A stretch of 64,000 nt of DNA from a virus: IMG/VR virus record IMGVR_UViG_3300025010_000007, positions 16,470 through 80,469 of that record, one strand, 5' to 3'. The notes under the pieces are model-generated. The model saw nothing but the letters and a program-made list of their open reading frames with translations. It was not told the origin of the DNA and did not search any database. Shown here in pieces: positions 1 through 64,000 of this stretch (positions are counted from its first letter, which is position 1; each line of letters begins with the position of its first letter). The translations under genes were made by a program, and so were the position numbers.

Positions 1-100
1 GTAGGCGTACGACCGACCGTAGCTGAGGATCAAGGCGAACACACCCGCACTCGAACCGTAGCCCCAGGAGCCACCACGAAAGGGCACCCGCTCTCCGTAG
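1..100 (-). repeat. Probable DGR variable region (VR), partial
   Basis: RGGxWxxxxxAGVFALxLxxxRSxxx scaffold. Codons at the variable positions (TCC, GGC, TAC, AGT, ATC, AGC, TAC, TAC) all end in C/T and can be derived from AAY by changing adenines only. Confidence 0.7.
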
Positions 101-1188
101 TTTCGTATTTGTAAGTTGTCGCCACCATGGGACGCATCAACAGAAGCTAAACCTAAAAGTTTTGCTATATTAGGTACCGTTATACCACCTGCAGCAGTAA
201 GACTTTCAAATAAAACCTGAGAATATCCATAGTCAAATTGACCTCCTGGGATATACATAGGGTTGCTTATTACTGTATTGATCTTAGGATCGCCGCCTAC
301 GTCATGGGATGTAGTAGTCGAATCTCCGGCAGACGTATTGTCATATTTAAGTGTACCTGCAGTGCCAGGAGCAACTAAACTTCCATCTGTTGCAAGTATC
401 GCTTTCCATTCTGCACTGCCCGCCGCTTGATCTTTAGTGTTATCAGCAGCATTATTATCGGCAAGGATCTGGATTTCACCGTTAAGACGAAGGCCACCGA
501 CCCACTCGGACACATTTCCGTTTAAGTCATAGATGCCGAAAGGACTTCCATCATGGCTCCACGCTACTGGACCGCTGCCGGTTGCTACCCTACCTGTCTT
601 GTTGACTCCGGTGTCTTTATGTGACGGTATGCCTTTTTCTGTTGCAACAGCGGCATCATATCCATAGTTGTTGTTACCGCGTGGCATAAATCCGTTTTTC
701 TTGCACCAAAGTGCAACGGCTGCCCACTCCGCGTTGGTCACGAGATGCCAACCTACACCTTTTAACTTGCAATTTGTTAGCGCAGAATCAATTGTCAATG
801 AGTTTGCCGGGTCTTGATATTTCAGTGATAGTGCCCTTGCTGCAGCTCCGCTGCCAACAACGATGTTTTGGTATTTTGACACATAAATAAATGGTTTAAT
901 CACACCATTTAAGATGAATGCCGAATGGGGATATTGTCCGCCACCGGTAAGGACATCTGCTTCATTGAAGCAAGGAACGACCACCATAACGGAAGGATTG
1001 CCCTGGTCATCAAATATTACAGTATTCCGACCAAAGCTGGCATCCTGTACCCGCTCACGCCAGGACCGCTGTTCTGCGGCATCGGTAATAACTCCGCTAC
1101 GCTGGAATCGCTCAGTAAGCGAGATTTCAATTTCGTTAATATCCCTAAGAAGTTGCCCCTGGGTATATGGACCACTAATGTATTGCAT
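1..1188 (-). CDS. FGE-sulfatase/C-type lectin fold tail adhesin (Mtd-like), probable DGR target; 3' end runs off the window
   Basis: Absent from the ORF track because it has no stop in the window. ATG at 1188 abuts the upstream stop. Open frame MQYISGPYTQ...WHLVTNAEWAAVALW...GIYDLNGNVSEWV...FRGGSWGYGSSAGVFALILSYGRSYAY. Lies after the baseplate genes. Confidence 0.85.
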   Translation of the reverse strand, partial: MQYISGPYTQGQLLRDINEIEISLTERFQRSGVITDAAEQRSWRERVQDASFGRNTVIFDDQGNPSVMVVVPCFNEADVLTGGGQYPHSAFILNGVIKPFIYVSKYQNIVVGSGAAARALSLKYQDPANSLTIDSALTNCKLKGVGWHLVTNAEWAAVALWCKKNGFMPRGNNNYGYDAAVATEKGIPSHKDTGVNKTGRVATGSGPVAWSHDGSPFGIYDLNGNVSEWVGGLRLNGEIQILADNNAADNTKDQAAGSAEWKAILATDGSLVAPGTAGTLKYDNTSAGDSTTTSHDVGGDPKINTVISNPMYIPGGQFDYGYSQVLFESLTAAGGITVPNIAKLLGLASVDASHGGDNLQIRNYGERVPFRGGSWGYGSSAGVFALILSYGRSYAY

Positions 1189-1407
1189 CTATTGTAACCC
1201 TCCCTCTGCTGCCACTGGCATTTCTGATATAGGGAATAATTCAATATTATTTCTACGTAAATCAGCTTCGTAGGTTGATAGATATGTTGATGCAGAAGTT
1301 TTATTGCCTTTGACAGAGGTTTCCCCCACTAGGTCAACGCCTTCATCCATGAAGTCAACTTTTATCGTGGTTGTACCGTCATCATTTTCGATAAATTCAT
1401 GCATCAT
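1189..1407 (-). CDS. Small tail-associated hypothetical protein
   Basis: 72 aa, translationally coupled to both neighbours. Confidence 0.7.
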   Translation of the reverse strand: MMHEFIENDDGTTTIKVDFMDEGVDLVGETSVKGNKTSASTYLSTYEADLRRNNIELFPISEMPVAAEGGLQ

Positions 1408-2045
1408 GCTTCCATCACCGCCACATTAATATTTACACCTTCTGATATGACGTAGATCGGCACCATAATTGTAGGGTCGAATTTAAATGTTATCACGGTC
1501 CCAGACTCAACAGGGAAACCAGTTTGCTGAGTAACGCTAGACGGGCCAATCCGGAAGCGAAGCACGGGATCTTCGTTTTTAATAATCATCATACGCCTAC
1601 CTGTTTTTGCCGACGCCGCAGCAAATATTTCTGCCGCGGTAGTCGTTACTGTTTTAGTCCCAACGGACGGAGCTGCAACAATTTCATCTCCCGTGCCGGT
1701 AATAGTTGCACTTACTGACGCGTCTACTTTCAACTTTCCGTCAGAAGTCACTCCGACATCGTTTGAGCCATCTGTTATTTTTGCTTTACCAAGTAGTGCA
1801 GTCCCTGCTGGTAGACTACCAGTTAGCTTGGTAGGGATTGCCTCCGCATCCTGGTTAACAACCTTCACATTCCCGGGGCTTGCAGCCGTCAATAACGGGT
1901 TACCCTGGGCATCATACAGCAGCACTCTGCCAGCGCCGCCTTCACCTTTCCACATTTCAAATCCCGTCTCGTCACTATTTACATATTGGGGCACGGGCAA
2001 ACCTCTGTTGGTTACTAAAATATCCGCATCAATAACAGCCGGCAT
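1404..2045 (-). CDS. Putative tail fibre/adaptor structural protein
   Basis: Start MPAVIDAD at 2045 behind an AG-rich RBS; G/T/A/V-rich beta-type sequence. Confidence 0.65.
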   Translation of the reverse strand: MPAVIDADILVTNRGLPVPQYVNSDETGFEMWKGEGGAGRVLLYDAQGNPLLTAASPGNVKVVNQDAEAIPTKLTGSLPAGTALLGKAKITDGSNDVGVTSDGKLKVDASVSATITGTGDEIVAAPSVGTKTVTTTAAEIFAAASAKTGRRMMIIKNEDPVLRFRIGPSSVTQQTGFPVESGTVITFKFDPTIMVPIYVISEGVNINVAVMEA

Positions 2046-2080
2046 TTTTTTTCTCCCCTTTCTTCTAAAAACCATTTCTC

Positions 2081-2941
2081 CTAGAGTTCGTATAACAAAA
2101 CCTCTGCATCCAGTAGCTTTATACCGTCTAAACCGTAAGTACCGTCGAGAAACCACAAGTCGTGTTCAATTATTACCCTGGAGCTGATATTTTCCGTATT
2201 TTGGTTGCTTGCAGTATAGCCTAAATTTAAGTCATGTTCTTTTTGGATCTCCTTACTACTAAGGTTATACGTACTATCAAGTAAAGCCGCTACAGATTGC
2301 TGTGTAGGCATATAAAAACCCATACATGTTAAAATAGGTTCATTGGCGTAAAGAGACCCACTAAGTAACCAACTACCGTCCAAATACAATATACGCTCAT
2401 TCCAAAAATTGATTGTTGCCCGATAGGTAATAGTAAGTTCTATCTCTTTGGGGTTTGTTGCTAAAAAAGGCATAACCCACACTTTACCAACATGCGCACG
2501 GGTAACTCTTTCAACGAAGGCAGTTATTTGGTCAAAGCCAAAAACATCTGTGTAAGACGGATTAGTTCGGATCCACATCTCACTTAAGTTAAATATGTTT
2601 TCGATAGTCACTTCTATCCCATAAGAGCGCAGTGCATTAATCAGATCCGACTTTGTCATCGGACCGCCGGGTTCTCGCATTATGGCGATAATATTAGCAC
2701 GACGGACATCCAAGGATACAGCCGGATTTATAGGTATACCGTACTCAGTTTCACGAATAGGTATGGTTTCAACGGCTGTAGAGACTCGCATTTCCTGCTT
2801 AACTTGATTAACTAAGGCGTCATACTTATCCAAAACGGTTCCCAGACCTCCAAAAAGCCTTTGGTTCCCCTGACCTTTTAAATCCAGCCACCTGTGCGGG
2901 AAAAAACTCAATAAAAACAATTTAAACCCCAAGGCCATCAC
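2081..2941 (-). CDS. Baseplate wedge/tail protein (XkdU/DUF2313-like)
   Basis: Follows baseplate J; has the WExxYG-like motif (RETEYGIP) and LDG repeats at the C-terminus. Confidence 0.7.
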   Translation of the reverse strand: MMALGFKLFLLSFFPHRWLDLKGQGNQRLFGGLGTVLDKYDALVNQVKQEMRVSTAVETIPIRETEYGIPINPAVSLDVRRANIIAIMREPGGPMTKSDLINALRSYGIEVTIENIFNLSEMWIRTNPSYTDVFGFDQITAFVERVTRAHVGKVWVMPFLATNPKEIELTITYRATINFWNERILYLDGSWLLSGSLYANEPILTCMGFYMPTQQSVAALLDSTYNLSSKEIQKEHDLNLGYTASNQNTENISSRVIIEHDLWFLDGTYGLDGIKLLDAEVLLYEL

Positions 2942-2944
2942 ATC

Positions 2945-4063
2945 CTACGATATTAAAATCGTTCCAGGTAGCGCCATCTCGGTATTATCCAGCACCTGGT
3001 TTGCTGCTGGTGTGGTCATATTAAAGTCAATCAGTACTGGCTTTTTATCAGTGTCAATCAGGTCATAAGCACCGCTCGCTGCAGTAATAAGGTTAACCAC
3101 ACGGATAATTCGGTCAAGGTTTGCCTGTCCGTTAATATATTCCTTCAAAGCAGCTTCTACAATTGGCCTTCCCGTGTCAACTGTGTATCCTTCCCGCCAC
3201 ACACAATCGGTTAAAGTAACATCCACTGCAACCCCCGTTGGTGAAATAACTAACACTCCTCCATCGGCAATATCGGCAGGTATTTTAGTGTCGATATACG
3301 CCTGCACATCATCAACAAGATCCTGGCTTGGTATCCCGTCAGGACCGGAAATCATAATATCAACTGTTCCATTACCACGATTGCGAGGAAAAACTGTAGC
3401 CGATACCACACCATTAACACTTTCAGCCCAGATCTTATAGTCTGATGAGGTTCCCCCGCGCTCCGGGTTGCGCTTACGGGCCAGGATCCTGGCCCGGTAT
3501 GGTTCATCGTCCTCTTTTTCTGTACCAGTCTGCAAAAGAGCCGAATCAGTTACAAAATCAAACCCGGCCTGAGCCACCAGGTTAATGGCACCATCGGGAA
3601 CGTTTCCAATTTCCCCTGTCTGGGTGCATTCAACCTGTACCCCTACTATAAAAGAACTACCGGTAGGGATATATTTACCCTGCCCAACCACTACCCGAAA
3701 CTGAACAGGTGGGTCATTACCAACCGGTGTGGTAGTTAATAAGAAATCATCTGGTACGAGTAGATCAGCAACCACAGGGGCACTTTTATGCAGCGTTACT
3801 GTATGAATGGACTTGGCAGCTAGTTTTCGGTCTACCCCATATTCATAACCCATTTCGTCTAATTTATCTTCTTTTGCTCCTATAGCTGTTAGCTGGTCAT
3901 AAACCATTTTAATTACAACTACCAGTATATAAATAGCTTCTCTTAGTCCTACGATCAGATGTTTAATAACCCATTGATTAGCTAAATCCTGAATGGTTTT
4001 ATTCGACCCAACAATGTCATTAACCAGGGTCTGTGTAATTTCGTCCTTTGTTGGCCATATCAA
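2945..4063 (-). CDS. Baseplate J/gp47-like protein (XkdT)
   Basis: Motifs GEIGNV, GTEKEDDEPYRARIL, GGTSSDYKIWA, RGNGTVDI. Confidence 0.92.
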   Translation of the reverse strand: MIWPTKDEITQTLVNDIVGSNKTIQDLANQWVIKHLIVGLREAIYILVVVIKMVYDQLTAIGAKEDKLDEMGYEYGVDRKLAAKSIHTVTLHKSAPVVADLLVPDDFLLTTTPVGNDPPVQFRVVVGQGKYIPTGSSFIVGVQVECTQTGEIGNVPDGAINLVAQAGFDFVTDSALLQTGTEKEDDEPYRARILARKRNPERGGTSSDYKIWAESVNGVVSATVFPRNRGNGTVDIMISGPDGIPSQDLVDDVQAYIDTKIPADIADGGVLVISPTGVAVDVTLTDCVWREGYTVDTGRPIVEAALKEYINGQANLDRIIRVVNLITAASGAYDLIDTDKKPVLIDFNMTTPAANQVLDNTEMALPGTILIS

Positions 4064-4476
4064 ATATTTTCACCTCCAAGCGATAATTGAAGTTCCTGTA
4101 GCTCAGTCTCGCCTCGGGGAAGGTATTTAACGTAAAGCATTTTGACCTGCTTACCTTCGATTGTGATTAACTGCAGCTGACATTCAAATACCTGCTCTAT
4201 CCACCCTTGCCCTCCACTCTGGGTACCAATAAGCAGCAGGGCTGCTCTAGCCTCAGCCTCTACCATTCTCGCATTCTCCTCGGTATATGGCTTGGTTAGC
4301 AAAGTATACAATGTTGTTCCATAGTTGAGGAAAAACACACTTTCACCCAGGTCGGTTAATAGTCGTAAATAGGCTTGCTGCTTGATATTATCTTCGCTGC
4401 TAACAGTTGATAGGTTGTCCATGTCAAAAACAATATCTCCGTTTAAAATTAAAATATCTGTTCCAGTATTTATCAT
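4060..4476 (-). CDS. Baseplate wedge protein (gp25/gp46/XkdS-like)
   Basis: RLLTDLGESVFFLNYG motif; directly upstream of baseplate J. Confidence 0.75.
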   Translation of the reverse strand: MINTGTDILILNGDIVFDMDNLSTVSSEDNIKQQAYLRLLTDLGESVFFLNYGTTLYTLLTKPYTEENARMVEAEARAALLLIGTQSGGQGWIEQVFECQLQLITIEGKQVKMLYVKYLPRGETELQELQLSLGGENI

Positions 4477-4883
4477 GTTTCAAACTCCGTTAACTTAGGT
4501 TCATCTTCAGCAACTAAGGGACCTTTATCAATGAGCCCCAAGACCACATATTGTTCACTGCCGAGGCTTCCTTGAACTGCGGCTGCCAGAACTTCTTGGC
4601 CTACCTTGTAGGGCCACTGAGGCAGGTGTATTGTATGATCCTCATGCGGGTGAGACGGTCCCGGGGGAACATGCTCAGGGTGCGTAGCATGGGTTTTATG
4701 CCGGCGAAACGGGTAAAAGGTATCCATAAGGCACCTACACCAGCCTGTTTCTGTTTCCCATGGCTGTATTAGAATCTTTAACAACCTGTTATCCTCGTCA
4801 ACGGCAACAATTTCAGCGAAGACAATAGGGGATTGAGGAATTAAATCTTCCATTGTTTTTTGCTGCTCAGTAAATAGTCTCAT
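4473..4883 (-). CDS. Baseplate spike-like OB-fold protein with His-rich insert
   Basis: Synteny after the hub gene; ETGW...VGQEVL...VLG pattern of gpV/gp45. Confidence 0.6.
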   Translation of the reverse strand: MRLFTEQQKTMEDLIPQSPIVFAEIVAVDEDNRLLKILIQPWETETGWCRCLMDTFYPFRRHKTHATHPEHVPPGPSHPHEDHTIHLPQWPYKVGQEVLAAAVQGSLGSEQYVVLGLIDKGPLVAEDEPKLTEFET

Positions 4884-6010
4884 TAACCGAATTGCCCCCC
4901 TTCCTCAAAAGGTAGATTCGTAAAGCTAATTTCTGCCTTTAAACCTTCTTTTGATCCCAATACCACGATTTTAGGTGTAAAGTATACCTGACTCAACCCA
5001 ACCCCCACACCATTTAGACTAATGCGCCGGTCATTTGATAGCTCCGGAAACCAGTCAGTGTCAAATGAACCATATACCTGCTGCCGAGACAAATCCTCCA
5101 GGATACTTCTTGCTTTTCTCTGGCATTGATCCCGGGTAAGATTCGGGTAGTAATACCGTTGGGTGTACTTGTGCCCGGTCGATGAACCTGAAAAGGACGC
5201 CTTTTCTACTATACGCTGCCCTTTGCCTTTCTTTTTACCAGGTATCCAGGATATAACCTCCACTATAAGGTTACGTGCTGCGTTGGGGGCTCTTTCAATA
5301 CAAAAATGCTCATCAATGTTAAAGCCCCAGGTAAAAGAAATCGGGTCAAGGGTATAGCCGGGGAGATTTTCTTGCGGACCAAAATACCATTCCTCGCCCT
5401 TCACCCTTGTTGTAAATCCTTCATTTTGGGCCATATATAAAACAAAATCCCAGTGTGATATTTCACGCTTCGTGTCAACATGGTCTTCCTTTTCGTATCC
5501 ACCTATCAGAGTGGCTGTTTCCACCGGTACCACTGGAGTTAAACCATGAATAGCAGCAATTTGCTTAAACGCAGCTGTAGAAGTCTGGTTTTGCCACTTA
5601 GCTGTCTCCTTATAGTCAAATGGCTTTGCAGCATAAGAGCGACCATGGATAGTTACAATTTCCCCATCGCGCTTAGAGAAATCCCAAGTAGGCCTGTCCA
5701 TCATGCCTTCAATTAACAAAGCAGGATCTCCCTCGCCCTCGAAACCGGCTTCAATTTTAACTGCTGCTGTGCCAAAAACCAGTTCAGAGGATTTTGATGG
5801 ACCACTAAAGAGCAGTTCATCCCGAGGCTGGTTTTCGGTTACCTCCCATGGCAAAGTTACCTGAAAGGCATCAACTGCCCCCAATCCGTTAGCCTCTGCC
5901 TGAAAAGAAATCCAATCTACAACCCGCTTATCATTTATACTTATTATTACTATTGGTTTACCAATAGTACGAAATGGACCTTTACGGTTCACAAAGGGAT
6001 CCTTAAGCAC
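4883..6010 (-). CDS. Baseplate hub protein (gpD/XkdQ-like)
   Basis: Size, synteny, and TIHGRS / SHWDFV motifs. Confidence 0.75.
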   Translation of the reverse strand: MLKDPFVNRKGPFRTIGKPIVIISINDKRVVDWISFQAEANGLGAVDAFQVTLPWEVTENQPRDELLFSGPSKSSELVFGTAAVKIEAGFEGEGDPALLIEGMMDRPTWDFSKRDGEIVTIHGRSYAAKPFDYKETAKWQNQTSTAAFKQIAAIHGLTPVVPVETATLIGGYEKEDHVDTKREISHWDFVLYMAQNEGFTTRVKGEEWYFGPQENLPGYTLDPISFTWGFNIDEHFCIERAPNAARNLIVEVISWIPGKKKGKGQRIVEKASFSGSSTGHKYTQRYYYPNLTRDQCQRKARSILEDLSRQQVYGSFDTDWFPELSNDRRISLNGVGVGLSQVYFTPKIVVLGSKEGLKAEISFTNLPFEEGGQFG

Positions 6011-6590
6011 TATTTATCACCAACTTCATGCCGGGTTGGATTTTATGCGGTCCATTAGCCAGAATGCCCTGATTATCCTGGTATATCTGTTCCCACTTAT
6101 TTGGGTCACCTAAAAGGTTTGCGGCAATTCGGCTTAATGTATCTCCCGACTTTACGATATATTCTTTATTACTTATTGTCGTTGACTCCGCTACCAGTGA
6201 AGTTGCCTTATCTACCGCATCTACCACCTGAGTTTGATTTGAACTGTTATCAACAACCCGGCGTACCGTAATGGAAAAAGGAATTCGCCGGGCAGTCTTG
6301 TAATCCGGTAAGAATTCCTCTATTACTACAGGTATCGTAAATTTCTCAGTAGTAAGCAGCACTGCCTTTCCAGCAGTTCTCATTAGGCCTATGGTCATCA
6401 TGCGTTCATAGGCATCAGTACCAGTAAACGTGCCACTCCAGCTTATAGGTCGGTAAGTCGGGCCAAAGTCCTGTATGCTCATACTGCCGCCCGGAAATTC
6501 CCGGATGGCTAACATCTGCTTGCCGCCTAACTGGATTAAATCGGGCTTTTCAAAATCCCTTAGCTCAACCCCTCCGAGAGAAACTTTCAT
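6003..6590 (-). CDS. LysM-domain tail tube initiator (XkdP-like)
   Basis: C-terminal LysM YIVKSGDTLSRIA...IQPGMKLVI; follows the tape measure gene. Confidence 0.88.
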   Translation of the reverse strand: MKVSLGGVELRDFEKPDLIQLGGKQMLAIREFPGGSMSIQDFGPTYRPISWSGTFTGTDAYERMMTIGLMRTAGKAVLLTTEKFTIPVVIEEFLPDYKTARRIPFSITVRRVVDNSSNQTQVVDAVDKATSLVAESTTISNKEYIVKSGDTLSRIAANLLGDPNKWEQIYQDNQGILANGPHKIQPGMKLVINSA

Positions 6591-6593
6591 CTA

Positions 6594-9500
6594 CTATACC
6601 CCCTGGAAGCTGGTATGCCGCCCTATAGTGAGTCGGGCTTGCTGGGCTTTAAAGCCACTTCTTCTTTCTAATATATCAGCCACGCGTTCGGCAAGTACCC
6701 TAGAATCCTCACCCGGCTGTTGATAAATGTTTATTGTCACATCTCCATGATTATACACTTCCTTCCTGCCCAACACATCTGACAGTCTATGATTAGGTGT
6801 AATTTGACTACCCCGCGGTACATTCATTAACTCAGGCCCTTTTTCACCTACCCAGGCTAAGCCACCAGGGGCAGAATCCGTACCTGCAGCAAATCGAGCT
6901 ATATTGTCATACATACTACCAGCTAATGCCTGACCACCAAACGAGCCCAAACCTGCACCAACTGCTGCACCAATCAGTGCTGTCAAAGGCGATAAAACAC
7001 CAGCGCCGACAAGCGATCCGGTTACAGCACCAGTTAAAGCCCCTACTCCTATGGAACCCAGTGAAGAGCCTAGTTCTTTTGCTAATGCTTGCTTTTTATC
7101 ATTTGCACTAATTATTTCCGATGCAGAAGCAAACAGTGCTAATGGTATAGCTAATCTTGAGAGTGTCTTAGTTATATCACTAAATCCCCGTGCAAGGTTT
7201 TTTGCTTGGTGGGCTATCCTGCGAACCTTATCCGCTTCTTCTATTGTGTTTGTTTTAGCTATTTTCTTCACATAGTCTTTATGAATTTCATGTACGGCTT
7301 TTTCATATCCAGTTCTACTAGATTCAAGCCCTACCGCCGCGTATTCAGCATTGTTAGCGCTATTTTGTATTTTTTCGCTACCGAAAAATCCTTTGACCCC
7401 ACCCCAGGCATTAGACATGAAATTTCCAATACCACCAAAGAAACCTCCTTCAGCGTGCATTGGAATCCCTAGCATCTCTCCAGCCCTTTGCCATAAGGCT
7501 AGTGCTCCACCTCTTCTGCTTAGGGACAGAGGAATAATGACCTCTGGGCCAGCCTCACCTACAAGCCCAAGGTGTGAGCTGGTTATAATGCCACCGGAAG
7601 CGTACTTTGCAAGTGTCGAACCAGTTTCGCCTGACGTAACACTTACACTTCCGCCTATACCTGCACTCCTTTTAATATTTGACCATATCTCTTGCACCGC
7701 ATGGACAGGGGACGTTGCCATGGACTTAATACCATCCACCAACATGCTTATTATATTGGCACCGAGATTATAAAAATCTGTTCCTAAGTTACCAAGAGTA
7801 GACTTCATATCAGTCCATGTATCGGAAAACATATTTTTGATGTCTGTCCAAGCCTTGCCCCATTTACCCGTTAAGATATCGCAACCAATAACAATAATAC
7901 CAGACACAATATCCCATGCAATTTTAATTACTCCCACAATATAATCCCAAGCTAGTTTGGCTGAACTTTTAATGACACTCCAAGCACCTTTTAGAAATGC
8001 AATTGCTGGCTGCACACCGTTTTTGATAAGCGGTCCTACCACTAACCATACATTTGCCATTGCCTGTTTTATAAGAGGCATATTAGTAATAAACCAGGAT
8101 TTAACCGTTGTCCATGCGCTTATCGTAGAACTTCTTACTGCGTTCCATGCTCCCATAATGGAATTCTTAATCTCATTAAATGCGGGCATAATCGCCGACT
8201 TAATAGTGTTCCAGAAACCAACCAATAATGGTCTTATGGTGTCCCAATTCTTGTACACAAGATAGGCAATACCTGCAACAGCAGCAATGGCAAGGACAGC
8301 TCCGCCAGAAAATAAGGCTATTTTACCGAAGGTGATACCAGCAACCGATAAGGCTAATTGTAGGGCTCTAAAAGATGTAACAACTACGGTAATTGCGCCA
8401 CCTATTGCCAAAAAAGCACTAACACCACCCGCAATAGCAAATATATATTTACTCACCTGGGGATGCTTATCAAAATATTTTGTTAGCACCTCCAGTTCAT
8501 CCCTTATAAGATTAAACATTTTCGATGTTCCATCAAGCAAAGGTGTGCCCAGCACGGTCAGAGATGTAACCCATGATTCTTTAGCTGTATCCATTATTTG
8601 GTTAAAATTCTGCATTTGCAAAGACACGCGCTCATTTAAGCTCAACTGATTTATTAAGCCATCTTGAATTTCCTCAAGCGAACCCTCCCCAGTTCGCAGT
8701 AGGGTGTATGCTGTCCTTCCGCCCTGTTCGCCGAACACTTTATGGAACAGTTTAATTAGTTTATCTGTACCCATCCCTTGCTCCGCCAGTTCAAATTGCC
8801 GCCCTATCTCTTTTTCATCGGCAATAATTTTGCCTCCACCGACAGTTTTTCGTAATATTTCCGCAATATCTTTAGCGGCTTTTAGTTGTCCTCGTGGATC
8901 TTTAGCGTAATCAAGGAATATAGACTTACCTGAACTGTCCAGCCAACCGACTTCGGCCATCATCTCTGTTTGTTTTTTTGTTTGCGGTACAAGGCGTTCC
9001 AGGAAGTTGCGTACAAATGTACCAGCGGAAGCACCTTCAGGTGTTTGAGTTCTGGTTAATGCAACCAGCACAGAAGAATCCAACACCTGTTCAGCTTTAC
9101 TCCTATTAAGCCACATTCGCGTAGCTACACCAGCCATATTACCCAGGCCCCGGTTAATATCTTCTGCATTTGCTGAAGAAGCTGCAGCTACTTTTGTTAC
9201 TGTATCAGCAGCTTCAAGCATTTGCTGGCCTGTCAACTGAAAACCAGCTCTAGTTTGAACCATAAGTTCTGCAGCAGATTCTGGAACCATTTTATTTAAC
9301 TGAGCAAATTTTATAGTGGCCTCAGCGGCTCCGTTCATAATATCCTGATACTGAATACCGCCCTTTTGAAGCTCAACAAAAACACGTCCGGCATCAAGAT
9401 TAGAAAATGTTGTTTCAAGACCTAACCTGGTGGTAAGGTTTTGAATGTCATGCATTTTTTGAGTAATTTCATTGGCCTTGGACGGGTCAAAAAGATCTTT

Positions 9501-9779
9501 ACCGAAAGTTAAGGACTTAATTTCAGTCATAACTTCCTGCAGGTCTCCAGCCTTACTCACCGCTTCCTTGGCAGCTGCAGCGGTAGCTAACATTCCTGCT
9601 GTACCAACTGCAGCAAGGGCTCCCCCGGCAAAGCTAATATTTCTTAAACGGTTCATTTGATCTTGAACTTGCTGAGTTGCGCCTTCCAGTAAGCGAAATT
9701 GTGAAATTATATTCCTGACACCGCTACTGATATGATCTGCTAGCGATATACTTATCGCTAAATCTAATATCGAACTCAT
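6594..9779 (-). CDS. Tail tape measure protein
   Basis: About 1060 aa, A/G-rich. TP901-type core, TM segment, W-periodic repeats, VGEAGPE/VGEKGPE motifs. Start MSSILDL after GGAGGTG. Confidence 0.93.
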   Translation of the reverse strand: MSSILDLAISISLADHISSGVRNIISQFRLLEGATQQVQDQMNRLRNISFAGGALAAVGTAGMLATAAAAKEAVSKAGDLQEVMTEIKSLTFGKDLFDPSKANEITQKMHDIQNLTTRLGLETTFSNLDAGRVFVELQKGGIQYQDIMNGAAEATIKFAQLNKMVPESAAELMVQTRAGFQLTGQQMLEAADTVTKVAAASSANAEDINRGLGNMAGVATRMWLNRSKAEQVLDSSVLVALTRTQTPEGASAGTFVRNFLERLVPQTKKQTEMMAEVGWLDSSGKSIFLDYAKDPRGQLKAAKDIAEILRKTVGGGKIIADEKEIGRQFELAEQGMGTDKLIKLFHKVFGEQGGRTAYTLLRTGEGSLEEIQDGLINQLSLNERVSLQMQNFNQIMDTAKESWVTSLTVLGTPLLDGTSKMFNLIRDELEVLTKYFDKHPQVSKYIFAIAGGVSAFLAIGGAITVVVTSFRALQLALSVAGITFGKIALFSGGAVLAIAAVAGIAYLVYKNWDTIRPLLVGFWNTIKSAIMPAFNEIKNSIMGAWNAVRSSTISAWTTVKSWFITNMPLIKQAMANVWLVVGPLIKNGVQPAIAFLKGAWSVIKSSAKLAWDYIVGVIKIAWDIVSGIIVIGCDILTGKWGKAWTDIKNMFSDTWTDMKSTLGNLGTDFYNLGANIISMLVDGIKSMATSPVHAVQEIWSNIKRSAGIGGSVSVTSGETGSTLAKYASGGIITSSHLGLVGEAGPEVIIPLSLSRRGGALALWQRAGEMLGIPMHAEGGFFGGIGNFMSNAWGGVKGFFGSEKIQNSANNAEYAAVGLESSRTGYEKAVHEIHKDYVKKIAKTNTIEEADKVRRIAHQAKNLARGFSDITKTLSRLAIPLALFASASEIISANDKKQALAKELGSSLGSIGVGALTGAVTGSLVGAGVLSPLTALIGAAVGAGLGSFGGQALAGSMYDNIARFAAGTDSAPGGLAWVGEKGPELMNVPRGSQITPNHRLSDVLGRKEVYNHGDVTINIYQQPGEDSRVLAERVADILERRSGFKAQQARLTIGRHTSFQGV

Positions 9780-9832
9780 AAAATCACCTCCCTTACTAAA
9801 ATAAAAGCATCCTATATAGGATGCCATAGCTT

Positions 9833-10702
9833 TCATCTTAACTTTATTGAGTTAAAAACACCTGTTATTTCATCTTTAACTGCTTGAACATTACCGCCAG
9901 TACCATCAAGGTCGTTCCACATTTCTTTAATTAAATCAACGTGTATTTTTATATACAAATCGTTTATACTAAATACGTTATTGGCATTTTCCGGCAATAC
10001 TAGTCCAACTGGAAACTCTTCAGTAAATATATTTCTGTTTTTATCAATATTAGCCCGGGTTTCATTGGCAAAACTTGCCCATTCAAGTTTATCATAGTTA
10101 TTTCTTTGTTCGTTATATTTTTGGTTAATGGAATTATAAATAGATTTTAAAAAGTCTACATGAATTTGCAACTTCTCACTTTCTACTACTGACTGAGGTT
10201 TTTGTGAGGAGGCTTTTAATTTTATATCCACCTCTCGCGATACCCTCATAATGTTAAAGCCAAACGACTCTTGGACACTATCTCCTTTCAAATACTCCCC
10301 ATCCTTACCAACCAATTTAAGTACAGAGTCTGACTGATTACGAGGAGTAAACAAAACTTCAACAACATAAGGACCTATGAATTCAGGGTGATTAGGTGGT
10401 AGCAACTCAGTTGAAAACTTTCCATTAATAACTTCCACCCCGCTAGTTACTCCTATATATGCTGCCGTTTCTGGACGTCCTGCAACATCAAGGCTAACAG
10501 AAAGTTTTGAACCTACAGGTAAATCTGTTGTACCGGCAATCAAGACTTTATCATTCTGGTAATCTACATCTAAGATTTCGAGTTTTGAAAATTCATTTGT
10601 TCTATCATTGCTTTTATTTCCAACTTCCTCTTTATCACCTTCACACCCCACCAAAACCACCATCAACAAAGCCATCATCACAAAAAGTAAAATTTTCCTC
10701 AC
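9833..10702 (-). CDS. Lipoprotein moron (possible superinfection exclusion)
   Basis: Signal peptide with LVGC lipobox; AT-rich; own RBS and a downstream hairpin. Confidence 0.75.
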   Translation of the reverse strand: MRKILLFVMMALLMVVLVGCEGDKEEVGNKSNDRTNEFSKLEILDVDYQNDKVLIAGTTDLPVGSKLSVSLDVAGRPETAAYIGVTSGVEVINGKFSTELLPPNHPEFIGPYVVEVLFTPRNQSDSVLKLVGKDGEYLKGDSVQESFGFNIMRVSREVDIKLKASSQKPQSVVESEKLQIHVDFLKSIYNSINQKYNEQRNNYDKLEWASFANETRANIDKNRNIFTEEFPVGLVLPENANNVFSINDLYIKIHVDLIKEMWNDLDGTGGNVQAVKDEITGVFNSIKLR

Positions 10703-10821
10703 AATACCCCTCCTTTTCAGTAATTAATACCACACCGGAGAGGTATTTCCTTCTTTTCCTGCTAGACAATCACCAAGCATCTAAGTTATATTATTTACTC
10801 ATAGCAATCACTTCCTCTAAT

Positions 10822-10837
10822 TATTCCACGTGGAATA
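10822..10837. promoter_or_regulatory. parS-like palindrome 1
   Basis: TATTCCACGTGGAATA within a perfect 22-bp palindrome at 10819-10840. Confidence 0.65.
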
Positions 10838-10877
10838 ATTCTGTCACTCTTAATAATATTCGTCGACATTCTTTTAC

Positions 10878-10904
10878 AAAGGAATCACCTCACTGTTGTC
10901 GAAT
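10878..10904 (+). promoter_or_regulatory. SigH-like promoter
   Basis: AAAGGA-N17-GAAT upstream of the small peptide gene. Confidence 0.6.
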
Positions 10905-10946
10905 ATTGCCATGGGGTGTAATTCGAGAGAAAGAGAGGTGATTAAT

Positions 10947-11090
10947 ATTAGCGATAAACCAAAAGATGCTGAGAAACCCAGACTAGTACCAATACTCGAC
11001 CATGCCTTAAATGAATCGTACCTAAAAGAAACTGCAAGATTAACAGAACAAGTGGATAACGATCCACCGCCACCACCCAAGAAGCCTTAA
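10947..11090 (+). CDS. Small Pro-rich peptide (module 1)
   Basis: GAGGTG RBS then ATT (or GTG at 10938); xSDKPKDAEK...ALNES...DPPPPPKKP; stop abuts the convergent gene. Confidence 0.6.
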   Translation: MSDKPKDAEKPRLVPILDHALNESYLKETARLTEQVDNDPPPPPKKP

Positions 11091-11091
11091 T

Positions 11092-11754
11092 TTATTGCCT
11101 GAATTCTTCGGCCCTCCGTTTAGCATCTTCGTATGCTGACGGAGGGAAAAATTCATAAACTGTTTTAGTAACTGTATCTACGTATGTTCTTTCAGGCTTC
11201 TCAAGCCATCCATTCCAAGCTTGAAACTGCTCCGTACAAATTAAAAGCATTCCCTTGTCTTGAGCCCCAGGAGTCCAGCTTGCTTCAAATAAACCTACTA
11301 TCGCACATTCCTTCTTATCAATTTGGTAAACTCGAATAATAGCTTCTTTTTCGCTACCAACAAACTTCTCCCAAGCAGATTCTGACGACAGTACTGGACG
11401 TAGCCCATCCCGTTTTTTGTATGTCCAATTGAGAATAAATCTTCTCCCCTGCTTTTCCCACCATAAAGCTATTAGTAAAGCAACGATAAAAACAGTAAGA
11501 ATATAAAAAATAAAACACGGCATTTTTAAAGTAATAGCTTCAAAATCTATTATAGAAAGTTTTTTATGAAATCTAATTGATGCTGCTCCCCAAGTAAGTA
11601 AGATGCCTGGGATACTGAAAAGCAATCCGATTACTGTTTTCTCAAAATCAGTGGAAGTCTTGCTCTCAGATGGACCAATCATCCGTGCCAAATATGAAGC
11701 GATTATGCCGGGCAGCACCAATAAAATAGTGCCAAGTAAATTAAAATTAGTCAT
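11092..11754 (-). CDS. 3-TM membrane protein with soluble C-terminal domain (DUF6338-like), module 1
   Basis: LLVLPG...FEK...FSIP, three hydrophobic segments, AWE motif; paralogous to 14851-15504. Confidence 0.7.
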   Translation of the reverse strand: MTNFNLLGTILLVLPGIIASYLARMIGPSESKTSTDFEKTVIGLLFSIPGILLTWGAASIRFHKKLSIIDFEAITLKMPCFIFYILTVFIVALLIALWWEKQGRRFILNWTYKKRDGLRPVLSSESAWEKFVGSEKEAIIRVYQIDKKECAIVGLFEASWTPGAQDKGMLLICTEQFQAWNGWLEKPERTYVDTVTKTVYEFFPPSAYEDAKRRAEEFRQ

Positions 11755-11817
11755 TGTTTCACCTCAATACTAGAGTTCGATATAATTTCCATTTTCCCCT
11801 CCAGTATATTCTTAAAT

Positions 11818-11833
11818 TATTTCACGTGGAATA
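11818..11833. promoter_or_regulatory. parS-like palindrome 2
   Basis: TATTTCACGTGGAATA within a near-perfect 28-bp palindrome. Confidence 0.65.
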
Positions 11834-11929
11834 ATTTAAACAACCCCCCTTCCCTTTTCATCGATAAACTCTATCAATAGAAAAACACCCTGGGAATGGG
11901 TGTTTTAATCTAAATTTATGTCACCAGTT

Positions 11930-12358
11930 TCATTTTCTCGAACACTCTATCTTATCTGGCAATGTCTCAAAATCATAATCATCGGGAAAAACATCAATTA
12001 CTTTCCATCCAAGTCTGTTAAGCTCCCCGTCTCTTACCCTAGCCTTTCTACTAGAAAATATGGTTTTTGAGGTCCATATCTCAATGCCTACGGAACAGGT
12101 AGGAATGCCTATATCAAGATAATATAAAGGCTTTTCTTCAAATCCCAATAGCACTGGAAATTCAATTGCTGCAACATAGCTATTTTGTATTATTTTAATA
12201 AATGCAGACATTTTTAAGAAATAGTGTAGATATGTTTCATTTCTATGTTTACCATATCTACTTCTCAATGATTTATACATATCTTTGAGCGGGAACCCTT
12301 CAAAAACACCATTCCTTAAATCTTCATTTAATTTTTCGATATTAATGGTATCTACCAC
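11930..12358 (-). CDS. DUF559/Vsr-like PD-(D/E)xK nuclease-fold protein
   Basis: YYLDIG...GIEI...RDGELNRLGWKVI pattern; the usual E-x-DG is degenerate. Confidence 0.6.
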   Translation of the reverse strand: MVDTINIEKLNEDLRNGVFEGFPLKDMYKSLRSRYGKHRNETYLHYFLKMSAFIKIIQNSYVAAIEFPVLLGFEEKPLYYLDIGIPTCSVGIEIWTSKTIFSSRKARVRDGELNRLGWKVIDVFPDDYDFETLPDKIECSRK

Positions 12359-12454
12359 TTCTTATTCCTCCATGGGTTAAAAGAGTTTTAAGTTAAAATT
12401 CCGTTATCGACCAAATCAATAACGGAATTAATGAGAATAGGTATCTTGACTCCC

Positions 12455-12696
12455 CTACTTAACCCGCCTTAACTGGCCCGGAATATTCCCATTAGACCAG
12501 CTAAATACAACCTCGCCCTTTAGGTCTATCTCTGCCTTTACCCGACCCAGGAGAACCCCTACAATCATAATCTTACCTATTTCTGCACCTGCCAAATCGC
12601 CGCTATCAATATCCTTATCCACCTGCTCAGCGGCTTTGCGTAATACGGCTGTTCAAACTGTTCAATTTGAGCCTGATTAATTTGAGGCAGATTCAT
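12455..12696 (-). pseudogene. Frameshifted ~80-aa hypothetical gene
   Basis: MNLPQINQAQIEQFEQ overlaps the parB stop. It continues as AVLRKAAEQVDKDIDSG...RRVK in another frame after ~12650. Confidence 0.5.
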
Positions 12697-13729
12697 GATA
12701 CACCTCCACATAATTATCATTTACGTTAAGCTCATTTTCGATCTTGTCCAGCCATTGACGGGCTTTTATAATCGCTGACCTACATTCCATTCTTAATTCG
12801 GGCCGACTAATTAACCGAAGTGAACTGTTAATTACAAGTAAAGGGGCGGTTTTTTCAATAAAACCATATATCTGCATTATTACGTCAGTTGCCGCCTGTT
12901 CTTCTTTACGAAGTTCCGCTTCAGGACTTTCCCTTAATACCCTCTGCTCCTCATTCAACTGCTTAATCTTTGCCTGGTACCACTTTTGCTCCTCTTTTAG
13001 TTTGGATAACTGATCCTTAACCTTTTCCGGCACTACCTCCACCGTTACGGTTTTTTCTATGATCTCTGGCTCCTTATTTTGTGCTTCAGTCAACTTTCTT
13101 TCTAAATCCTGCACCCGGTTCTGCTCTGCCTTTGCTTTGGCCTCTGCATCCTTGGCTTTTCTTTCGGCAGCATCAAGTTTAGCCTTTGTTTCAAGGTGAG
13201 CCTTATTAATGCTGATTTTTTCCTCGTTGAGCTGCTGAATGATTTCCGGTTCTGCATGTTCCGCTATGAATTTGGCTTTACGGTATTGTTCACCACTACC
13301 AAACCCGATCTGCTCTGCAACCTCGTCTCTTGAATTGCCTGCTGCCTTACTTCCTGCAAAATTTTGCAGAATGTCATTTCTTGCACCTTGCCTTTGCTTA
13401 GCTCGTTCTTTCTCAATTAGTTCAATCTTATTGGAAAGTTCCATCATTTCTGTAAAGGTAAAATTTTTCCGGTGTGCGTTTTCTGCACGTTCTGCTTTAA
13501 ATTGTTGTAAATAATCCTCAAATTCTACTATTCTAACTTCAATCTGCTTTAGTCCAAGCGACTGACAGGCTCTAATCCTTCTCTCGCCGGCTACCAAAAC
13601 ATATTCTTTAGTGATTACAGGAGGTTGGAGAAGCCCTATTTCCTTAATAGAATCGGCAAGTTCCTGTAAGTCTCCTAGATCTTTTCTTGCTCGGTCAACT
13701 ACTTTAATTTGATTTATATCTACAAGCAA
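12677..13729 (-). CDS. ParB/Spo0J N-terminal domain + HTH + coiled-coil protein
   Basis: LADSIKEIGLLQP, LVAGERRIRA, AENAHRKNFT; probable TTG start at 13729. Confidence 0.85.
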   Translation of the reverse strand: MLVDINQIKVVDRARKDLGDLQELADSIKEIGLLQPPVITKEYVLVAGERRIRACQSLGLKQIEVRIVEFEDYLQQFKAERAENAHRKNFTFTEMMELSNKIELIEKERAKQRQGARNDILQNFAGSKAAGNSRDEVAEQIGFGSGEQYRKAKFIAEHAEPEIIQQLNEEKISINKAHLETKAKLDAAERKAKDAEAKAKAEQNRVQDLERKLTEAQNKEPEIIEKTVTVEVVPEKVKDQLSKLKEEQKWYQAKIKQLNEEQRVLRESPEAELRKEEQAATDVIMQIYGFIEKTAPLLVINSSLRLISRPELRMECRSAIIKARQWLDKIENELNVNDNYVEVYHESASN

Positions 13730-13803
13730 ACTTTCACCCCCACCTTGTCCATCCATCGCCCTAAAGGGTAACCGCCTAAAGGCGGCAATATTAAAAGGAG
13801 GGA

Positions 13804-14160
13804 TTATTTACCCTCCTTTTTTTGTCTCAACATTTTAAGTATGTTCGTTCGTTTCTTGACTTTTCCAAGAACTTTACTTTTCTTAATTAGTGGGTAAGCG
13901 TTTTTCCGAGGACCGCAATAAACAACTTTGACTTCGTATTCGCTTAGTATTTCATATACCGCCCTATACGATTCGTCGTTATAATCTATAACAAACTTAT
14001 AACAGCCGATCAAGTCTCCACTCAAAGCAATGCCCGCCTCTATATCCTCATAGATGGCGGACAGTTCGGCTTTAAATAGTTCCTTTAATTCCGATGGACA
14101 CTTCTTTAAAAATTTTTTAGCCTCACTCACAAATTCTACACTAATCACCGAAAACGTCAT
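13804..14160 (-). CDS. RelE/ParE family toxin
   Basis: AKKFLKK...LSGDLIGCY...YRAVYEI...GPRKNAY. Confidence 0.85.
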   Translation of the reverse strand: MTFSVISVEFVSEAKKFLKKCPSELKELFKAELSAIYEDIEAGIALSGDLIGCYKFVIDYNDESYRAVYEILSEYEVKVVYCGPRKNAYPLIKKSKVLGKVKKRTNILKMLRQKKEGK

Positions 14161-14371
14161 CCCAAGAATACGTCTTTCCCGTCCTTGCTTCCCTACGTCC
14201 TTTTTCTATTTTAGATATTGCTAGCTTGTCCCTTTTAAGTGATGCTGTAGCTGCTATGTCCGGTTTTTTCTTCCCTCTAAACTTCGTTTCTATTGTAGCA
14301 ATAGCAGGTGGCATAGTAACACCCCTCTTCCTTAGTAATCCCTTTACTTTGTATTTTTTTCTGTTACTCAT
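14141..14371 (-). CDS. Cognate antitoxin (start may be internal, MPPAIA)
   Basis: Overlaps the toxin; C-terminus GRREARTGKTYSWDDVF is typical of RelE-associated antitoxins. Confidence 0.75.
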   Translation of the reverse strand: MSNRKKYKVKGLLRKRGVTMPPAIATIETKFRGKKKPDIAATASLKRDKLAISKIEKGRREARTGKTYSWDDVFGD

Positions 14372-14606
14372 AGATTACCACCCTTATCCAAAATATAGAA
14401 GTAATTTATAGTTATTATTTCCATATTATAGGCTAAAATCCTGCTAGGTCAGAAAATATTTTTTGATTTTATGTATCAACTACTTATATTTTTCATATAA
14501 TATATATTTACCTATTTGGGACTTAAACATATATACCATTGCACTGGAGTTCTACAACCCCCCCCCCGGTTATCTTTTAACCGGAATTAACTTTTTCCCT
14601 ACCATT

Positions 14607-14633
14607 AAAGGAAACACCCCCCAGCTGTCGAAT
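14607..14633 (+). promoter_or_regulatory. SigH-like promoter
   Basis: AAAGGA-N17-GAAT. Confidence 0.6.
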
Positions 14634-14675
14634 ACTGCAATTAATGGAGCGGTTTCGAGGAAGGGAGGTGTATTT

Positions 14676-14831
14676 ATGTCAAAAATACCACAAAAGTCAA
14701 TTAGAGGTAGCGCTAATGACAGTGCGACAAAAGCTTCTATAGTTCCAGATAATTTCTCAGTTACTAGACAAAGTATTATTCCCGATAAGGCGCAACAACC
14801 AGATACAAACCAAACTTCTGATAAAAAATAA
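14676..14831 (+). CDS. Small hydrophilic peptide (module 2)
   Basis: GGAGGTG RBS, ATG at 14676, 51 aa MSKIPQK...ANDS...SIVPD...SIIPD...DKK. Confidence 0.7.
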   Translation: MSKIPQKSIRGSANDSATKASIVPDNFSVTRQSIIPDKAQQPDTNQTSDKK

Positions 14832-14850
14832 GATTCAATTAATCATCCTT

Positions 14851-15504
14851 CTAGCCCTCTATTTCTATTGCCTTATTAAATTCATTGGCATTGTATATAA
14901 CTACAGCAACTCCCGATTTTGTATCCACATAAACCCTATCGACCGGGACATTGTATTTAGTTACAATGTCCTCAACTTTTTTAGAATCAGCTAGAAGAAG
15001 GCATCTTTCTTCTGAGATACTTTCTGACATATTTATTGGACTTCCATAAACTTTTGCATCTTTCAATATGACCTTTACTGCCTGTGATTCTTCACCATGA
15101 AAAGCATCTTCCCAAACCAAATTCCCCTCATTAAGCTCTGCTTTATTATTACTTTTTCTAAATTTATTAATTAGTTTAATTGCAAATTCCTTTTTGACAA
15201 AACCATTCCAACATCCACAAACTACATAAGCCATTAATAAACTCGAAAACATATATAATACTAAACCGCTTAACGACTTTATTTCTGTCTGCAATTTCGT
15301 AATATTTGCCGCCTCTAAACTACCCTCTTTTAATGCCAATAAAAACAAATTACCAATTAATACTGGTATTGAAAAAAGAACAGCTATTACCAACTTTTCT
15401 ATATTAGTATATTTGGCAGAGGGGTGTGAGCCGACTCGTTCATTTATCAGTATTGCAATTAGCCCCGGAGCCAACAATAATATGTATGCGAGCAAAGTAT
15501 CCAA
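14851..15504 (-). CDS. 3-TM membrane protein (DUF6338-like), module 2
   Basis: LLLAPG...IEK...FSIP, VWE, and a C-terminal RVYVDTKS matching RTYVDTVT of the paralogue. Confidence 0.7.
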   Translation of the reverse strand: MDTLLAYILLLAPGLIAILINERVGSHPSAKYTNIEKLVIAVLFSIPVLIGNLFLLALKEGSLEAANITKLQTEIKSLSGLVLYMFSSLLMAYVVCGCWNGFVKKEFAIKLINKFRKSNNKAELNEGNLVWEDAFHGEESQAVKVILKDAKVYGSPINMSESISEERCLLLADSKKVEDIVTKYNVPVDRVYVDTKSGVAVVIYNANEFNKAIEIEG

Positions 15505-15573
15505 AACTACACCCCTTATTAAATTATAACAAAATATGTACTTAAAAGCTTCAATTTAAATCTAATCCCCCGG

Positions 15574-16052
15574 CTAAAATCTGACCGGGGGATTCTTTTC
15601 GTTCCAATCATTAACAACCTGCACGCATGCCAAAAGTTCAACCTCTGTCATGTCCATCGCTTCGGCATATGAAATACCTGCTCCGGAAGCCAAGGAAAGT
15701 TCGATCCGCAACTTGAACCATCCTTGATTTGCTAGTTTTTTGCCAGTTCCTCAAGCTTATCCTTTACAGACCTTGGCATGTTTTCTTTTTCAAATTCAGC
15801 CCATTCCTCATAAGTGAATTTATCCATCACCTCAAATATTTCAGCAAGGTTTTGAGGTACATCCACCTTTTCCCCATTAACGGCATCGACACTAATAATG
15901 TTCTGTACGGTCAAGGTTGACATAACGCCACCAATATTATGCCCACCTTCATCCATACTTGACGCTAAAAGTTTGCGCTCAATAAAATGGTGCTGGCCCT
16001 TCTTTTCCCGTAATTCAATTTTCTTACCGGTCGATAAAATAATTTCTAACAT
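15574..16052 (-). CDS. Tail assembly chaperone G (15732-16052) and -1 frameshift product GT (to 15574)
   Basis: A-AAA-AAC slippery heptamer at 15741-15735 before TAG. The -1 frame is open: LANQGWFKLRIELSLASGAGISYAEAMDM...PVRF. Confidence 0.85.
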
Positions 16053-16107
16053 GAACTATACCTCCAGAATTTTAATTTATTTTAACGTGGTTTTTCCACG
16101 CTCTTAC

Positions 16108-16545
16108 CTATGAGATTTTGCTACGCTTAACCGCATGCCAGTTTAATGTATTATTGAAAGGTTTATTATTACCGTCAACCGACTTCTTAAAGCCATCAAA
16201 GGTAACCCCTTCATATTTGTACTTTCGAACGGTGCCGTCCTTATAAGTCTCAGTAGTAAAAATCAAAAACTTAAGCGTACCGCCGTTTTGCTCCTGATAT
16301 TCGTTCTTTTTATCTACAATGTCATCGTAGGCTGTATTTACGCTTTGCCCTTCAATACTCCCCTTCCAGCCGCTTTGGATGACCTGGCGGTGCTCGGTTT
16401 CCTCACCAATGGGATTCTTTTTTTCTTCACTGGTTATTTCTTCAACCGACCATTTTAGGATTTCCGGTGTTTTCTCCAGAACATTACCTAATTCATCGGT
16501 TAGGGCAACTACAAGTTTTTTACCCAGCAATCCATCTTTGGCCAT
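16108..16545 (-). CDS. Tail tube protein
   Basis: 145 aa directly after the sheath; beta-rich, GWKGSIEG. Confidence 0.8.
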   Translation of the reverse strand: MAKDGLLGKKLVVALTDELGNVLEKTPEILKWSVEEITSEEKKNPIGEETEHRQVIQSGWKGSIEGQSVNTAYDDIVDKKNEYQEQNGGTLKFLIFTTETYKDGTVRKYKYEGVTFDGFKKSVDGNNKPFNNTLNWHAVKRSKIS

Positions 16546-16546
16546 A

Positions 16547-18076
16547 TTAATTCACCTCCACATTTGTACCGCCTTGGAAATTAAGTAAAATCCACTCAGC
16601 GGTATTGTAGTGTTTGACCTTAATGTTCTGAACAAACTGATCGATAGCTGCTGCTGCATCATCGAAGGCGATTGAATACGCCTCGATTTTACTTGTTTCT
16701 TGTTCATCAACCGGTGCAACAAGGTTATCAAAAAAAGTTCGGATCCTGCGCTCTGCATTGCCTTTCATAACCTTCGTCATAGCCTTACCCTGCCAGGGAG
16801 CTGCCACAGCCTCTAATGCTTTTTCAATCCAGCTATTTAACCGGCGCTTATTTACTTTGCGGTTTTCATCATCACTGATTAGTTCACCTGCCACATCGGT
16901 CTTAGCAAGAGTGTAATCGTTAGCTATGCGCCAGGCCAAAGAACCATCACCGGCTGCCGAAGGTTTAAGCTGGAAGGCAGCAATCTGATGATTATATAAC
17001 TGGGAATACTGGTCAAAGTCAAGTTCCTGCTCTGCCCCGGATACCCAAGTACATTCTACGGCAAGGCCGGAATCTTCGATGTTTCCGATTACATGGGCAA
17101 TGGCCGACAAGCAAGCACCGGAGGTATATTGGTCTCCCACTGATTTATAACGACCATAGACCATCTGCATAAAGTCAGTGTCATAAGTATCCCGGTAAGT
17201 GACAGCAGCATCCACATTAGCTGCAGAACCGATACCACAATATGTCAAACAGTTGTACTTCTCACCGAAAGCATATAATGCAGCATCAGCCGTGGCCTCG
17301 GAGAAGTCGGCAAGGGCTACATCAGATACAACTGTTCCCACTAACTCCAAAAGTTTAAGACCGGTTCGTTTACCTGTACCAGAGTCGTAGGTACCAATAT
17401 AATCAGCTGCAGTAAGTGCTGCTCCGTTAGAACCACTGGTTAACTGTGTTTGAGCCAGTACAGCTGGACGGGCATCGGTAAAGGATGCAGCATCGGATTG
17501 TAAATCCTCCAAAACAAAATGCTCGCTGCGAGAATTGACATAGGTTACCGCATATCGAGCACTTGCCGGATCCATACTTAAGTTGTCATAGGTTTCAAAG
17601 CCACCGATATCAGACCATAACATCAGTTTAAATGTATTGGCATCGGTTCCATCGGCAGCTTGTACGGTAAAGATGTTGGCATACTCACCCGGACCGGCTT
17701 TTGGTGTCACCTTAAGAGTTGGATCCGGTGTTACTTGTCGGTCATTCAATGTTTTGCTGGCTATGGCGTATCCGGCACACAGAACCCGCACAAAAACAGC
17801 TTTTTTAACCCGTGCCCGGTGTAGATGGTCTAACAGGGCGTTACCCTTTTTGGATGCAGTTGTCAATCCCAGCACCGACGCTACAATCTCAGAAAGACGT
17901 TTGGTCGGCGTTTCGCTGGCGTAAACATACTGGTTAACTGGTCCCCGGTCGAAATCACCCACAAAACCCAACACAAAGTCCTTCAAGTCTACTGCATCCG
18001 ACTGCGGCACAGCTAACTCATTAATATATAAGCCTGGTGGGTACCCGGCTAAAGATGTTACTCCACGTAAAATCAA
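16547..18076 (-). CDS. Contractile tail sheath protein
   Basis: PGLYINE, FVGDFDRGPVN, NKRRL motifs. Confidence 0.9.
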   Translation of the reverse strand: MILRGVTSLAGYPPGLYINELAVPQSDAVDLKDFVLGFVGDFDRGPVNQYVYASETPTKRLSEIVASVLGLTTASKKGNALLDHLHRARVKKAVFVRVLCAGYAIASKTLNDRQVTPDPTLKVTPKAGPGEYANIFTVQAADGTDANTFKLMLWSDIGGFETYDNLSMDPASARYAVTYVNSRSEHFVLEDLQSDAASFTDARPAVLAQTQLTSGSNGAALTAADYIGTYDSGTGKRTGLKLLELVGTVVSDVALADFSEATADAALYAFGEKYNCLTYCGIGSAANVDAAVTYRDTYDTDFMQMVYGRYKSVGDQYTSGACLSAIAHVIGNIEDSGLAVECTWVSGAEQELDFDQYSQLYNHQIAAFQLKPSAAGDGSLAWRIANDYTLAKTDVAGELISDDENRKVNKRRLNSWIEKALEAVAAPWQGKAMTKVMKGNAERRIRTFFDNLVAPVDEQETSKIEAYSIAFDDAAAAIDQFVQNIKVKHYNTAEWILLNFQGGTNVEVN

Positions 18077-18087
18077 TGTTATCCCCC

Positions 18088-18645
18088 CTAAAATTCTTGA
18101 ATCTTAGGCTTAAATTTACTTACATCAATGGCACTTACCAATTCCTCGGTGAATAACTTTCCGCGGCAGGAAAATGTTAAATCGCTTTGATACAGCCCTG
18201 TTTCTCCTCTGGGTGGAAGTGGTGAACCTTTGGTGAAAATTTGTACCGTTTCACCCCATTTATCATCCTGGATGGGGATTTCGTTTTCTGTTTCGATGTA
18301 AACCATAAATTCTGTAGCCAGGCGCAGTGCAGTTCCCTGTCGCTCGGCAAAAAAAGAAACCTGGATAAGGTAGTCAAACCGCAGGATTTCAGTTCCAACC
18401 GTGTAAGTACCGTCCCCGTTATCAATTAGTCCATGTGGCTCATACTCACGCATTAGAGCCTTTTCAGAAGTACCACTGACATATGAGATATTGGCCCCTG
18501 GAAGCACCGGTTTGTTATTATCCTTGGGATCTAGGGTAAATTCCGTTGGGTCGGGTTGCTCATCCCTTACTATAAACTCAGCCCCGTGAACTACTCGGAC
18601 TGCAGTTTTGATTGCCTTGTACATTTCAACTAACGGGTCTCTCAT
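18088..18645 (-). CDS. Tail terminator/neck protein
   Basis: Synteny upstream of the sheath. Confidence 0.6.
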   Translation of the reverse strand: MRDPLVEMYKAIKTAVRVVHGAEFIVRDEQPDPTEFTLDPKDNNKPVLPGANISYVSGTSEKALMREYEPHGLIDNGDGTYTVGTEILRFDYLIQVSFFAERQGTALRLATEFMVYIETENEIPIQDDKWGETVQIFTKGSPLPPRGETGLYQSDLTFSCRGKLFTEELVSAIDVSKFKPKIQEF

Positions 18646-19217
18646 CTTCCAAACCGCCTTAATTCATGCATTAGTTCCTTAGCCACGTCTTCTTTAATCT
18701 CTTCTTTGGACTCATGTAGAGCTGGCCTTAAATAGGGTCTCGGGGGTATTTTCTTCGGCGCATAACCAAACTCTTGGGCCGCAGCATAATCTCCTGGGCT
18801 TCCTTTGCCCTGAGTACCACTACCGGCAGCAACTCCCACATACATTACACCCTTGCTATCCAGTTGACTGTCATCTGTGGTTATTGCTTGTTTTAAATGC
18901 CCGGCAATACCTACTAACGGAGCATCATCATTCCCGCCAGCACCCCACGAACCGTGTTTTACGATGTACTTTTTCCCTGCCCCAGTTAGCTTTCCTTTAT
19001 TTTTGCCTGATTGAGACATGTGTTTCCGCTTAACCGTTTCAGGTTTTAGCTTAGGCCAGGCGGGATACCCACCGGATGCCGGTTGATAGGTGCCAAGCTT
19101 TTTCTTGGCCTTACCCATCACCCGTGCCGCACCTTTTTTGAGCCCTTTCTTTGTAGCTCGGTCAACACCACCGGGGATGCTGCTTAGTGCCTTATATAAA
19201 TCGCTAAAATCGGCCAA
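18642..19217 (-). CDS. HK97 gp10-like tail completion protein
   Basis: YAAAQEFG...IPPRPYLRPAL. Confidence 0.85.
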   Translation of the reverse strand: MADFSDLYKALSSIPGGVDRATKKGLKKGAARVMGKAKKKLGTYQPASGGYPAWPKLKPETVKRKHMSQSGKNKGKLTGAGKKYIVKHGSWGAGGNDDAPLVGIAGHLKQAITTDDSQLDSKGVMYVGVAAGSGTQGKGSPGDYAAAQEFGYAPKKIPPRPYLRPALHESKEEIKEDVAKELMHELRRFGR

Positions 19218-19625
19218 TTAAATCACCCTCTTTGCCTGACATTCTTTAATTACCAACTGACCGGCCAAAGTAGCCGGGGCAACCAAAGTGATTTTAAATT
19301 CCTTCCCGTCATATTCCATAAGTCGACTTTCCTTTACCTTTCTTTCGTCAGGCTCTCCCGAATCATCCAGTACAATGAATTCTAGGACTTCATCCGGGTT
19401 ATCACCAAGCTCCATAGGATTTTCCTTGGTGTCATGGCCGGTTACCACGATCTTTATAGTCTCTTTATGAGGTTCGGGCTGCCCCTCGTCCTCAATACTT
19501 AACTCATCCCGGTTCTCCACACCGGTGGCAGGGGTTTTTAAGATAACATCCACCTCATATCCTTTTTGCCGGATATGTTTTTGAATTATATTTTTTACCT
19601 TGTCGGACAGCTTAAGTGCATCCAT
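19218..19625 (-). CDS. Head closure-like protein
   Basis: Synteny; ATG overlaps the upstream stop. Confidence 0.55.
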   Translation of the reverse strand: MDALKLSDKVKNIIQKHIRQKGYEVDVILKTPATGVENRDELSIEDEGQPEPHKETIKIVVTGHDTKENPMELGDNPDEVLEFIVLDDSGEPDERKVKESRLMEYDGKEFKITLVAPATLAGQLVIKECQAKRVI

Positions 19626-20158
19626 TAGGTGCACCCCCCAACGACTAGCTTGACGTTACGATTGTAGTTATCAAGTCGCCGGGCAGCCAGCTTAGAGATT
19701 TCATCGAAGTTATCAAACTTTATTTCCAACCCCTTACCCAGCTTAAGGCCGCTGATTTCGGCACCTTCGCGGACGATATCAGAGAGAAGCTTCCACATGC
19801 AGTAATCAATTAAGATTGCCGCATCTCGGACGGGGACTGTTTCAATAGTATGATCGCCTAAATAGGTGTATGAGATAGTTCCGGTACCCACCGGAGCCGC
19901 ATCAAGGTATAGTGTCTTATCCAATATCTCGTGATTCTCCAGGCCAGAAAGCCAGGTCTGGTAATCATCGGGAAACTGATATTCCACAGTACCCGGTACC
20001 AAGCTAAGAGCACCCTTCTTTTTCCTTGGCCGGTACCGGGAGTAGTCGCCTATAGTATCACTGATAATATCACTCAGCTGCGGGTCCGGAATCCTGTACG
20101 GTTCCTGATTGTCTCCTATTTCCCCGCGAAGCTTTCTTAATAGTTCCGCTTTCTCCAT
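19625..20158 (-). CDS. Head-tail adaptor
   Basis: LRGEIGD N-terminal motif; follows the capsid gene. Confidence 0.6.
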   Translation of the reverse strand: MEKAELLRKLRGEIGDNQEPYRIPDPQLSDIISDTIGDYSRYRPRKKKGALSLVPGTVEYQFPDDYQTWLSGLENHEILDKTLYLDAAPVGTGTISYTYLGDHTIETVPVRDAAILIDYCMWKLLSDIVREGAEISGLKLGKGLEIKFDNFDEISKLAARRLDNYNRNVKLVVGGCT

Positions 20159-20309
20159 CAGATTTCACCTCTTTTTTTAGGGAAGAAGTAGAGGCTGTCT
20201 TATCTTTCGGGGCAGCCTCAAATTCTGCATACATTTGTCCGGGACCAATCATTTGACTAGTTACTGGATGGATAAACGCATGTCCTGTGTTCACTTTCAA
20301 ATAATCCAC
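20070..20309 (-). CDS. Small capsid-adjacent hypothetical protein
   Basis: Starts 5 nt after the capsid stop; low-complexity tail overlaps the next gene. Confidence 0.5.
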   Translation of the reverse strand: MDYLKVNTGHAFIHPVTSQMIGPGQMYAEFEAAPKDKTASTSSLKKEVKSDGESGTIKKASRGNRRQSGTVQDSGPAAE

Positions 20310-20314
20310 CCGCC

Positions 20315-23300
20315 TTAAGAGTTGTAAAATTTAATGGTCCGGTACGGCGGGTTGTAAGTTACCCCATCTTTGTCCGTTACCAGCGGAGTGGCAATACTTA
20401 TTTGCTGTGTGGCGTGGTACTGCTTGGCTGAAGTGATTTTGCCATCCGTTGTATAATACGGATCCGGCCCCTCAATCTGCATCGGGGAACCAGTACCGAA
20501 GCGAGTTGCATTAATTTTGCCAAGTAGAATCCTTTTGTCCCCAGCCACCCAGGGAACGTTTACTTCACCTAGTTGTAAGCCATTTCTGGTTGCAAAATAC
20601 ATTCGGCCCTGCAATAGGTTTGTTCCTTCCGGAGAGGCAGACTTATAGAACAGTTCCGCAATCTTTGCATTTACCATGGCATTTAAACTGCCAATGCCGA
20701 AATTAGGTACCGAATATCTAGGGGCACCACCCATATAAGCTTTCTCGTAATCGAAAAGCTCTAATAGTCTGTTGTAATACTTGGCAGCTTCTACTCCGCT
20801 TGGTACTGTTAAATTAAAAAACGATATATTAGTAGCATAGCTGTAAGAGATGGTTGGCTTATTGGTATCATTGTCCACCCCGGACGCCTCAGTCAAATAG
20901 ACTTTTGCATTTTCAAAGTCAACTGCATAGTCAGCACCAGCAGATATTTTGCCGGTAACTGGGTCCCATGTGCCTCGTGTAAGGGTGGCAACCCCTAGCT
21001 TAGCAGTAATCGGTTTTGCGGTTGTAGTTTGCTTTTGGCCTGCCGGGTCAATGTACTGGCGAACCCTCGGTCGTACTACAGGTGGAACAGTTGCACCAAT
21101 AACTCCAGTAGAATAACCGCAAAGAAGACTCACAATCCATGCAGCATTTGAGCCAGTCGGGACATTGGTTCCAGGAACCGCAACAGCTATTTCTGCAGCA
21201 GCGACAGCTTCATTAGTCACAGCTACAGACTGGTATTCATCAGAGATGTGCAACATTTCAAGACTTAGGCGCTGGTCTATATAGCGAGAGAAACGCATGG
21301 CTAAATTAGCTAGGTTCCGAGCCAGCACATCATAATTAAAGGGGCCGGTCTGCAACTCGCGCATAGCCTCCTTAGTAACTACGGTACCGCGCTTCATCCA
21401 CTCAGCACCGAATTCCAGGGTTACAGTGGACACGCCTTCAGTGGGAATACCGTCAATTTCACCCACAATTAGGTCATCCTGAGAATATAGATCCATGGAT
21501 GTTATTTCAGACAGTATTTTATGAGTGGTACCACTAAACGGTTCAGCCATTACCAGTTGTAGGAACATGAGGTCCTGCCATACCTGTTCCATAATCGCTT
21601 GAGAGATAATAGGTGCCTGGGCAAAGTCTCCAGTAGTACTGATAGCAGAATCAGTAATAGCTCCATCCGTAATAACTTGGGCAGAATCAGTCAAAGTCTT
21701 CATGTATTTGGTATATTCCGGGTTATTTTCTCTGTCCATACGGGCTAAGATATTATTTAAGATAGATCTATTTGCTTTTCGCAAGTCGGGATCCGGTAAC
21801 GCACCTGTCCTAATTTTAATTTGGTCATCCAGTGCAGCTTGAAGATTATCGACAATAGGCCTCCAAGGCTGGGCAGCAGCACCTATCTGAATTTCCGGGT
21901 CAATAACTGCAACTCTACCCGCCATGGGAACACCCAGGGCAGCCAACTTGCTGCTTATGGCAATAGAATCAACAAAAGCCTTTTCCTGCTCAATAAACCC
22001 AACTACCTGTGCGGCATCGGTGATAGCCTCACCCTTTTTAATCAAGGCATCTTTGGTTTTTTGGTCATAAGGTAAGGCGGTTACAGCGTCAGTGAGTGCC
22101 TGCTGTGCGGCAGTTTTAGCTTGTGCGGCAACTACTTCTGCCTGGCGTGTTTCTTCTGCCTGCCTAAACTTGTTTAACTCATCGGTCAGTGCGGTGTGCT
22201 GATCTGCCTGTTCTTTTGCGGCGATCATGCTGTCGCAAATGCCAACATACTCATTGTCGGCGTTCTGCGCTTTCCATGCCTTAAGTTCTGCAAGGGTCAT
22301 TAAATGAAATTTGGGCACGTTATCGCCCTCCTTTTTGTTGAGTTGATCTAATATTTCGGATACTGCGGAATCGGTTAGCTGCTGTGGCGTATCAAAGGCG
22401 TCAACTTCTGCTGGATTCAACACGATATCCCAAGTGTAAAGAGTTAACTGCTTGGCCACACCAACTTGTTTTCCGTTAACCCTCGCGGGCACTAATTTAC
22501 CGGTCATACGGTTACTAAAACCTATAGGCAGTCCGGCATCCAGCATGGCCTGCACCTGCTTGCCCATATCGGTTTGTAGTGGTTTAAACTCAGCGATTAC
22601 GTTCCCTGCTGCGTCAATATCTGCCTTCCTGAACTTGACCGCCTGGTTAGGTACTTTGGAATCAAAAAGCACCCTGCCGTCAGCGCCTTTGAAGCTGCGG
22701 GGGTGTGGATGCTCTCCAGCGTACGGGAAACCTGCATCACTTAGTGCTTTTAGCGCTGGACCATAGACAGGACGTGGGTAAAGTCTGACATTGCCGTTTA
22801 TAGCGTCGACTTTAGACACCGTCTGCCGGTACCAACCAGACGGTTTTCCGGCATTATCAGTAATCGCTACTGCTGCACTAATACAAACGTCCTGCATCTC
22901 TCCTGCTTCGTCAGTTATTGCGCCGTGTTGTGCGTCAGAAACTACAGTAACAGTGGCATTTTGCATCTGAAAACCAGCTTGCGCCGCTATTTTTTGTGCT
23001 TCTTGCTCTTTTCTGACAGCATAGCCTATATCCCAATAACCAAATTCAGCGCTACATTTAGCACCTATAGCTTCGTAATAAATCCTCCGATCAACTTCTG
23101 TTAAGGCACTATTAGCGAGTTTCTTTTTAATGGCCAGAAGTCCGACCGCTGTTGTTGCGGCCAGTATTTCAGCCATTTGAGGATCATCGGTCAGCGCGTC
23201 AGTTACTGGAGCTGTATTGTCATCTGTTGCATTGTCGTTTATAACCTGCTCCTCGCCGGGCCTAAATCCGATTGTATTTCCTTTTTCGCCAGGCTCCAAG

Positions 23301-23344
23301 CTATCTAAAATAGCTTCTTCCCAGTCGCTATTTGGCAGTTTCAT
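20315..23344 (-). CDS. Fused prohead protease (T4 gp21-like) - scaffold - major capsid protein
   Basis: INGNVRLYP, GEHPHP, GFSNRMTG, WDIVLNPA protease motifs; Ala/Gln helical linker; ~440-aa C-terminal capsid-like domain. No other capsid candidate in the head module. Confidence 0.8.
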   Translation of the reverse strand: MKLPNSDWEEAILDSLEPGEKGNTIGFRPGEEQVINDNATDDNTAPVTDALTDDPQMAEILAATTAVGLLAIKKKLANSALTEVDRRIYYEAIGAKCSAEFGYWDIGYAVRKEQEAQKIAAQAGFQMQNATVTVVSDAQHGAITDEAGEMQDVCISAAVAITDNAGKPSGWYRQTVSKVDAINGNVRLYPRPVYGPALKALSDAGFPYAGEHPHPRSFKGADGRVLFDSKVPNQAVKFRKADIDAAGNVIAEFKPLQTDMGKQVQAMLDAGLPIGFSNRMTGKLVPARVNGKQVGVAKQLTLYTWDIVLNPAEVDAFDTPQQLTDSAVSEILDQLNKKEGDNVPKFHLMTLAELKAWKAQNADNEYVGICDSMIAAKEQADQHTALTDELNKFRQAEETRQAEVVAAQAKTAAQQALTDAVTALPYDQKTKDALIKKGEAITDAAQVVGFIEQEKAFVDSIAISSKLAALGVPMAGRVAVIDPEIQIGAAAQPWRPIVDNLQAALDDQIKIRTGALPDPDLRKANRSILNNILARMDRENNPEYTKYMKTLTDSAQVITDGAITDSAISTTGDFAQAPIISQAIMEQVWQDLMFLQLVMAEPFSGTTHKILSEITSMDLYSQDDLIVGEIDGIPTEGVSTVTLEFGAEWMKRGTVVTKEAMRELQTGPFNYDVLARNLANLAMRFSRYIDQRLSLEMLHISDEYQSVAVTNEAVAAAEIAVAVPGTNVPTGSNAAWIVSLLCGYSTGVIGATVPPVVRPRVRQYIDPAGQKQTTTAKPITAKLGVATLTRGTWDPVTGKISAGADYAVDFENAKVYLTEASGVDNDTNKPTISYSYATNISFFNLTVPSGVEAAKYYNRLLELFDYEKAYMGGAPRYSVPNFGIGSLNAMVNAKIAELFYKSASPEGTNLLQGRMYFATRNGLQLGEVNVPWVAGDKRILLGKINATRFGTGSPMQIEGPDPYYTTDGKITSAKQYHATQQISIATPLVTDKDGVTYNPPYRTIKFYNS

Positions 23345-23447
23345 AATATCCCCCTTTCATAAGTTAAAGAAAGTTAATAGTAACGTGTCGGTTCTCTCGC
23401 CTTTGCCAAATCTATTCACCGTCCTTGCTATTTACTTTTTTAGCTTT

Positions 23448-26400
23448 TTAATCTACTGGCAATAAACTGCATCGGCAGTTGCCACACCAGGCAGCTTTTC
23501 CATTTCGTCTAACCCAGAGAATGTGGTTTTTCTCTAGTTCTACACAATAAACCTTATCGTCATAGTATTTATTGAGTATTTTAACGCCGTTCTTTCTACC
23601 TCGCTGATAGATTGAACACTTCTTGTTGTTGATGTAGATTACCCATATATCGTGGTTTATCGTGTATGTTCCGTTACTGAAAACCTGTTGTTTGCCCTTG
23701 GTTTTGCGCAAAGTAAAAGACGGGTAGAATCCCGCCTTCAAAATAACTTCACCGAGGTCTGATGCCATTAACGTTGAGTAGGTGTCAATTTTTCTACCAA
23801 TAGACTTAAATTCTTTTTCCTTCCAACTGGTTACTTTTATATTTCCATCCCCAAGCACATAAGCATCAAGGAATAGGTTTAACTGCTCTCTTGGTAGTTT
23901 CTTTATTTCTTCGGGAACATATCTTACATGTTGCTGTCCCATTTGCTCAAGATATTTACCAAGTGGAACGCTGTTAATATAAAACTTACCCTGTCCCCTA
24001 TTAACCTTAACTGGCATATCTTTAATGTCATTGTAAATCTTTTTATAATTATCCGTTTTTTCTTGGGTAATAGAAATTTGATAAGCATTTTCTCCACGCT
24101 TAACAGTAGAACCTTCACTCAGATAATAACCCATAAACTTAGTAAAAATATCTACAGGTATTTGCAGTCCGTTAATATCAATATGTCTTAAATACTCACC
24201 AGACCAATTACAAACTTTATTAACGTAAAACTCGGACAAATCCATTAATTTACCTGCATCAACAAGACCCCATCTTAGTTTTCTTTTAGCACCCTTACGC
24301 TCTCCAATATACATTTGATGATTAGGAGTAACCATCATGTCAAGACTATTAGATTTTAAACTTATCATATCGCCTTCATAGCTGTAGGAGATGTTTTTAA
24401 CACTTGATGTCCATTCCGGTTGATGCGTCTCTGGATTTAAGGATAAAAACTTCTCGTCACCAATCAGTTTGGAAAACTTTATCCAACCTCTATCAGTATA
24501 GACTTCTGTTTCTTTGTCGTAACAGCGCGGGTGAGCCGGACAATCTGGATGATTGTCTATCGGATACGTTTCCCCATTCCGCCCCCGGCATATAGGGCAC
24601 GTCCGTTGGTCTAACACTGCCGACCATTCTACACGAGCAAAGCCAGCGTCCCGGTATATTCGCTTAGCACTTCGATTATATGCCCAGCTGAGTTCCGTTC
24701 TCGCTATCATCTCTGCCCGAACTTCATTCACAATAATAGGCTGCAACTGCTTCATAATGTTTTTCCAGCCTAGATCCTGCTCAAAACCTTCGGTCAAGGC
24801 TCCTCGAATTTGTTTAAGGGTTGTATCTTTAATCCCCTTAATACGTTTTCCAGATTCATTAAACAAATCATCTCGGATGTCACTTTTTACAATACGAGGT
24901 TTGATTTTTACACCACTGGTACCGGGCGGGACATCACCACTACCACCTTGTCCGCCAGAACTACTTTTAGCCTCTACCAACTGCAAAGCTCTTACTGCAC
25001 CAATAACTGCAGCTTCGGTCATTTGATTTGTGATACCCACCTGGTATTTACTTTCTTTTTCGTCCCATGCATCCTCCAAAACCGTAATAATGGAATCCTC
25101 TGAGAATTCGTTGACCTCATCGGTTACTGAGACATCTCCACTATATTTAAGCATCCGAGTATAAACGGCACGAAAAAAACGCAGTACGGTTGCCTGCGCT
25201 TTCTGCTCTATCGCTTCCATGACCGGACGGTCTTCCAGGAGAACATCTGTAACCAGGTTATCCTCGCTTTCCTCTTCCTCCGGGTCTTCGCCAGGTTTTA
25301 GCTTGTCCCTTGCAATGTTGGGTTTAGCTGCAGCCATGACCGCCCTGTCCCGGGCCTCTTCCTCTTCAACCAGTCGGGCCATCTCTTCTGGATCCTCAAT
25401 ATCAAAATCGTTAGCAGATGCCTGGATAGCCTTTAACCGAGTAATAACTTTAACACCCTTGTTTGCACCCAGGGCTTTTTGAACCCTGTCCATGCGCTCA
25501 TTGGGTGTTTCGTCAGTTTTATCACTCCAAACAATGTCGTAACTAATAGCATCAGGGTTAATCCCGGTCAATAATAGCTGCAAATCAATAATTGCTCTTA
25601 ACCCAGAGAACGGTCCGGGATCACCATACTCCAACACATCAGTTATATCCTCCAGAGTCTGCAGGTAGTGCGGGTACTGGACTTTTAGCACATCCCGGTT
25701 AATGTCTGCACCGGCTGTCAGTACAGCTTTCGGTACACTTAGATTCAGCCAAAGCAGTTCCTCGAAATATTTAACGTCGTCCATCTCACTCAGGTTAGTA
25801 GTATCATTTAGTGCCGTTACTTGTGCAGTACCTACGAAGTCAGACAAGAGATGTGCGTTTTTTGTTGGGTTACCATCCTTATCAACAAGCCCAACGTTAC
25901 GCATGTACTCAACGACCTGAGTTTCCCCTGTATTGTCTGGAAGTTTATGACTCCTCTTTTTAACACTTCGGAATTCCCGCCTTATGGCCGTTGCTCGCTC
26001 CATCCTCTGTAGGATGCTAAATATAGCTCTGGCAGATTTATAGTGACTTGTGCCGTAATTTTCTGTTTCCTCACACAGCCACCGGATATGATTCATTTGA
26101 AACAGGGCAAAGTGTCCTCTTGCCTCGCTCGGAGGACCAATTTCCATTAGGGTATGTATTTGGGTTTTAGGGTCTATCTGACTGAACGCCTTTTCTGGGT
26201 CTGGGAATTCACCATACTCATCATTGTTTCTCTTGATTGTCAGTACCGGTCCTTGGCGAACATCCAAAATTAATCCGGCAGCTAAATCAACCAATGGATT
26301 TAGAAACAAGTCGCCATCCCGGACTAAACCCCTGGTATAACCTTTTGCCTTAGCCTGTAATTTAGTTCGCGTCAGTAAGTCGTCTATAACCTGCTGGGCT

Positions 26401-26750
26401 ATATTAGCACCCGGTGTTAGACGTTTTAGCACCGACTTCCCTTTCTTTCGCCTGGCCTGCCTATACGTTTCGCTGCCGTGTACCACAACCTTAAATCCCC
26501 CACGCGCTGCATCGGCGGCCAGCCTAAGATTAGTCATCGTAAAACGGAGATCATGCTTGACTAACTTTTGAACATCACGGACAACAGATATACGATCAGT
26601 TGCAAGCTTAAACTGCTCATATATATAAAGCTGTGGCGACTCAGCATAGCTTACTTTGGCTGATTCGGTTGTTTTTGTTGTACGGTCTGGTTCAGGAGTA
26701 ACCTTAGAGCGCCCAAAGAAATCCATAACTTTCGTGAATATATTAGCTAT
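23448..26750 (-). CDS. Portal protein fused to MuF/SPP1 gp7 minor head domain, intein-containing
   Basis: Follows terminase; YGTS portal motif; RAEMIARTE...DQRTCPIC...HPRC|CRC MuF motifs. Start ATA at 26750 (RBS-supported) or ATG at 26726. Confidence 0.85.
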   Translation of the reverse strand: MANIFTKVMDFFGRSKVTPEPDRTTKTTESAKVSYAESPQLYIYEQFKLATDRISVVRDVQKLVKHDLRFTMTNLRLAADAARGGFKVVVHGSETYRQARRKKGKSVLKRLTPGANIAQQVIDDLLTRTKLQAKAKGYTRGLVRDGDLFLNPLVDLAAGLILDVRQGPVLTIKRNNDEYGEFPDPEKAFSQIDPKTQIHTLMEIGPPSEARGHFALFQMNHIRWLCEETENYGTSHYKSARAIFSILQRMERATAIRREFRSVKKRSHKLPDNTGETQVVEYMRNVGLVDKDGNPTKNAHLLSDFVGTAQVTALNDTTNLSEMDDVKYFEELLWLNLSVPKAVLTAGADINRDVLKVQYPHYLQTLEDITDVLEYGDPGPFSGLRAIIDLQLLLTGINPDAISYDIVWSDKTDETPNERMDRVQKALGANKGVKVITRLKAIQASANDFDIEDPEEMARLVEEEEARDRAVMAAAKPNIARDKLKPGEDPEEEESEDNLVTDVLLEDRPVMEAIEQKAQATVLRFFRAVYTRMLKYSGDVSVTDEVNEFSEDSIITVLEDAWDEKESKYQVGITNQMTEAAVIGAVRALQLVEAKSSSGGQGGSGDVPPGTSGVKIKPRIVKSDIRDDLFNESGKRIKGIKDTTLKQIRGALTEGFEQDLGWKNIMKQLQPIIVNEVRAEMIARTELSWAYNRSAKRIYRDAGFARVEWSAVLDQRTCPICRGRNGETYPIDNHPDCPAHPRCYDKETEVYTDRGWIKFSKLIGDEKFLSLNPETHQPEWTSSVKNISYSYEGDMISLKSNSLDMMVTPNHQMYIGERKGAKRKLRWGLVDAGKLMDLSEFYVNKVCNWSGEYLRHIDINGLQIPVDIFTKFMGYYLSEGSTVKRGENAYQISITQEKTDNYKKIYNDIKDMPVKVNRGQGKFYINSVPLGKYLEQMGQQHVRYVPEEIKKLPREQLNLFLDAYVLGDGNIKVTSWKEKEFKSIGRKIDTYSTLMASDLGEVILKAGFYPSFTLRKTKGKQQVFSNGTYTINHDIWVIYINNKKCSIYQRGRKNGVKILNKYYDDKVYCVELEKNHILWVRRNGKAAWCGNCRCSLLPVD
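23478..24524 (-). mobile_element. Intein with LAGLIDADG homing endonuclease (349 aa)
   Basis: Starts CYDKETEVYT; block B VTPNH; FMGYYLSEGS and FLDAYVLGDG helices; ends VRRNGKAAWCGN followed by Cys. Confidence 0.92.
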
Positions 26751-26797
26751 TTTTTATCACCACCTTTGCAAAAGAAAAACACCCGGTTATCCAGGTG

Positions 26798-27133
26798 TTA
26801 TCCGTATTTCTTTTTAGCCTTCTCCAGGTTTCCCCTAGCTTCAGTAGCTCCTTGTTCTATATTCCTATAGTGCTCAATCATTGCCCTGTAAGCTCTAATT
26901 GCTTTTTCATCATCAATCCCGACTACTTGCCCTGGACGTTTTTCCTCCAGCACCACAGACGCCTTTTCAAAACCATCGGCCAAGGATTTAACCGATTCCT
27001 CCAGCAGTGTAGCCTGCTCAATTAACTCATGCCAGTTGATATCCAGGCTTAACCTAAAAGATAAGGGGTTTTCTTGGTTTGCCTCATTTTTGTTCACAAT
27101 TCCAAGGGAAACGATTTTACCTTTATCAGCCAT
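26798..27133 (-). CDS. Moron, hypothetical protein
   Basis: Own SigH-like promoter (27167-27193) and terminator (26773-26797). Confidence 0.7.
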   Translation of the reverse strand: MADKGKIVSLGIVNKNEANQENPLSFRLSLDINWHELIEQATLLEESVKSLADGFEKASVVLEEKRPGQVVGIDDEKAIRAYRAMIEHYRNIEQGATEARGNLEKAKKKYG

Positions 27134-27196
27134 CAGAGCACCTCTCTTTATAGTTATTAGGACTATATTCGACGCGCTCTGCCGCTTTCCTTTAAT

Positions 27197-28744
27197 TTAC
27201 CAATCATCTTCTGTATCTCCGAAAACTGCTGAAATATCAGCCTTGACAGACATGCCTACAATATGTTTAATGTTTTTCGCTGCTCGCATAAGGTACCCCA
27301 AACACTTCATAAAATCATCATGCCCCTCAGTCTCATTAACAAAAAACTTAAGCTTTTGATGAGCCTTTATTTCATAGCGGCAAAGCCTTACTTGTTCCCA
27401 AAATTCCTTATATTCCTCGCTGCTATCATCGGCAAACATTTTTAATAACCCGGTATTTACCCGAGCCAATATATCAAAACCATCCTCGCTATTCGTTACA
27501 TCAGTTGACTGATGCTCCTCTAATTGGTGATATTTTTTTGCCAGCCAGGAGGATATATCTGCACCAATACCACGGGCATCAGAAATAACAAACTCGGGCC
27601 GCCATAACTGCAGATCAGATAAAAGTTCCAACTTTTGCTGGTCGAAGTCATGACCAGTGCGGTAAGTTATCTCCACAACATTTATTCGGGGGTCGGTATT
27701 AATCGCATCACAAACTGAGAAATCAAGTTCCCCAATTATGAGCACCGTACTATCCTTTTGTGGCTTTAAACCCCGCAGGACTGCATCTTGAGCTTCCTCA
27801 TCCTTACCGGCAATATCTATCGCAGCTACATACCGGCGACCTACTTTAGGTTTATGGTATCGCTTATGTTCCCCCTGTAGCTTTGCCTTCTGCTGCTCGT
27901 TAAAAAACTTGCCAGCAGCGGCAATGGCCTTTAGCAAGTACTGAGTTTGAATAATCGGGTGCTCTAATCCAAGACGCTCAACTTCGCGGTTAAAGTATGT
28001 TTTATAATCCGGATTATGCTTGGCTACCTCATAGGCATCATATTCAAAATGGTACCTTTCCTCCGGTGGTAAATCCTTAACACGGCAGCCCAGTTCCCGA
28101 GCCCGGCCCTCATCCTTCTTAATATTTATCTGCCGCTGCTTTTCCAACATGTTGTCAGTGTCCCAGGCAGTACCCCAAAACACCGTTGTAACTGCTTTGT
28201 TAGCACCCATTGGAGCGAAGTCTTTATCATACTTCTGTTGATTTACGTCCTGAGCTTCGTCTATCTCCAGGAGTATATCAGCTGTAGCACCGACTACTTG
28301 AGCAGTTGGTTCGGCAGAAAAAAAGGCTATTCGTGCCTTACCCAGCACCCTCATAAATCCAAAGCTCCCCCGGTGAAGCTTACGAGTGAGCGGGTTATCC
28401 AAGACCTCCTGAAGCCGAATCATCGAGTTTACAATTTGCGGCTTCCAGGTAGGAGCCGCCTTCACAATGGTTCCACCCCGCTTTTTATTCCGGGTAAGCA
28501 AAAAACCCTCCAATTGTGCGGAGGATTCGTTTTTTCCACTTTGGCGGGACATCATCACAGTAATGATTTTGGATTTTTTATTTTCGATACTATCAATAGT
28601 GCAGAGTAATGGGTCTACCTGGTACGGACGAAGGGCTTTACTTTTTCTTAAGCGACGGGAGAATTGCCTAATATCCCGGATAATTAAACGAATAACCGCC
28701 TTTTTGCGTTCTCGTTTATCCATCGACCAACCCTTCTTCTTCAA
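27197..28744 (-). CDS. terL: Terminase large subunit
   Basis: Walker A MSRQSGKNE, Walker B LEIDEAQ, nuclease AIDIAG and GHDD. Confidence 0.9.
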   Translation of the reverse strand: MKKKGWSMDKRERKKAVIRLIIRDIRQFSRRLRKSKALRPYQVDPLLCTIDSIENKKSKIITVMMSRQSGKNESSAQLEGFLLTRNKKRGGTIVKAAPTWKPQIVNSMIRLQEVLDNPLTRKLHRGSFGFMRVLGKARIAFFSAEPTAQVVGATADILLEIDEAQDVNQQKYDKDFAPMGANKAVTTVFWGTAWDTDNMLEKQRQINIKKDEGRARELGCRVKDLPPEERYHFEYDAYEVAKHNPDYKTYFNREVERLGLEHPIIQTQYLLKAIAAAGKFFNEQQKAKLQGEHKRYHKPKVGRRYVAAIDIAGKDEEAQDAVLRGLKPQKDSTVLIIGELDFSVCDAINTDPRINVVEITYRTGHDFDQQKLELLSDLQLWRPEFVISDARGIGADISSWLAKKYHQLEEHQSTDVTNSEDGFDILARVNTGLLKMFADDSSEEYKEFWEQVRLCRYEIKAHQKLKFFVNETEGHDDFMKCLGYLMRAAKNIKHIVGMSVKADISAVFGDTEDDW

Positions 28745-29687
28745 TCACTTCATCTAGAAGAATATCGTCATCCCCGCTACCTTTTGCCTTCTCGATATCA
28801 GCCTTCAGTTTTTCAATACGTAATCTGTGCTCTTCAACTACCAGGCCCTTAAGCTCATATCTTTCCACCATATCTTCATAACGCAAAATAAGACCCTCCA
28901 AGGTCTTCATAGCAGTGCTCTGGGCTTTCAAGAAACCAGCCTGCTTATCCCATGCAAATTGGAGCTCCCATTCTTTCTCCCAGCTATCACTTTGCATACC
29001 GCTGGTTTCCTTCTGGCGTTTCAAGACCTTAGTTAAATCATCCTGATCCTTAACAAACATAATCTTCTGCGCCCTGGCTATAGCTGTATACTGAATCACA
29101 ATTTGTTCCCAAAGAATATCCAGAGGACTTTTTTCTATAATCTCATTTACAATGGCCCTGGTCTCCTCATCATCGGGGAATATACGAGCAAAGAACCCGT
29201 GTTTCAGGTTGTTTTGTGTTCCCGGTGACGGACCCGTACTCTTCCCCCCGTGAAACTTGCACTTATCTTTACCCGGCTCCGCCTTCTTCTTACAGCGCTC
29301 CCCAGTCCCTTTACATTTCGCGGTACACTGGCCCGGTCGGCCATCCAGGTGAATCTGGCAGAAACGCTCCCCATCTAAAGCCTTATTACGGCAGCGTTCA
29401 CCAGACTTATGGCCCATAGCTTCACATTGGCCGGGGAAAGGATCTGTCTTGTTTTCTGTTGTAGTACTACACTCAGTATCTGTAGTACTACAGTTATTTT
29501 TTGTAGTACTACACTTTTCTTTTTGTGATACTACATTCCATTTATCCCGACACTTCCAGGCACTAATTGTTTTTTCTTTTTCTCCGAGCAGTTCAGCAAT
29601 TTGACGATTAGTTATGTTTCCATCATGTTCGATCCATATTTGACATGCCTTTTCTCTATTTGGATTACGAACTACACGGGACATCAC
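28716..29687 (-). CDS. terS: Terminase small subunit with HTH and HGGxSTG Zn-finger repeats
   Basis: IAELLG..TISAWKCRDKW, CKFHGGKSTG, NNLKHGFF, QFAWDKQA. Confidence 0.9.
   Translation of the reverse strand: MMSRVVRNPNREKACQIWIEHDGNITNRQIAELLGEKEKTISAWKCRDKWNVVSQKEKCSTTKNNCSTTDTECSTTTENKTDPFPGQCEAMGHKSGERCRNKALDGERFCQIHLDGRPGQCTAKCKGTGERCKKKAEPGKDKCKFHGGKSTGPSPGTQNNLKHGFFARIFPDDEETRAIVNEIIEKSPLDILWEQIVIQYTAIARAQKIMFVKDQDDLTKVLKRQKETSGMQSDSWEKEWELQFAWDKQAGFLKAQSTAMKTLEGLILRYEDMVERYELKGLVVEEHRLRIEKLKADIEKAKGSGDDDILLDEVIEEEGLVDG
29460..29535. repeat. Palindromic repeats in terS (candidate pac/TerS-binding site)
   Basis: TGTAGTACTACA at 29460, 29481, 29502 and a degenerate copy at 29524. Confidence 0.6.
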
Positions 29688-29716
29688 CTCACCTTCTTTG
29701 CTTCGATGTCAAACAG

Positions 29717-29735
29717 AAAAGAGCCCGAAGGCTCT
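29717..29735 (-). terminator. Rho-independent terminator
   Basis: AGAGCC-TTCG-GGCTCT-TTT on the minus strand. Confidence 0.75.
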
Positions 29736-30347
29736 CTAATCTCTTGGTTGTTCTAACATTATATTTTTAATAATTGGCATTAAATCATAGTTAAAATTAT
29801 AGTGTTTTATTTGTTTTTTCTCATATGACTTATATCGCAATACAAAAGTTACATTTGATTCTTTTAGATGTGACTTAATATCAGGTATTTTATCTTGATA
29901 CTGAAAACCTTCTCCATAACCGTCTATCTCCAATTTTATTCCAAGTGATTTAACTATTTGTTGATATGGAGATAGTGGACATAAGCCAGTTGGATCTGAT
30001 ATTTCTAATTGTCGATATATTTCACCCCTAATAACTCCTTTGTGTTCTAATTTACATTTAATTTCTCCTAAGGCTATAGCATTTGCACCAATATTCCTTA
30101 TTAGTACAGGTATGCCGATAAGAAAGTGTACAGGAGTATTACAGTATCGACCACCAACCGCTTCAGTGTATTCTTTTGGGCTCATATAAAGATGTATTTC
30201 AGGTTTACCCTTTTTAAACCTTGTAAAATACAGTGCCATGCCAGAAAAAACCAATGATATAAACGATAGAACTACTGATATAGATGCTGGCAAATAATCT
30301 ATCCAAGTCTTGTGACTCGAATAAAAATTAAACACAAAAGGGAACAT
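29736..30347 (-). CDS. Moron, N-terminal TM-anchored protein
   Basis: AT-rich; single TM; SigH-like promoter at 30388-30414. Confidence 0.7.
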   Translation of the reverse strand: MFPFVFNFYSSHKTWIDYLPASISVVLSFISLVFSGMALYFTRFKKGKPEIHLYMSPKEYTEAVGGRYCNTPVHFLIGIPVLIRNIGANAIALGEIKCKLEHKGVIRGEIYRQLEISDPTGLCPLSPYQQIVKSLGIKLEIDGYGEGFQYQDKIPDIKSHLKESNVTFVLRYKSYEKKQIKHYNFNYDLMPIIKNIMLEQPRD

Positions 30348-30425
30348 TAATAAACACTCCTAAAACACAATCTCTCCAACTACTGATATTCGACATAAGG
30401 GGATGTTTTCCTCTATAACCAATAT

Positions 30426-30445
30426 AAAAAGAGCCCGGAGGCTCT
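30426..30445 (-). terminator. Rho-independent terminator
   Basis: AGAGCC-TCCG-GGCTCT-TTTT; one base different from the 29717 terminator. Confidence 0.75.
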
Positions 30446-31061
30446 AATTATGCATTTCAGCTAACTGATGTATTTTTCTAAATAAGTTTTTATAGCTATG
30501 TTCCATTCCATCGATAAGTACTTCATAGATCATAACTCTATAATCTGTAAGTTTTGCAATATTAAAATATTTCCCCCCAAACAACTCAAGGCCAAGAATA
30601 TCAGCACTAAATTCGCACTTATCGTATGAATCTTTCATATAATCAACCGTACTAATATCATGCTTAATCCTATCCATAAGTCCATATAACTTATTTATTA
30701 AGACTAGTTCATCGAAAGTTAAATTCTCACTTAAGTTTGCTATATGCATTGAAAAACCGCCACATATTGAGATGTTCTCCGGTGCTCTTCCTACATTCGG
30801 CTTTTCATTTTGATTTCTTATCCTAATTATTTCCCTTACTGCAGTAAATGTATCAATAATAATTATCCTTGCGCTAGTTCTCACACTTTTATCTTGCTCT
30901 TCTTTTTCTTTTTCTTTTTGCTCATTAATTACTTCTTTATGGGCATTAATGCTATCTTTAGCTGCTCTTTTACTACCCCAATAACTCGCCAACCCACTCG
31001 CCAACCCACCAATTACTGAGCCTGCAAGACCTACTAATCCTGCTAACAATGTCGTTTCAAT
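30444..31061 (-). CDS. Moron, Gly-rich TM-anchored protein
   Basis: GLVGLAGSVIGG anchor; GGAGGTG RBS places the start at ATT 31061 (TTG 31049 alternative). Confidence 0.7.
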   Translation of the reverse strand: METTLLAGLVGLAGSVIGGLASGLASYWGSKRAAKDSINAHKEVINEQKEKEKEEQDKSVRTSARIIIIDTFTAVREIIRIRNQNEKPNVGRAPENISICGGFSMHIANLSENLTFDELVLINKLYGLMDRIKHDISTVDYMKDSYDKCEFSADILGLELFGGKYFNIAKLTDYRVMIYEVLIDGMEHSYKNLFRKIHQLAEMHN

Positions 31062-31338
31062 GTGAAATCACCTCCCAATTGTTTACTTCGGCAAGGTTAA
31101 GGATTTTTCCTGTTTTTTAACCATCTGTAGTTAAACCTTACTTTGGGCCGCATCTGGTTTGTTTCATAAGTGGCAACCATACGCGCCATAAAGTCTTTGG
31201 CTGTCAGGCCTGATTGCTCAATGAGCGCTGCCAGGCCCAACATATAGAATTTGTCCATTTATAAACCGTCCCGCGGTCAATATTTAATTCTTGTGCTATA
31301 TCATACTGACATAAGAACAAAAGAAGCCTCGCGGCCTC

Positions 31339-31506
31339 TCATTTCTTTTTATATTTATTTCTAAACTCTTCCAACATCTTCTCTTTCTCTGACTTTATAT
31401 CCTTATACCAGTTCGGAATAAGTTCCCACTTACCACCAACACATTTGAAATCATTGGGGTTAACCGGGCTCACTTTCAAGGGGTCTGCGCCAACCACTTT
31501 CCGCAT
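31339..31506 (-). CDS. Small hypothetical protein (55 aa)
   Basis: ATG abuts the upstream stop; MRKVVGADPLK...KKK. Confidence 0.5.
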   Translation of the reverse strand: MRKVVGADPLKVSPVNPNDFKCVGGKWELIPNWYKDIKSEKEKMLEEFRNKYKKK

Positions 31507-31968
31507 CTAAATTACCCCCTTATATATATGTTGCGATCGTATGACAAGCCCGATCTTTTTTTCTGCCCTAATAACAAATCTCTGTACACTGCCTTTTGTG
31601 CAGCCCATTAACTTCCCGGCCTGCGCGAATGAATAGCCTCTACCCCGAACCAAATCAAACGCATACCGTTCCCGCTCGGTCAGGTTTTTCATTAAACTAT
31701 CCAACAAATCTAGTACATGTTCGGGGGCAGATTCTGTAGATGTTCTGTTAGTGATGAACTGCGACAATTCAGTAGGATCAACTGATATTTCGCGCCTGTC
31801 TTTAGGCAGTCGCCCAACCTGCCAAGTGGTTCCTGGTATGCGCCCGGTCTCCATAATCTCAATCGCAAAGCTGGCGTCAGAGATCATGTTGCTGCTCTCC
31901 ACTGGTACCACTTTAGCTGTACGTAAGTTTTTTATTGACTGCTTGTATTCCTGGATCAGACTCTGCAT
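31507..31968 (-). CDS. Sigma-70 region 4 late transcription activator (PBSX Xpf-like)
   Basis: LIQEYKQS...MISDASFAIEIMETGRIPG...LTERER...GYSFAQAGKLMG; located just before the packaging genes. Confidence 0.8.
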   Translation of the reverse strand: MQSLIQEYKQSIKNLRTAKVVPVESSNMISDASFAIEIMETGRIPGTTWQVGRLPKDRREISVDPTELSQFITNRTSTESAPEHVLDLLDSLMKNLTERERYAFDLVRGRGYSFAQAGKLMGCTKGSVQRFVIRAEKKIGLVIRSQHIYKGVI

Positions 31969-31995
31969 CAAATCCACCCCCAAAAAAATATGTAT

Positions 31996-32016
31996 TAGCC
32001 AGGCGTTAACCTGGCT
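31996..32016 (-). terminator. Hairpin upstream of the late activator
   Basis: AGCCAGG-cgttaa-CCTGGCT inverted repeat. Confidence 0.45.
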
Positions 32017-32055
32017 TGTATTGCTTATTTAACTAACAATATCTCGCATTGCCTT

Positions 32056-32301
32056 TCAAGAAGGCGACTGACACCAAATTTCACGACGCCTGTCTTCGGG
32101 CAATAGCTCCATATTTATAGAAACATATTCACTTCCCAGCTCAATAAATCTTTCATAGTCCGATGTGGCTTCTTTGCTTTTCGCATCTTTTCCGTCACAC
32201 ATTTTAGAAAATGCTTTGCAGTGATTACTTTGCACATATCCGTACTTTTGGAGTATTTTATTTTGCTCCTGCACTATCTGCTCTTTCCTGCTTTGAGACA
32301 A
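32056..32301 (-). CDS. Hypothetical protein
   Basis: Coupled ORF in the early operon. Confidence 0.55.
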   Translation of the reverse strand: MSQSRKEQIVQEQNKILQKYGYVQSNHCKAFSKMCDGKDAKSKEATSDYERFIELGSEYVSINMELLPEDRRREIWCQSPS

Positions 32302-32483
32302 TGCAATCCACCTCTGCCCAATAAATTCTCAGCATACCTAAACTGCTGCTTTATAAAATCGTCTTCCGCACTGCCACCGCTGGCCAGCCAGTCCGTGATA
32401 CGTTTTTCGATATCGCGTACTGCTGCGGTCGGCAGGTGTTTTAGGTTTTCGTGAAGTTCGGAAATGCTGGTTATTTTGGTCAT
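32274..32483 (-). CDS. Conserved small phage protein
   Basis: DIEKRITDWLASGG...QQFRYA; coupled. Confidence 0.65.
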   Translation of the reverse strand: MTKITSISELHENLKHLPTAAVRDIEKRITDWLASGGSAEDDFIKQQFRYAENLLGRGGLHCLKAGKSR

Positions 32484-32725
32484 TCTTTTTCTTCCTCAAT
32501 GTAGAAATCATCTAAATGACTTTCCTGCACATTTCCTTGTTCTGGTTCATATACCATATGCCATTGTATTTCATTTATTTCGCACACTGGTTTCTCGTCA
32601 TCATCAGCGAGACTCAAAGGCATATTAGCATTGAATAACTTTTCCTCTGCCTCTTCCTTGCTGTTAGCTTCGATGCAGAAGTTAATTCTAGCAACTACGC
32701 TTACTGCCCCGTAAAACTCTTTCAT
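32480..32725 (-). CDS. Acidic hypothetical protein
   Basis: IEANSKEEAEEK motif; coupled. Confidence 0.65.
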   Translation of the reverse strand: MKEFYGAVSVVARINFCIEANSKEEAEEKLFNANMPLSLADDDEKPVCEINEIQWHMVYEPEQGNVQESHLDDFYIEEEKE

Positions 32726-32994
32726 TACCTACACCTCCGATTCCTCACCCTGGACGCCTTAGCAAGTTTGCGCCTGCGCCGCTTAAGCCTTACGATAACA
32801 CGCTTATTGTTGCGCTTGGCCTGTAACTGTGACTTAAGCTTGTCCTTACTGCGCTTAATTGGCTTAACTTTCCGCTCTGTCCTGATACCACCCAAAAAGC
32901 TCTGCTCTCCTACAACGGGCATTGCTCCAAGCAGCCTTGCTCCAAGTGAAGTTAGATGCCCAAATCCACCATAACCGAATCTACCTATCATCAA
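32725..32994 (-). CDS. Basic hypothetical protein
   Basis: RBS GGAGGCG; Arg/Lys-rich tail. Confidence 0.6.
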   Translation of the reverse strand: MMIGRFGYGGFGHLTSLGARLLGAMPVVGEQSFLGGIRTERKVKPIKRSKDKLKSQLQAKRNNKRVIVRLKRRRRKLAKASRVRNRRCR

Positions 32995-33040
32995 TCACGC
33001 CTCCCTTTTCCTCTCGCCTGACCAAAGCCTGCTCCTTAGC

Positions 33041-33355
33041 CTATGCGTAATTAATCTTACATCCGCATGTCGGGCAATGTGATGCGCGGTGGTTTTCTGC
33101 GCTTACCGTAATAAATTTCTTGCCACATGCCCCGCATTTATATGTTTCTAGCACCTTGTCTGTACTGATTAAAAATGTTTTAGCTATTTCTCCCGAAGAC
33201 TTATGTTTAGTAAAACGGTCAAAACGTTCGTTAAATATTTCAGTTCGGTAGTTTTCTAATATTTCTGCCGGAGACTTTGGGTTATGAGTGCATGTCCAGC
33301 AAGGATTTCCGTAGTAAGTGCTTAATATCGTACACTTGTCGCAAGGATGCTTCAT
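33041..33355 (-). CDS. Cys-rich zinc-ribbon protein
   Basis: Four CxxC pairs. Confidence 0.65.
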   Translation of the reverse strand: MKHPCDKCTILSTYYGNPCWTCTHNPKSPAEILENYRTEIFNERFDRFTKHKSSGEIAKTFLISTDKVLETYKCGACGKKFITVSAENHRASHCPTCGCKINYA

Positions 33356-33635
33356 GCCGTTTTCTCAACCTCCCTCTTGCCACCCCGCAAAATTATCGTC
33401 CTAACAGACAACACCCCTTGCTCAATCCTCAAAGCTGCAATATATCCACCACCCAAATGAAGCAGGGCCGTACCATTGCGCGAAAACTTTAGTCCTCCAG
33501 CGGATCTAATCGTGTCGTTAACCAGGTTAACCACCTTGTTGAGCAGCTTCTTGCGGTTCCTGTACCCCCCCGCTCACGGTAACGATTGTAGGCATGATTT
33601 GTAAGTTCTACTTTATACTCACGATATCCGTACAC
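33352..33635 (-). pseudogene. HAxxRYxER-motif protein split at a G7 tract
   Basis: GTG at 33635 gives MYGYREYKVELTNHAYNRYRERGG. One extra G at 33565-33571 joins it to YRNRKKLLNKVVNLVND...VRTIIL. Confidence 0.6.
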
Positions 33636-33660
33636 CCCGCCCCCTCCTTCGGTATCCATT

Positions 33661-34065
33661 CTAGCCCTTAGTAAGGGCCATTGCGGCAAATGTTCCGGCA
33701 TATTTTGTACGCATAAATCCTAGTTCCTTAAGCACCTTCATATAGGCAGTGAGGTGCATTTTTATAGTTTCATGAATTTTATTACCATCTTTTAGTTTTG
33801 CGAGTGCCTTTTCAAAATGCGGAAAATAAGTTTCGTCAAACTCGGAATCGTCGTTCATAAATATCCGAATAATAAGGACATCTTCGTCCGTTCCGTTCTC
33901 ATAAACAGGCTTTAGTTGCTCATTTATGTCCTTCATGGAAAACATATTGTATTCTGGATTGTACCGCTTAACTATATCGTCGACGTAAAATCCACAGCAA
34001 AGACCGTGTGTTGCTTGGCCGATTTTTTTTCCGTTTTTATCGAGTATGTTAATGCAATTACCCAT
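33661..34065 (-). CDS. Hypothetical protein
   Basis: ATG overlaps the rusA stop. Confidence 0.65.
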   Translation of the reverse strand: MGNCINILDKNGKKIGQATHGLCCGFYVDDIVKRYNPEYNMFSMKDINEQLKPVYENGTDEDVLIIRIFMNDDSEFDETYFPHFEKALAKLKDGNKIHETIKMHLTAYMKVLKELGFMRTKYAGTFAAMALTKG

Positions 34066-34415
34066 TATCCAACCTCCCAAACCTCAACCTCTGCCCTCTC
34101 CTGGTGTTTCTTACAGTTATGCCGCCAGACATGGGCCTCAACGATCTGTCGATCATCAACATAAGCAATCCCGTTCAATCCATCACATATGGCTTTACTG
34201 ATATTGTCCCAGTCTCCCGGATGTCCGGATACGTAAAGCTTTATCCTAATACCTACGTTTCCCGTAATCATCTTTACCTTAGCCTCTTTAGCCTTCCATC
34301 CAACAGCTAATTTATAGTCAAGATATCTCTGAGCAGAGGGCTTCCATTTGTCCTTCTGCGTCATTCTAACGGCAGGTACTGGCCTTCCTGTTACGGTAAA
34401 ACTAATTACTGTCAT
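34065..34415 (-). CDS. rusA: RusA Holliday junction resolvase
   Basis: GRPVPAVR, GDWDNISKAICDGL, DDRQI; start MTVISF. Confidence 0.9.
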   Translation of the reverse strand: MTVISFTVTGRPVPAVRMTQKDKWKPSAQRYLDYKLAVGWKAKEAKVKMITGNVGIRIKLYVSGHPGDWDNISKAICDGLNGIAYVDDRQIVEAHVWRHNCKKHQERAEVEVWEVG

Positions 34416-34528
34416 AATACGACTCCACCGCCTCCCGCCAATCCTCCGGCCAATCGCCACAATGCACACAATGTTCACAGTCATCCCGGCAGCCAGTATG
34501 ATGCAACCAGCAGCCGGGTTCTCCTGAG

Positions 34529-34714
34529 CTAAGCACTTTTCAACCAGCGCGCCATGCCCTTCAAAATCAGATCCAGAGCCACATCCACAAACTGGCACTT
34601 CAAGTGATCCAGTGCCTTGACCTTGGTCATTTTATTCATGCTCTCATGGTTCTTCTGGCAAAATTCCCTGACTTCCTCAACCTGCTGTTCTTCCTGCTCA
34701 GTCCTCTTAGCCAT
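34529..34714 (-). CDS. Hypothetical protein
   Basis: Coupled to the parB stop. Confidence 0.55.
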   Translation of the reverse strand: MAKRTEQEEQQVEEVREFCQKNHESMNKMTKVKALDHLKCQFVDVALDLILKGMARWLKSA

Positions 34715-37158
34715 TACATGTACCCCCCCCCTATGCCAACTATCTGACTATTAACCTGTGCCAACAATCTCCTGTCCTTCTCCTGCTGAATCCTGAACTT
34801 TCCGTTTTCCCGGCAATCCCGGAACAGTACCATGTCTAACTCCTTTTCGCTCGCTGCGCGAAGTTGAAATCTATACTCATCACTGTCCAAAGGAAATTGC
34901 AGTAACTTATCGACAGTGGACATCATTTCACATCCATTGGGTGCTTGTCCTCTAAATCCGGGTAGATATATGCCATTGCCTTGGTTTTCTTGCTGCCCTG
35001 GCACTTCCTCCCCAACCCTCTTCCAGCCCCTCTTTGTCGCATATTCCACAAGGTTCCTCTCAGCCTCTTCCCTGGTCGGGACGTACGGCATCGACGTTGA
35101 TTTCATGCAGGTAGGCGCATCTTCTCCGTCCTTTTGGTAGAACGTTCTGTACCCGATTATCCTGCCGCGAGAATTGTAAGTAATAAACAGTATCCGTCCC
35201 GTATCGTCTATGTGGTGGCAGGTCTCTCCGAAAGGATTAAATAGCTCCTGTTTCTGCCCCAAAACTGAAGGTTCCTGTTGCGGTTTTTCCTTCTCCGCCA
35301 AAGCTGGGGCTGAAAAACCTCTACAGGCGTGAAACAGCTTGCTATTTTCCTCGAAACCATGCCAGTTCGTTGCTTTAATACTAAAGTCAGCGTTGATGCA
35401 CCGGTCCCGTAAAAATCCATTAGTCCCTGCTGGAGACTTAAATATGCAACCATCCGGGCAGTTGTCGTGAGTGTTATGAGTGCTTTTGTGGTTAAATTCG
35501 GGATTTTCTTTTAAAGGCAAAACATTGGATTCTGATACTGCAGTTTCAAAAACTCCCCGGCAGTTCTTCCACTTTTCTTCCGGATCCTCAGTGTAACTGT
35601 CGTTAAATAATTCTGGATTACTGCACCGGTAATGTTCTCTCTCCAAGTGCATCACTTTAACTTTATATTTACATTTATCAGGGCAGTCGAAGTGTGTATT
35701 CATTGTATTTTGCATGGTATATTCACTGTCCACTTCGACTACTACCGGTACCGGCTTATTGTGTTTACACTCGCCGTTTGAACACATCTTAAACGGCTGT
35801 CCCTCATTCATCACTGTAACGACGTGTTCACAGTTCACCTGGCATTTTGCCGTATACAGGAATGTGTTTTCCATGGTGTAAACTGGTTCCTGCTCCTGCA
35901 TCTTAAGTTCCCAGCACTCAGGCTCGGTGCAGCGGAGTGTATGCGTCTCTCCGTCATTCGGGTCAATCAGATATGACTGGCCAATACTGCAGTCGCTGCA
36001 GTCAGCATGATCTGGCAGCGGCCTTGATTCTTCCCAATCCTCTTGTCTACTGGCTTGCAGATCAGCAGCTAATAAATCCCTGCGTTTTTTAGCCTCTGCC
36101 AGGAGTATTAGTAGATATTCCTTATCAACTTCAGTGCTGATGTGGCTGCCAAGCTGCTCTTCTGTCAAACCTTCCGCTACCTGCCTGAGAGTCTCCTTCT
36201 GCTCCTCGGATAGTGACTCTTGTTCCATATCGCCCAGCAACATCACATCATTCCACACGCACCCAATGCCTATCTGTTCCCTATGCATTGCAAGTTTTTT
36301 ATACTCGCAAACTTCACATTTAAGTGTAATTTCTTGTTCCTGCACTCCTGCTGCCACTAAAGCCAATCTGCGGGCCTGTTCTGCTGTGACAGTATCTATT
36401 GCTGCAGCTATCTCCTGAGAGGATTTTAGTCCTTCCCTTTCCGCCTCACGCTCTGCTCTCAGCCTCTGCCGTTCTTCCTCTTGTCGTGCCAGTTCTTCCT
36501 CCAGTAGCCTTTTTCGCTCGTTTTCAGCAGCTATCTCCTTGGCCACTTCCTCGCTCTGAACAGCTATTTCTCTGGCTATCTCCCTGACTGGTAGCCCCTT
36601 AACAACACTTTCAGCCACACGCTCCATAATTTCTTGACCAAACATTAACTTTTTGGCGGCCAAAAGTTCTTTGGCGTGACCGGGCCCAATTATTCCACGT
36701 GAAATATTTTCCCTCACACTCTCCGGCAGCTCTAACAATCGCAACCGGTTTGCTATATGACTTTGGCTCTTACCCAGTCGCTCGGCTAACTCCTCCTGCT
36801 TCAGTCCGGCATCCAGGAGCAACCGGAACCCCTGCGCCTCTTCGATGGGGTTTACGTCCTTGCGCTGCAGGTTCTCGACAACCATAATTTCAAGCTCCTG
36901 CACTTCATCCAGGCCGTATCGGATAATTGCAGGTATTGCAGACAGCCCTACTTCCCGTGCGGCTCTCCAACGACGTTCCCCTGCTATCAGGCGGTATGTT
37001 CTTGGGGTTATTTCAGCCTCAACTACCACTACCGGCTGCAGTATTCCGACACTACGAATACTGGCGGCAAGCTCGGTCAAAGAGTTGTCATCAAAGATTT
37101 TTCTCGGATTCTGCGGATTCGGAATTATCATGTCAAGCGGTATGTTCATCATGCTCAT
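34714..37158 (-). CDS. parB: ParB/Spo0J family protein with long Cys-rich C-terminal extension
   Basis: PNPQNPRK, GILQP, LIAGERRWRAA, VENLQRKD, HTH QEELAERLGKSQSHIANRLRLL; 814 aa. Confidence 0.9.
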   Translation of the reverse strand: MSMMNIPLDMIIPNPQNPRKIFDDNSLTELAASIRSVGILQPVVVVEAEITPRTYRLIAGERRWRAAREVGLSAIPAIIRYGLDEVQELEIMVVENLQRKDVNPIEEAQGFRLLLDAGLKQEELAERLGKSQSHIANRLRLLELPESVRENISRGIIGPGHAKELLAAKKLMFGQEIMERVAESVVKGLPVREIAREIAVQSEEVAKEIAAENERKRLLEEELARQEEERQRLRAEREAEREGLKSSQEIAAAIDTVTAEQARRLALVAAGVQEQEITLKCEVCEYKKLAMHREQIGIGCVWNDVMLLGDMEQESLSEEQKETLRQVAEGLTEEQLGSHISTEVDKEYLLILLAEAKKRRDLLAADLQASRQEDWEESRPLPDHADCSDCSIGQSYLIDPNDGETHTLRCTEPECWELKMQEQEPVYTMENTFLYTAKCQVNCEHVVTVMNEGQPFKMCSNGECKHNKPVPVVVEVDSEYTMQNTMNTHFDCPDKCKYKVKVMHLEREHYRCSNPELFNDSYTEDPEEKWKNCRGVFETAVSESNVLPLKENPEFNHKSTHNTHDNCPDGCIFKSPAGTNGFLRDRCINADFSIKATNWHGFEENSKLFHACRGFSAPALAEKEKPQQEPSVLGQKQELFNPFGETCHHIDDTGRILFITYNSRGRIIGYRTFYQKDGEDAPTCMKSTSMPYVPTREEAERNLVEYATKRGWKRVGEEVPGQQENQGNGIYLPGFRGQAPNGCEMMSTVDKLLQFPLDSDEYRFQLRAASEKELDMVLFRDCRENGKFRIQQEKDRRLLAQVNSQIVGIGGGYM
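36691..36706. promoter_or_regulatory. parS-like palindrome 3, inside parB
   Basis: TATTCCACGTGAAATA just downstream of the HTH-coding sequence. Confidence 0.65.
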
Positions 37159-37216
37159 ATTCTCACCCCGTTCTGTTTATGTGGCCGGATCGGCTCCGGT
37201 CGGCTATGTATTTTGT

Positions 37217-37468
37217 CTAATAAGCGTATTCATAACACCCAAGGGCATCCCGCAAACCAGTTTTCCTTTCTGAAACTTTTTTCTGCTTTGTCTTCCTGGT
37301 TTTATAATTCCTTGGGCGGCATTTTCCGTTGTTTAGCCGCCAAGCCTTTATACTGCCTTCGCTCCGGTCCGTATATCCTGCCTCAATAAACTGTCTGTGC
37401 AGCTCCTTGGAAGGCAAATTCTGACTGGCTATGCGTTTTTCTTCGTCAGAATAGTGTTTACCCATCAA
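37217..37468 (-). CDS. Small Myb/SANT-like DNA-binding protein
   Basis: YSDEEK...RSEGSIKAW pattern. Confidence 0.5.
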   Translation of the reverse strand: MMGKHYSDEEKRIASQNLPSKELHRQFIEAGYTDRSEGSIKAWRLNNGKCRPRNYKTRKTKQKKVSERKTGLRDALGCYEYAY

Positions 37469-37701
37469 ACAGCCCTCCTGACTTGGTCGACCAACCTAAC
37501 AACGTCTCCATATTTCTCAATTCCGTACCTAGCCAATTCAAGAAATACGTAATATGCGCTTCGATGTTTAGGCGTGGCCCGACCGGACATTTTTTTCTTG
37601 ACGATATCCTCAATTTTTAGGCTAACCTTGCCGGGATCCACTGTCCCGGCCTCGTGAATTGCCTGAATAACCAAATCTAAGGCGCTAACCTTAGCCATCA
37701 A
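37465..37701 (-). CDS. Hypothetical protein
   Basis: Coupled ORF. Confidence 0.55.
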   Translation of the reverse strand: MMAKVSALDLVIQAIHEAGTVDPGKVSLKIEDIVKKKMSGRATPKHRSAYYVFLELARYGIEKYGDVVRLVDQVRRAV

Positions 37702-38131
37702 TGCTCACCTTCTTTCGTGTGAGATATAGTTGGAGTTTGGCCAAAAATCCTACGGGTGCAGATTCAAGTTTATCCAGTCTGGCAGTATGGCTATTGATTA
37801 TGTCCTTTTTGAATCCATTATTTTCCTGCATTATTTCGAGGACGCGCTCAATAAGTTCTATGTCCTCGGTTAGTTTACCGACAAGAACAGTAAGATTGGG
37901 AAGTTGTTCCAGGTTTACAAGCCGCATACTATGCCCTGATATATTTTCCTCATGAAACCTGCTGATTTTCTTGAGTTTTATAATCTCTTGCTTTAAAGAG
38001 ACATTTTCATCAACCAAAGAACTAATTTTTTGATACAATTGAGCGGACCATTTAGAGTTTACTAAAGCCAAATCTGTGGCCGCTTTAACTTTCCGCTCTA
38101 AACGTTGGATGCGTGTTTTTCGCTGTTTCAT
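37691..38131 (-). CDS. Coiled-coil hypothetical protein
   Basis: AGGAGG RBS; heptad pattern. Confidence 0.6.
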   Translation of the reverse strand: MKQRKTRIQRLERKVKAATDLALVNSKWSAQLYQKISSLVDENVSLKQEIIKLKKISRFHEENISGHSMRLVNLEQLPNLTVLVGKLTEDIELIERVLEIMQENNGFKKDIINSHTARLDKLESAPVGFLAKLQLYLTRKKVSIDG

Positions 38132-38155
38132 ATCGCTTTAGCCTCCTGCCCATAT

Positions 38156-39937
38156 TTACGAATATACCAGGTCATCCTTAACAGGCATTACCCAAATCTC
38201 CTGATTACTCAATTCCCAAGCATCAAGCTTACTCAGTAGCAGTGTCCGTAGTATTTGCTCCCCGATGGCTCGTGCTGCCGGTGGCGGTACCGCATTTCCG
38301 ATCCTCTCACGCCACTTGGCATCTGATTTGCCTGCCAGTACTACTGGGCTTCCGTCCGGCATGTAAAGCGGGAATCCTTGGAGTGCAAGCAGTTCCCATG
38401 TTGTCAAAGGCCTATGCCAACTACCGTCTAGTGCTATGATTACCCATACTCCGCTTTCGGTGTCTTTCGGGATCCTGGGATCTGCTACTGCCGTATTGCC
38501 GGAATGAATATCAGCACCCGTGACCGTCTTTGCCGGGTCTGACCAATCCTGTACACCGTAACTGCCTGACCTGCATTTACAACTTAGTCTCGGATCCGCT
38601 ATGGTTATAGCCCCGCTGTTTGGCCTGTGCGCCCCGGTTACTGTCGGCGCCGACTTATCCCACCTATACACCCGATATATAGCGTGATGGGTACCGTCTT
38701 TAAATCCGGTCCTTGGGTCCGCAATGGCTGAAGCTCCCGAACCAAAACGGGTACCAGTAACGCACGGGCCCGGCTCTGTCCAGTTGACTACTTGGTAAAC
38801 TGCCGGGTGACGACCATCTCTCTTTGACAGCCTTGGGTCCGCAACTACAGCAGGGCAGTTGCTGCTTGATGCTGAGGCACTTCCGGTAATTGCCTGTGTC
38901 GGTTTATCCCAATCCAGAACACCCATAAGTCCTGGACTGCCATTAAACGTTTTTCCCATTTTTTCTGAGAGCCTTGGATCCGCTACTGCGGACGCTTGAC
39001 TTCCTCCTACCCGCGTTTGTCCTATCACTGTGCCGGAAGGCTTTTCCCAATCCAAAACTCCCAAGGCTGCATTTCTCGGTATATGTTCAAGCCGGTATTC
39101 TTCCGGCGCTATTTTTTCAAGGTCTCGCCAGTCCCCACCAGCCGGGATAAGAGCTAACCTTACCCACGTTTTCCACTGCAACCGCGGTAGTCTGTGCATT
39201 ATTCCACCTGCTAGACTGTCCGGCATAGGCAGCGGCCCTAAGATTTCACCAATTGACCGAACCTGCAGTTTTGGTGGTTGGTAGATGAAGTTTTGCACTT
39301 TTGCAGGGTTCCTGGCTATGAGCAGGTACCGCTTTCTGTGCTGTCCCAGTCCACCCAGCTCTCCACAGTCGTGATATCCTTCATGAAAAACATACCCGGC
39401 ACGGCTCAGCAGGCTTTTAATTTCATGCAGCAGCTCCTTACCCCGGGTCGTTATTCGCGGGACGTTTTCCAGAAGAATTATGCCGGGCAGATCATCGGCA
39501 AATGCCTCCAAGGTTAGCCGTAAGCCTCTCACTGTCAAGCGATTAAGCGCCTGATATTTCTCGCTTGCCGCTGATTTACTGGGAAGTAGACCTGAGAAAC
39601 CTTTGCATGGCGGGGAAGTAAAAACCACATCCGGAGCTATTCCCCGGGCCACTTCCCGTACATCTTCCGGGGTGACTTCTCGCCAACTTTCAGGCGGCTC
39701 TTTGCCGTGAAATGCTCGGTAGTCATTACGGCTAAACAGGTCCATCTGCACCGCTGGGGCTCCGGTCAACATCTCAAAATCATTGCAGGCATCAGGATCA
39801 CAATCTATGCCAGCTAAGGTGATAAAGTTTGCAGATACTCCCCGGTATTCTGTTTCAGCGGCCTGCATCCCCAAAGCGGCCCCGCCTATACCGGCGAAAA
39901 GATGCAGGACTGCATATGTGTGCTCTATACTGTTCAC
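38156..39937 (-). CDS. DNA (cytosine-5) methyltransferase with five tandem TRD-like repeats
   Basis: LFAGIGG, SPPCKG, ENV, QHRKR, GNAV motifs; five W..P..(T)VTG...ADPR units. Confidence 0.93.
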   Translation of the reverse strand: MNSIEHTYAVLHLFAGIGGAALGMQAAETEYRGVSANFITLAGIDCDPDACNDFEMLTGAPAVQMDLFSRNDYRAFHGKEPPESWREVTPEDVREVARGIAPDVVFTSPPCKGFSGLLPSKSAASEKYQALNRLTVRGLRLTLEAFADDLPGIILLENVPRITTRGKELLHEIKSLLSRAGYVFHEGYHDCGELGGLGQHRKRYLLIARNPAKVQNFIYQPPKLQVRSIGEILGPLPMPDSLAGGIMHRLPRLQWKTWVRLALIPAGGDWRDLEKIAPEEYRLEHIPRNAALGVLDWEKPSGTVIGQTRVGGSQASAVADPRLSEKMGKTFNGSPGLMGVLDWDKPTQAITGSASASSSNCPAVVADPRLSKRDGRHPAVYQVVNWTEPGPCVTGTRFGSGASAIADPRTGFKDGTHHAIYRVYRWDKSAPTVTGAHRPNSGAITIADPRLSCKCRSGSYGVQDWSDPAKTVTGADIHSGNTAVADPRIPKDTESGVWVIIALDGSWHRPLTTWELLALQGFPLYMPDGSPVVLAGKSDAKWRERIGNAVPPPAARAIGEQILRTLLLSKLDAWELSNQEIWVMPVKDDLVYS

Positions 39938-39955
39938 CCCTCTTCATGAAGTTAT

Positions 39956-40192
39956 TTAAGCAGTGCCTCGTCTCGGATAAGCCATATCCTCGCGGGCTTC
40001 ACGTATCATGCCATCAGTTATAGAAAAGCTCCGGCCTATCGTAAACCCCTGCATTTCTCCTGTTTCCCCGCAATTGCAGCAGGTGACTATTGCTCTACCA
40101 GGTGATTTCCAGGAGTTTACATCCACCATGGGACTTCCGCAGCCCATACAGAAAAGTATCCCTGCTGTGCAAAGTTTGCTATCCTGCATCAA
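39956..40192 (-). CDS. Zinc-ribbon protein
   Basis: CMGC...CCNC; start probably MQDSK. Confidence 0.55.
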   Translation of the reverse strand: MMQDSKLCTAGILFCMGCGSPMVDVNSWKSPGRAIVTCCNCGETGEMQGFTIGRSFSITDGMIREAREDMAYPRRGTA

Positions 40193-41483
40193 TTTCCACC
40201 TCGCTTTTGCCGCCACCAAGATCACTAAACCTGGTGTATTCTTTTTCCCATTTCAATTCCAATGTTCCAGTTGGGCCCTCACGCTGCTTAGATATCATGA
40301 TTTCTGCAATGCCTTTTTTTAGAGTCTCAGGGTTGTAATACTCCTCCCGGTAGATAAAAGCTATCACGTCAGCATTGTTCTCAATCCCGCCACTCTCCCG
40401 TAGGTCTGACATTTGCGGGTGCTTGTCTGCCCGATTCTCCACACTCCGGCTAAGCTGTGCCAAAGCGACAACCGGAACGTCCAACTCCTTCGCTAGTGCC
40501 TTCAAGGAGGTAGCTATTTCAGTTATTTCCTGGTCCCTAGTCCCTACTTTTCTGTGGCACTTAATAAGCTGCAGGTAATCAATAACTACCAAGTCCAGTC
40601 CGTCACGTCTTTTAATTGCCCGACATTTTAAGCGTATCTCTGGAACGGTAACCACCGAAGCATCTTCGATAACCAGATTTGATTTATGCAATTTCTCCCC
40701 AAGATTATTAACCTCGTTCCACTCCTGCTGATTCAGGTTGCCGATTCTGAACCGGGAACCATTTAACAAGCAGTGCTGGACAAAAATCCTGTTAAGAATC
40801 TGCTCTTTGCTCATTTCTAGGCTGAAAAAAGCTACCCCCTTGCCCCCAAGTGCTGAATATTTCGCTATTTCTGTGAGTAGCGATGTCTTGCCCATACTTG
40901 GCCTGGCAGCTATAATTATCAGGTCTTTTCGTTGTAGGCCGTTGGTCATGTATTCAAATCTTTTAAACGGCATTTTCAGTCCGGTTATACCAGGTTTTCT
41001 GTCCTCGATGCTCCGTATATAGCCTAGAACATTATCTTTGACCCGGTATAACTCAGCGCTTTTTTCCTGTCCAAGTTCGTGAAAATACTGTTCGGCCTCT
41101 GCGATCAGTTCTTCCGCCGTCTCATAGTCTCCGTCATAAGCCTTGTTTGATATTCTCCCTGCTCCAGCAACCGCTTTGCGTAAAAGGCTATACTCCCTAA
41201 CCTGTTTGGCGTAATAACCGGCATTTGCTGCTGTTGGCGAATAGGTTATGAGCTCTGCTATGTAGGTTGCTGATATGTCAGCAGCTTTGGCCGATACAGA
41301 TACCAGATCCGGGGCTATGTTTTCAGCTTCAAGCTCCAAGATAGTACGAAATATCGCGCCATTCCGGTTGTCGTAAAAATCATTTTGGGTTAATATGCCG
41401 CTGATCTCGTCGATGATTTCTTTGTCGCGAAAGACAGCACCAAGCAGGGTTTTTTCTGCCTCCAAATTTGCAAGTGTTTTCAT
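40179..41483 (-). CDS. dnaB: Replicative DNA helicase
   Basis: AARPSMGKT, FFSLEM, IDYLQL, LAQLSR, DLRESGGIE. Confidence 0.96.
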   Translation of the reverse strand: MKTLANLEAEKTLLGAVFRDKEIIDEISGILTQNDFYDNRNGAIFRTILELEAENIAPDLVSVSAKAADISATYIAELITYSPTAANAGYYAKQVREYSLLRKAVAGAGRISNKAYDGDYETAEELIAEAEQYFHELGQEKSAELYRVKDNVLGYIRSIEDRKPGITGLKMPFKRFEYMTNGLQRKDLIIIAARPSMGKTSLLTEIAKYSALGGKGVAFFSLEMSKEQILNRIFVQHCLLNGSRFRIGNLNQQEWNEVNNLGEKLHKSNLVIEDASVVTVPEIRLKCRAIKRRDGLDLVVIDYLQLIKCHRKVGTRDQEITEIATSLKALAKELDVPVVALAQLSRSVENRADKHPQMSDLRESGGIENNADVIAFIYREEYYNPETLKKGIAEIMISKQREGPTGTLELKWEKEYTRFSDLGGGKSEVEIDAG

Positions 41484-42334
41484 TTGCGATCACCCAACGT
41501 TTTTAGGTAAAACTGGTAGTTTTCGTCGTCTTCAAAAGACGGTTTTGGGCTGGCTGGCTGTTGTATCACAGTAGGGCTTGCCCTGGTTTTACCATTTTTC
41601 TTTTTCTTAAATTCTGCATCCACCCTAACAACACCGGCCATTGTGGTTACCTGATTGTCTACCCAGTCATTTAGTATAGTCACGGTATAGCTTAACCTGG
41701 TCTTGCCTTGCAATCTTGTTCTCCTAATTGCCTCGCAGACAACTGACTTCTCCATGCCATCATCGACATAGCTTTGCAGATTCTCCATTTCGTTAGGACT
41801 AATAAGCCTACCAAATTCCTGTTCGTAAACTTTAACGAAACTTTCCTCTTCGCGATCATGATCATTATGATCTTTTAGTTTAGTTTCGTTTAGTTTATTT
41901 AATGCGGCATGGTTGTCGGCATGGTTGTCGGCATGGTTGTCGGCATGGTTGTCGGCATGGTTGTCGGCATTAGATGCCGACAAATCATCTACCGTCTTTT
42001 TGTCGGTACATTTGTAGGCATTAGATGCCTGCTTTTGTACCGACTTTTCTTCTACGTAAAAGGGTATTATTGAATATAAAGCAGCTTGGCTTCCTTTGCG
42101 CTGTCGCCACTTAATTCTGCCCTTCTGCGCTAGTTCGTTCCTGGCAGATGATACAGTCCTGGGTGCAAGTCCAGACTTAACGCATAGCACCGATACGGCC
42201 ACAGCAAACTCATCCATCCATGCTGTTTTATTGTTTATGTGCATAAGCGCATGCCATAAAGCAATGCCAGATAGTGATAGTCCGTTTGTTTCGAGCCAAT
42301 CATAGAATGCGTTAAGTTCTTTGATATAGTTCAT
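41480..42334 (-). CDS. Phage replication initiator (HTH + DnaD domain)
   Basis: MNYIKELNAF N-terminus, YEQEFGRLISP and SY..IL.DW DnaD motif; upstream of the helicase. Confidence 0.88.
   Translation of the reverse strand: MNYIKELNAFYDWLETNGLSLSGIALWHALMHINNKTAWMDEFAVAVSVLCVKSGLAPRTVSSARNELAQKGRIKWRQRKGSQAALYSIIPFYVEEKSVQKQASNAYKCTDKKTVDDLSASNADNHADNHADNHADNHADNHAALNKLNETKLKDHNDHDREEESFVKVYEQEFGRLISPNEMENLQSYVDDGMEKSVVCEAIRRTRLQGKTRLSYTVTILNDWVDNQVTTMAGVVRVDAEFKKKKNGKTRASPTVIQQPASPKPSFEDDENYQFYLKTLGDRK
41906..42030. repeat. Iterons/origin inside the initiator gene
   Basis: Five exact 12-bp units GGCATGGTTGTC (41906-41965), then palindromes TTGTCGGCAT-tag-ATGCCGACAA and AGGCAT-tag-ATGCCT. Confidence 0.75.
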
Positions 42335-42347
42335 ATTTGCACCCCTG

Positions 42348-42839
42348 TTATCCGTTTGCTATATCTAACTCAATAACCATGTCAATCGCCTTTTCTAAGC
42401 ATTTGCATGGATTTTTATAAATCTCACTTCCGGTAAATCTAGCTATCAACCAACCTTGGGATTGTAAATATCGATCTTTTTTCTTATCCCTTCTAGCCTG
42501 TTTTTCAGTTCTCTCGTGATAGTCATGACCATCACATTCAATAGCCAGTTTGTATGAATTACTTCCAAGTTCTAAAAATAAAGCTATATCAATCCTGTAG
42601 ACACCTACTTTGTATTGCGGGCAAAAACGATCAAATGGCTTTCCATTATTAATCCCATCACGCATACCAATGGCAAATATTTCAGCTATCATTAATTGCT
42701 CAATTGGTGATTCGCAAGCATTAGCACAGTGGTAAAAATAATCATCAGTATGTTTTATGGATTCTTTCTTGCGTTTTTCGTAATAATTAAGTATGTTATT
42801 TTGTATGTTTGAAGGATCTATATTGGGTTTATATGTCAT
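42348..42839 (-). CDS. DUF559 family endonuclease
   Basis: ESPIE, YRIDIA, IECDGHDYH, RFTGSEI. Confidence 0.85.
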   Translation of the reverse strand: MTYKPNIDPSNIQNNILNYYEKRKKESIKHTDDYFYHCANACESPIEQLMIAEIFAIGMRDGINNGKPFDRFCPQYKVGVYRIDIALFLELGSNSYKLAIECDGHDYHERTEKQARRDKKKDRYLQSQGWLIARFTGSEIYKNPCKCLEKAIDMVIELDIANG

Positions 42840-42922
42840 AAATATCCCTCTTTAAAAGAAAGTTTCCCCGGAACCGGCTGCCACACCGGTCCCGGATATA
42901 TAGGAGGTTTAGGCATTATGCC

Positions 42923-43111
42923 TTAAGCTTTTTCTTCAATCTCCTTGGGTAATATCCCACAAAAACAATGTTTCTGGTATTCAACTATAAGCTTGTCCAA
43001 CTTTTCCGAAGTCTCTAAAAGCCTCTCCGGTGGGCAGCTATAGAGCTTATTTCTCAGTCGCTCAATTTTAATCCTAAGCTTGGCTTTTTCTCTTTCGTCT
43101 ATTATTGCCAC
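42923..43111 (-). CDS. Spo0E-like aspartyl-phosphate phosphatase
   Basis: IERLRNKL...SEKLDKLIVEYQK matches the SQELD signature. Confidence 0.75.
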   Translation of the reverse strand: MAIIDEREKAKLRIKIERLRNKLYSCPPERLLETSEKLDKLIVEYQKHCFCGILPKEIEEKA

Positions 43112-43115
43112 CTAC

Positions 43116-43292
43116 TTAAAGTTCGTACTTATCAAGCAACGTACCGCAAAAACACTGACCTTTACGTATCTTCTTATGCCTTGCACCAGCACTACACGAT
43201 TTATCCCCGTTGCCTCCGCGAGTACATTCAGCACAATCAACATACAGTTTTCCTCTTGAATCTTTTCCGCTACTCTTAGGCTTTACCGCCAT
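43116..43292 (-). CDS. Small Cys-rich protein
   Basis: DCAEC...CSAG...CFCG; GGAGG RBS. Confidence 0.55.
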   Translation of the reverse strand: MAVKPKSSGKDSRGKLYVDCAECTRGGNGDKSCSAGARHKKIRKGQCFCGTLLDKYEL

Positions 43293-43464
43293 TGCGCACA
43301 CCTCCATGACTCTTCTTAAACTGCCTATCGCGCCAGTTAACCTTTATCTCAACGGTTATTTTGTGGCAGCACCCTGGGCACTCATAATCCTGCTTGCCGT
43401 CTTCCGGTGCCATAACCACTGAGATGTGACATTCACACTTCGGGCAGAAATATCTAATTTCCAA
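43276..43464 (-). CDS. Zinc-ribbon protein
   Basis: CPKC...CPGC. Confidence 0.55.
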   Translation of the reverse strand: MEIRYFCPKCECHISVVMAPEDGKQDYECPGCCHKITVEIKVNWRDRQFKKSHGGVRNGGKA

Positions 43465-43478
43465 CTACTTCACCACCA

Positions 43479-44234
43479 TCACTCTGGTTCATGTATCGGC
43501 ATTGCTGTAGCCGTTATCCTATCGCTCTTAAAAATTATAGGAGTTAAGCCGCCTTTGCAGCATATATCAAATACCTCATCCCCCATGACCATAAGAGCGG
43601 TATCAAGATACTCTTTATTAACTGTCATGCGAGCTTTAGCAGTATTCAACTTTACCGCATAATCTAGCTTCCCAGAAGGATATACTTGTACTAAATCGGT
43701 TAATGTACCGGCAGTGCAGTCGCTAACTATTAACTCAGTGTCCGCCATTACTTCTAGGAGTTTTTTGATATTGATGGCCGATACTTTGCGATCAACATGT
43801 TCCTCAAATCCACTCCTGGCGTCCCATTTTATGCGAGTATTTTTAAGATTGTCCGGTATGCAGTCAGACTTTATAATTACTGCTATCTGACCACCATTAC
43901 AGGCTATTAACTCGTTTTCTGTAAGGTTGATATAATAGAACGATGCAGGTAAATCATCTTCTTTAGCCGCAAAATACGACGCTCTAATAAAGTCATTAGT
44001 AAACGGATCGTCTGTGAATACGTTAATATCTTTAACCCTGGACTGCAAAAGCTGCTTTTTAATGTCATAAATCCTTAAGTCCAAGGTATCCATTCTTCTT
44101 TCGACGTTATCCCTTTCTTCTGTCACATCAAATATTTGCTCATCCAACTCATCATAGCGACTAGACAATACTGCACGTTCCTTAGTTAACTTAATGAGTT
44201 TTTGGTCTAGCTCTAAATTGTTCATATTAAACAC
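43479..44234 (-). CDS. Coiled coil + DNA polymerase III beta-clamp-like domain
   Basis: LIACNG..IA, VNKEYLDTAL, LTPIIF...AMPI resemble beta-clamp segments. Confidence 0.6.
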   Translation of the reverse strand: MFNMNNLELDQKLIKLTKERAVLSSRYDELDEQIFDVTEERDNVERRMDTLDLRIYDIKKQLLQSRVKDINVFTDDPFTNDFIRASYFAAKEDDLPASFYYINLTENELIACNGGQIAVIIKSDCIPDNLKNTRIKWDARSGFEEHVDRKVSAINIKKLLEVMADTELIVSDCTAGTLTDLVQVYPSGKLDYAVKLNTAKARMTVNKEYLDTALMVMGDEVFDICCKGGLTPIIFKSDRITATAMPIHEPE

Positions 44235-44372
44235 CTCACGACCTGTCCTACTACAAACAAAAACGCTACCACAATAACACCGTACCCGATAACCAGATCC
44301 CCCGACCTGTCCTTACCCTCCAACCACTCCTGGGTTCGTGTTACTACCCGCTCAAGATATTTAACTAACTGC

Positions 44373-44921
44373 TTAATTAGGGAGGCTTTCCGATAACTTC
44401 TCCTGATCTGTAAACGGCAGTGCATTGCTGTCATCCTCCTCCCGCTCCAATTCAACATCCTCTAAACCAAATTCCAGGAGAGAAGGCTCGCTATGCTGTT
44501 CAATGGCCCTAGCAATCTTCCGCACGTCTTCCGACCACAAGCCATGCCGACGTACTGCCGCAGCAAAATCCTCTATGTCATGGCTTACCTCGTACCATAT
44601 CGGATTTCCGTCTTTGTCATCGTCGGCCTTTCTCCCGCAGTGGCTGAGTTCGTGGTCTATTAGTGCTGTCTTCTGGTGCTGCTCCAATAAACGCCACACT
44701 TTACTGTTAATCACGACACAGAAGTCATAGTCGGTGAGGTGCCTTTCCCGTGCGGTCACCTTTAGAGCTCTGCCCCAGGTAGTGCGGTCTTTGCTTGACC
44801 ACGGCCCTTCCCGAAAAAGGTACTTAATTCTAGCCTCTACCAAGTGCCCATGATGTTTACCTATGCACTTTCGCGCAATCATTTCAACCTCATAAGCATC
44901 ATCAAACTCAATTAATGCCAT
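44373..44921 (-). CDS. Putative phage metallopeptidase
   Basis: ALIDHELSH, HDIEDF..VRRHGLW. Confidence 0.8.
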   Translation of the reverse strand: MALIEFDDAYEVEMIARKCIGKHHGHLVEARIKYLFREGPWSSKDRTTWGRALKVTARERHLTDYDFCVVINSKVWRLLEQHQKTALIDHELSHCGRKADDDKDGNPIWYEVSHDIEDFAAAVRRHGLWSEDVRKIARAIEQHSEPSLLEFGLEDVELEREEDDSNALPFTDQEKLSESLPN

Positions 44922-44923
44922 TC

Positions 44924-45040
44924 TCAACTCACCTTCTTGCGATTGTTTTTCGTGGGCGCCGCGTTCATCTTCTGAAGCGCCTTATCTACCGAATATCCAG
45001 TAATAATGCTCAAATATAGCGCAAGATAATTAGCTTTCAC
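44924..45040 (-). CDS. Small hypothetical protein (38 aa)
   Basis: GTGA overlap with the upstream stop; MKANYLALYLSII... Confidence 0.45.
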   Translation of the reverse strand: MKANYLALYLSIITGYSVDKALQKMNAAPTKNNRKKVS

Positions 45041-45423
45041 CGAGCCACCTTCTTTAGCCCATCAGTTATCCGTGCCATCATGTTGGTGTCATGGTCAATA
45101 AGTAGTTGTTTTATCTCTCCGCTCCTCAACTCAACACCAATAGAGCAGTTATTTTCAAGCATCAGTCTATTTACCGCATTTGAAACTCTAGTTAGCTTTT
45201 CCTTAGCTGCGTCAGTCTTCCTGTGCTCATCTTGAGTGTCTATATTGAATTGCTTGATAACATCCTTGACGGCTTTAATTAGCTGCTCACGACTAAGCTT
45301 CGCATAACCTTTGACCTTATTCTTCCGACAGCACTTCCGCAAATCGGTTAATGTCCAATCATCAACGGAAGGTATATTTAAAACGATTTCCTTCGTTGCA
45401 ATTTCTGTCATAAATATTTTCAC
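45037..45423 (-). CDS. Rho N-terminal/HeH-like domain protein
   Basis: TLTDLRKCCRKNKVKGYAKLSREQLIKAV. Confidence 0.65.
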   Translation of the reverse strand: MKIFMTEIATKEIVLNIPSVDDWTLTDLRKCCRKNKVKGYAKLSREQLIKAVKDVIKQFNIDTQDEHRKTDAAKEKLTRVSNAVNRLMLENNCSIGVELRSGEIKQLLIDHDTNMMARITDGLKKVAR

Positions 45424-45434
45424 CTCGCAATTAA

Positions 45435-46394
45435 CTAACTGACTATATCCTCCCAGCCAACACCGATGTAATCAAGTACGGCACCCCAACCCATTTTGTA
45501 CATCCAAAAATTCCACTCTGCCGGACTGTCCTCTCTAAGCCTATCGAACCTATGGGGTCTCTTTTCCATATGAATACCAAACCCGCACATGGTGCATCCG
45601 GTACGCTTCGCCCTGGTAGTGTCCAAAGTCCCGTCAGGCAACCTAACTATTTCTCCGTATATCTCAGGTACCTGAACCCGCAGGTCAAGCGATAACTGCA
45701 GTAAATCGGTTTTTGAGAATATCGCAAACGGGCAACTTCGACTAACTGTTTTTCCGTAGTAGTTGCATCCATGAGCAACAAGCGCTTTAGCCCGTCGCCC
45801 CCCCTCAGAGGCCATGAGTCCCATATAGACGTATGATTTATTTTCCCTCGCAAACCTGTCGCAAGGCTTTTCCTTCATGTGGTAGCAGCAGTCGGCACTT
45901 ACTTTAAAAGGCGCCTCCTGCTCTGCAAACAGCTTTAGCCACTTCTGAGGTAGTTTCATGTATGAGGAATACTTAAATCCTCCCTGCGCCCCTGTCTGGC
46001 CTGTCAGAATCGCATGTCTGACGGTAGCGTTCTTTTCTGTCGGGTTTTGTAGTAGCTTTATTTTGTCGGCAACAGCCTTACTTATGACCGGGTACCCGTG
46101 TTCCTTTAGAACCTGAGTTTTAGTCTTGCACGGCTTCAGCAGGACCATGTTATCCATGTTTTTGTGTATCCGCTGAATGCTCCGGTCCTCCAGAGCGGAT
46201 ACGGAAACGCCGACAATATCTTTATTAACGAATTCTCTAAGAAAGGCAAGCAGCGTGATGCTGTCCAATCCCCCGACACTACAGAAAACTTTTCCGTCCA
46301 TCTTCTCGTAAAACTCACGACCTATAAGCTTTGCGTGATCTACTTTTAGTTCGTAAGGCAATGTCTGTCTGAACATAAATTCTTGTGGAGTCAT
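45435..46394 (-). CDS. PAPS reductase-like PP-loop protein
   Basis: SVGGLDS, CC, RTGCTMCGF. Confidence 0.8.
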   Translation of the reverse strand: MTPQEFMFRQTLPYELKVDHAKLIGREFYEKMDGKVFCSVGGLDSITLLAFLREFVNKDIVGVSVSALEDRSIQRIHKNMDNMVLLKPCKTKTQVLKEHGYPVISKAVADKIKLLQNPTEKNATVRHAILTGQTGAQGGFKYSSYMKLPQKWLKLFAEQEAPFKVSADCCYHMKEKPCDRFARENKSYVYMGLMASEGGRRAKALVAHGCNYYGKTVSRSCPFAIFSKTDLLQLSLDLRVQVPEIYGEIVRLPDGTLDTTRAKRTGCTMCGFGIHMEKRPHRFDRLREDSPAEWNFWMYKMGWGAVLDYIGVGWEDIVS

Positions 46395-46461
46395 AACATG
46401 TACTCCTTTCGCATATGAATAATTAGAGGAAGATTGTTCCAGTGCAGGAGATTAAAAAAAA

Positions 46462-46653
46462 TTAATCATCTCTACATTTACACCTAGGACATTGCTTAAC
46501 CGTAAATGATCCGAAACTAGGTTCTCGGTCATGGTCAAAATAGATGTGTTTTATGCGATAATAAGTAGCTCTTTTCGGTATTACCTCTCCACAAAAGTCA
46601 CATAAATGATCTTTTCTGCTCCTTGGAATACGTTTAACTGACTTACGATCCAC
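46462..46653 (-). CDS. Small Zn-finger protein
   Basis: RKDHLCDFCGEVI...CPRC. Confidence 0.55.
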   Translation of the reverse strand: MDRKSVKRIPRSRKDHLCDFCGEVIPKRATYYRIKHIYFDHDREPSFGSFTVKQCPRCKCRDD

Positions 46654-46835
46654 TAAACCACCTTATTTCTTACCGCACCGAATACCCACCGGGCAACCAC
46701 GGCATTTTTTCTTGCCGATATACGCCCTTCACGGTATCCAGTGCAGTATATTTCTTTCTCATGCTTTCCGATGGGAGGCAGTTTTGGCCTACCCAGGAAT
46801 CCAGCGTTAAAACCGCTCTGATATGGATTTTCCAA
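46653..46835 (-). CDS. Small hypothetical protein
   Basis: GGGGAGG RBS; YQSGFNAG / YREG motifs. Confidence 0.55.
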   Translation of the reverse strand: MENPYQSGFNAGFLGRPKLPPIGKHEKEIYCTGYREGRISARKNAVVARWVFGAVRNKVV

Positions 46836-46926
46836 TGTTCTGCCTCCCCTTGTGTATTTTTTAAAACGACTGTATAATTATCCAGAGTGTTTATTTTTGC
46901 GGCGGGAGTTCTGGCTCCCGTCTTTC

Positions 46927-49900
46927 TTATGTAATCATCACCTTGCTTCCACCCTCTCCGGTATCAATAACCTCAATCACCTGTGGGAACCTGGCTTTCA
47001 GAGAAGGATCGTGACTTATTGCAATCACCTTCATATTACTATTTACAGCAGAGATAACTTCTAGGGCATCACAGTAAGCGTCAATTGCATCTGCACTTAA
47101 AAATGGTGGTTCGTCCAAAAAGAGCATTCCTAACTGAATACCTGCCCGCTGCGCCTTTAGTGCTGCTATTGCAAATGCCATACTAAGCGCTGAACTAACC
47201 TTCTGCCCACCTGAACGTGACAAATACGGCAGACTACCGCGAATATAGTCGATGATCTTTATATCCAGAGTATTAACTTCACGTTTATTAGACTTCTGGA
47301 TTCTCTCGGTTTCAATAACAAGCGACATCTTACCGCCCGTCATCTGCCCTAGAATATCGTTAGCCTTCGCGCTTAACTCCGCAACAACCGACCGGATAAC
47401 GGCAAACGGTACTCCATCCTGTCCAAACGCCTTCGCAAGCACCTGATACTGCACAAGTAGCTTAGCTTTGGGTTCCATATCCTTGGCTAACTCCGCACGT
47501 TCAAACTCTAACTTTTCGAGTACTTCGAGTTTTGTCTTTAACCCGCCGATCTGAGCGTGAATAGAGTTTTGTCGATCTCTTAAGTCTGCCAGCTCCGTAG
47601 TTGTGCGCTCAGCATAAACTTTTTTCTCAGACCGTTCTGGAAACGCCGTAACTAAGCTATCTATCTGTAACTCAATATCTGCCTGTTGCAATGACTTACT
47701 ATTAATTTCAACCCTCAACTGCTCAATGCGTTCCTCGGAACTAATCTTAAGTTGTCGGGCCTGGGGTAGTTCATCCTTAGCCGCAACCCACGCCTTTAGC
47801 TTCGGGAGGCGTTCCTCCATCGTCGATAGGGGTTTTAGTTCCTCAGTCAATTTAGATGTTTCAATGATACTGCAATGATGTTGTTCTACTAACTTGGTGC
47901 GCTGTTCTTCCTCTCGTTCGCTTTGCTTCTTTAAATTTTCAAGGAGTTCAACCTTCGCCTGGAGTGCTGCGGCAAGTTCCGCTTTACCTCTTAGCTTTTT
48001 AATGGTCTGATCGGCTTCAAAGTGAGCATCCATATCATAACCTATGGCTTTTTCATCCTTTTCTAGCGCCTGCACCTGCTCATAAAGCGCCTTATGCTCT
48101 GCCTTTTTCTCGTCAATTATTGCCTCGATTCTTGATATACTTGCCTTGGCTTCCTGTGCATCAGCAAGGAACAGGCACGTTGCTTTTTCTGAATCAATAC
48201 ATCCCGAATCTTCCAGCATCTTAACTTTATTCTTGGTTTCGTCAAGGTTACTTTGCCAATGCGTTACTAAATCACTTATGCGATCAGTATTTTTTTCGAT
48301 CTCCATGATCTTGAGGTTAATCTCGGATCTTTTATTATTTAATTCTGACTGCCGATCAAATACAATAACCGCCTGTTTGTACTGCTCCGCCGCCTGTTCC
48401 AGTTCTGTCCGATTAGATAAAAACTTTTCTAATTCAGCGAGCTGTGAATTGACGTTTAAAATGCGCTGCTCGGTCTGTGATAAGTCTGTATTTAACTTCT
48501 GATTCTCTTTTCTTAACTCTGCCAATCTAGGTTCCTTAGCCTTCAAAACAGTAACAGCAACATTGACCTGCTCATACTCTGCTGCCTTCTCTAAAATCTT
48601 TTCTTCCATTTCCAGCCTCTTACCAGCACCATCAAACAATGCTTGCTGCTTCGCCTTCTCCGCTTCTTTCGCGGCGATCTCCTGTGCCAGCACATCAACC
48701 TGCTTTTTCAATTCCTCCGCCCGGTCAACCTTGGTCTGCAACTCCCGGATCTGTGCTTCGAGTGCTTGCAGTTCCAATTCTTTCATAGTAACTGCCTGCT
48801 CCGATTCCTTTAATTCTGCCTCAACGGTTGCCAAGTTTTCTTTGACCGCCGGCTTTTCTTTTAATTCATTATCAATATCCGCAACCTTCTGCTTTAACTT
48901 TTCAAGTTCCCGATTGGTCTCGGTTATTTTATCCTTGGCCAACTTCTCCAACTGATCATAAACACCAAGTCCCAAAATATTACCGAGTACACTCATTCGA
49001 TCTTCGCGATCTGCTTCCAAAAACAAACCATACGCACCTTGCATAATCAGACCACAGCACTTAAAAGTCATGGCGTCCATGCCTAACAGTGCAACGATCT
49101 TCTTCTGTGTATCGTCCTTCTTCGGCTCACTACGGTCAACCCACTGCCCCTCTACCTGCTCCTGTAAGGATAAAGTAACCTTGCCGCTCCTAAGCCTTGT
49201 TCTGACCACCTTCCAAACCGTCTCTCCCATGCCAAATTCAAAATCAATCATACCGGACTTTTCGCCGTTACTGATCCAGCCGGTCAAGTCGCCCTCTCTT
49301 GGTTCTTCATACAGGCAGTCATTCGGTGCATCCATGAACAGTGAGGATTTGCCGGTTCCAATGTCACCCGTCACCACAGCGAAGTTAATTTTTTCAAAGT
49401 CCATAGATTCTTCGCTATATGAGCGGTAGTTTCTGACCGTTATCCGACGCGGCACAAATAGTCCTGAGAGTTTACCTGCTGGCAGTTTAACTGACACAGT
49501 GTCGATAAGGGGTTTTGATAACTCAATTAAGGGTGCCGCGTCTTCTAGGCTACTCCCGTTATCCTCCAACCACTGCAGTAGGTTGTCCAAGGGATCTGAA
49601 TTTTCAGACATGCCCTCCTTGATAAGTGCCACATTGTCCATTTCTCGCTTGATTTCCGATACCCAGAACGCCCCGGCATCATGCAGTGCTTTTTCAAGTG
49701 CTTTGCGGTTAAGTTGTTTGTCTAAGTCGTCACTACAGGCATAATGGACGCGGACAACGGCATTTTCTACCGACTCGTAATATGGAGCACCTTCATTATC
49801 TAGTTCGTACCAAACTTTTGTTCCATTCTCAATAAAGTGCTTTACGTCATAATCATCCATTTTTTGCGTTAAGAATCTGCGGTAAGGAGCTGTAATAAAT

Positions 49901-50745
49901 TTTGTAATAACGTCGCGTTTCATAGTGCCATCAATGTATCTTGTGAGTGAAGTTATCTCATGCACCAAAAACCCTTTCGCCTGCCCTGACTCTCCGTGAG
50001 TAAAGCAATTAATTCCCCCGCTGTACCATGTCGGTCTGCCGCAATTATCTAAAAACTGTACCGCGTGAATATGGCCCAAGCACACCAGATCAAAGCTACT
50101 CGTTTGCAACGCTTCTCTCGGCAACACAACTTCCTGCTGCTGGAATACATGCTCACCGTTGTCTAGCTGACATCCAACGACAGTATAGTGGGACATTAGC
50201 ACCGAAGGGTATTCCTCGGTTAACTGTGCGTTCAACCCCATAACCATATCGCCAAGTAACCTCGAACATTCTATATTCTCCTGCGTTGCATCCATTCCGG
50301 GGAACTGAGCCCTAAAGTAACCTTTATCAAATCCCGGTAGCGTTGCGACTTGCAGCATCCCAGAATTAGTTGATACAAATAACAGTTCTGGCGCAGTGGA
50401 TACGATAAGATCAGGTATTTGCATTGCTCGTATGTTTTCAAATGCCTGCCGCGAATCGTGATTTTCAGTGCCAAACATTAATATTACCGGGCATATTTCG
50501 GTTAACAGCCTAAGATATTTAACCGCTATACTAATCTCTTTCAGCATCTGATCCGCCCATAACTTGCTTTTATGAAACAGGTCTCCGCTGATTAATACAA
50601 CATCAACCTTCTCTAACTGCGCCTGTTCAACCAAGAATTCGATACATTTTACCGTATCCATCATCCGCGCATTCTCACCGCTAATAACTGGACCAGGGAA
50701 GGCACCAATGTGCCAATCCCCTGAATGTAGTATCTTAATTGACAT
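46927..50745 (-). CDS. SbcD-SbcC (Mre11-Rad50) fusion nuclease-ATPase
   Basis: DWHIG, GDLFH, NHD, GHIH phosphoesterase motifs; GDIGTGKSS, long coiled coil, SGGQ, LFLDEP, ISHD. Confidence 0.92.
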   Translation of the reverse strand: MSIKILHSGDWHIGAFPGPVISGENARMMDTVKCIEFLVEQAQLEKVDVVLISGDLFHKSKLWADQMLKEISIAVKYLRLLTEICPVILMFGTENHDSRQAFENIRAMQIPDLIVSTAPELLFVSTNSGMLQVATLPGFDKGYFRAQFPGMDATQENIECSRLLGDMVMGLNAQLTEEYPSVLMSHYTVVGCQLDNGEHVFQQQEVVLPREALQTSSFDLVCLGHIHAVQFLDNCGRPTWYSGGINCFTHGESGQAKGFLVHEITSLTRYIDGTMKRDVITKFITAPYRRFLTQKMDDYDVKHFIENGTKVWYELDNEGAPYYESVENAVVRVHYACSDDLDKQLNRKALEKALHDAGAFWVSEIKREMDNVALIKEGMSENSDPLDNLLQWLEDNGSSLEDAAPLIELSKPLIDTVSVKLPAGKLSGLFVPRRITVRNYRSYSEESMDFEKINFAVVTGDIGTGKSSLFMDAPNDCLYEEPREGDLTGWISNGEKSGMIDFEFGMGETVWKVVRTRLRSGKVTLSLQEQVEGQWVDRSEPKKDDTQKKIVALLGMDAMTFKCCGLIMQGAYGLFLEADREDRMSVLGNILGLGVYDQLEKLAKDKITETNRELEKLKQKVADIDNELKEKPAVKENLATVEAELKESEQAVTMKELELQALEAQIRELQTKVDRAEELKKQVDVLAQEIAAKEAEKAKQQALFDGAGKRLEMEEKILEKAAEYEQVNVAVTVLKAKEPRLAELRKENQKLNTDLSQTEQRILNVNSQLAELEKFLSNRTELEQAAEQYKQAVIVFDRQSELNNKRSEINLKIMEIEKNTDRISDLVTHWQSNLDETKNKVKMLEDSGCIDSEKATCLFLADAQEAKASISRIEAIIDEKKAEHKALYEQVQALEKDEKAIGYDMDAHFEADQTIKKLRGKAELAAALQAKVELLENLKKQSEREEEQRTKLVEQHHCSIIETSKLTEELKPLSTMEERLPKLKAWVAAKDELPQARQLKISSEERIEQLRVEINSKSLQQADIELQIDSLVTAFPERSEKKVYAERTTTELADLRDRQNSIHAQIGGLKTKLEVLEKLEFERAELAKDMEPKAKLLVQYQVLAKAFGQDGVPFAVIRSVVAELSAKANDILGQMTGGKMSLVIETERIQKSNKREVNTLDIKIIDYIRGSLPYLSRSGGQKVSSALSMAFAIAALKAQRAGIQLGMLFLDEPPFLSADAIDAYCDALEVISAVNSNMKVIAISHDPSLKARFPQVIEVIDTGEGGSKVMIT

Positions 50746-51697
50746 TTTGAGCACCTGCCTGTGTGATAAGTTTCTGGCAATTCATGCAGTAGCACTTACC
50801 ACCAAAGTTATCCTCTGAGAATTTTTTAATCCTCTGCGTAACCTTTGCCTTACAGTGAATGCAGGCAAGAGGGTTATTTTCTTCCTCATTTAATTGTCCT
50901 GAAGAAGCTTCATCATCGGATGGTGGCAAATCATCATCGCCATCATCTGGCGGTAAAGCTACTGTGCCATCTTCCATGACAACTCCACCTCCAGCAGGTG
51001 GCAGTGCTGGTACTTCAGTAGTAGTAAGTTGCGGTGATGTTCTTGGCGCAAATAAAGCGTTCCTGCTGTTGGCATAGCTTTCAATGAGTGCCTTCTTCAT
51101 GTCTGGGTCATGTGTGTTTAGAACGACTACCGCCACCGCAAACGGTTTAGCAAGTTCGGTGGCAGAATATACTCCCTTAATCCCCAACCCGGCACGGAGT
51201 GCCCTAAGTAACGCCTTTGTTTCGCACTGCGCAGCCATGTGCTCAATTTGTCCCTTGTAGTTGGCCTTGTTTAACTCTTTCGTCGCCGTATACCTACGGT
51301 AACCACCTGACGGTTCTGGTACCATAATACTGACCTGATACCCACAATCACTTTTAGTGGCGCAGTTACCGCATTGAGGAGCTTGTCTTATTGAAGCCGC
51401 CACTTGCATACACCTCTGGCAAGCTCGCGGGAAAATCGTCTCACTCTTTTCCATAATCACGTTGGCTGCTGTCATAAGTTTTAAACAGCCAATCTTTGTT
51501 AAGGCTAAACCGTCACCCTGCTTATAAACGTCACCCTTGCCGTCCAATTGTTGGGTGTCTAACTGCACTAAGTTCACCATAACCTTGTGTAGCGGTGATA
51601 ACTCAGTTAAAGTGCAAGGAAATAAGCGATTAAATTTAGTTTCTGGGTAGTTATTGATCTCAGCTACTACCGGTAAGTTTTGCTCGGGCATTGCCAT
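50735..51697 (-). CDS. Putative ssDNA-annealing/recombination protein with C-terminal Zn finger
   Basis: CETKALLRALR helix, acidic linker, CIHC..CMNC; adjacent to the nuclease. Confidence 0.55.
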   Translation of the reverse strand: MAMPEQNLPVVAEINNYPETKFNRLFPCTLTELSPLHKVMVNLVQLDTQQLDGKGDVYKQGDGLALTKIGCLKLMTAANVIMEKSETIFPRACQRCMQVAASIRQAPQCGNCATKSDCGYQVSIMVPEPSGGYRRYTATKELNKANYKGQIEHMAAQCETKALLRALRAGLGIKGVYSATELAKPFAVAVVVLNTHDPDMKKALIESYANSRNALFAPRTSPQLTTTEVPALPPAGGGVVMEDGTVALPPDDGDDDLPPSDDEASSGQLNEEENNPLACIHCKAKVTQRIKKFSEDNFGGKCYCMNCQKLITQAGAQNVN

Positions 51698-51698
51698 A

Positions 51699-52040
51699 TT
51701 AAACCGCCTCCCCGGCCATTAACGAAGCCACAACCCTGTATGCCTTAAGTTCGTTCTGTAATTTGTTTAATGCTGCCCTAGCAACACTAAGCGCACGTTC
51801 ATCAGTAGCTAAAACCACTCTCTCCTCTTCCGTAGCCTGGAGAACCTGAGCCTGACGTTGCTCCGCATTTTTCCCGTCAATCTTTGTACTCAACTGTCCT
51901 AAAATAAGCCTAGCTTCGAGCTCAACTAAAGCGTTTTTAGCTGAAACCATATTTTCGTGAATCTCTATAACATCCTGCTCAGCTGCTTCGATAAGCGATG
52001 GCAGTTCCAATAAACGACCAATAACTAAAGTTTTATCCAT
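51699..52040 (-). CDS. Coiled-coil protein (IDGKNAEQR motif)
   Basis: Strong RBS; first gene of the recombination cluster. Confidence 0.65.
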   Translation of the reverse strand: MDKTLVIGRLLELPSLIEAAEQDVIEIHENMVSAKNALVELEARLILGQLSTKIDGKNAEQRQAQVLQATEEERVVLATDERALSVARAALNKLQNELKAYRVVASLMAGEAV

Positions 52041-52068
52041 GAGGATTCCTCCTTATATAAAATTGATA

Positions 52069-52164
52069 CAGAGCGGGCAGGGATTTGCACCCTGCAAGCT
52101 ATGGGATTCAGCCTGTCCTGGCGGCCCATTGCCAAATATCGTTTACCTATTCCGCCACCGCTCC
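52069..52164 (-). ncRNA. tRNA-like RNA lacking a canonical anticodon arm
   Basis: Acceptor GGAGCGG/CCGCTCT; D-arm TGGCGGAATAGGTAAACG; T-arm GCAGGG-TGCAAAT-CCCTGC; central GCAATGGG/CCCATAGC stem. Confidence 0.7.
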
Positions 52165-52169
52165 GTAAA

Positions 52170-52481
52170 CTATAAAATCTTTCCACATAAAGTGCAGTAG
52201 CTATAATCAGGTTCCATGACTGCCTCACCAGGAATGTAGCACCATTTTTCGTCTATAAACTTATCTGGATGAGGACAGTTAGTTTTAAACCTGCTGCAAC
52301 GCTCCTTGCGCCGCTCTTGCTTATACTTACATTTCGGACAAGCAAGGAATTCAAACCCCATTACTAATCCTTCTTCAACAAAGACTTCGCGTTTCTTGTA
52401 ATAAACATCCCCCTTAGAAAACTTTTTGCCGCAATGCGTGCAGCATCTTTTAAGTTTTCTTTTGACAACAAGGCGCTTCAT
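52170..52481 (-). CDS. Cys-rich hypothetical protein
   Basis: Multiple CxxC. Confidence 0.6.
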   Translation of the reverse strand: MKRLVVKRKLKRCCTHCGKKFSKGDVYYKKREVFVEEGLVMGFEFLACPKCKYKQERRKERCSRFKTNCPHPDKFIDEKWCYIPGEAVMEPDYSYCTLCGKIL

Positions 52482-52741
52482 TAAGCCACCTCGGAACTTT
52501 CAATAACCCAATAACCCTCCCAAAATACAAACTCGGTTCCCATAAACTTCTTTGAATACTCTTTGAATCCACCCTTGGCCTCACATTTCAACTCTCCCGG
52601 GATCTGCTCCAAATCCCTGAGAGACATGACATTGATAACCTTCCTGTTACCGCAAATTTCAGTATCAAGAACATTCATAACCTCATCCAGTTCAGTTAAG
52701 CCGTCCTGGATTTTATTAAGAGCGTCTGCAAGTTTACTCAT
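52481..52741 (-). CDS. Hypothetical protein
   Basis: Coupled ORF. Confidence 0.6.
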   Translation of the reverse strand: MSKLADALNKIQDGLTELDEVMNVLDTEICGNRKVINVMSLRDLEQIPGELKCEAKGGFKEYSKKFMGTEFVFWEGYWVIESSEVA

Positions 52742-52931
52742 CTTTGCAGCCCTCCTTTACCTCAAATGCGTAACACGGATAAGCTGCTCCAGATTGTAAA
52801 TTTAGGCCGTGTTTAGTGCACTTGTACTTAAAGTTGCCTTTCTGAGTAACGCAAAACCTACAGTCAATACAAGCCAAATCTTTCGCCTCCCTTGACCACA
52901 CCAACGCGACATGGTACAATATTCCTAACAT
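52734..52931 (-). CDS. Small Cys-rich protein
   Basis: CIDCRFC...C...C; coupled. Confidence 0.5.
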   Translation of the reverse strand: MLGILYHVALVWSREAKDLACIDCRFCVTQKGNFKYKCTKHGLNLQSGAAYPCYAFEVKEGCKDE

Positions 52932-53428
52932 TTTTCTACAGCCCCCATGCGGTTTGCCCGCTTGGAGGTTTTTTCTTTTTGCCGCTGAATCATCTTGTCC
53001 AACGGTAGCACCTTGGCGGCCAGTAACTTCATGGCCATGATAGACCTTTCCAGCCCCAGCAGCTCCTCCATGATATTTTCAAAGTCCGGCATTTCATCAG
53101 AGTCAATAATCCCGTCCTCTGCTATCTCAGTAAGCCTGTCGCGGATAAGCCTTACATCCGTGTGATTTTTCAATAGCCTTAGTACGGCCACTTCTAACTC
53201 TTTCTCCTCGACATCCTGAGCAAATTTTTGCCCAATTGGACAGTTTTTTGAGCAATGTTTTGCACAGAGGCTAGGCTGCTCGTATTCCTCGGCCATTTTT
53301 AATACCACTTCAGGCGGTATTGTGCTACTGCCGCCTTCATAGTTGATCAGTGTCCTTCTGCCTATATGAATCCTGAATGATGCGGCTTCCGCGCTCAATC
53401 CAGCTTTGTTTCGTGCAGCTTTGTACAT
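52925..53428 (-). CDS. XRE HTH regulator with C-terminal CII-like domain
   Basis: YKAARNKAGLS...TLINYE..PPEVV, CPIG, IAEDGIID. Confidence 0.8.
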   Translation of the reverse strand: MYKAARNKAGLSAEAASFRIHIGRRTLINYEGGSSTIPPEVVLKMAEEYEQPSLCAKHCSKNCPIGQKFAQDVEEKELEVAVLRLLKNHTDVRLIRDRLTEIAEDGIIDSDEMPDFENIMEELLGLERSIMAMKLLAAKVLPLDKMIQRQKEKTSKRANRMGAVEKC

Positions 53429-53534
53429 TTCCTACACCCCCTTCCTCATGGTGTAATATACCTATAAAACAAATACTTGCTTGCTGACCGCAAACACCTC
53501 TGCGCTGGGTTCCCGCCCAGCCAAGGCCGACCGG

Positions 53535-53756
53535 CTACTTCCTCGGAACAAAAGACATACTTTTGTATTCAGCATAAATTTCCATCCTGCCCGGCAACTC
53601 GTAGTGATTGGCTACCACGAACCAAGCTGAAATTGCTCCCCGGAGTTCGCCCAGTGCGTGAATCCTGGGGCGTTCGGTATTACACTTAGCCCAGTCCTCA
53701 GCGCAGAGCATGATTACAAAATGGAGTTTGTCGAAAAGCTCTTTGTTATCTGGCAA
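53535..53756 (-). CDS. Hypothetical protein
   Basis: AGGAGG RBS. Confidence 0.55.
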   Translation of the reverse strand: MPDNKELFDKLHFVIMLCAEDWAKCNTERPRIHALGELRGAISAWFVVANHYELPGRMEIYAEYKSMSFVPRK

Positions 53757-53772
53757 TGCTTGTCCCTCCTTT

Positions 53773-54111
53773 CTACCTAGCCAAGCGCAAAGGCTTTGCA
53801 GTAGCTATAGATTTTTTCTCCTGCTCAGCCATCCAAGCAATAAGAGACTCTTCGCGAAGCAGTATTTTTACGCCAAAGCGTGAACAAGGTATTTCACCTT
53901 TATTTATCAGTTCACGCAATTTTGTCTCACCTATAGCACCCTGAAAAAACTCTTTTGCTGCCGTTTTGACGGTGTATATATTTTGAGGCTTATGTTCCTG
54001 TGCTTCCGGCTTCGGCTCAGGTTTTGGTTCTGGGCGTTGAATCATTCGGCCACACTCTGGGCAGAATTTAGCTCTGTCCGGTACCTTAAAACCGCATTTG
54101 CACTTTAGCAA
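53773..54111 (-). CDS. Zinc ribbon + MerR/excisionase-type HTH (probable Xis)
   Basis: FCPECG; YTVKTAA...GEIPCSRFGVKILL..ESLIAW. Confidence 0.75.
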   Translation of the reverse strand: MLKCKCGFKVPDRAKFCPECGRMIQRPEPKPEPKPEAQEHKPQNIYTVKTAAKEFFQGAIGETKLRELINKGEIPCSRFGVKILLREESLIAWMAEQEKKSIATAKPLRLAR

Positions 54112-54150
54112 TGTTCTCCCTCCTTTCGTGGCATACTATTATTGCTTGTC

Positions 54151-54399
54151 CTACCACCCCGCAAAGCATGACAAGAAACTTTTTAGTTTCGTTCTGAAGC
54201 TTTTCCCGCCCGGCAACGGCTTGTTGCGGGGTATATAAATAAACAGAACACAGTAGGTATACTCAGCCCCATCAGCTACGAACTGGCATTTAATGATTCT
54301 CTCTGGACGATCTTCCCTGAGCCAACCGGATACTAAAAATTCCAGCTCGGTATGATCGTTTGAGGCTAGTGTCTTAACGTCGTAATGCACCAGATTCAC
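54151..54399 (-). CDS. Hypothetical protein
   Basis: GGAGG RBS after cro. Confidence 0.5.
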   Translation of the reverse strand: MNLVHYDVKTLASNDHTELEFLVSGWLREDRPERIIKCQFVADGAEYTYCVLFIYIPRNKPLPGGKSFRTKLKSFLSCFAGW

Positions 54400-54402
54400 C
54401 TC

Positions 54403-54639
54403 CTAACGTCCCTCGGTTCCGGTTGATTGGTGCGTTTCGCAACAATCGTCATCAAAAAATTTTGTCCATTTAAATCCGAGAACTTTACCAATTGCCTTTG
54501 CTGCCGAAACGCTGGCATTCCTAAGACCTGTTTCTATTCCTGTATAGTAAGAACGGCTTATCCCTGCCATATCTGCAACCTGTTGCTGTGTTAAGTCGCC
54601 CCTAAGAACCATTAACCATTCGCGAGCTTTTATTTTCAT
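54403..54639 (-). CDS. Cro-like XRE repressor
   Basis: TQQQVADMAGISRSYYTGIETG; divergent from CI. Confidence 0.88.
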   Translation of the reverse strand: MKIKAREWLMVLRGDLTQQQVADMAGISRSYYTGIETGLRNASVSAAKAIGKVLGFKWTKFFDDDCCETHQSTGTEGR

Positions 54640-54663
54640 AGATACCACCTTCTTAAAAAATTA

Positions 54664-54772
54664 TGTTGCGTTTTGTGACTTCCTAATACTTATTATAATG
54701 TTGCGTTTCGTGACTGTCAAGCCTTTTTGTTGAGATTTGTGACAAATACTTTAAATGTTGCATTTTGAGACT
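54664..54772. promoter_or_regulatory. Lysis/lysogeny switch: four 17-bp operators and a consensus SigA promoter for cro
   Basis: TGTTGc-N5-GtGACw at 54664, 54699, 54728, 54756; minus-strand TTGACA(54720)-17-TATAAT(54697). Confidence 0.85.
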
Positions 54773-54795
54773 ATAATAATAGTGAGGTGAGATTA

Positions 54796-55245
54796 ATGCG
54801 GTTAGGGGAAAGACTTACAAAGCTTAGAAATAATAAGGGGTTAACACAAAAAGAGTTATCACGCATATTCTCTATGTCAAGAAGCACATATGCCCAGTAT
54901 GAAACTAATAACAGACAACCAGATTATGAAACTCTTTCGCGCATAGCAGATTACTATAGCGTAACTACTGATTATCTTTTGGGTAGAACAGATAATCCAA
55001 ATCAACCCCAAAAACAAGATCCGCCTAACTACGATGAAATGGTTTTATCTGCCCCAACTCTCCCCGACGCTCTTAGTTTAGCTGCCGCATTAGAGGTTGA
55101 ATATAACCTACCTAAAGAGTGGTTACATAAAGCCTGGGCCAAGGCAATAGAAAAGTTTGGCGTACCGAAGCCAGTAAAGTATTCAGATCCAGCTGCACAT
55201 AATAACGGTTTACCGGGTACAGGAATTTTTAATAATAAGGAATGA
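54796..55245 (+). CDS. CI/ImmR-like XRE repressor
   Basis: LGERLTKLR..LTQKEL..YETNNRQPD..VTTDYLLG. Confidence 0.9.
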   Translation: MRLGERLTKLRNNKGLTQKELSRIFSMSRSTYAQYETNNRQPDYETLSRIADYYSVTTDYLLGRTDNPNQPQKQDPPNYDEMVLSAPTLPDALSLAAALEVEYNLPKEWLHKAWAKAIEKFGVPKPVKYSDPAAHNNGLPGTGIFNNKE

Positions 55246-55254
55246 TGCGCTACG

Positions 55255-55764
55255 ATAACACTCGACGATCTTTTTTTATTGGCAGAACAACTCGGTATAA
55301 ATATTATTTGGGATAATCTTAAATTAATAAATCCGTCCTTTTTGGGTATGGCGGATGCGTCAATTAATACCGTTACTCTCGATGTGTCGCTGAAAAATAA
55401 GAACAGAGAATGTAAATGCGTATTTGCTGAAGAAATTGGACATATACTTTTCCCTCCTCGTCCAGGACACATAAGATACCATAGTAGAGGGTATTGGCAA
55501 ATAGACAACCATGACAGGAGTTTAATGGGTGTTATAGTGGCTCAGGATGAAAGAAAAGCACTTGATTGGGCAACAAGCACACTTATGCCCGACAAAGAGT
55601 TTTGGAAGGCTAATAAAGAGTGTGGTATGGACAAGATATATTTATTGGCTGATTGGTTCGATGTAGAGCCATGGGTGATAAACCTGAAGATAGGTTATCT
55701 TAGACGAAAGCGCAAGGCAGCAGGGGAAAAATTAAAGTGGAGAGACATAATAAAACGAGAATAG
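55255..55764 (+). CDS. immA: ImmA/IrrE family metallopeptidase anti-repressor
   Basis: AEEIGH, ERKA..WA..LMP; probable ATA start (xTLDDLFLLAE), TTG 55279 alternative. Confidence 0.8.
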   Translation: MTLDDLFLLAEQLGINIIWDNLKLINPSFLGMADASINTVTLDVSLKNKNRECKCVFAEEIGHILFPPRPGHIRYHSRGYWQIDNHDRSLMGVIVAQDERKALDWATSTLMPDKEFWKANKECGMDKIYLLADWFDVEPWVINLKIGYLRRKRKAAGEKLKWRDIIKRE

Positions 55765-55855
55765 AAATCAAGTAAAAGGCACCCATAACGGGTGATTTTG
55801 TATTTTCGGGGTGTTTCGACAAAATAATATTAAATTATGAACAGGAGGTTTTATT

Positions 55856-56929
55856 TTGAGCTTTAGAGAAAATATTCAGAAGTTATCAGTTCAAGTTATA
55901 GAACGCAAGAAGCATATCACAAATGAAGAAATGACTAAACAGGCTTTAATAATCCCGTTTCTTCAGGTGCTTGGATTTGATGTGTTTAATCCTCTAGAAG
56001 TAAAATCAGAATATGATGCTGATTTTGGAAAGAAAAAGGGCGAAAAGGTAGACTATGCTATTTTTAAAGATGACATGCCTATTATGTTTATTGAAGCCAA
56101 GACGGTAAATGAAAATCTTGAAAACCATGACGCACAGCTTTCTAGATATTTTAATACTACCCCCAATGTTAAGTTAGCCGTACTTACTAATGGCATGCAG
56201 TATAAATTTTTTACTGATCTTAAATCTAATAATATGATGGATGAAGATCCGTTTATTCAGTTAGATATAACTAATTTATCAGATAATGATATTGAAGTTT
56301 TATCTAAATTTAGGAAAGAATCTTTTGAAAAAGATGAACTCCTTAAGTATGCCGAGGATATTATTTATACCTCAACACTTAACAGTAAATTAAGAGAATT
56401 ATTCAGGAATCCATCCGATGATTTTGTTAGGTATTTGATTAAGGATTTTAGTGATACCCGCATAACTGCCAATGTTGTGGACAGGTTTAGGCCTATTGTG
56501 AAAAAGGCTATATCTAATGCAGTTCTGGATATTGTCAGTCAGGGTTTACTGCAGCAGGGTGGGGATGCAGAAGAAGTTAAATCTGAGGAGAGTCAACCCG
56601 AAGACAACTGCACACATAAGCCCAAGAAGGAGATTATTACAACCGAGGAAGAATTGAGCGGATTTAGTATTGTTAAAGAAATATTGGCTGAAGCTGGCAA
56701 AGATTTGTCAGAGGTTAATTACAGAGATACAACCGCTTACTTCGGTATTTTTATAAAAAATGCATTAAGCTGGATTGTGCGCTTTAATTTTGATAGTAAT
56801 AAAGGCAAGCATATACTAACTAAACTACCTCTGGAGAGGTCTAAAATGCTGGCCGCTAACTTTAACTGCGAAACCGCACCCAAGGGTCATGGTGAAAGCA
56901 GAATATACATAAATTCCATGATGATCTGA
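55856..56929 (+). CDS. Type I restriction HsdR N-terminal nuclease domain protein; last ~19 codons apparently frameshifted (to 56976)
   Basis: EEMTKQALIIPFL..LGFD, KVDYAI, IEAK, LTNG. Confidence 0.8.
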   Translation: MSFRENIQKLSVQVIERKKHITNEEMTKQALIIPFLQVLGFDVFNPLEVKSEYDADFGKKKGEKVDYAIFKDDMPIMFIEAKTVNENLENHDAQLSRYFNTTPNVKLAVLTNGMQYKFFTDLKSNNMMDEDPFIQLDITNLSDNDIEVLSKFRKESFEKDELLKYAEDIIYTSTLNSKLRELFRNPSDDFVRYLIKDFSDTRITANVVDRFRPIVKKAISNAVLDIVSQGLLQQGGDAEEVKSEESQPEDNCTHKPKKEIITTEEELSGFSIVKEILAEAGKDLSEVNYRDTTAYFGIFIKNALSWIVRFNFDSNKGKHILTKLPLERSKMLAANFNCETAPKGHGESRIYINSMMI

Positions 56930-57002
56930 GAAATTTAAAAGAATTATTGGTTGAGTGTTTTGATATTGCTTTATAGATTATTTAATAATTGGCGGTGATG
57001 CC

Positions 57003-57170
57003 TTGGTTACCGTAACGCTATTTGGAATTATTCTAAATAGCTTATTTATTATATTAGCCACTTACTCCGTACTTATGAAAAACGCTGGGGATACAAAATT
57101 ATATTTAATGCTGGCTATGATAAGTGTTGTAATAACTATTTTAAGCGCTCAATTATTCCACGTGAAATAA
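57003..57170 (+). CDS. Small two-TM membrane protein (55 aa)
   Basis: GGCGGTGA RBS, TTG start, two hydrophobic segments. Confidence 0.5.
   Translation: MVTVTLFGIILNSLFIILATYSVLMKNAGDTKLYLMLAMISVVITILSAQLFHVK
57154..57169. promoter_or_regulatory. parS-like palindrome 4
   Basis: TATTCCACGTGAAATA. Confidence 0.6.
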
Positions 57171-57251
57171 TCCCGCCCCATGCCGGGTATAATTTTATTC
57201 CACATTGCAATTACCTGCTTGGCAGTATAAAATTACTGTCAACTAAAGCCG

Positions 57252-57290
57252 AAAGCCACCCCTTAACTTTGGCCGGTTAGGGTGGCTTTT
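57252..57290 (+). terminator. Terminator/attenuator upstream of the integrase
   Basis: AAAGCCACCC...GGGTGGCTTTT hairpin. Confidence 0.65.
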
Positions 57291-57386
57291 AAATCTAAGC
57301 AGAAGGTTTAATTTCTGCCAGCTTTGCTTTTCATTTTAAGCAATAGCAGGCGAAAAGTCAATCCTTCTGTAATAGGGGGTTTGATA

Positions 57387-58547
57387 ATGGGCACGGTAAA
57401 ATATAACGAGAAAAAGAAATTCTACGAAGTAAGATACGATGCCCCACTTGACGGAGAGGGTAAGAGGGCACAGAAGTATAAGGGCGGGTTTAAGAAAAGG
57501 AAGGATGCCGATGCGTTTCTAGCTGAACAAACTGTTAGCCTTAATCACGGAACCTATATTGATCCGCAAAAAATGTTTATGTTTCAGTACCTCAATGACT
57601 GGCTAGAAGATAAAAAGCAAGGTATTTCACCCACCACATACAACGGCTATGAGATAAATATAAGGTGTCACATCAACCCTTATATCGGCGGTATCCGACT
57701 GCAGGACTTAAAGGCTACGCACATTAGAAAATTATACTCTCAGTTACAGCAAGAACGGGATATTAAGGTGGATGGAGAAAAGAGAAATTTTAAAGCACTT
57801 TCAGGCACATCTATTCAATATGTTCACCGTGTATTATCTAAGGCGTTGGAAGATGCGTACATGGAAGAAACTATTTTTAAAAACCCTGCCAAGCTGGTTA
57901 AGCCACCAGCAAAGGAAAAATTTGAGGCTGGCTTCTTGTCTGTAGATCAGATAAGGGAAATGCTAGTCAGATTTGAAGATGATAGTATGTACCTACCGGT
58001 ATATTTGTCAGTTGTTTTAGGTGCTCGTCGCGGTGAAGTGCTGGGCCTGCAGTGGTCAAACATAGATTTTGATCATAAAGTTATCAAGATTCGCAACAAC
58101 TACATTATGAATAATGGCAAGCCTGAATTAAGAGAAAAGACTAAAACTGATTCATCTACCAGGGATATAGTTGTCACGGATAGAATGATGAGAGCACTTA
58201 AAGACCACCGAAGAAAGCAAAAGGAAATGCGACTGCAACATGGAAAAATGTATCATGTTTCGGATTTTGTTTGTACCTGGCCGGATGGAAAGCCATTTAA
58301 TCCGTCTCATGTATCCAGGGCATTCAGTTTGCGGATGGAAAAGTATGAACTACCGGTTATTCGATTCCATGATCTCAGGCACTCGAATGCCTCATTAATG
58401 TTATCCAGGAATGCCCCTATGAAAGGAGCAAGTGACCGACTGGGACATAGCACCATAACAATCACAAATGATTTTTATGGCCACATTGAGCGATCGGTAC
58501 AGGAGGAAATAGCAAATATAATAGACCAAGCTATATGGGGCGAATAA
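57387..58547 (+). CDS. int: Tyrosine integrase
   Basis: Arm-binding N-terminus, GARRGEV, KTKT, HDLRH, LGHS, Y. Confidence 0.96.
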   Translation: MGTVKYNEKKKFYEVRYDAPLDGEGKRAQKYKGGFKKRKDADAFLAEQTVSLNHGTYIDPQKMFMFQYLNDWLEDKKQGISPTTYNGYEINIRCHINPYIGGIRLQDLKATHIRKLYSQLQQERDIKVDGEKRNFKALSGTSIQYVHRVLSKALEDAYMEETIFKNPAKLVKPPAKEKFEAGFLSVDQIREMLVRFEDDSMYLPVYLSVVLGARRGEVLGLQWSNIDFDHKVIKIRNNYIMNNGKPELREKTKTDSSTRDIVVTDRMMRALKDHRRKQKEMRLQHGKMYHVSDFVCTWPDGKPFNPSHVSRAFSLRMEKYELPVIRFHDLRHSNASLMLSRNAPMKGASDRLGHSTITITNDFYGHIERSVQEEIANIIDQAIWGE

Positions 58548-58611
58548 GCCCTTATTTTTTTACCCATTTCACAACCTAAAAATAATGTGAAATGAATGTG
58601 AAATTACAGTG

Positions 58612-58645
58612 AAAAAGCCACCTTACTTTAGTTAAGTAAAGTGGC
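58612..58645 (-). terminator. Terminator downstream of the tRNA fragment
   Basis: GCCACTTTACTT...AAGTAAGGTGGC-TTTTT on the minus strand. Confidence 0.7.
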
Positions 58646-58652
58646 CTCTAGG

Positions 58653-58717
58653 TGGCGGAGAGACAGGGATTCGAACCCTGGAGACGCTGTTAACGTCTAC
58701 TCGATTTCGAGTCGAGC
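58653..58717 (-). tRNA. 3' half of tRNA-Ser(CGA), att core; not a complete gene
   Basis: CTCGA-CT-CGA-AA-TCGAG anticodon arm, long variable arm, GGTTCGAATCC, GCCA end; no D-arm or 5' acceptor strand. Confidence 0.9.
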
Positions 58718-58849
58718 AATTAGTTTATCATATATTATCATATCAATCACAAACCTAGATATAGCGGGTTTTTTAAAATTATTAGTATTATTTTTTTCAT
58801 AAAATCTAATGAAAAAGTTTATATTTTGTGAAATACCTGTGAAATCAAT

Positions 58850-59722
58850 TTAAGCTTTTAGTTTATCTATTAGATCAAGATCATATTGAGAGGGCATTAT
58901 CTTGCACTTTAAACCATTCCAAGTAAATTCATTTGCTCCTCGGAGATGTTTAATGACTTTTACTTTCTCTACTTCGCTAATACTGCGGTTTTTGCGATAA
59001 TGTTCGCATACCCAATGTTTTAGCGCTGTTCTTCTTTTCTTGCCTTCTGGTATATCTCTAAGTCTAAAAATTTCACGCGCACCAATTGGATCTGTTCTAA
59101 AAGATAAACCAGACCATCCCTCAAAAGATAGATAAACCGTCCAATTGTAATACCTAGAAAATTGCCAACCCAAAGACGCTCTTATCATATTAGAATCCTT
59201 TAAAATATTATCTTGGTTTAAATGCTTGTCAGTAGTTAAGCAAATCCAGTAACCAGGATTTTGAAACCCATAGCCTGCTTCTTTTGGTTTTATATTTTTA
59301 TCTGGTACAAATCCAAAAATACTTTTAGCCGTTAAAATATTAGATTTATTGATATTTACATAACCGACATACATTTCTACCATTATCGGACAATATCTAT
59401 TGATTAGTCCACGTACCTTTTTAGGGTTTGCTGTTCTATACCTTATTAATGAAAAATCATCCTCGTTATCTAATGAGTTAACAATTAGCTTTTGGTCAAA
59501 ATGACAATTGAGATCAGACGGCAATACGTCCATAAAAACTAGGGAATTGTCATTAACTATATCATTTTTTAAAAATGTATCAAGGTACAGCATTGGTTCG
59601 GCCCCATCCCAGGCATTTACCTCTATTTTTTGCGATTTGCTGCCATGAATAGGCTTAATATCAGATAAGTTCATAAAAATTAATAAATTCTCAATGGCTT
59701 CATCAATGTTTTTTGGGTTCAT
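58850..59722 (-). CDS. Hypothetical protein (C-terminal HxVxxHxR motif)
   Basis: 290 aa, AGGAGG RBS. Confidence 0.75.
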   Translation of the reverse strand: MNPKNIDEAIENLLIFMNLSDIKPIHGSKSQKIEVNAWDGAEPMLYLDTFLKNDIVNDNSLVFMDVLPSDLNCHFDQKLIVNSLDNEDDFSLIRYRTANPKKVRGLINRYCPIMVEMYVGYVNINKSNILTAKSIFGFVPDKNIKPKEAGYGFQNPGYWICLTTDKHLNQDNILKDSNMIRASLGWQFSRYYNWTVYLSFEGWSGLSFRTDPIGAREIFRLRDIPEGKKRRTALKHWVCEHYRKNRSISEVEKVKVIKHLRGANEFTWNGLKCKIMPSQYDLDLIDKLKA

Positions 59723-59728
59723 TTATTA

Positions 59729-59860
59729 TTACCTCCTTTTCTTTAGCCATTCATCAATAATTCTTCGTACTAACTCAGATACTTTTAATTTCTGTTTTCC
59801 AGCTTCTTCCTTTAATTTCTCATACCTTTCGTCGTCCATAAAAATACTCCGACGTTTCAA
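59729..59860 (-). CDS. CopG/RHH DNA-binding protein (43 aa)
   Basis: GAGGTG RBS, TTG; KRRSIFMDDERYEKLKEEA...SELVRRIIDEW. Confidence 0.75.
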   Translation of the reverse strand: MKRRSIFMDDERYEKLKEEAGKQKLKVSELVRRIIDEWLKKRR

Positions 59861-59917
59861 TGTATTTCACCTCAAATAAATTATATATCGTTTAGGTATA
59901 CATATCAATTGTTTACC

Positions 59918-59957
59918 AATAAAAATAGGTCGAAATAACCATCGACCTATTTTTATT
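59918..59957. terminator. Bidirectional hairpin
   Basis: AATAAAAATAGGTCGA...TCGACCTATTTTTATT. Confidence 0.7.
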
Positions 59958-60003
59958 GTATTTATTTTTTTTACTTACGACTATTGACGACGGGTGGCGA
60001 CTA

Positions 60004-62646
60004 TTATTTTTTCTTCCGTGACTCCTTGACCTCTGCTTGCCTTTCCTCCCGCCAAGCCTCATCCTGTAGTGTGATCCGTCTTTTGTTTTGTATATACTCA
60101 GTCACTTCTTTCCAATGCCGCCCAAACATTTTCGAACATTCAGACCGTCGATAACTCCGATCCTTAACTTGTTTAGGCGGTGCTGTCATGTGACAGATAA
60201 AAGCAGGTAGCGAATCAGCCCCTGGCAGCTCCATCTTGCAAGCAGCAACCCAACGCTTGGGTAGTTGCTCATATAGTTTTTTGGCTTCCAGCGGGTTAAG
60301 TTTCTCCGCATGGTCAGTAAAAGTTTTCTGCAGTTCCGTTTTGAAAAAGTTAAAGAACGGCCCACCGGCATAAATCCCGGCTTTGTATTTACCAAACTGT
60401 TCGGCTGAGTGGGCAAGAAAGATCATCTTATTCCGATACTTCCGGGCCTCCACTCCTATTTCCCCGTCCAGGAGTGGCCCGGTTCCCTCCAGGCAATTAT
60501 GAGGCTCGTCAATGATGGTATAGAACGGCCTGCGCTTTTGTTGGGGAGTATCCAACCGGCTAAGAGTAGCAAGCCATATTTTAGCCATCAAAAATGATGC
60601 TACCCGGTTAACCCCGTCTTTGCCTAGTTCGGCCTTGGGGATGCGGAGCCCGACAAAGTACCCGCCTTCATCCATCATTTGCCGAAAATCAAGCGCAGGC
60701 TTGCCGTCCGGACGTAACTTCTCCGACTGCAGAAAAATATTAGCAAGCGTCCTTTTCCCGGCAAGTAGATTCAACCTGTCTAATATAGGCTGTACCAGGC
60801 TTTTGTCGGTGCCTTTAATAGCCTTGGCTTGCAGCTCCCGGAGTACGTCAACGACTTCCGACTGAGACTGGATAACCGGGTCTTGTAATAGTTCCTCTCG
60901 GTAAACCGGTGAGGACAAAGCCAGCACCACATCCAGCAGTCCCCGCTTAGGGTCTGTGAGTACACCCTTGCCCACCGGAGATAAGAAGTATTCCATCCGG
61001 TCGGAAAATTCGCTAGAAGCTAACTGGTTGATAAAGGTATATATGTAGTCGGTCATTCGCTCTGCTGCATCCAGCGCGGCAAGTTCGTCCTCCCCCGCCT
61101 GCATCCCGCGCAAAGCAACGTCAGTCAAGGTTAAAGGGATAGGCCAGTGTTTATTTCCAAAATCTAAGTCAAGAATTTTGTGATCTGGCATATCAGCCGG
61201 TAAAGCGTCTCTGACTGAGTTAATAGCATCACCATCGGCCATGTCGAAAAGGAATACCGTTCTGTTATTTTTAACACCTTCGACAGCAAGCACAATCCCC
61301 CTCCCTGTTTTCCCGCATCCCATATTTCCGTAGTCAATCTCTGTTTTGCACTCAATATCTGGGTCGCTGATAGGCAGTTTAGCCTCACGCGTAACACCCC
61401 GGTCTGTTACCCTGCCCAAAGGAATGCCAACAGTACCAAATAATTCGGCCGGCAAGGTGACCTCCTGGAGCTTAATCCCGTTAACTTGCGGGTAATCCTC
61501 CTGCAGTTCCCGGCCTGGGATCTGTATAAGCTTCCCAGCCTCTGCGGTCGATAGAATGCTATGGTTAAATTTCAGCTTCGGCAGGCGCTTAGTGGTTATG
61601 GCCTTGATAGCAGCGGCCTTTTTCTTCTTATTTTTTACCTCCCGGGCCTCAAATTCATTATCACTGGCAAGGTCAGCAAAAGCCCCTGCCAACGTCCTGG
61701 CCGTCGATTCCCGCCTTCCCCTATCGTCAGACTGGGCGACTATCCAGAGGTATGTTCTCATGGCCCCCATGCCGCCTTTGCGCTTTGTGGCCGATGTTAA
61801 GTTTTCGATAGCAAACAAACCGGCTTCGGGATCTACTTCTTTCTTGGCGTACCGATTCTCCTGCTTGTCGGACTTGATCATGTCAGCTACACTCAGCATA
61901 GTCTCTTGCATGAACTGCCCGGCGCACGTCAGGCCCAACCTAAAATACGCTCGAGCATCACCGTTGCGCTTTATCGGTTGCCGTCCGTTACGCAGTATTT
62001 CCCAGGCTTCCTGGTATGTCGCGTTCCAGTCCAGGCGGCCAACAGGATCGAAAAATACAAAAACTTTTGCCTTGTCGCCTGCCTCGAGAGATTTTACGGC
62101 TTGGAGCAGGGACGGCAAAGGTAGGTTGTTTTTGCTGTCGGTCAGGAGCGAATACATATCATGCTTTCTTAGCACCAGTTCATAGATAACGGTCGTTTCT
62201 TTGTCCCATTCCTCGCTGTATCCTTCATCTACCGTGATAGTTGACTTATCCCAAATGCCGGACAGCCGACGAATCCAGCTATCGACACGATCCCCCGGCA
62301 CTGCCAGGAGAAAATCAATACTTTCGGCAGTATAATCGATCTCCCACGTTGCCCGGTCAGGTGCTCTGTAGCGAAGTTTCCAGCCGTCCTCAAAATAGAA
62401 GCGATCCAAAGGTATTTTGAAAGCATCTGTGATTGATTTAGCTATATCCTCAGTGTGCCAGTTCCGGGCCGATGTGTCAGGACGGATACGGATAACTTTA
62501 TGCTCAGGTGCAACGATCTGGTAGTGGTCGCGGAAATTAAAACGCTGTTTTTGCTCCGTTTCGTACCATTCTGCGTCGATGAAATCGGGCTGATTATTTC
62601 GAGGAACCAAAGCCGTAGACTGAAAAAACTTTTTAATAAAAATCAC
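60004..62646 (-). CDS. VirB4/TraD/HerA-superfamily ATPase
   Basis: Walker A GNMGCGKT, Walker B YTIIDEPH, EARKYR..IFLAH; 880 aa. Confidence 0.75.
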   Translation of the reverse strand: MIFIKKFFQSTALVPRNNQPDFIDAEWYETEQKQRFNFRDHYQIVAPEHKVIRIRPDTSARNWHTEDIAKSITDAFKIPLDRFYFEDGWKLRYRAPDRATWEIDYTAESIDFLLAVPGDRVDSWIRRLSGIWDKSTITVDEGYSEEWDKETTVIYELVLRKHDMYSLLTDSKNNLPLPSLLQAVKSLEAGDKAKVFVFFDPVGRLDWNATYQEAWEILRNGRQPIKRNGDARAYFRLGLTCAGQFMQETMLSVADMIKSDKQENRYAKKEVDPEAGLFAIENLTSATKRKGGMGAMRTYLWIVAQSDDRGRRESTARTLAGAFADLASDNEFEAREVKNKKKKAAAIKAITTKRLPKLKFNHSILSTAEAGKLIQIPGRELQEDYPQVNGIKLQEVTLPAELFGTVGIPLGRVTDRGVTREAKLPISDPDIECKTEIDYGNMGCGKTGRGIVLAVEGVKNNRTVFLFDMADGDAINSVRDALPADMPDHKILDLDFGNKHWPIPLTLTDVALRGMQAGEDELAALDAAERMTDYIYTFINQLASSEFSDRMEYFLSPVGKGVLTDPKRGLLDVVLALSSPVYREELLQDPVIQSQSEVVDVLRELQAKAIKGTDKSLVQPILDRLNLLAGKRTLANIFLQSEKLRPDGKPALDFRQMMDEGGYFVGLRIPKAELGKDGVNRVASFLMAKIWLATLSRLDTPQQKRRPFYTIIDEPHNCLEGTGPLLDGEIGVEARKYRNKMIFLAHSAEQFGKYKAGIYAGGPFFNFFKTELQKTFTDHAEKLNPLEAKKLYEQLPKRWVAACKMELPGADSLPAFICHMTAPPKQVKDRSYRRSECSKMFGRHWKEVTEYIQNKRRITLQDEAWREERQAEVKESRKKK

Positions 62647-62667
62647 CTCTTTTTATTTGAAATTGTA

Positions 62668-62696
62668 TTGACGTTATCAATTCATCATACTATAAT
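62668..62696 (+). promoter_or_regulatory. SigA promoter
   Basis: TTGACG-17-TATAAT. Confidence 0.7.
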
Positions 62697-62741
62697 TCAA
62701 TTATAGAAATCGTACTGACGAAATCAAAGGAGGAGCGTAAA

Positions 62742-62921
62742 ATGAAAACAATGATAGAAAAGGTCAAGATTGAAAACGTCGAAAAAGGTAATCAGGTTGT
62801 CGGTAAAGGCGAAGTATCAACTGTAATCAATCGTGCACATGCTAGATTTATCAGGCTATGTTTGGTGGGCGGCAGTGTAGTAGAAGGAACATATGGCAAA
62901 GAGCTAGCGGTTATAAGATAA
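62742..62921 (+). CDS. Small hypothetical protein (59 aa)
   Basis: AAAGGAGG RBS; MKTMIEKVKIENV... Confidence 0.65.
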   Translation: MKTMIEKVKIENVEKGNQVVGKGEVSTVINRAHARFIRLCLVGGSVVEGTYGKELAVIR

Positions 62922-62933
62922 GGAGTTGATACA

Positions 62934-63128
62934 ATGTCACCACGCGGAGGCAAGCGGTCTAACTCAGGCCGCAAAGCCCCGGAAGGGGTAAGAACTAACA
63001 GAAGTATTAAGATGTCGGATGCAGAATGGCAAAACCTCCAAGCCCTCGCTGATAAAAATAATATGACTGCCAGCGAATATGTGAGGGATTTTATTAAAAA
63101 GGAGATTGAGAATAATGAAAAAAGTTAG
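62934..63128 (+). CDS. RHH DNA-binding protein with GGxRxxxGR tail (copy 1)
   Basis: RGGKRSNSGRK..RSIKMSDAEW..ASEYVR. Confidence 0.75.
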   Translation: MSPRGGKRSNSGRKAPEGVRTNRSIKMSDAEWQNLQALADKNNMTASEYVRDFIKKEIENNEKS

Positions 63129-63528
63129 AATATCTAATACACCTAGAAAACTTGAAGATACTAGTTGGTTAGCTCAACTAATCCAAGATAAGATGGATGT
63201 TGAGTTCAGCAAGAATGAGGCGTCTAGTCGCTGGAGTTGCTTGCAAACACTACACATAATCGTCAATGAGGCAGATGACCAGGACAATCAGAGTATCTAC
63301 TATGACAACTATAACGGCAAACGGTCAATTGTAATATGTGATATACCCTCCCTAATGAAGCACGGAACGGACTTCGACAGGTACGGGATGCAGTGCAGGT
63401 TAAGAGGACTTTCCGAGCGCTACAAAGACGATGACGGGATGTATATAGTTTATGTATCAACCACACACGACCTTAACAGCGCAACTATAAAAGATGTATC
63501 AGAGTTAATGTACCAAATAGGAGGCTAA
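63115..63528 (+). CDS. Hypothetical protein
   Basis: AAGGAG RBS within the RHH gene end. Confidence 0.65.
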   Translation: MKKVRISNTPRKLEDTSWLAQLIQDKMDVEFSKNEASSRWSCLQTLHIIVNEADDQDNQSIYYDNYNGKRSIVICDIPSLMKHGTDFDRYGMQCRLRGLSERYKDDDGMYIVYVSTTHDLNSATIKDVSELMYQIGG

Positions 63529-63532
63529 ACAT

Positions 63533-63730
63533 ATGACAAATAAACATGGAGGCAAGCGGTCTAACTCAGGCCGCAAGCCTTTGACGGAAGAACTAATTCG
63601 CCGTAATCACTCAATTAAGTTTACGGATCAGGAGTGGTTAACAGTTCAGGGTCTGGCTGCTAAAAGTGGTATGGACGTGAGCAAGTATATTAGAAGTTTA
63701 ATTGAGAAGGAGATTGAGAATAATGACTAG
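63533..63730 (+). CDS. RHH DNA-binding protein (copy 2)
   Basis: HGGKRSNSGRK..HSIKFTDQEW..VSKYIR. Confidence 0.75.
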   Translation: MTNKHGGKRSNSGRKPLTEELIRRNHSIKFTDQEWLTVQGLAAKSGMDVSKYIRSLIEKEIENND

Positions 63731-63974
63731 ACGAGAAATTAATAAGATTGCCAGCAGAATAAAAAAGGCCAACTTAGTAATTTGGGCAGCAATACATTAT
63801 GCCGAAGAAATCTACGGAATCATGGATAGTGCAACAGAAGAAGAAGTTAGGAAAATTTCTCTTAGACTAAAAGAAATTGATCAAGAAGTTTTAGCCGATC
63901 CGGAAACTTACGCCTTGTTCTTTCAAGAATACCAGGAAATGGCGAAAAAAATAGAGAAATATCAAAATAATTGA
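63723..63974 (+). CDS. Hypothetical protein
   Basis: Same RBS block as 63115. Confidence 0.6.
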   Translation: MTRREINKIASRIKKANLVIWAAIHYAEEIYGIMDSATEEEVRKISLRLKEIDQEVLADPETYALFFQEYQEMAKKIEKYQNN

Positions 63975-63981
63975 TAATACT

Positions 63982-64000
63982 AACCGCTTCGGCGGTTTTT
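63982..64000 (+). terminator. Rho-independent terminator
   Basis: AACCGC-TTCG-GCGGTTTTT. Confidence 0.85.

Follow-up and report, generated by a model that had tools for sequence, protein, structure and literature searches.

The pairing of a DUF6338 gene with proline-rich small proteins has been reported once, without interpretation, in P. stutzeri ATCC 14405, where three such proteins, SEP1, SEP5 and SEP2, accompany the DUF6338 gene (PMC10433244). These proteins (<50 aa, unannotated) were detected by mass spectrometry. Their genes come after the membrane gene in a predicted operon on one strand, and in the authors' judgement they lack conservation beyond the species and may be de novo genes (PMC10433244). 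A second point of comparison is the SpoIISA/SpoIISB(/SpoIISC) toxin-antitoxin system of Bacillus, in which SpoIISA carries three N-terminal transmembrane (TM) segments followed by a cytoplasmic C-terminal domain of the GAF fold (PMC3057836, PMC4926146). A third is provided by the type I toxin-antitoxin pairs of B. subtilis prophages, namely txpA/RatA, bsrG/SR4 and yonT/SR6 (PMC6562991). The locus described here is a new, convergent and separately promoted phage variant of the DUF6338/proline-rich peptide pairing.

The window (the whole 64,000-nt stretch of DNA analysed) belongs to a complete 80-kb phage, in which two modules, A and B, lie inside a 5.8-kb accessory island flanked by the tail chaperone on one side and the tape measure on the other. 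The membrane genes of both modules are part of the phage late operon. The genes are as follows.

10947..11090, plus strand: pepA, 47 aa, hydrophilic, ending in PPPPPKKP, aligned start ATT
11092..11754, minus strand: DUF6338-A, 220 aa, reading frame open throughout, paralogue of DUF6338-B with the same architecture
14676..14831, plus strand: pepB, 51 aa, basic and hydrophilic, ATG 5 nt past GGGAGGTG
14851..15504, minus strand: DUF6338-B, 217 aa, reading frame with a TTG start, Pfam PF19865

The two genes of each module meet tail to tail at distances of 1 and 19 nt, as the initial annotation had described, with pepA ending at 11090 against the stop codon at 11092–11094 and pepB ending at 14831 against that at 14851–14853. 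The two membrane proteins, which had been proposed to be diverged paralogues with common motifs, are 22% identical over 216 aa (BLASTP, E = 3e-10), and all four motifs (LL..PG, EK..FSIP, WE and R.YVDT) were found in both. Each aligns end to end with the other and with the wider DUF6338 family. Against the PF19865 gathering cut-off of 26.5 bits, DUF6338-B scored 26.8 bits and DUF6338-A scored 26.3 bits, just below it, while the genome search returned 26.5 and 25.7 bits; the precomputed Pfam labels of the homologues are mostly PF19865. Homologues of DUF6338-B showed 54–80% identity and those of DUF6338-A 50–73%. A scan for the A family gave no match in viral contigs and only distant matches in a 401-genome sample of the phylum. 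A Pfam scan of all four module proteins at E up to 0.1 identified DUF6338 only, with no SpoIISA_toxin or SpoIISB_antitox, and PADLOC, PHROG and NCBIfam returned no match for either the membrane protein or the peptide. The earlier statement that no function has been described for the pair is correct.

The AF2 models have pLDDT values of 94 and 88.8. The model of DUF6338-B (pLDDT 94) places helices at residues 2–24, 34–60 and 78–118, followed by a β-rich C-terminal domain. From the model and the positive-inside rule, the DUF6338 protein is predicted to be an inner-membrane protein with three N-terminal TM helices, its N-terminus outside and its C-terminus inside. The modelled C-terminal domain (about residues 120–217) consists of a helix at residues 130–135 and five strands with one inserted helix. 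Approximately 30 of the top 50 VIA-align rows for this domain are Hfq, Sm or LSm proteins (r.m.s.d. 2.6–3.0 Å over 51–54 aa), with best Z scores of 4.2–4.6 that are weak, being below 5, and the GAF fold of SpoIISA is absent among the rows listed. Foldseek with the domain gave nothing at E up to 0.001, a profile search of PDB sequences gave a single chance match (E 0.02), and the ESM Atlas gave unnamed clusters only, below 0.9. The cytoplasmic domain thus weakly resembles an Sm/Hfq-like (Sm/SH3-like) small β-barrel in the model, and other folds are compatible with such scores. Since Sm domains as a rule assemble into rings, DUF6338 may form an oligomeric membrane assembly; the middle β-domain of MscS is likewise classed as Sm-like. 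MscS offers an analogy only, in that TM helices, here three, precede a cytoplasmic Sm-like barrel; the two proteins share no sequence similarity and MscS is absent among the structural matches.

The peptides were initially described as two hydrophilic ORFs of ~50 aa with strong ribosome-binding sites. Both genes have the RBS GAGGTG 5–6 nt ahead of the aligned start, but the aligned start of pepA is ATT and not ATG, GTG or TTG; an in-frame canonical TTG at 10896 would give an alternative pepA of 64 aa whose start lies within the promoter. The N[D/E]S motif that had been put forward as conserved was not borne out. The conserved features are instead a repeated S-x-x-K/R-x-S-I-I/V-P motif, of which pepB contains two copies, and a Pro/Lys tail that agrees with the P/K-rich end noted earlier. 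The two window peptides show no significant pairwise similarity (BLASTP, E = 22), and their kinship is visible only in the family alignment, where pepA is a degenerate member. Compared with a set of 5.8 billion proteins, pepA retrieved itself only. Given its non-canonical ATT start and no retrievable homologues, pepA may be weakly translated or decaying. In contrast, motif-bearing counterparts of pepB adjoin the B-family homologues, and in one of these loci, L003, the frame is kept through an in-frame indel and the last 37 aa are identical. The peptide frames exhibit pN/pS values of 0.33–0.54, third-position bias and in-frame indels, which is the pattern of a frame under purifying selection. 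The peptide is short and basic and probably disordered, with a repeat that is strand-like. Co-folding of pepB with the C-terminal domain of DUF6338-B (residues 105–217) scored 0.02 against a mark of 0.32, a result that speaks neither for nor against binding.

Convergent basic, hydrophilic ORFs of 37–75 aa, one or two per locus, were found at the stop codon of 11 of the 12 close DUF6338 homologues, namely in both window modules and at nine further close loci. Each has a Shine-Dalgarno sequence and ends between −17 and +19 nt from the DUF6338 stop, and the ORFs of the close loci share the repeated motif and the Pro/Lys tail. The pairing spans at least five phage contexts and persists down to ~25% identity, so that the proposal of a dedicated pair with an architecture kept despite divergence is well supported, although linked inheritance alone could account for part of the synteny among closer relatives. 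The peptide motif shifts in step with the membrane-protein subclade. The contexts of the cassette are given below.

Window: tail genes
L003: directly beside holin/amidase
L008: tail or minor-head genes
L009: late regulator, then HNH/terminase
L022: TerS/integrase/TerL

The position of the cassette in L003 raises the question of lysis timing, in which DUF6338 would be holin- or antiholin-like and the peptide a late-expressed modulator. The promoter type common to late genes, described below, and the likening of SpoIISA to holins (PMC3057836) point in the same direction, but lysis genes are not found beside the cassette in the window, L008, L009 or L022 and the window phage has two copies, and we consider this explanation very unlikely.

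The peptide genes are convergent in the window and at all nine close loci, with their own promoter at most of them. Among distant homologues, a Pro-rich small ORF overlaps the DUF6338 stop on the same strand in L028 and lies upstream of DUF6338 on the same strand in L030, which makes the pairing, but not the orientation, a general feature. L024, a close homologue in a chromosomal context, and the distant L029 have no clear small partner ORF. Persistence of the pairing through changes in gene orientation supports a partnership between the proteins themselves. As in P. stutzeri, proline-rich basic ORFs of <80 aa directly adjoin DUF6338 in both window modules and at the nine close loci. The PPPPPKKP tail of pepA agrees with this type, as do the Pro/Lys ends in peptides of the B family. 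Unlike in P. stutzeri, the peptide gene of the phage converges on the membrane gene, is served by a separate sigma-H-type promoter and occurs twice within the late region; the phage peptide is also conserved across related phages, in contrast to the judgement reached for the P. stutzeri proteins. We read the two modules as diverged copies of a single mobile cassette of two genes, which the phage carries as cargo. The cassette of DUF6338 and a proline-rich microprotein is almost wholly unannotated because the peptides escape gene callers.

Each peptide gene is preceded by a promoter of the sigma-H-consensus type.

10878..10909, plus strand: pepA promoter, AAAGGAATC, 11 nt, GTCGAATAT
14607..14638, plus strand: pepB promoter, AAAGGAAAC, 11 nt, GTCGAATAC
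31507..31983: phage sigma gene, Xpf-like

The identical spacing of the promoters reported for the two peptides was confirmed, as the 32-nt block AAAGGAAnCACCnCnCnGnTGTCGAATAnTGC occurs in exactly two copies in the 64 kb, at 10878 and 14607, and nowhere else in that form (0.00 expected). A looser form, AGGAA-N14-TCGAATA, has two further sites on the minus strand before late genes. The 80-kb genome contains four promoter sites (0.01 expected in the window). Two serve the peptides, and of the two sites ahead of late genes one lies shortly downstream of the sigma gene. The sigma-H consensus is RNAGGAWWW at −35 and RNNGAATWW at −10 (quoted in PMC8510167); each peptide promoter agrees with these two 9-mers at 17 of 18 positions, with an 11-nt spacer, and the late-operon site at 30412 matches all 18. 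We abandoned an ECF-type reading (GGAAC ... GTC), since the spacing agrees with sigma-H promoters and not with ECF ones. The suggestion of activity in stationary phase is consistent with this fit to the sigma-H consensus and goes no further than it, as the same promoter type heads the late operon and the peptide promoter could equally be a phage late promoter. Judged from the sequence, either the phage Xpf-like sigma or host sigma-H would read it. The −35, −10 and RBS of the pepB promoter are conserved in L003, L008, L009, L010 and L022 despite divergence of the spacer and leader. One might argue from the ATT start of pepA and the dissimilarity of the two peptides in BLASTP that the small ORFs arose by chance and that their common upstream block is a duplication leftover; this explanation is hardly credible, considering that at 11 loci an ORF lies right behind a strong Shine-Dalgarno sequence at the same place, that the motif is conserved, that pN/pS is below 1 with indels in frame, and that the regulatory elements are kept although the intervening sequence has diverged.

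This promoter is not confined to the DUF6338/peptide pair, because the same promoter-leader cassette is used by other phages (L004, L006) to drive small zinc-ribbon ORFs unrelated to the pair; the pepA leader TTCGAGAGAAAGAGAGGTG (10922–10940) resembles the leaders of this cassette in L003/L005 and L004. Such use on the opposite strand of late regions, together with the fit to the host sigma-H consensus, would be expected if the peptides were independent cargo acting on the host, for example as stationary-phase or sporulation regulators, and stood beside DUF6338 by co-inheritance only. In the other promoter-carrying records, which are fragments (22–77% complete), no homologue of the phage sigma was detected, and this too would fit independent cargo. 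Against such a reading, the pairing outlives relocation to at least five contexts and divergence to ~25% identity, with stop-to-stop distances confined to −17 to +19 nt; Pro-rich partners also accompany distant DUF6338 genes in other orientations, and the peptide motif varies along with the membrane-protein subclade. Taken together, we regard independent cargo as unlikely.

The two mRNAs of a module must overlap at their 3' ends because the genes abut tail to tail. The initial annotation had reported no evident terminator, which holds only in part; for module B, the terminator scan revealed one candidate within the facing gene.

14945..14972, plus strand: hairpin with a T-run, candidate pepB terminator, within the 3' end of DUF6338-B

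This placement, about 115 nt inside DUF6338-B, would give an antisense overlap of about 120 nt. L003, L008, L009 and L010 retain the hairpin of the window, with a change from C-G to U-A, and the Pelotomaculum group does not; in the alignment, 80.7% of cells are paired, versus 42–53% when it is slid. This covariation is suggestive only, because the stretch is also protein-coding. The type I pairs resemble this arrangement in being prophage-borne, with a membrane-acting partner (putative here), convergent genes and RNAs overlapping at their 3' ends. They differ in that their toxin is <60 aa and their antitoxin a non-coding RNA, whereas here a 217–220-aa membrane protein faces a transcript with a conserved, selected ORF. 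An antisense RNA might nevertheless be the essential plus-strand product, lowering DUF6338 and late polycistronic mRNA by duplex cleavage or transcriptional collision, with the peptide secondary; the abutment, which leaves no space for a bidirectional terminator, and the candidate hairpin with some covariation support would suit this. We find it quite unlikely, in view of the purifying selection, conserved motif and strong Shine-Dalgarno sequence of the peptide frame, the absence of the hairpin from the Pelotomaculum subgroup and the size of the membrane protein. Antisense pairing is also impossible in the distant family members with a same-strand peptide, and Rfam gave nothing relevant.

The functions put forward initially, namely a membrane toxin or abortive-infection effector with a peptide or antisense antidote, or a peptide-sensor pair, are hypotheses. 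We tentatively favour, at somewhat below an even chance, an effector-regulator pair working like SpoIISA/SpoIISB, in which the peptide controls its own membrane partner. The shared features are a protein of ~220–250 aa with three N-terminal TM segments and a cytoplasmic C-terminal domain, one or two small basic, hydrophilic, disordered partners of ~45–56 aa, a separate promoter for each gene (only a possible one for DUF6338-B) and spore-forming hosts. The differences lie in sequence, which is unrelated, in gene order and orientation and in the fold of the C-terminal domain, modelled as an Sm-like barrel in the phage protein; moreover, toxicity and neutralisation are known for SpoIISA/SpoIISB and are hypothetical for the pair here. 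In the proposed mechanism, the peptide would bind the cytoplasmic barrel of its own DUF6338 partner and control that partner, in the way that SpoIISB, which is disordered and 56 aa long, neutralises SpoIISA, a toxin with three TM segments. It would thereby check or gate a membrane-acting effector, which may be an oligomeric pore or an exclusion or abortive-infection protein. Because the peptide promoter is of the same type as that at the head of the late operon, both partners would be made at the same time. The overlap of the 3' mRNAs may bring an antisense layer in this phage lineage, and the two pairs, whose copies are 22% identical, would not cross-react.

If the pair is indeed a membrane effector controlled by a peptide antidote or gate, it would found a new phage-borne family of conflict or addiction modules, and Sm-like domains would gain a new role. 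Separate transcription of the peptide from a sigma-H-consensus promoter provides a regulatory clue, and two such diverged pairs in one genome constitute a natural specificity test. A bolder version, which is speculative and rather unlikely, envisages DUF6338 proteins as Sm-ring membrane pores gated or shut by cognate proline-tailed peptides. In phages of spore-forming Bacillota the peptide would have come under a sigma-H-type (transition-state or phage-late) promoter, making the cassette a timed cell-fate switch, with two orthogonal pairs in one phage. If true, this switch would act when stationary phase, sporulation or late infection sets in, killing, excluding or protecting the cell. A search of public sequencing runs for the window DNA returned no RNA runs, and the DNA runs with a match are groundwater metagenomes.

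Upstream of DUF6338-B, one further element was read by eye.

15523..15531, minus strand: extended −10-like element TGTTATAAT, 18 nt before the TTG start of DUF6338-B

Its counterpart in L003, TGATATAAT, is conserved, and it is a possible promoter of DUF6338-B itself, to which we attach low weight. The consensus scan passed over it because it has no good −35; a canonical TTGAAG −35 was rejected when the spacer was recounted as 20 nt, leaving the extended −10 alone. The 20-bp palindromes around module A were likewise dropped as an operator of the module and are more plausibly parS-like sites for the phage ParB.

The membrane proteins DUF6338-A (220 residues; 11092–11754, minus strand) and DUF6338-B (217 residues; 14851–15504, minus strand) are indeed paralogous, as proposed in the initial annotation, with 22% identity over 216 residues (E = 3e-10); against Pfam DUF6338, which has a cut-off of 26.5 bits, the two proteins score 26.3 and 26.8 bits. 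The small ORFs described as facing them tail-to-tail, pepA (10947–11090, plus strand) and pepB (14676–14831, plus strand), end 1 and 19 nt, respectively, from their stop codons. The matching upstream block and the strong ribosome-binding sites were likewise recovered: the block, 32–35 nt long and upstream of both small ORFs, is 80% identical and, searched as a pattern, occurs at these two sites only (zero expected), and a GAGGTG Shine-Dalgarno sequence stands 5–6 nt ahead of the aligned start in each. The aligned start of pepA is ATT, and the only canonical in-frame starts, TTG at 10896 and ATG at 10911, fall inside or just past the promoter. A pairwise comparison of pepA with pepB gave no significant similarity. 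The module pair is real and beyond chance; it represents a variant of a DUF6338-microprotein cassette that is carried by a phage, convergent, duplicated and equipped with a separate peptide promoter.

The 80,469-bp IMG/VR virus record, of which the window covers bases 16470–80469, bears direct terminal repeats, indicating that the phage genome is complete, and the public runs containing DNA of the window are groundwater metagenomes. Nearly all genes of the window lie on the minus strand. Both modules are located in a 5.8-kb accessory island (9833–15540) that comes between the tail chaperone and the tape-measure gene, and in minus-strand order this island encodes DUF6338-B, a putative antitoxin, a ParE-like toxin, a ParB-like protein, a 142-aa protein, DUF6338-A and a lipoprotein.

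16547–18076: tail sheath
16108–16545: tail tube
15732–16052: tail chaperone
14141–14371, minus strand: putative antitoxin, a 76-aa ORF overlapping and upstream of the ParE-like toxin gene
13804–14160, minus strand: ParE-like toxin
12677–13756, minus strand: ParB-like protein
11930–12358, minus strand: 142-aa protein with no family match
9833–10702, minus strand: lipoprotein
6594–9836: tape-measure gene

The plasmid-like maintenance genes of the island may point to a phage-plasmid lifestyle. Four copies of a 20-bp palindrome, ATTATTCCACGTGGAATAAT, lie in the window (10820–10839, 11816–11835, 36689–36708 and 57152–57171; none expected); two of them flank module A (DUF6338-A with pepA), and the palindrome, which is parS-like, probably belongs to the phage ParB (12677–13756) rather than to this module. 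A strong hairpin followed by a T-run at 13793–13820 (plus strand), between the minus-strand ParE-like and ParB-like genes, would end a putative plus-strand (antisense) transcript.

We next consider whether the pairing is conserved. Homologues of DUF6338-B are 54–80% identical and those of DUF6338-A 50–73%, Dred_2610 of Desulforamulus reducens being among them; a profile search of 1.8 billion representatives returned no more than 311 clusters with E ≤ 0.001, indicating that the family is small. DNA was available for nine further close loci, namely L003, L008, L009 (a D. reducens prophage), L010 (the same sequence as L011, Candidatus Formimonas warabiya), L012 (Pelotomaculum), L014, L021, L022 and L023. 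All nine carry one or two opposite-strand hydrophilic ORFs of 37–75 aa, preceded by a strong Shine-Dalgarno sequence and ending −17 to +19 nt from the DUF6338 stop. With the two genes of the window, 11 of 12 close DUF6338 genes have a partner ORF beside them, as expected of the dedicated pair that had been suggested; the sole exception is the chromosomal copy L024, in which a convincing partner is absent. The neighbourhoods differ between loci: in the window the pair sits among tail genes, in L003 beside holin and amidase, and in L008 by a tail or minor-head protein, whereas in L009 its neighbours are a late regulator and then HNH and terminase, and in L022 the small terminase, integrase and large terminase. 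This indicates that the pair travels as one unit. It is very probably a genuine, dedicated gene pair.

Four distant homologues (L024, L028, L029 and L030) were also inspected. At L028 a same-strand ORF of 40 aa, 25% of it proline, overlaps the DUF6338 stop codon, and L030 has a proline-rich ORF upstream on the same strand with the terminus PPPKQPKK; no proline-rich small ORF was found at L024 or L029. The pairing is general and its orientation variable, a pattern that speaks for a protein-protein partnership as the core of the system, with the convergent layout as a lineage-specific variant.

Where the genes abut tail-to-tail, their mRNAs must overlap, which raises the alternative of antisense control. 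The initial annotation had seen no evident terminator; none fits between the abutting genes, so that this part holds, but a candidate exists about 115 nt inside DUF6338-B, where a hairpin with a T-run (14945–14972, plus strand) could terminate the pepB transcript. Five loci retain this hairpin, a C-G pair being exchanged for U-A, and the Pelotomaculum group lacks it. In the alignment 80.7% of cells pair, compared with 42–53% for slid controls, and this covariation is only suggestive, given the small sample and a stretch that also encodes protein. The same-strand arrangements found elsewhere rule out antisense control as the core mechanism.

The peptides have a motif in common, S-[AVCI]-x-[KR]-x-[SP]-[IA]-[IV]-[PST], which is mostly present in two copies 12–17 residues apart, in one ORF or across two tandem ORFs, and all end in a basic Pro/Lys-rich stretch. 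In the family alignment pepA appears as a degenerate member, and its end, PPPPPKKP, is the most distinct proline tail among them. The peptide frame of the Pelotomaculum group (three loci) exhibits a pN/pS of 0.33–0.54, an excess of third-position changes and in-frame indels.

An AlphaFold2 model of DUF6338-B, built on a 136-sequence alignment, has a pLDDT of 94 and contains long helices at residues 2–24, 34–60 and 78–118, followed by a compact C-domain (about residues 120–217) consisting of a short helix, five strands and two more helices. The Lys/Arg-rich stretch after the third helix predicts, under the positive-inside rule, a cytoplasmic C-domain. Foldseek searches with the whole model and with the C-domain alone gave no significant match. 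VIA-align ranked Hfq, Sm and LSm proteins highest for the C-domain of both models, with weak best Z scores of 4.4–4.6 and rmsd values of 2.6–3.0 over 51–54 residues; for the isolated C-domain, about 30 of the top 50 VIA-align rows were Hfq/Sm/LSm. The predicted fold is consistent with an Sm-like small β-barrel, although the indication is weak. Sm-like barrels are often ring-forming and bind extended peptides as SH3 domains do, so that a proline-rich, strand-forming peptide would, by analogy, be a natural ligand of the C-domain. That the peptide binds and regulates the membrane protein is a tentative proposal with nearly even chances, and a toxin-antidote, exclusion or abortive-infection role is less likely than not.

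The nearest published relative is the DUF6338 operon of P. stutzeri, in which accompanying proline-rich small proteins, detected by mass spectrometry, were recorded without interpretation and called species-specific by the authors (PMC10433244). The nearest mechanistic analogue is SpoIISA/SpoIISB(/C). SpoIISA is a three-TM toxin with a cytoplasmic domain; one or two basic, disordered partners some 50 aa long neutralise it, and every gene has a promoter to itself (PMC3057836, PMC3038269, PMC4926146). A Pfam scan of the four module proteins did not place them in SpoIISA/SpoIISB, and the modelled fold of the C-domain appears unlike that of SpoIISA. Type I toxin-antitoxin genes in Bacillus prophages likewise converge and overlap at their 3′ ends, but their toxins are tiny and their antitoxins non-coding, unlike the pair in the window (PMC6562991). 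Two 22%-identical pairs in one phage, with a separate peptide promoter, offer a handy system for a first functional test.

Both peptide promoters fit the sigma-H consensus (−35 RNAGGAWWW, −10 RNNGAATWW; PMC8510167) at 17 of 18 positions across the two 9-mers; the spacer is 11 nt. Relaxing the pattern to AGGAA-N14-TCGAATA gives four sites across the 80-kb genome (0.01 expected in the window), two of them at the peptide genes and the other two on the minus strand. Related features of the window and of other phage loci are as follows.

31507–31983, minus strand: phage sigma-like (Xpf-like) gene, PHROG sigma factor
30412–30388, minus strand: sigma-H-consensus promoter, perfect match, just past a terminator
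27191–27167, minus strand: sigma-H-consensus promoter ahead of the portal block
L004 7322–7629, plus strand: promoter and leader (AAAGGAAnCACC...TGTCGAATA...TTCGAGAGAAnGGGAGGTG) with a small ORF
L006 about 1840–2062, minus strand: promoter and leader with a small ORF

The promoter at 30412–30388 heads a gene block with the small terminase and lies immediately downstream of the sigma-like gene, whose product matches the NCBIfam 'positive control sigma-like factor' at 70 bits, under that model's cut-off. Late transcription may be driven by a phage sigma of sigma-H-like specificity or by host sigma-H; the sigma homologue was not found in the other promoter-bearing phage records, all of which are fragments. 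The DUF6338 genes belong to this late transcription unit, and the peptide genes have promoters of the same type, so that membrane protein and peptide would be produced at the same time. The promoter and leader also precede unrelated small ORFs on the opposite strand in late regions of L004 and L006, two zinc-ribbon proteins of about 64–77 aa with C-x2-C pairs, and a further ORF in L003/L005 (site at L005 147–173, minus strand). Within this phage group, promoter and leader act as a general and portable unit for expressing small cargo genes, which supports the reality of the promoter and not its specificity for the DUF6338 pair. The Pelotomaculum-group promoter region is without the AGGAA −35 seen elsewhere, suggesting that peptide regulation differs between subclades. 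In this group a conserved 62–63-aa gene and a terminator precede the peptide gene on the same strand (L012 3442–3705, minus strand; equivalent in L014 and L021).

Comparison of the window with L003 revealed a mosaic. Over its N-terminal third the peptide is divergent and carries an in-frame indel of 2 codons. The next 125 nt or so, which take in the remaining two-thirds of pepB as well as the intergenic gap (window about 14700–14835, L003 about 1000–1130), match at 100% identity, against only about 82% for the membrane gene beside them. This sharp boundary most likely reflects recent recombination. A run of ten C at 14558–14567, 40 nt upstream of the pepB promoter, adjoins a small hairpin (14566–14584), and this homopolymer could differ in length between copies.
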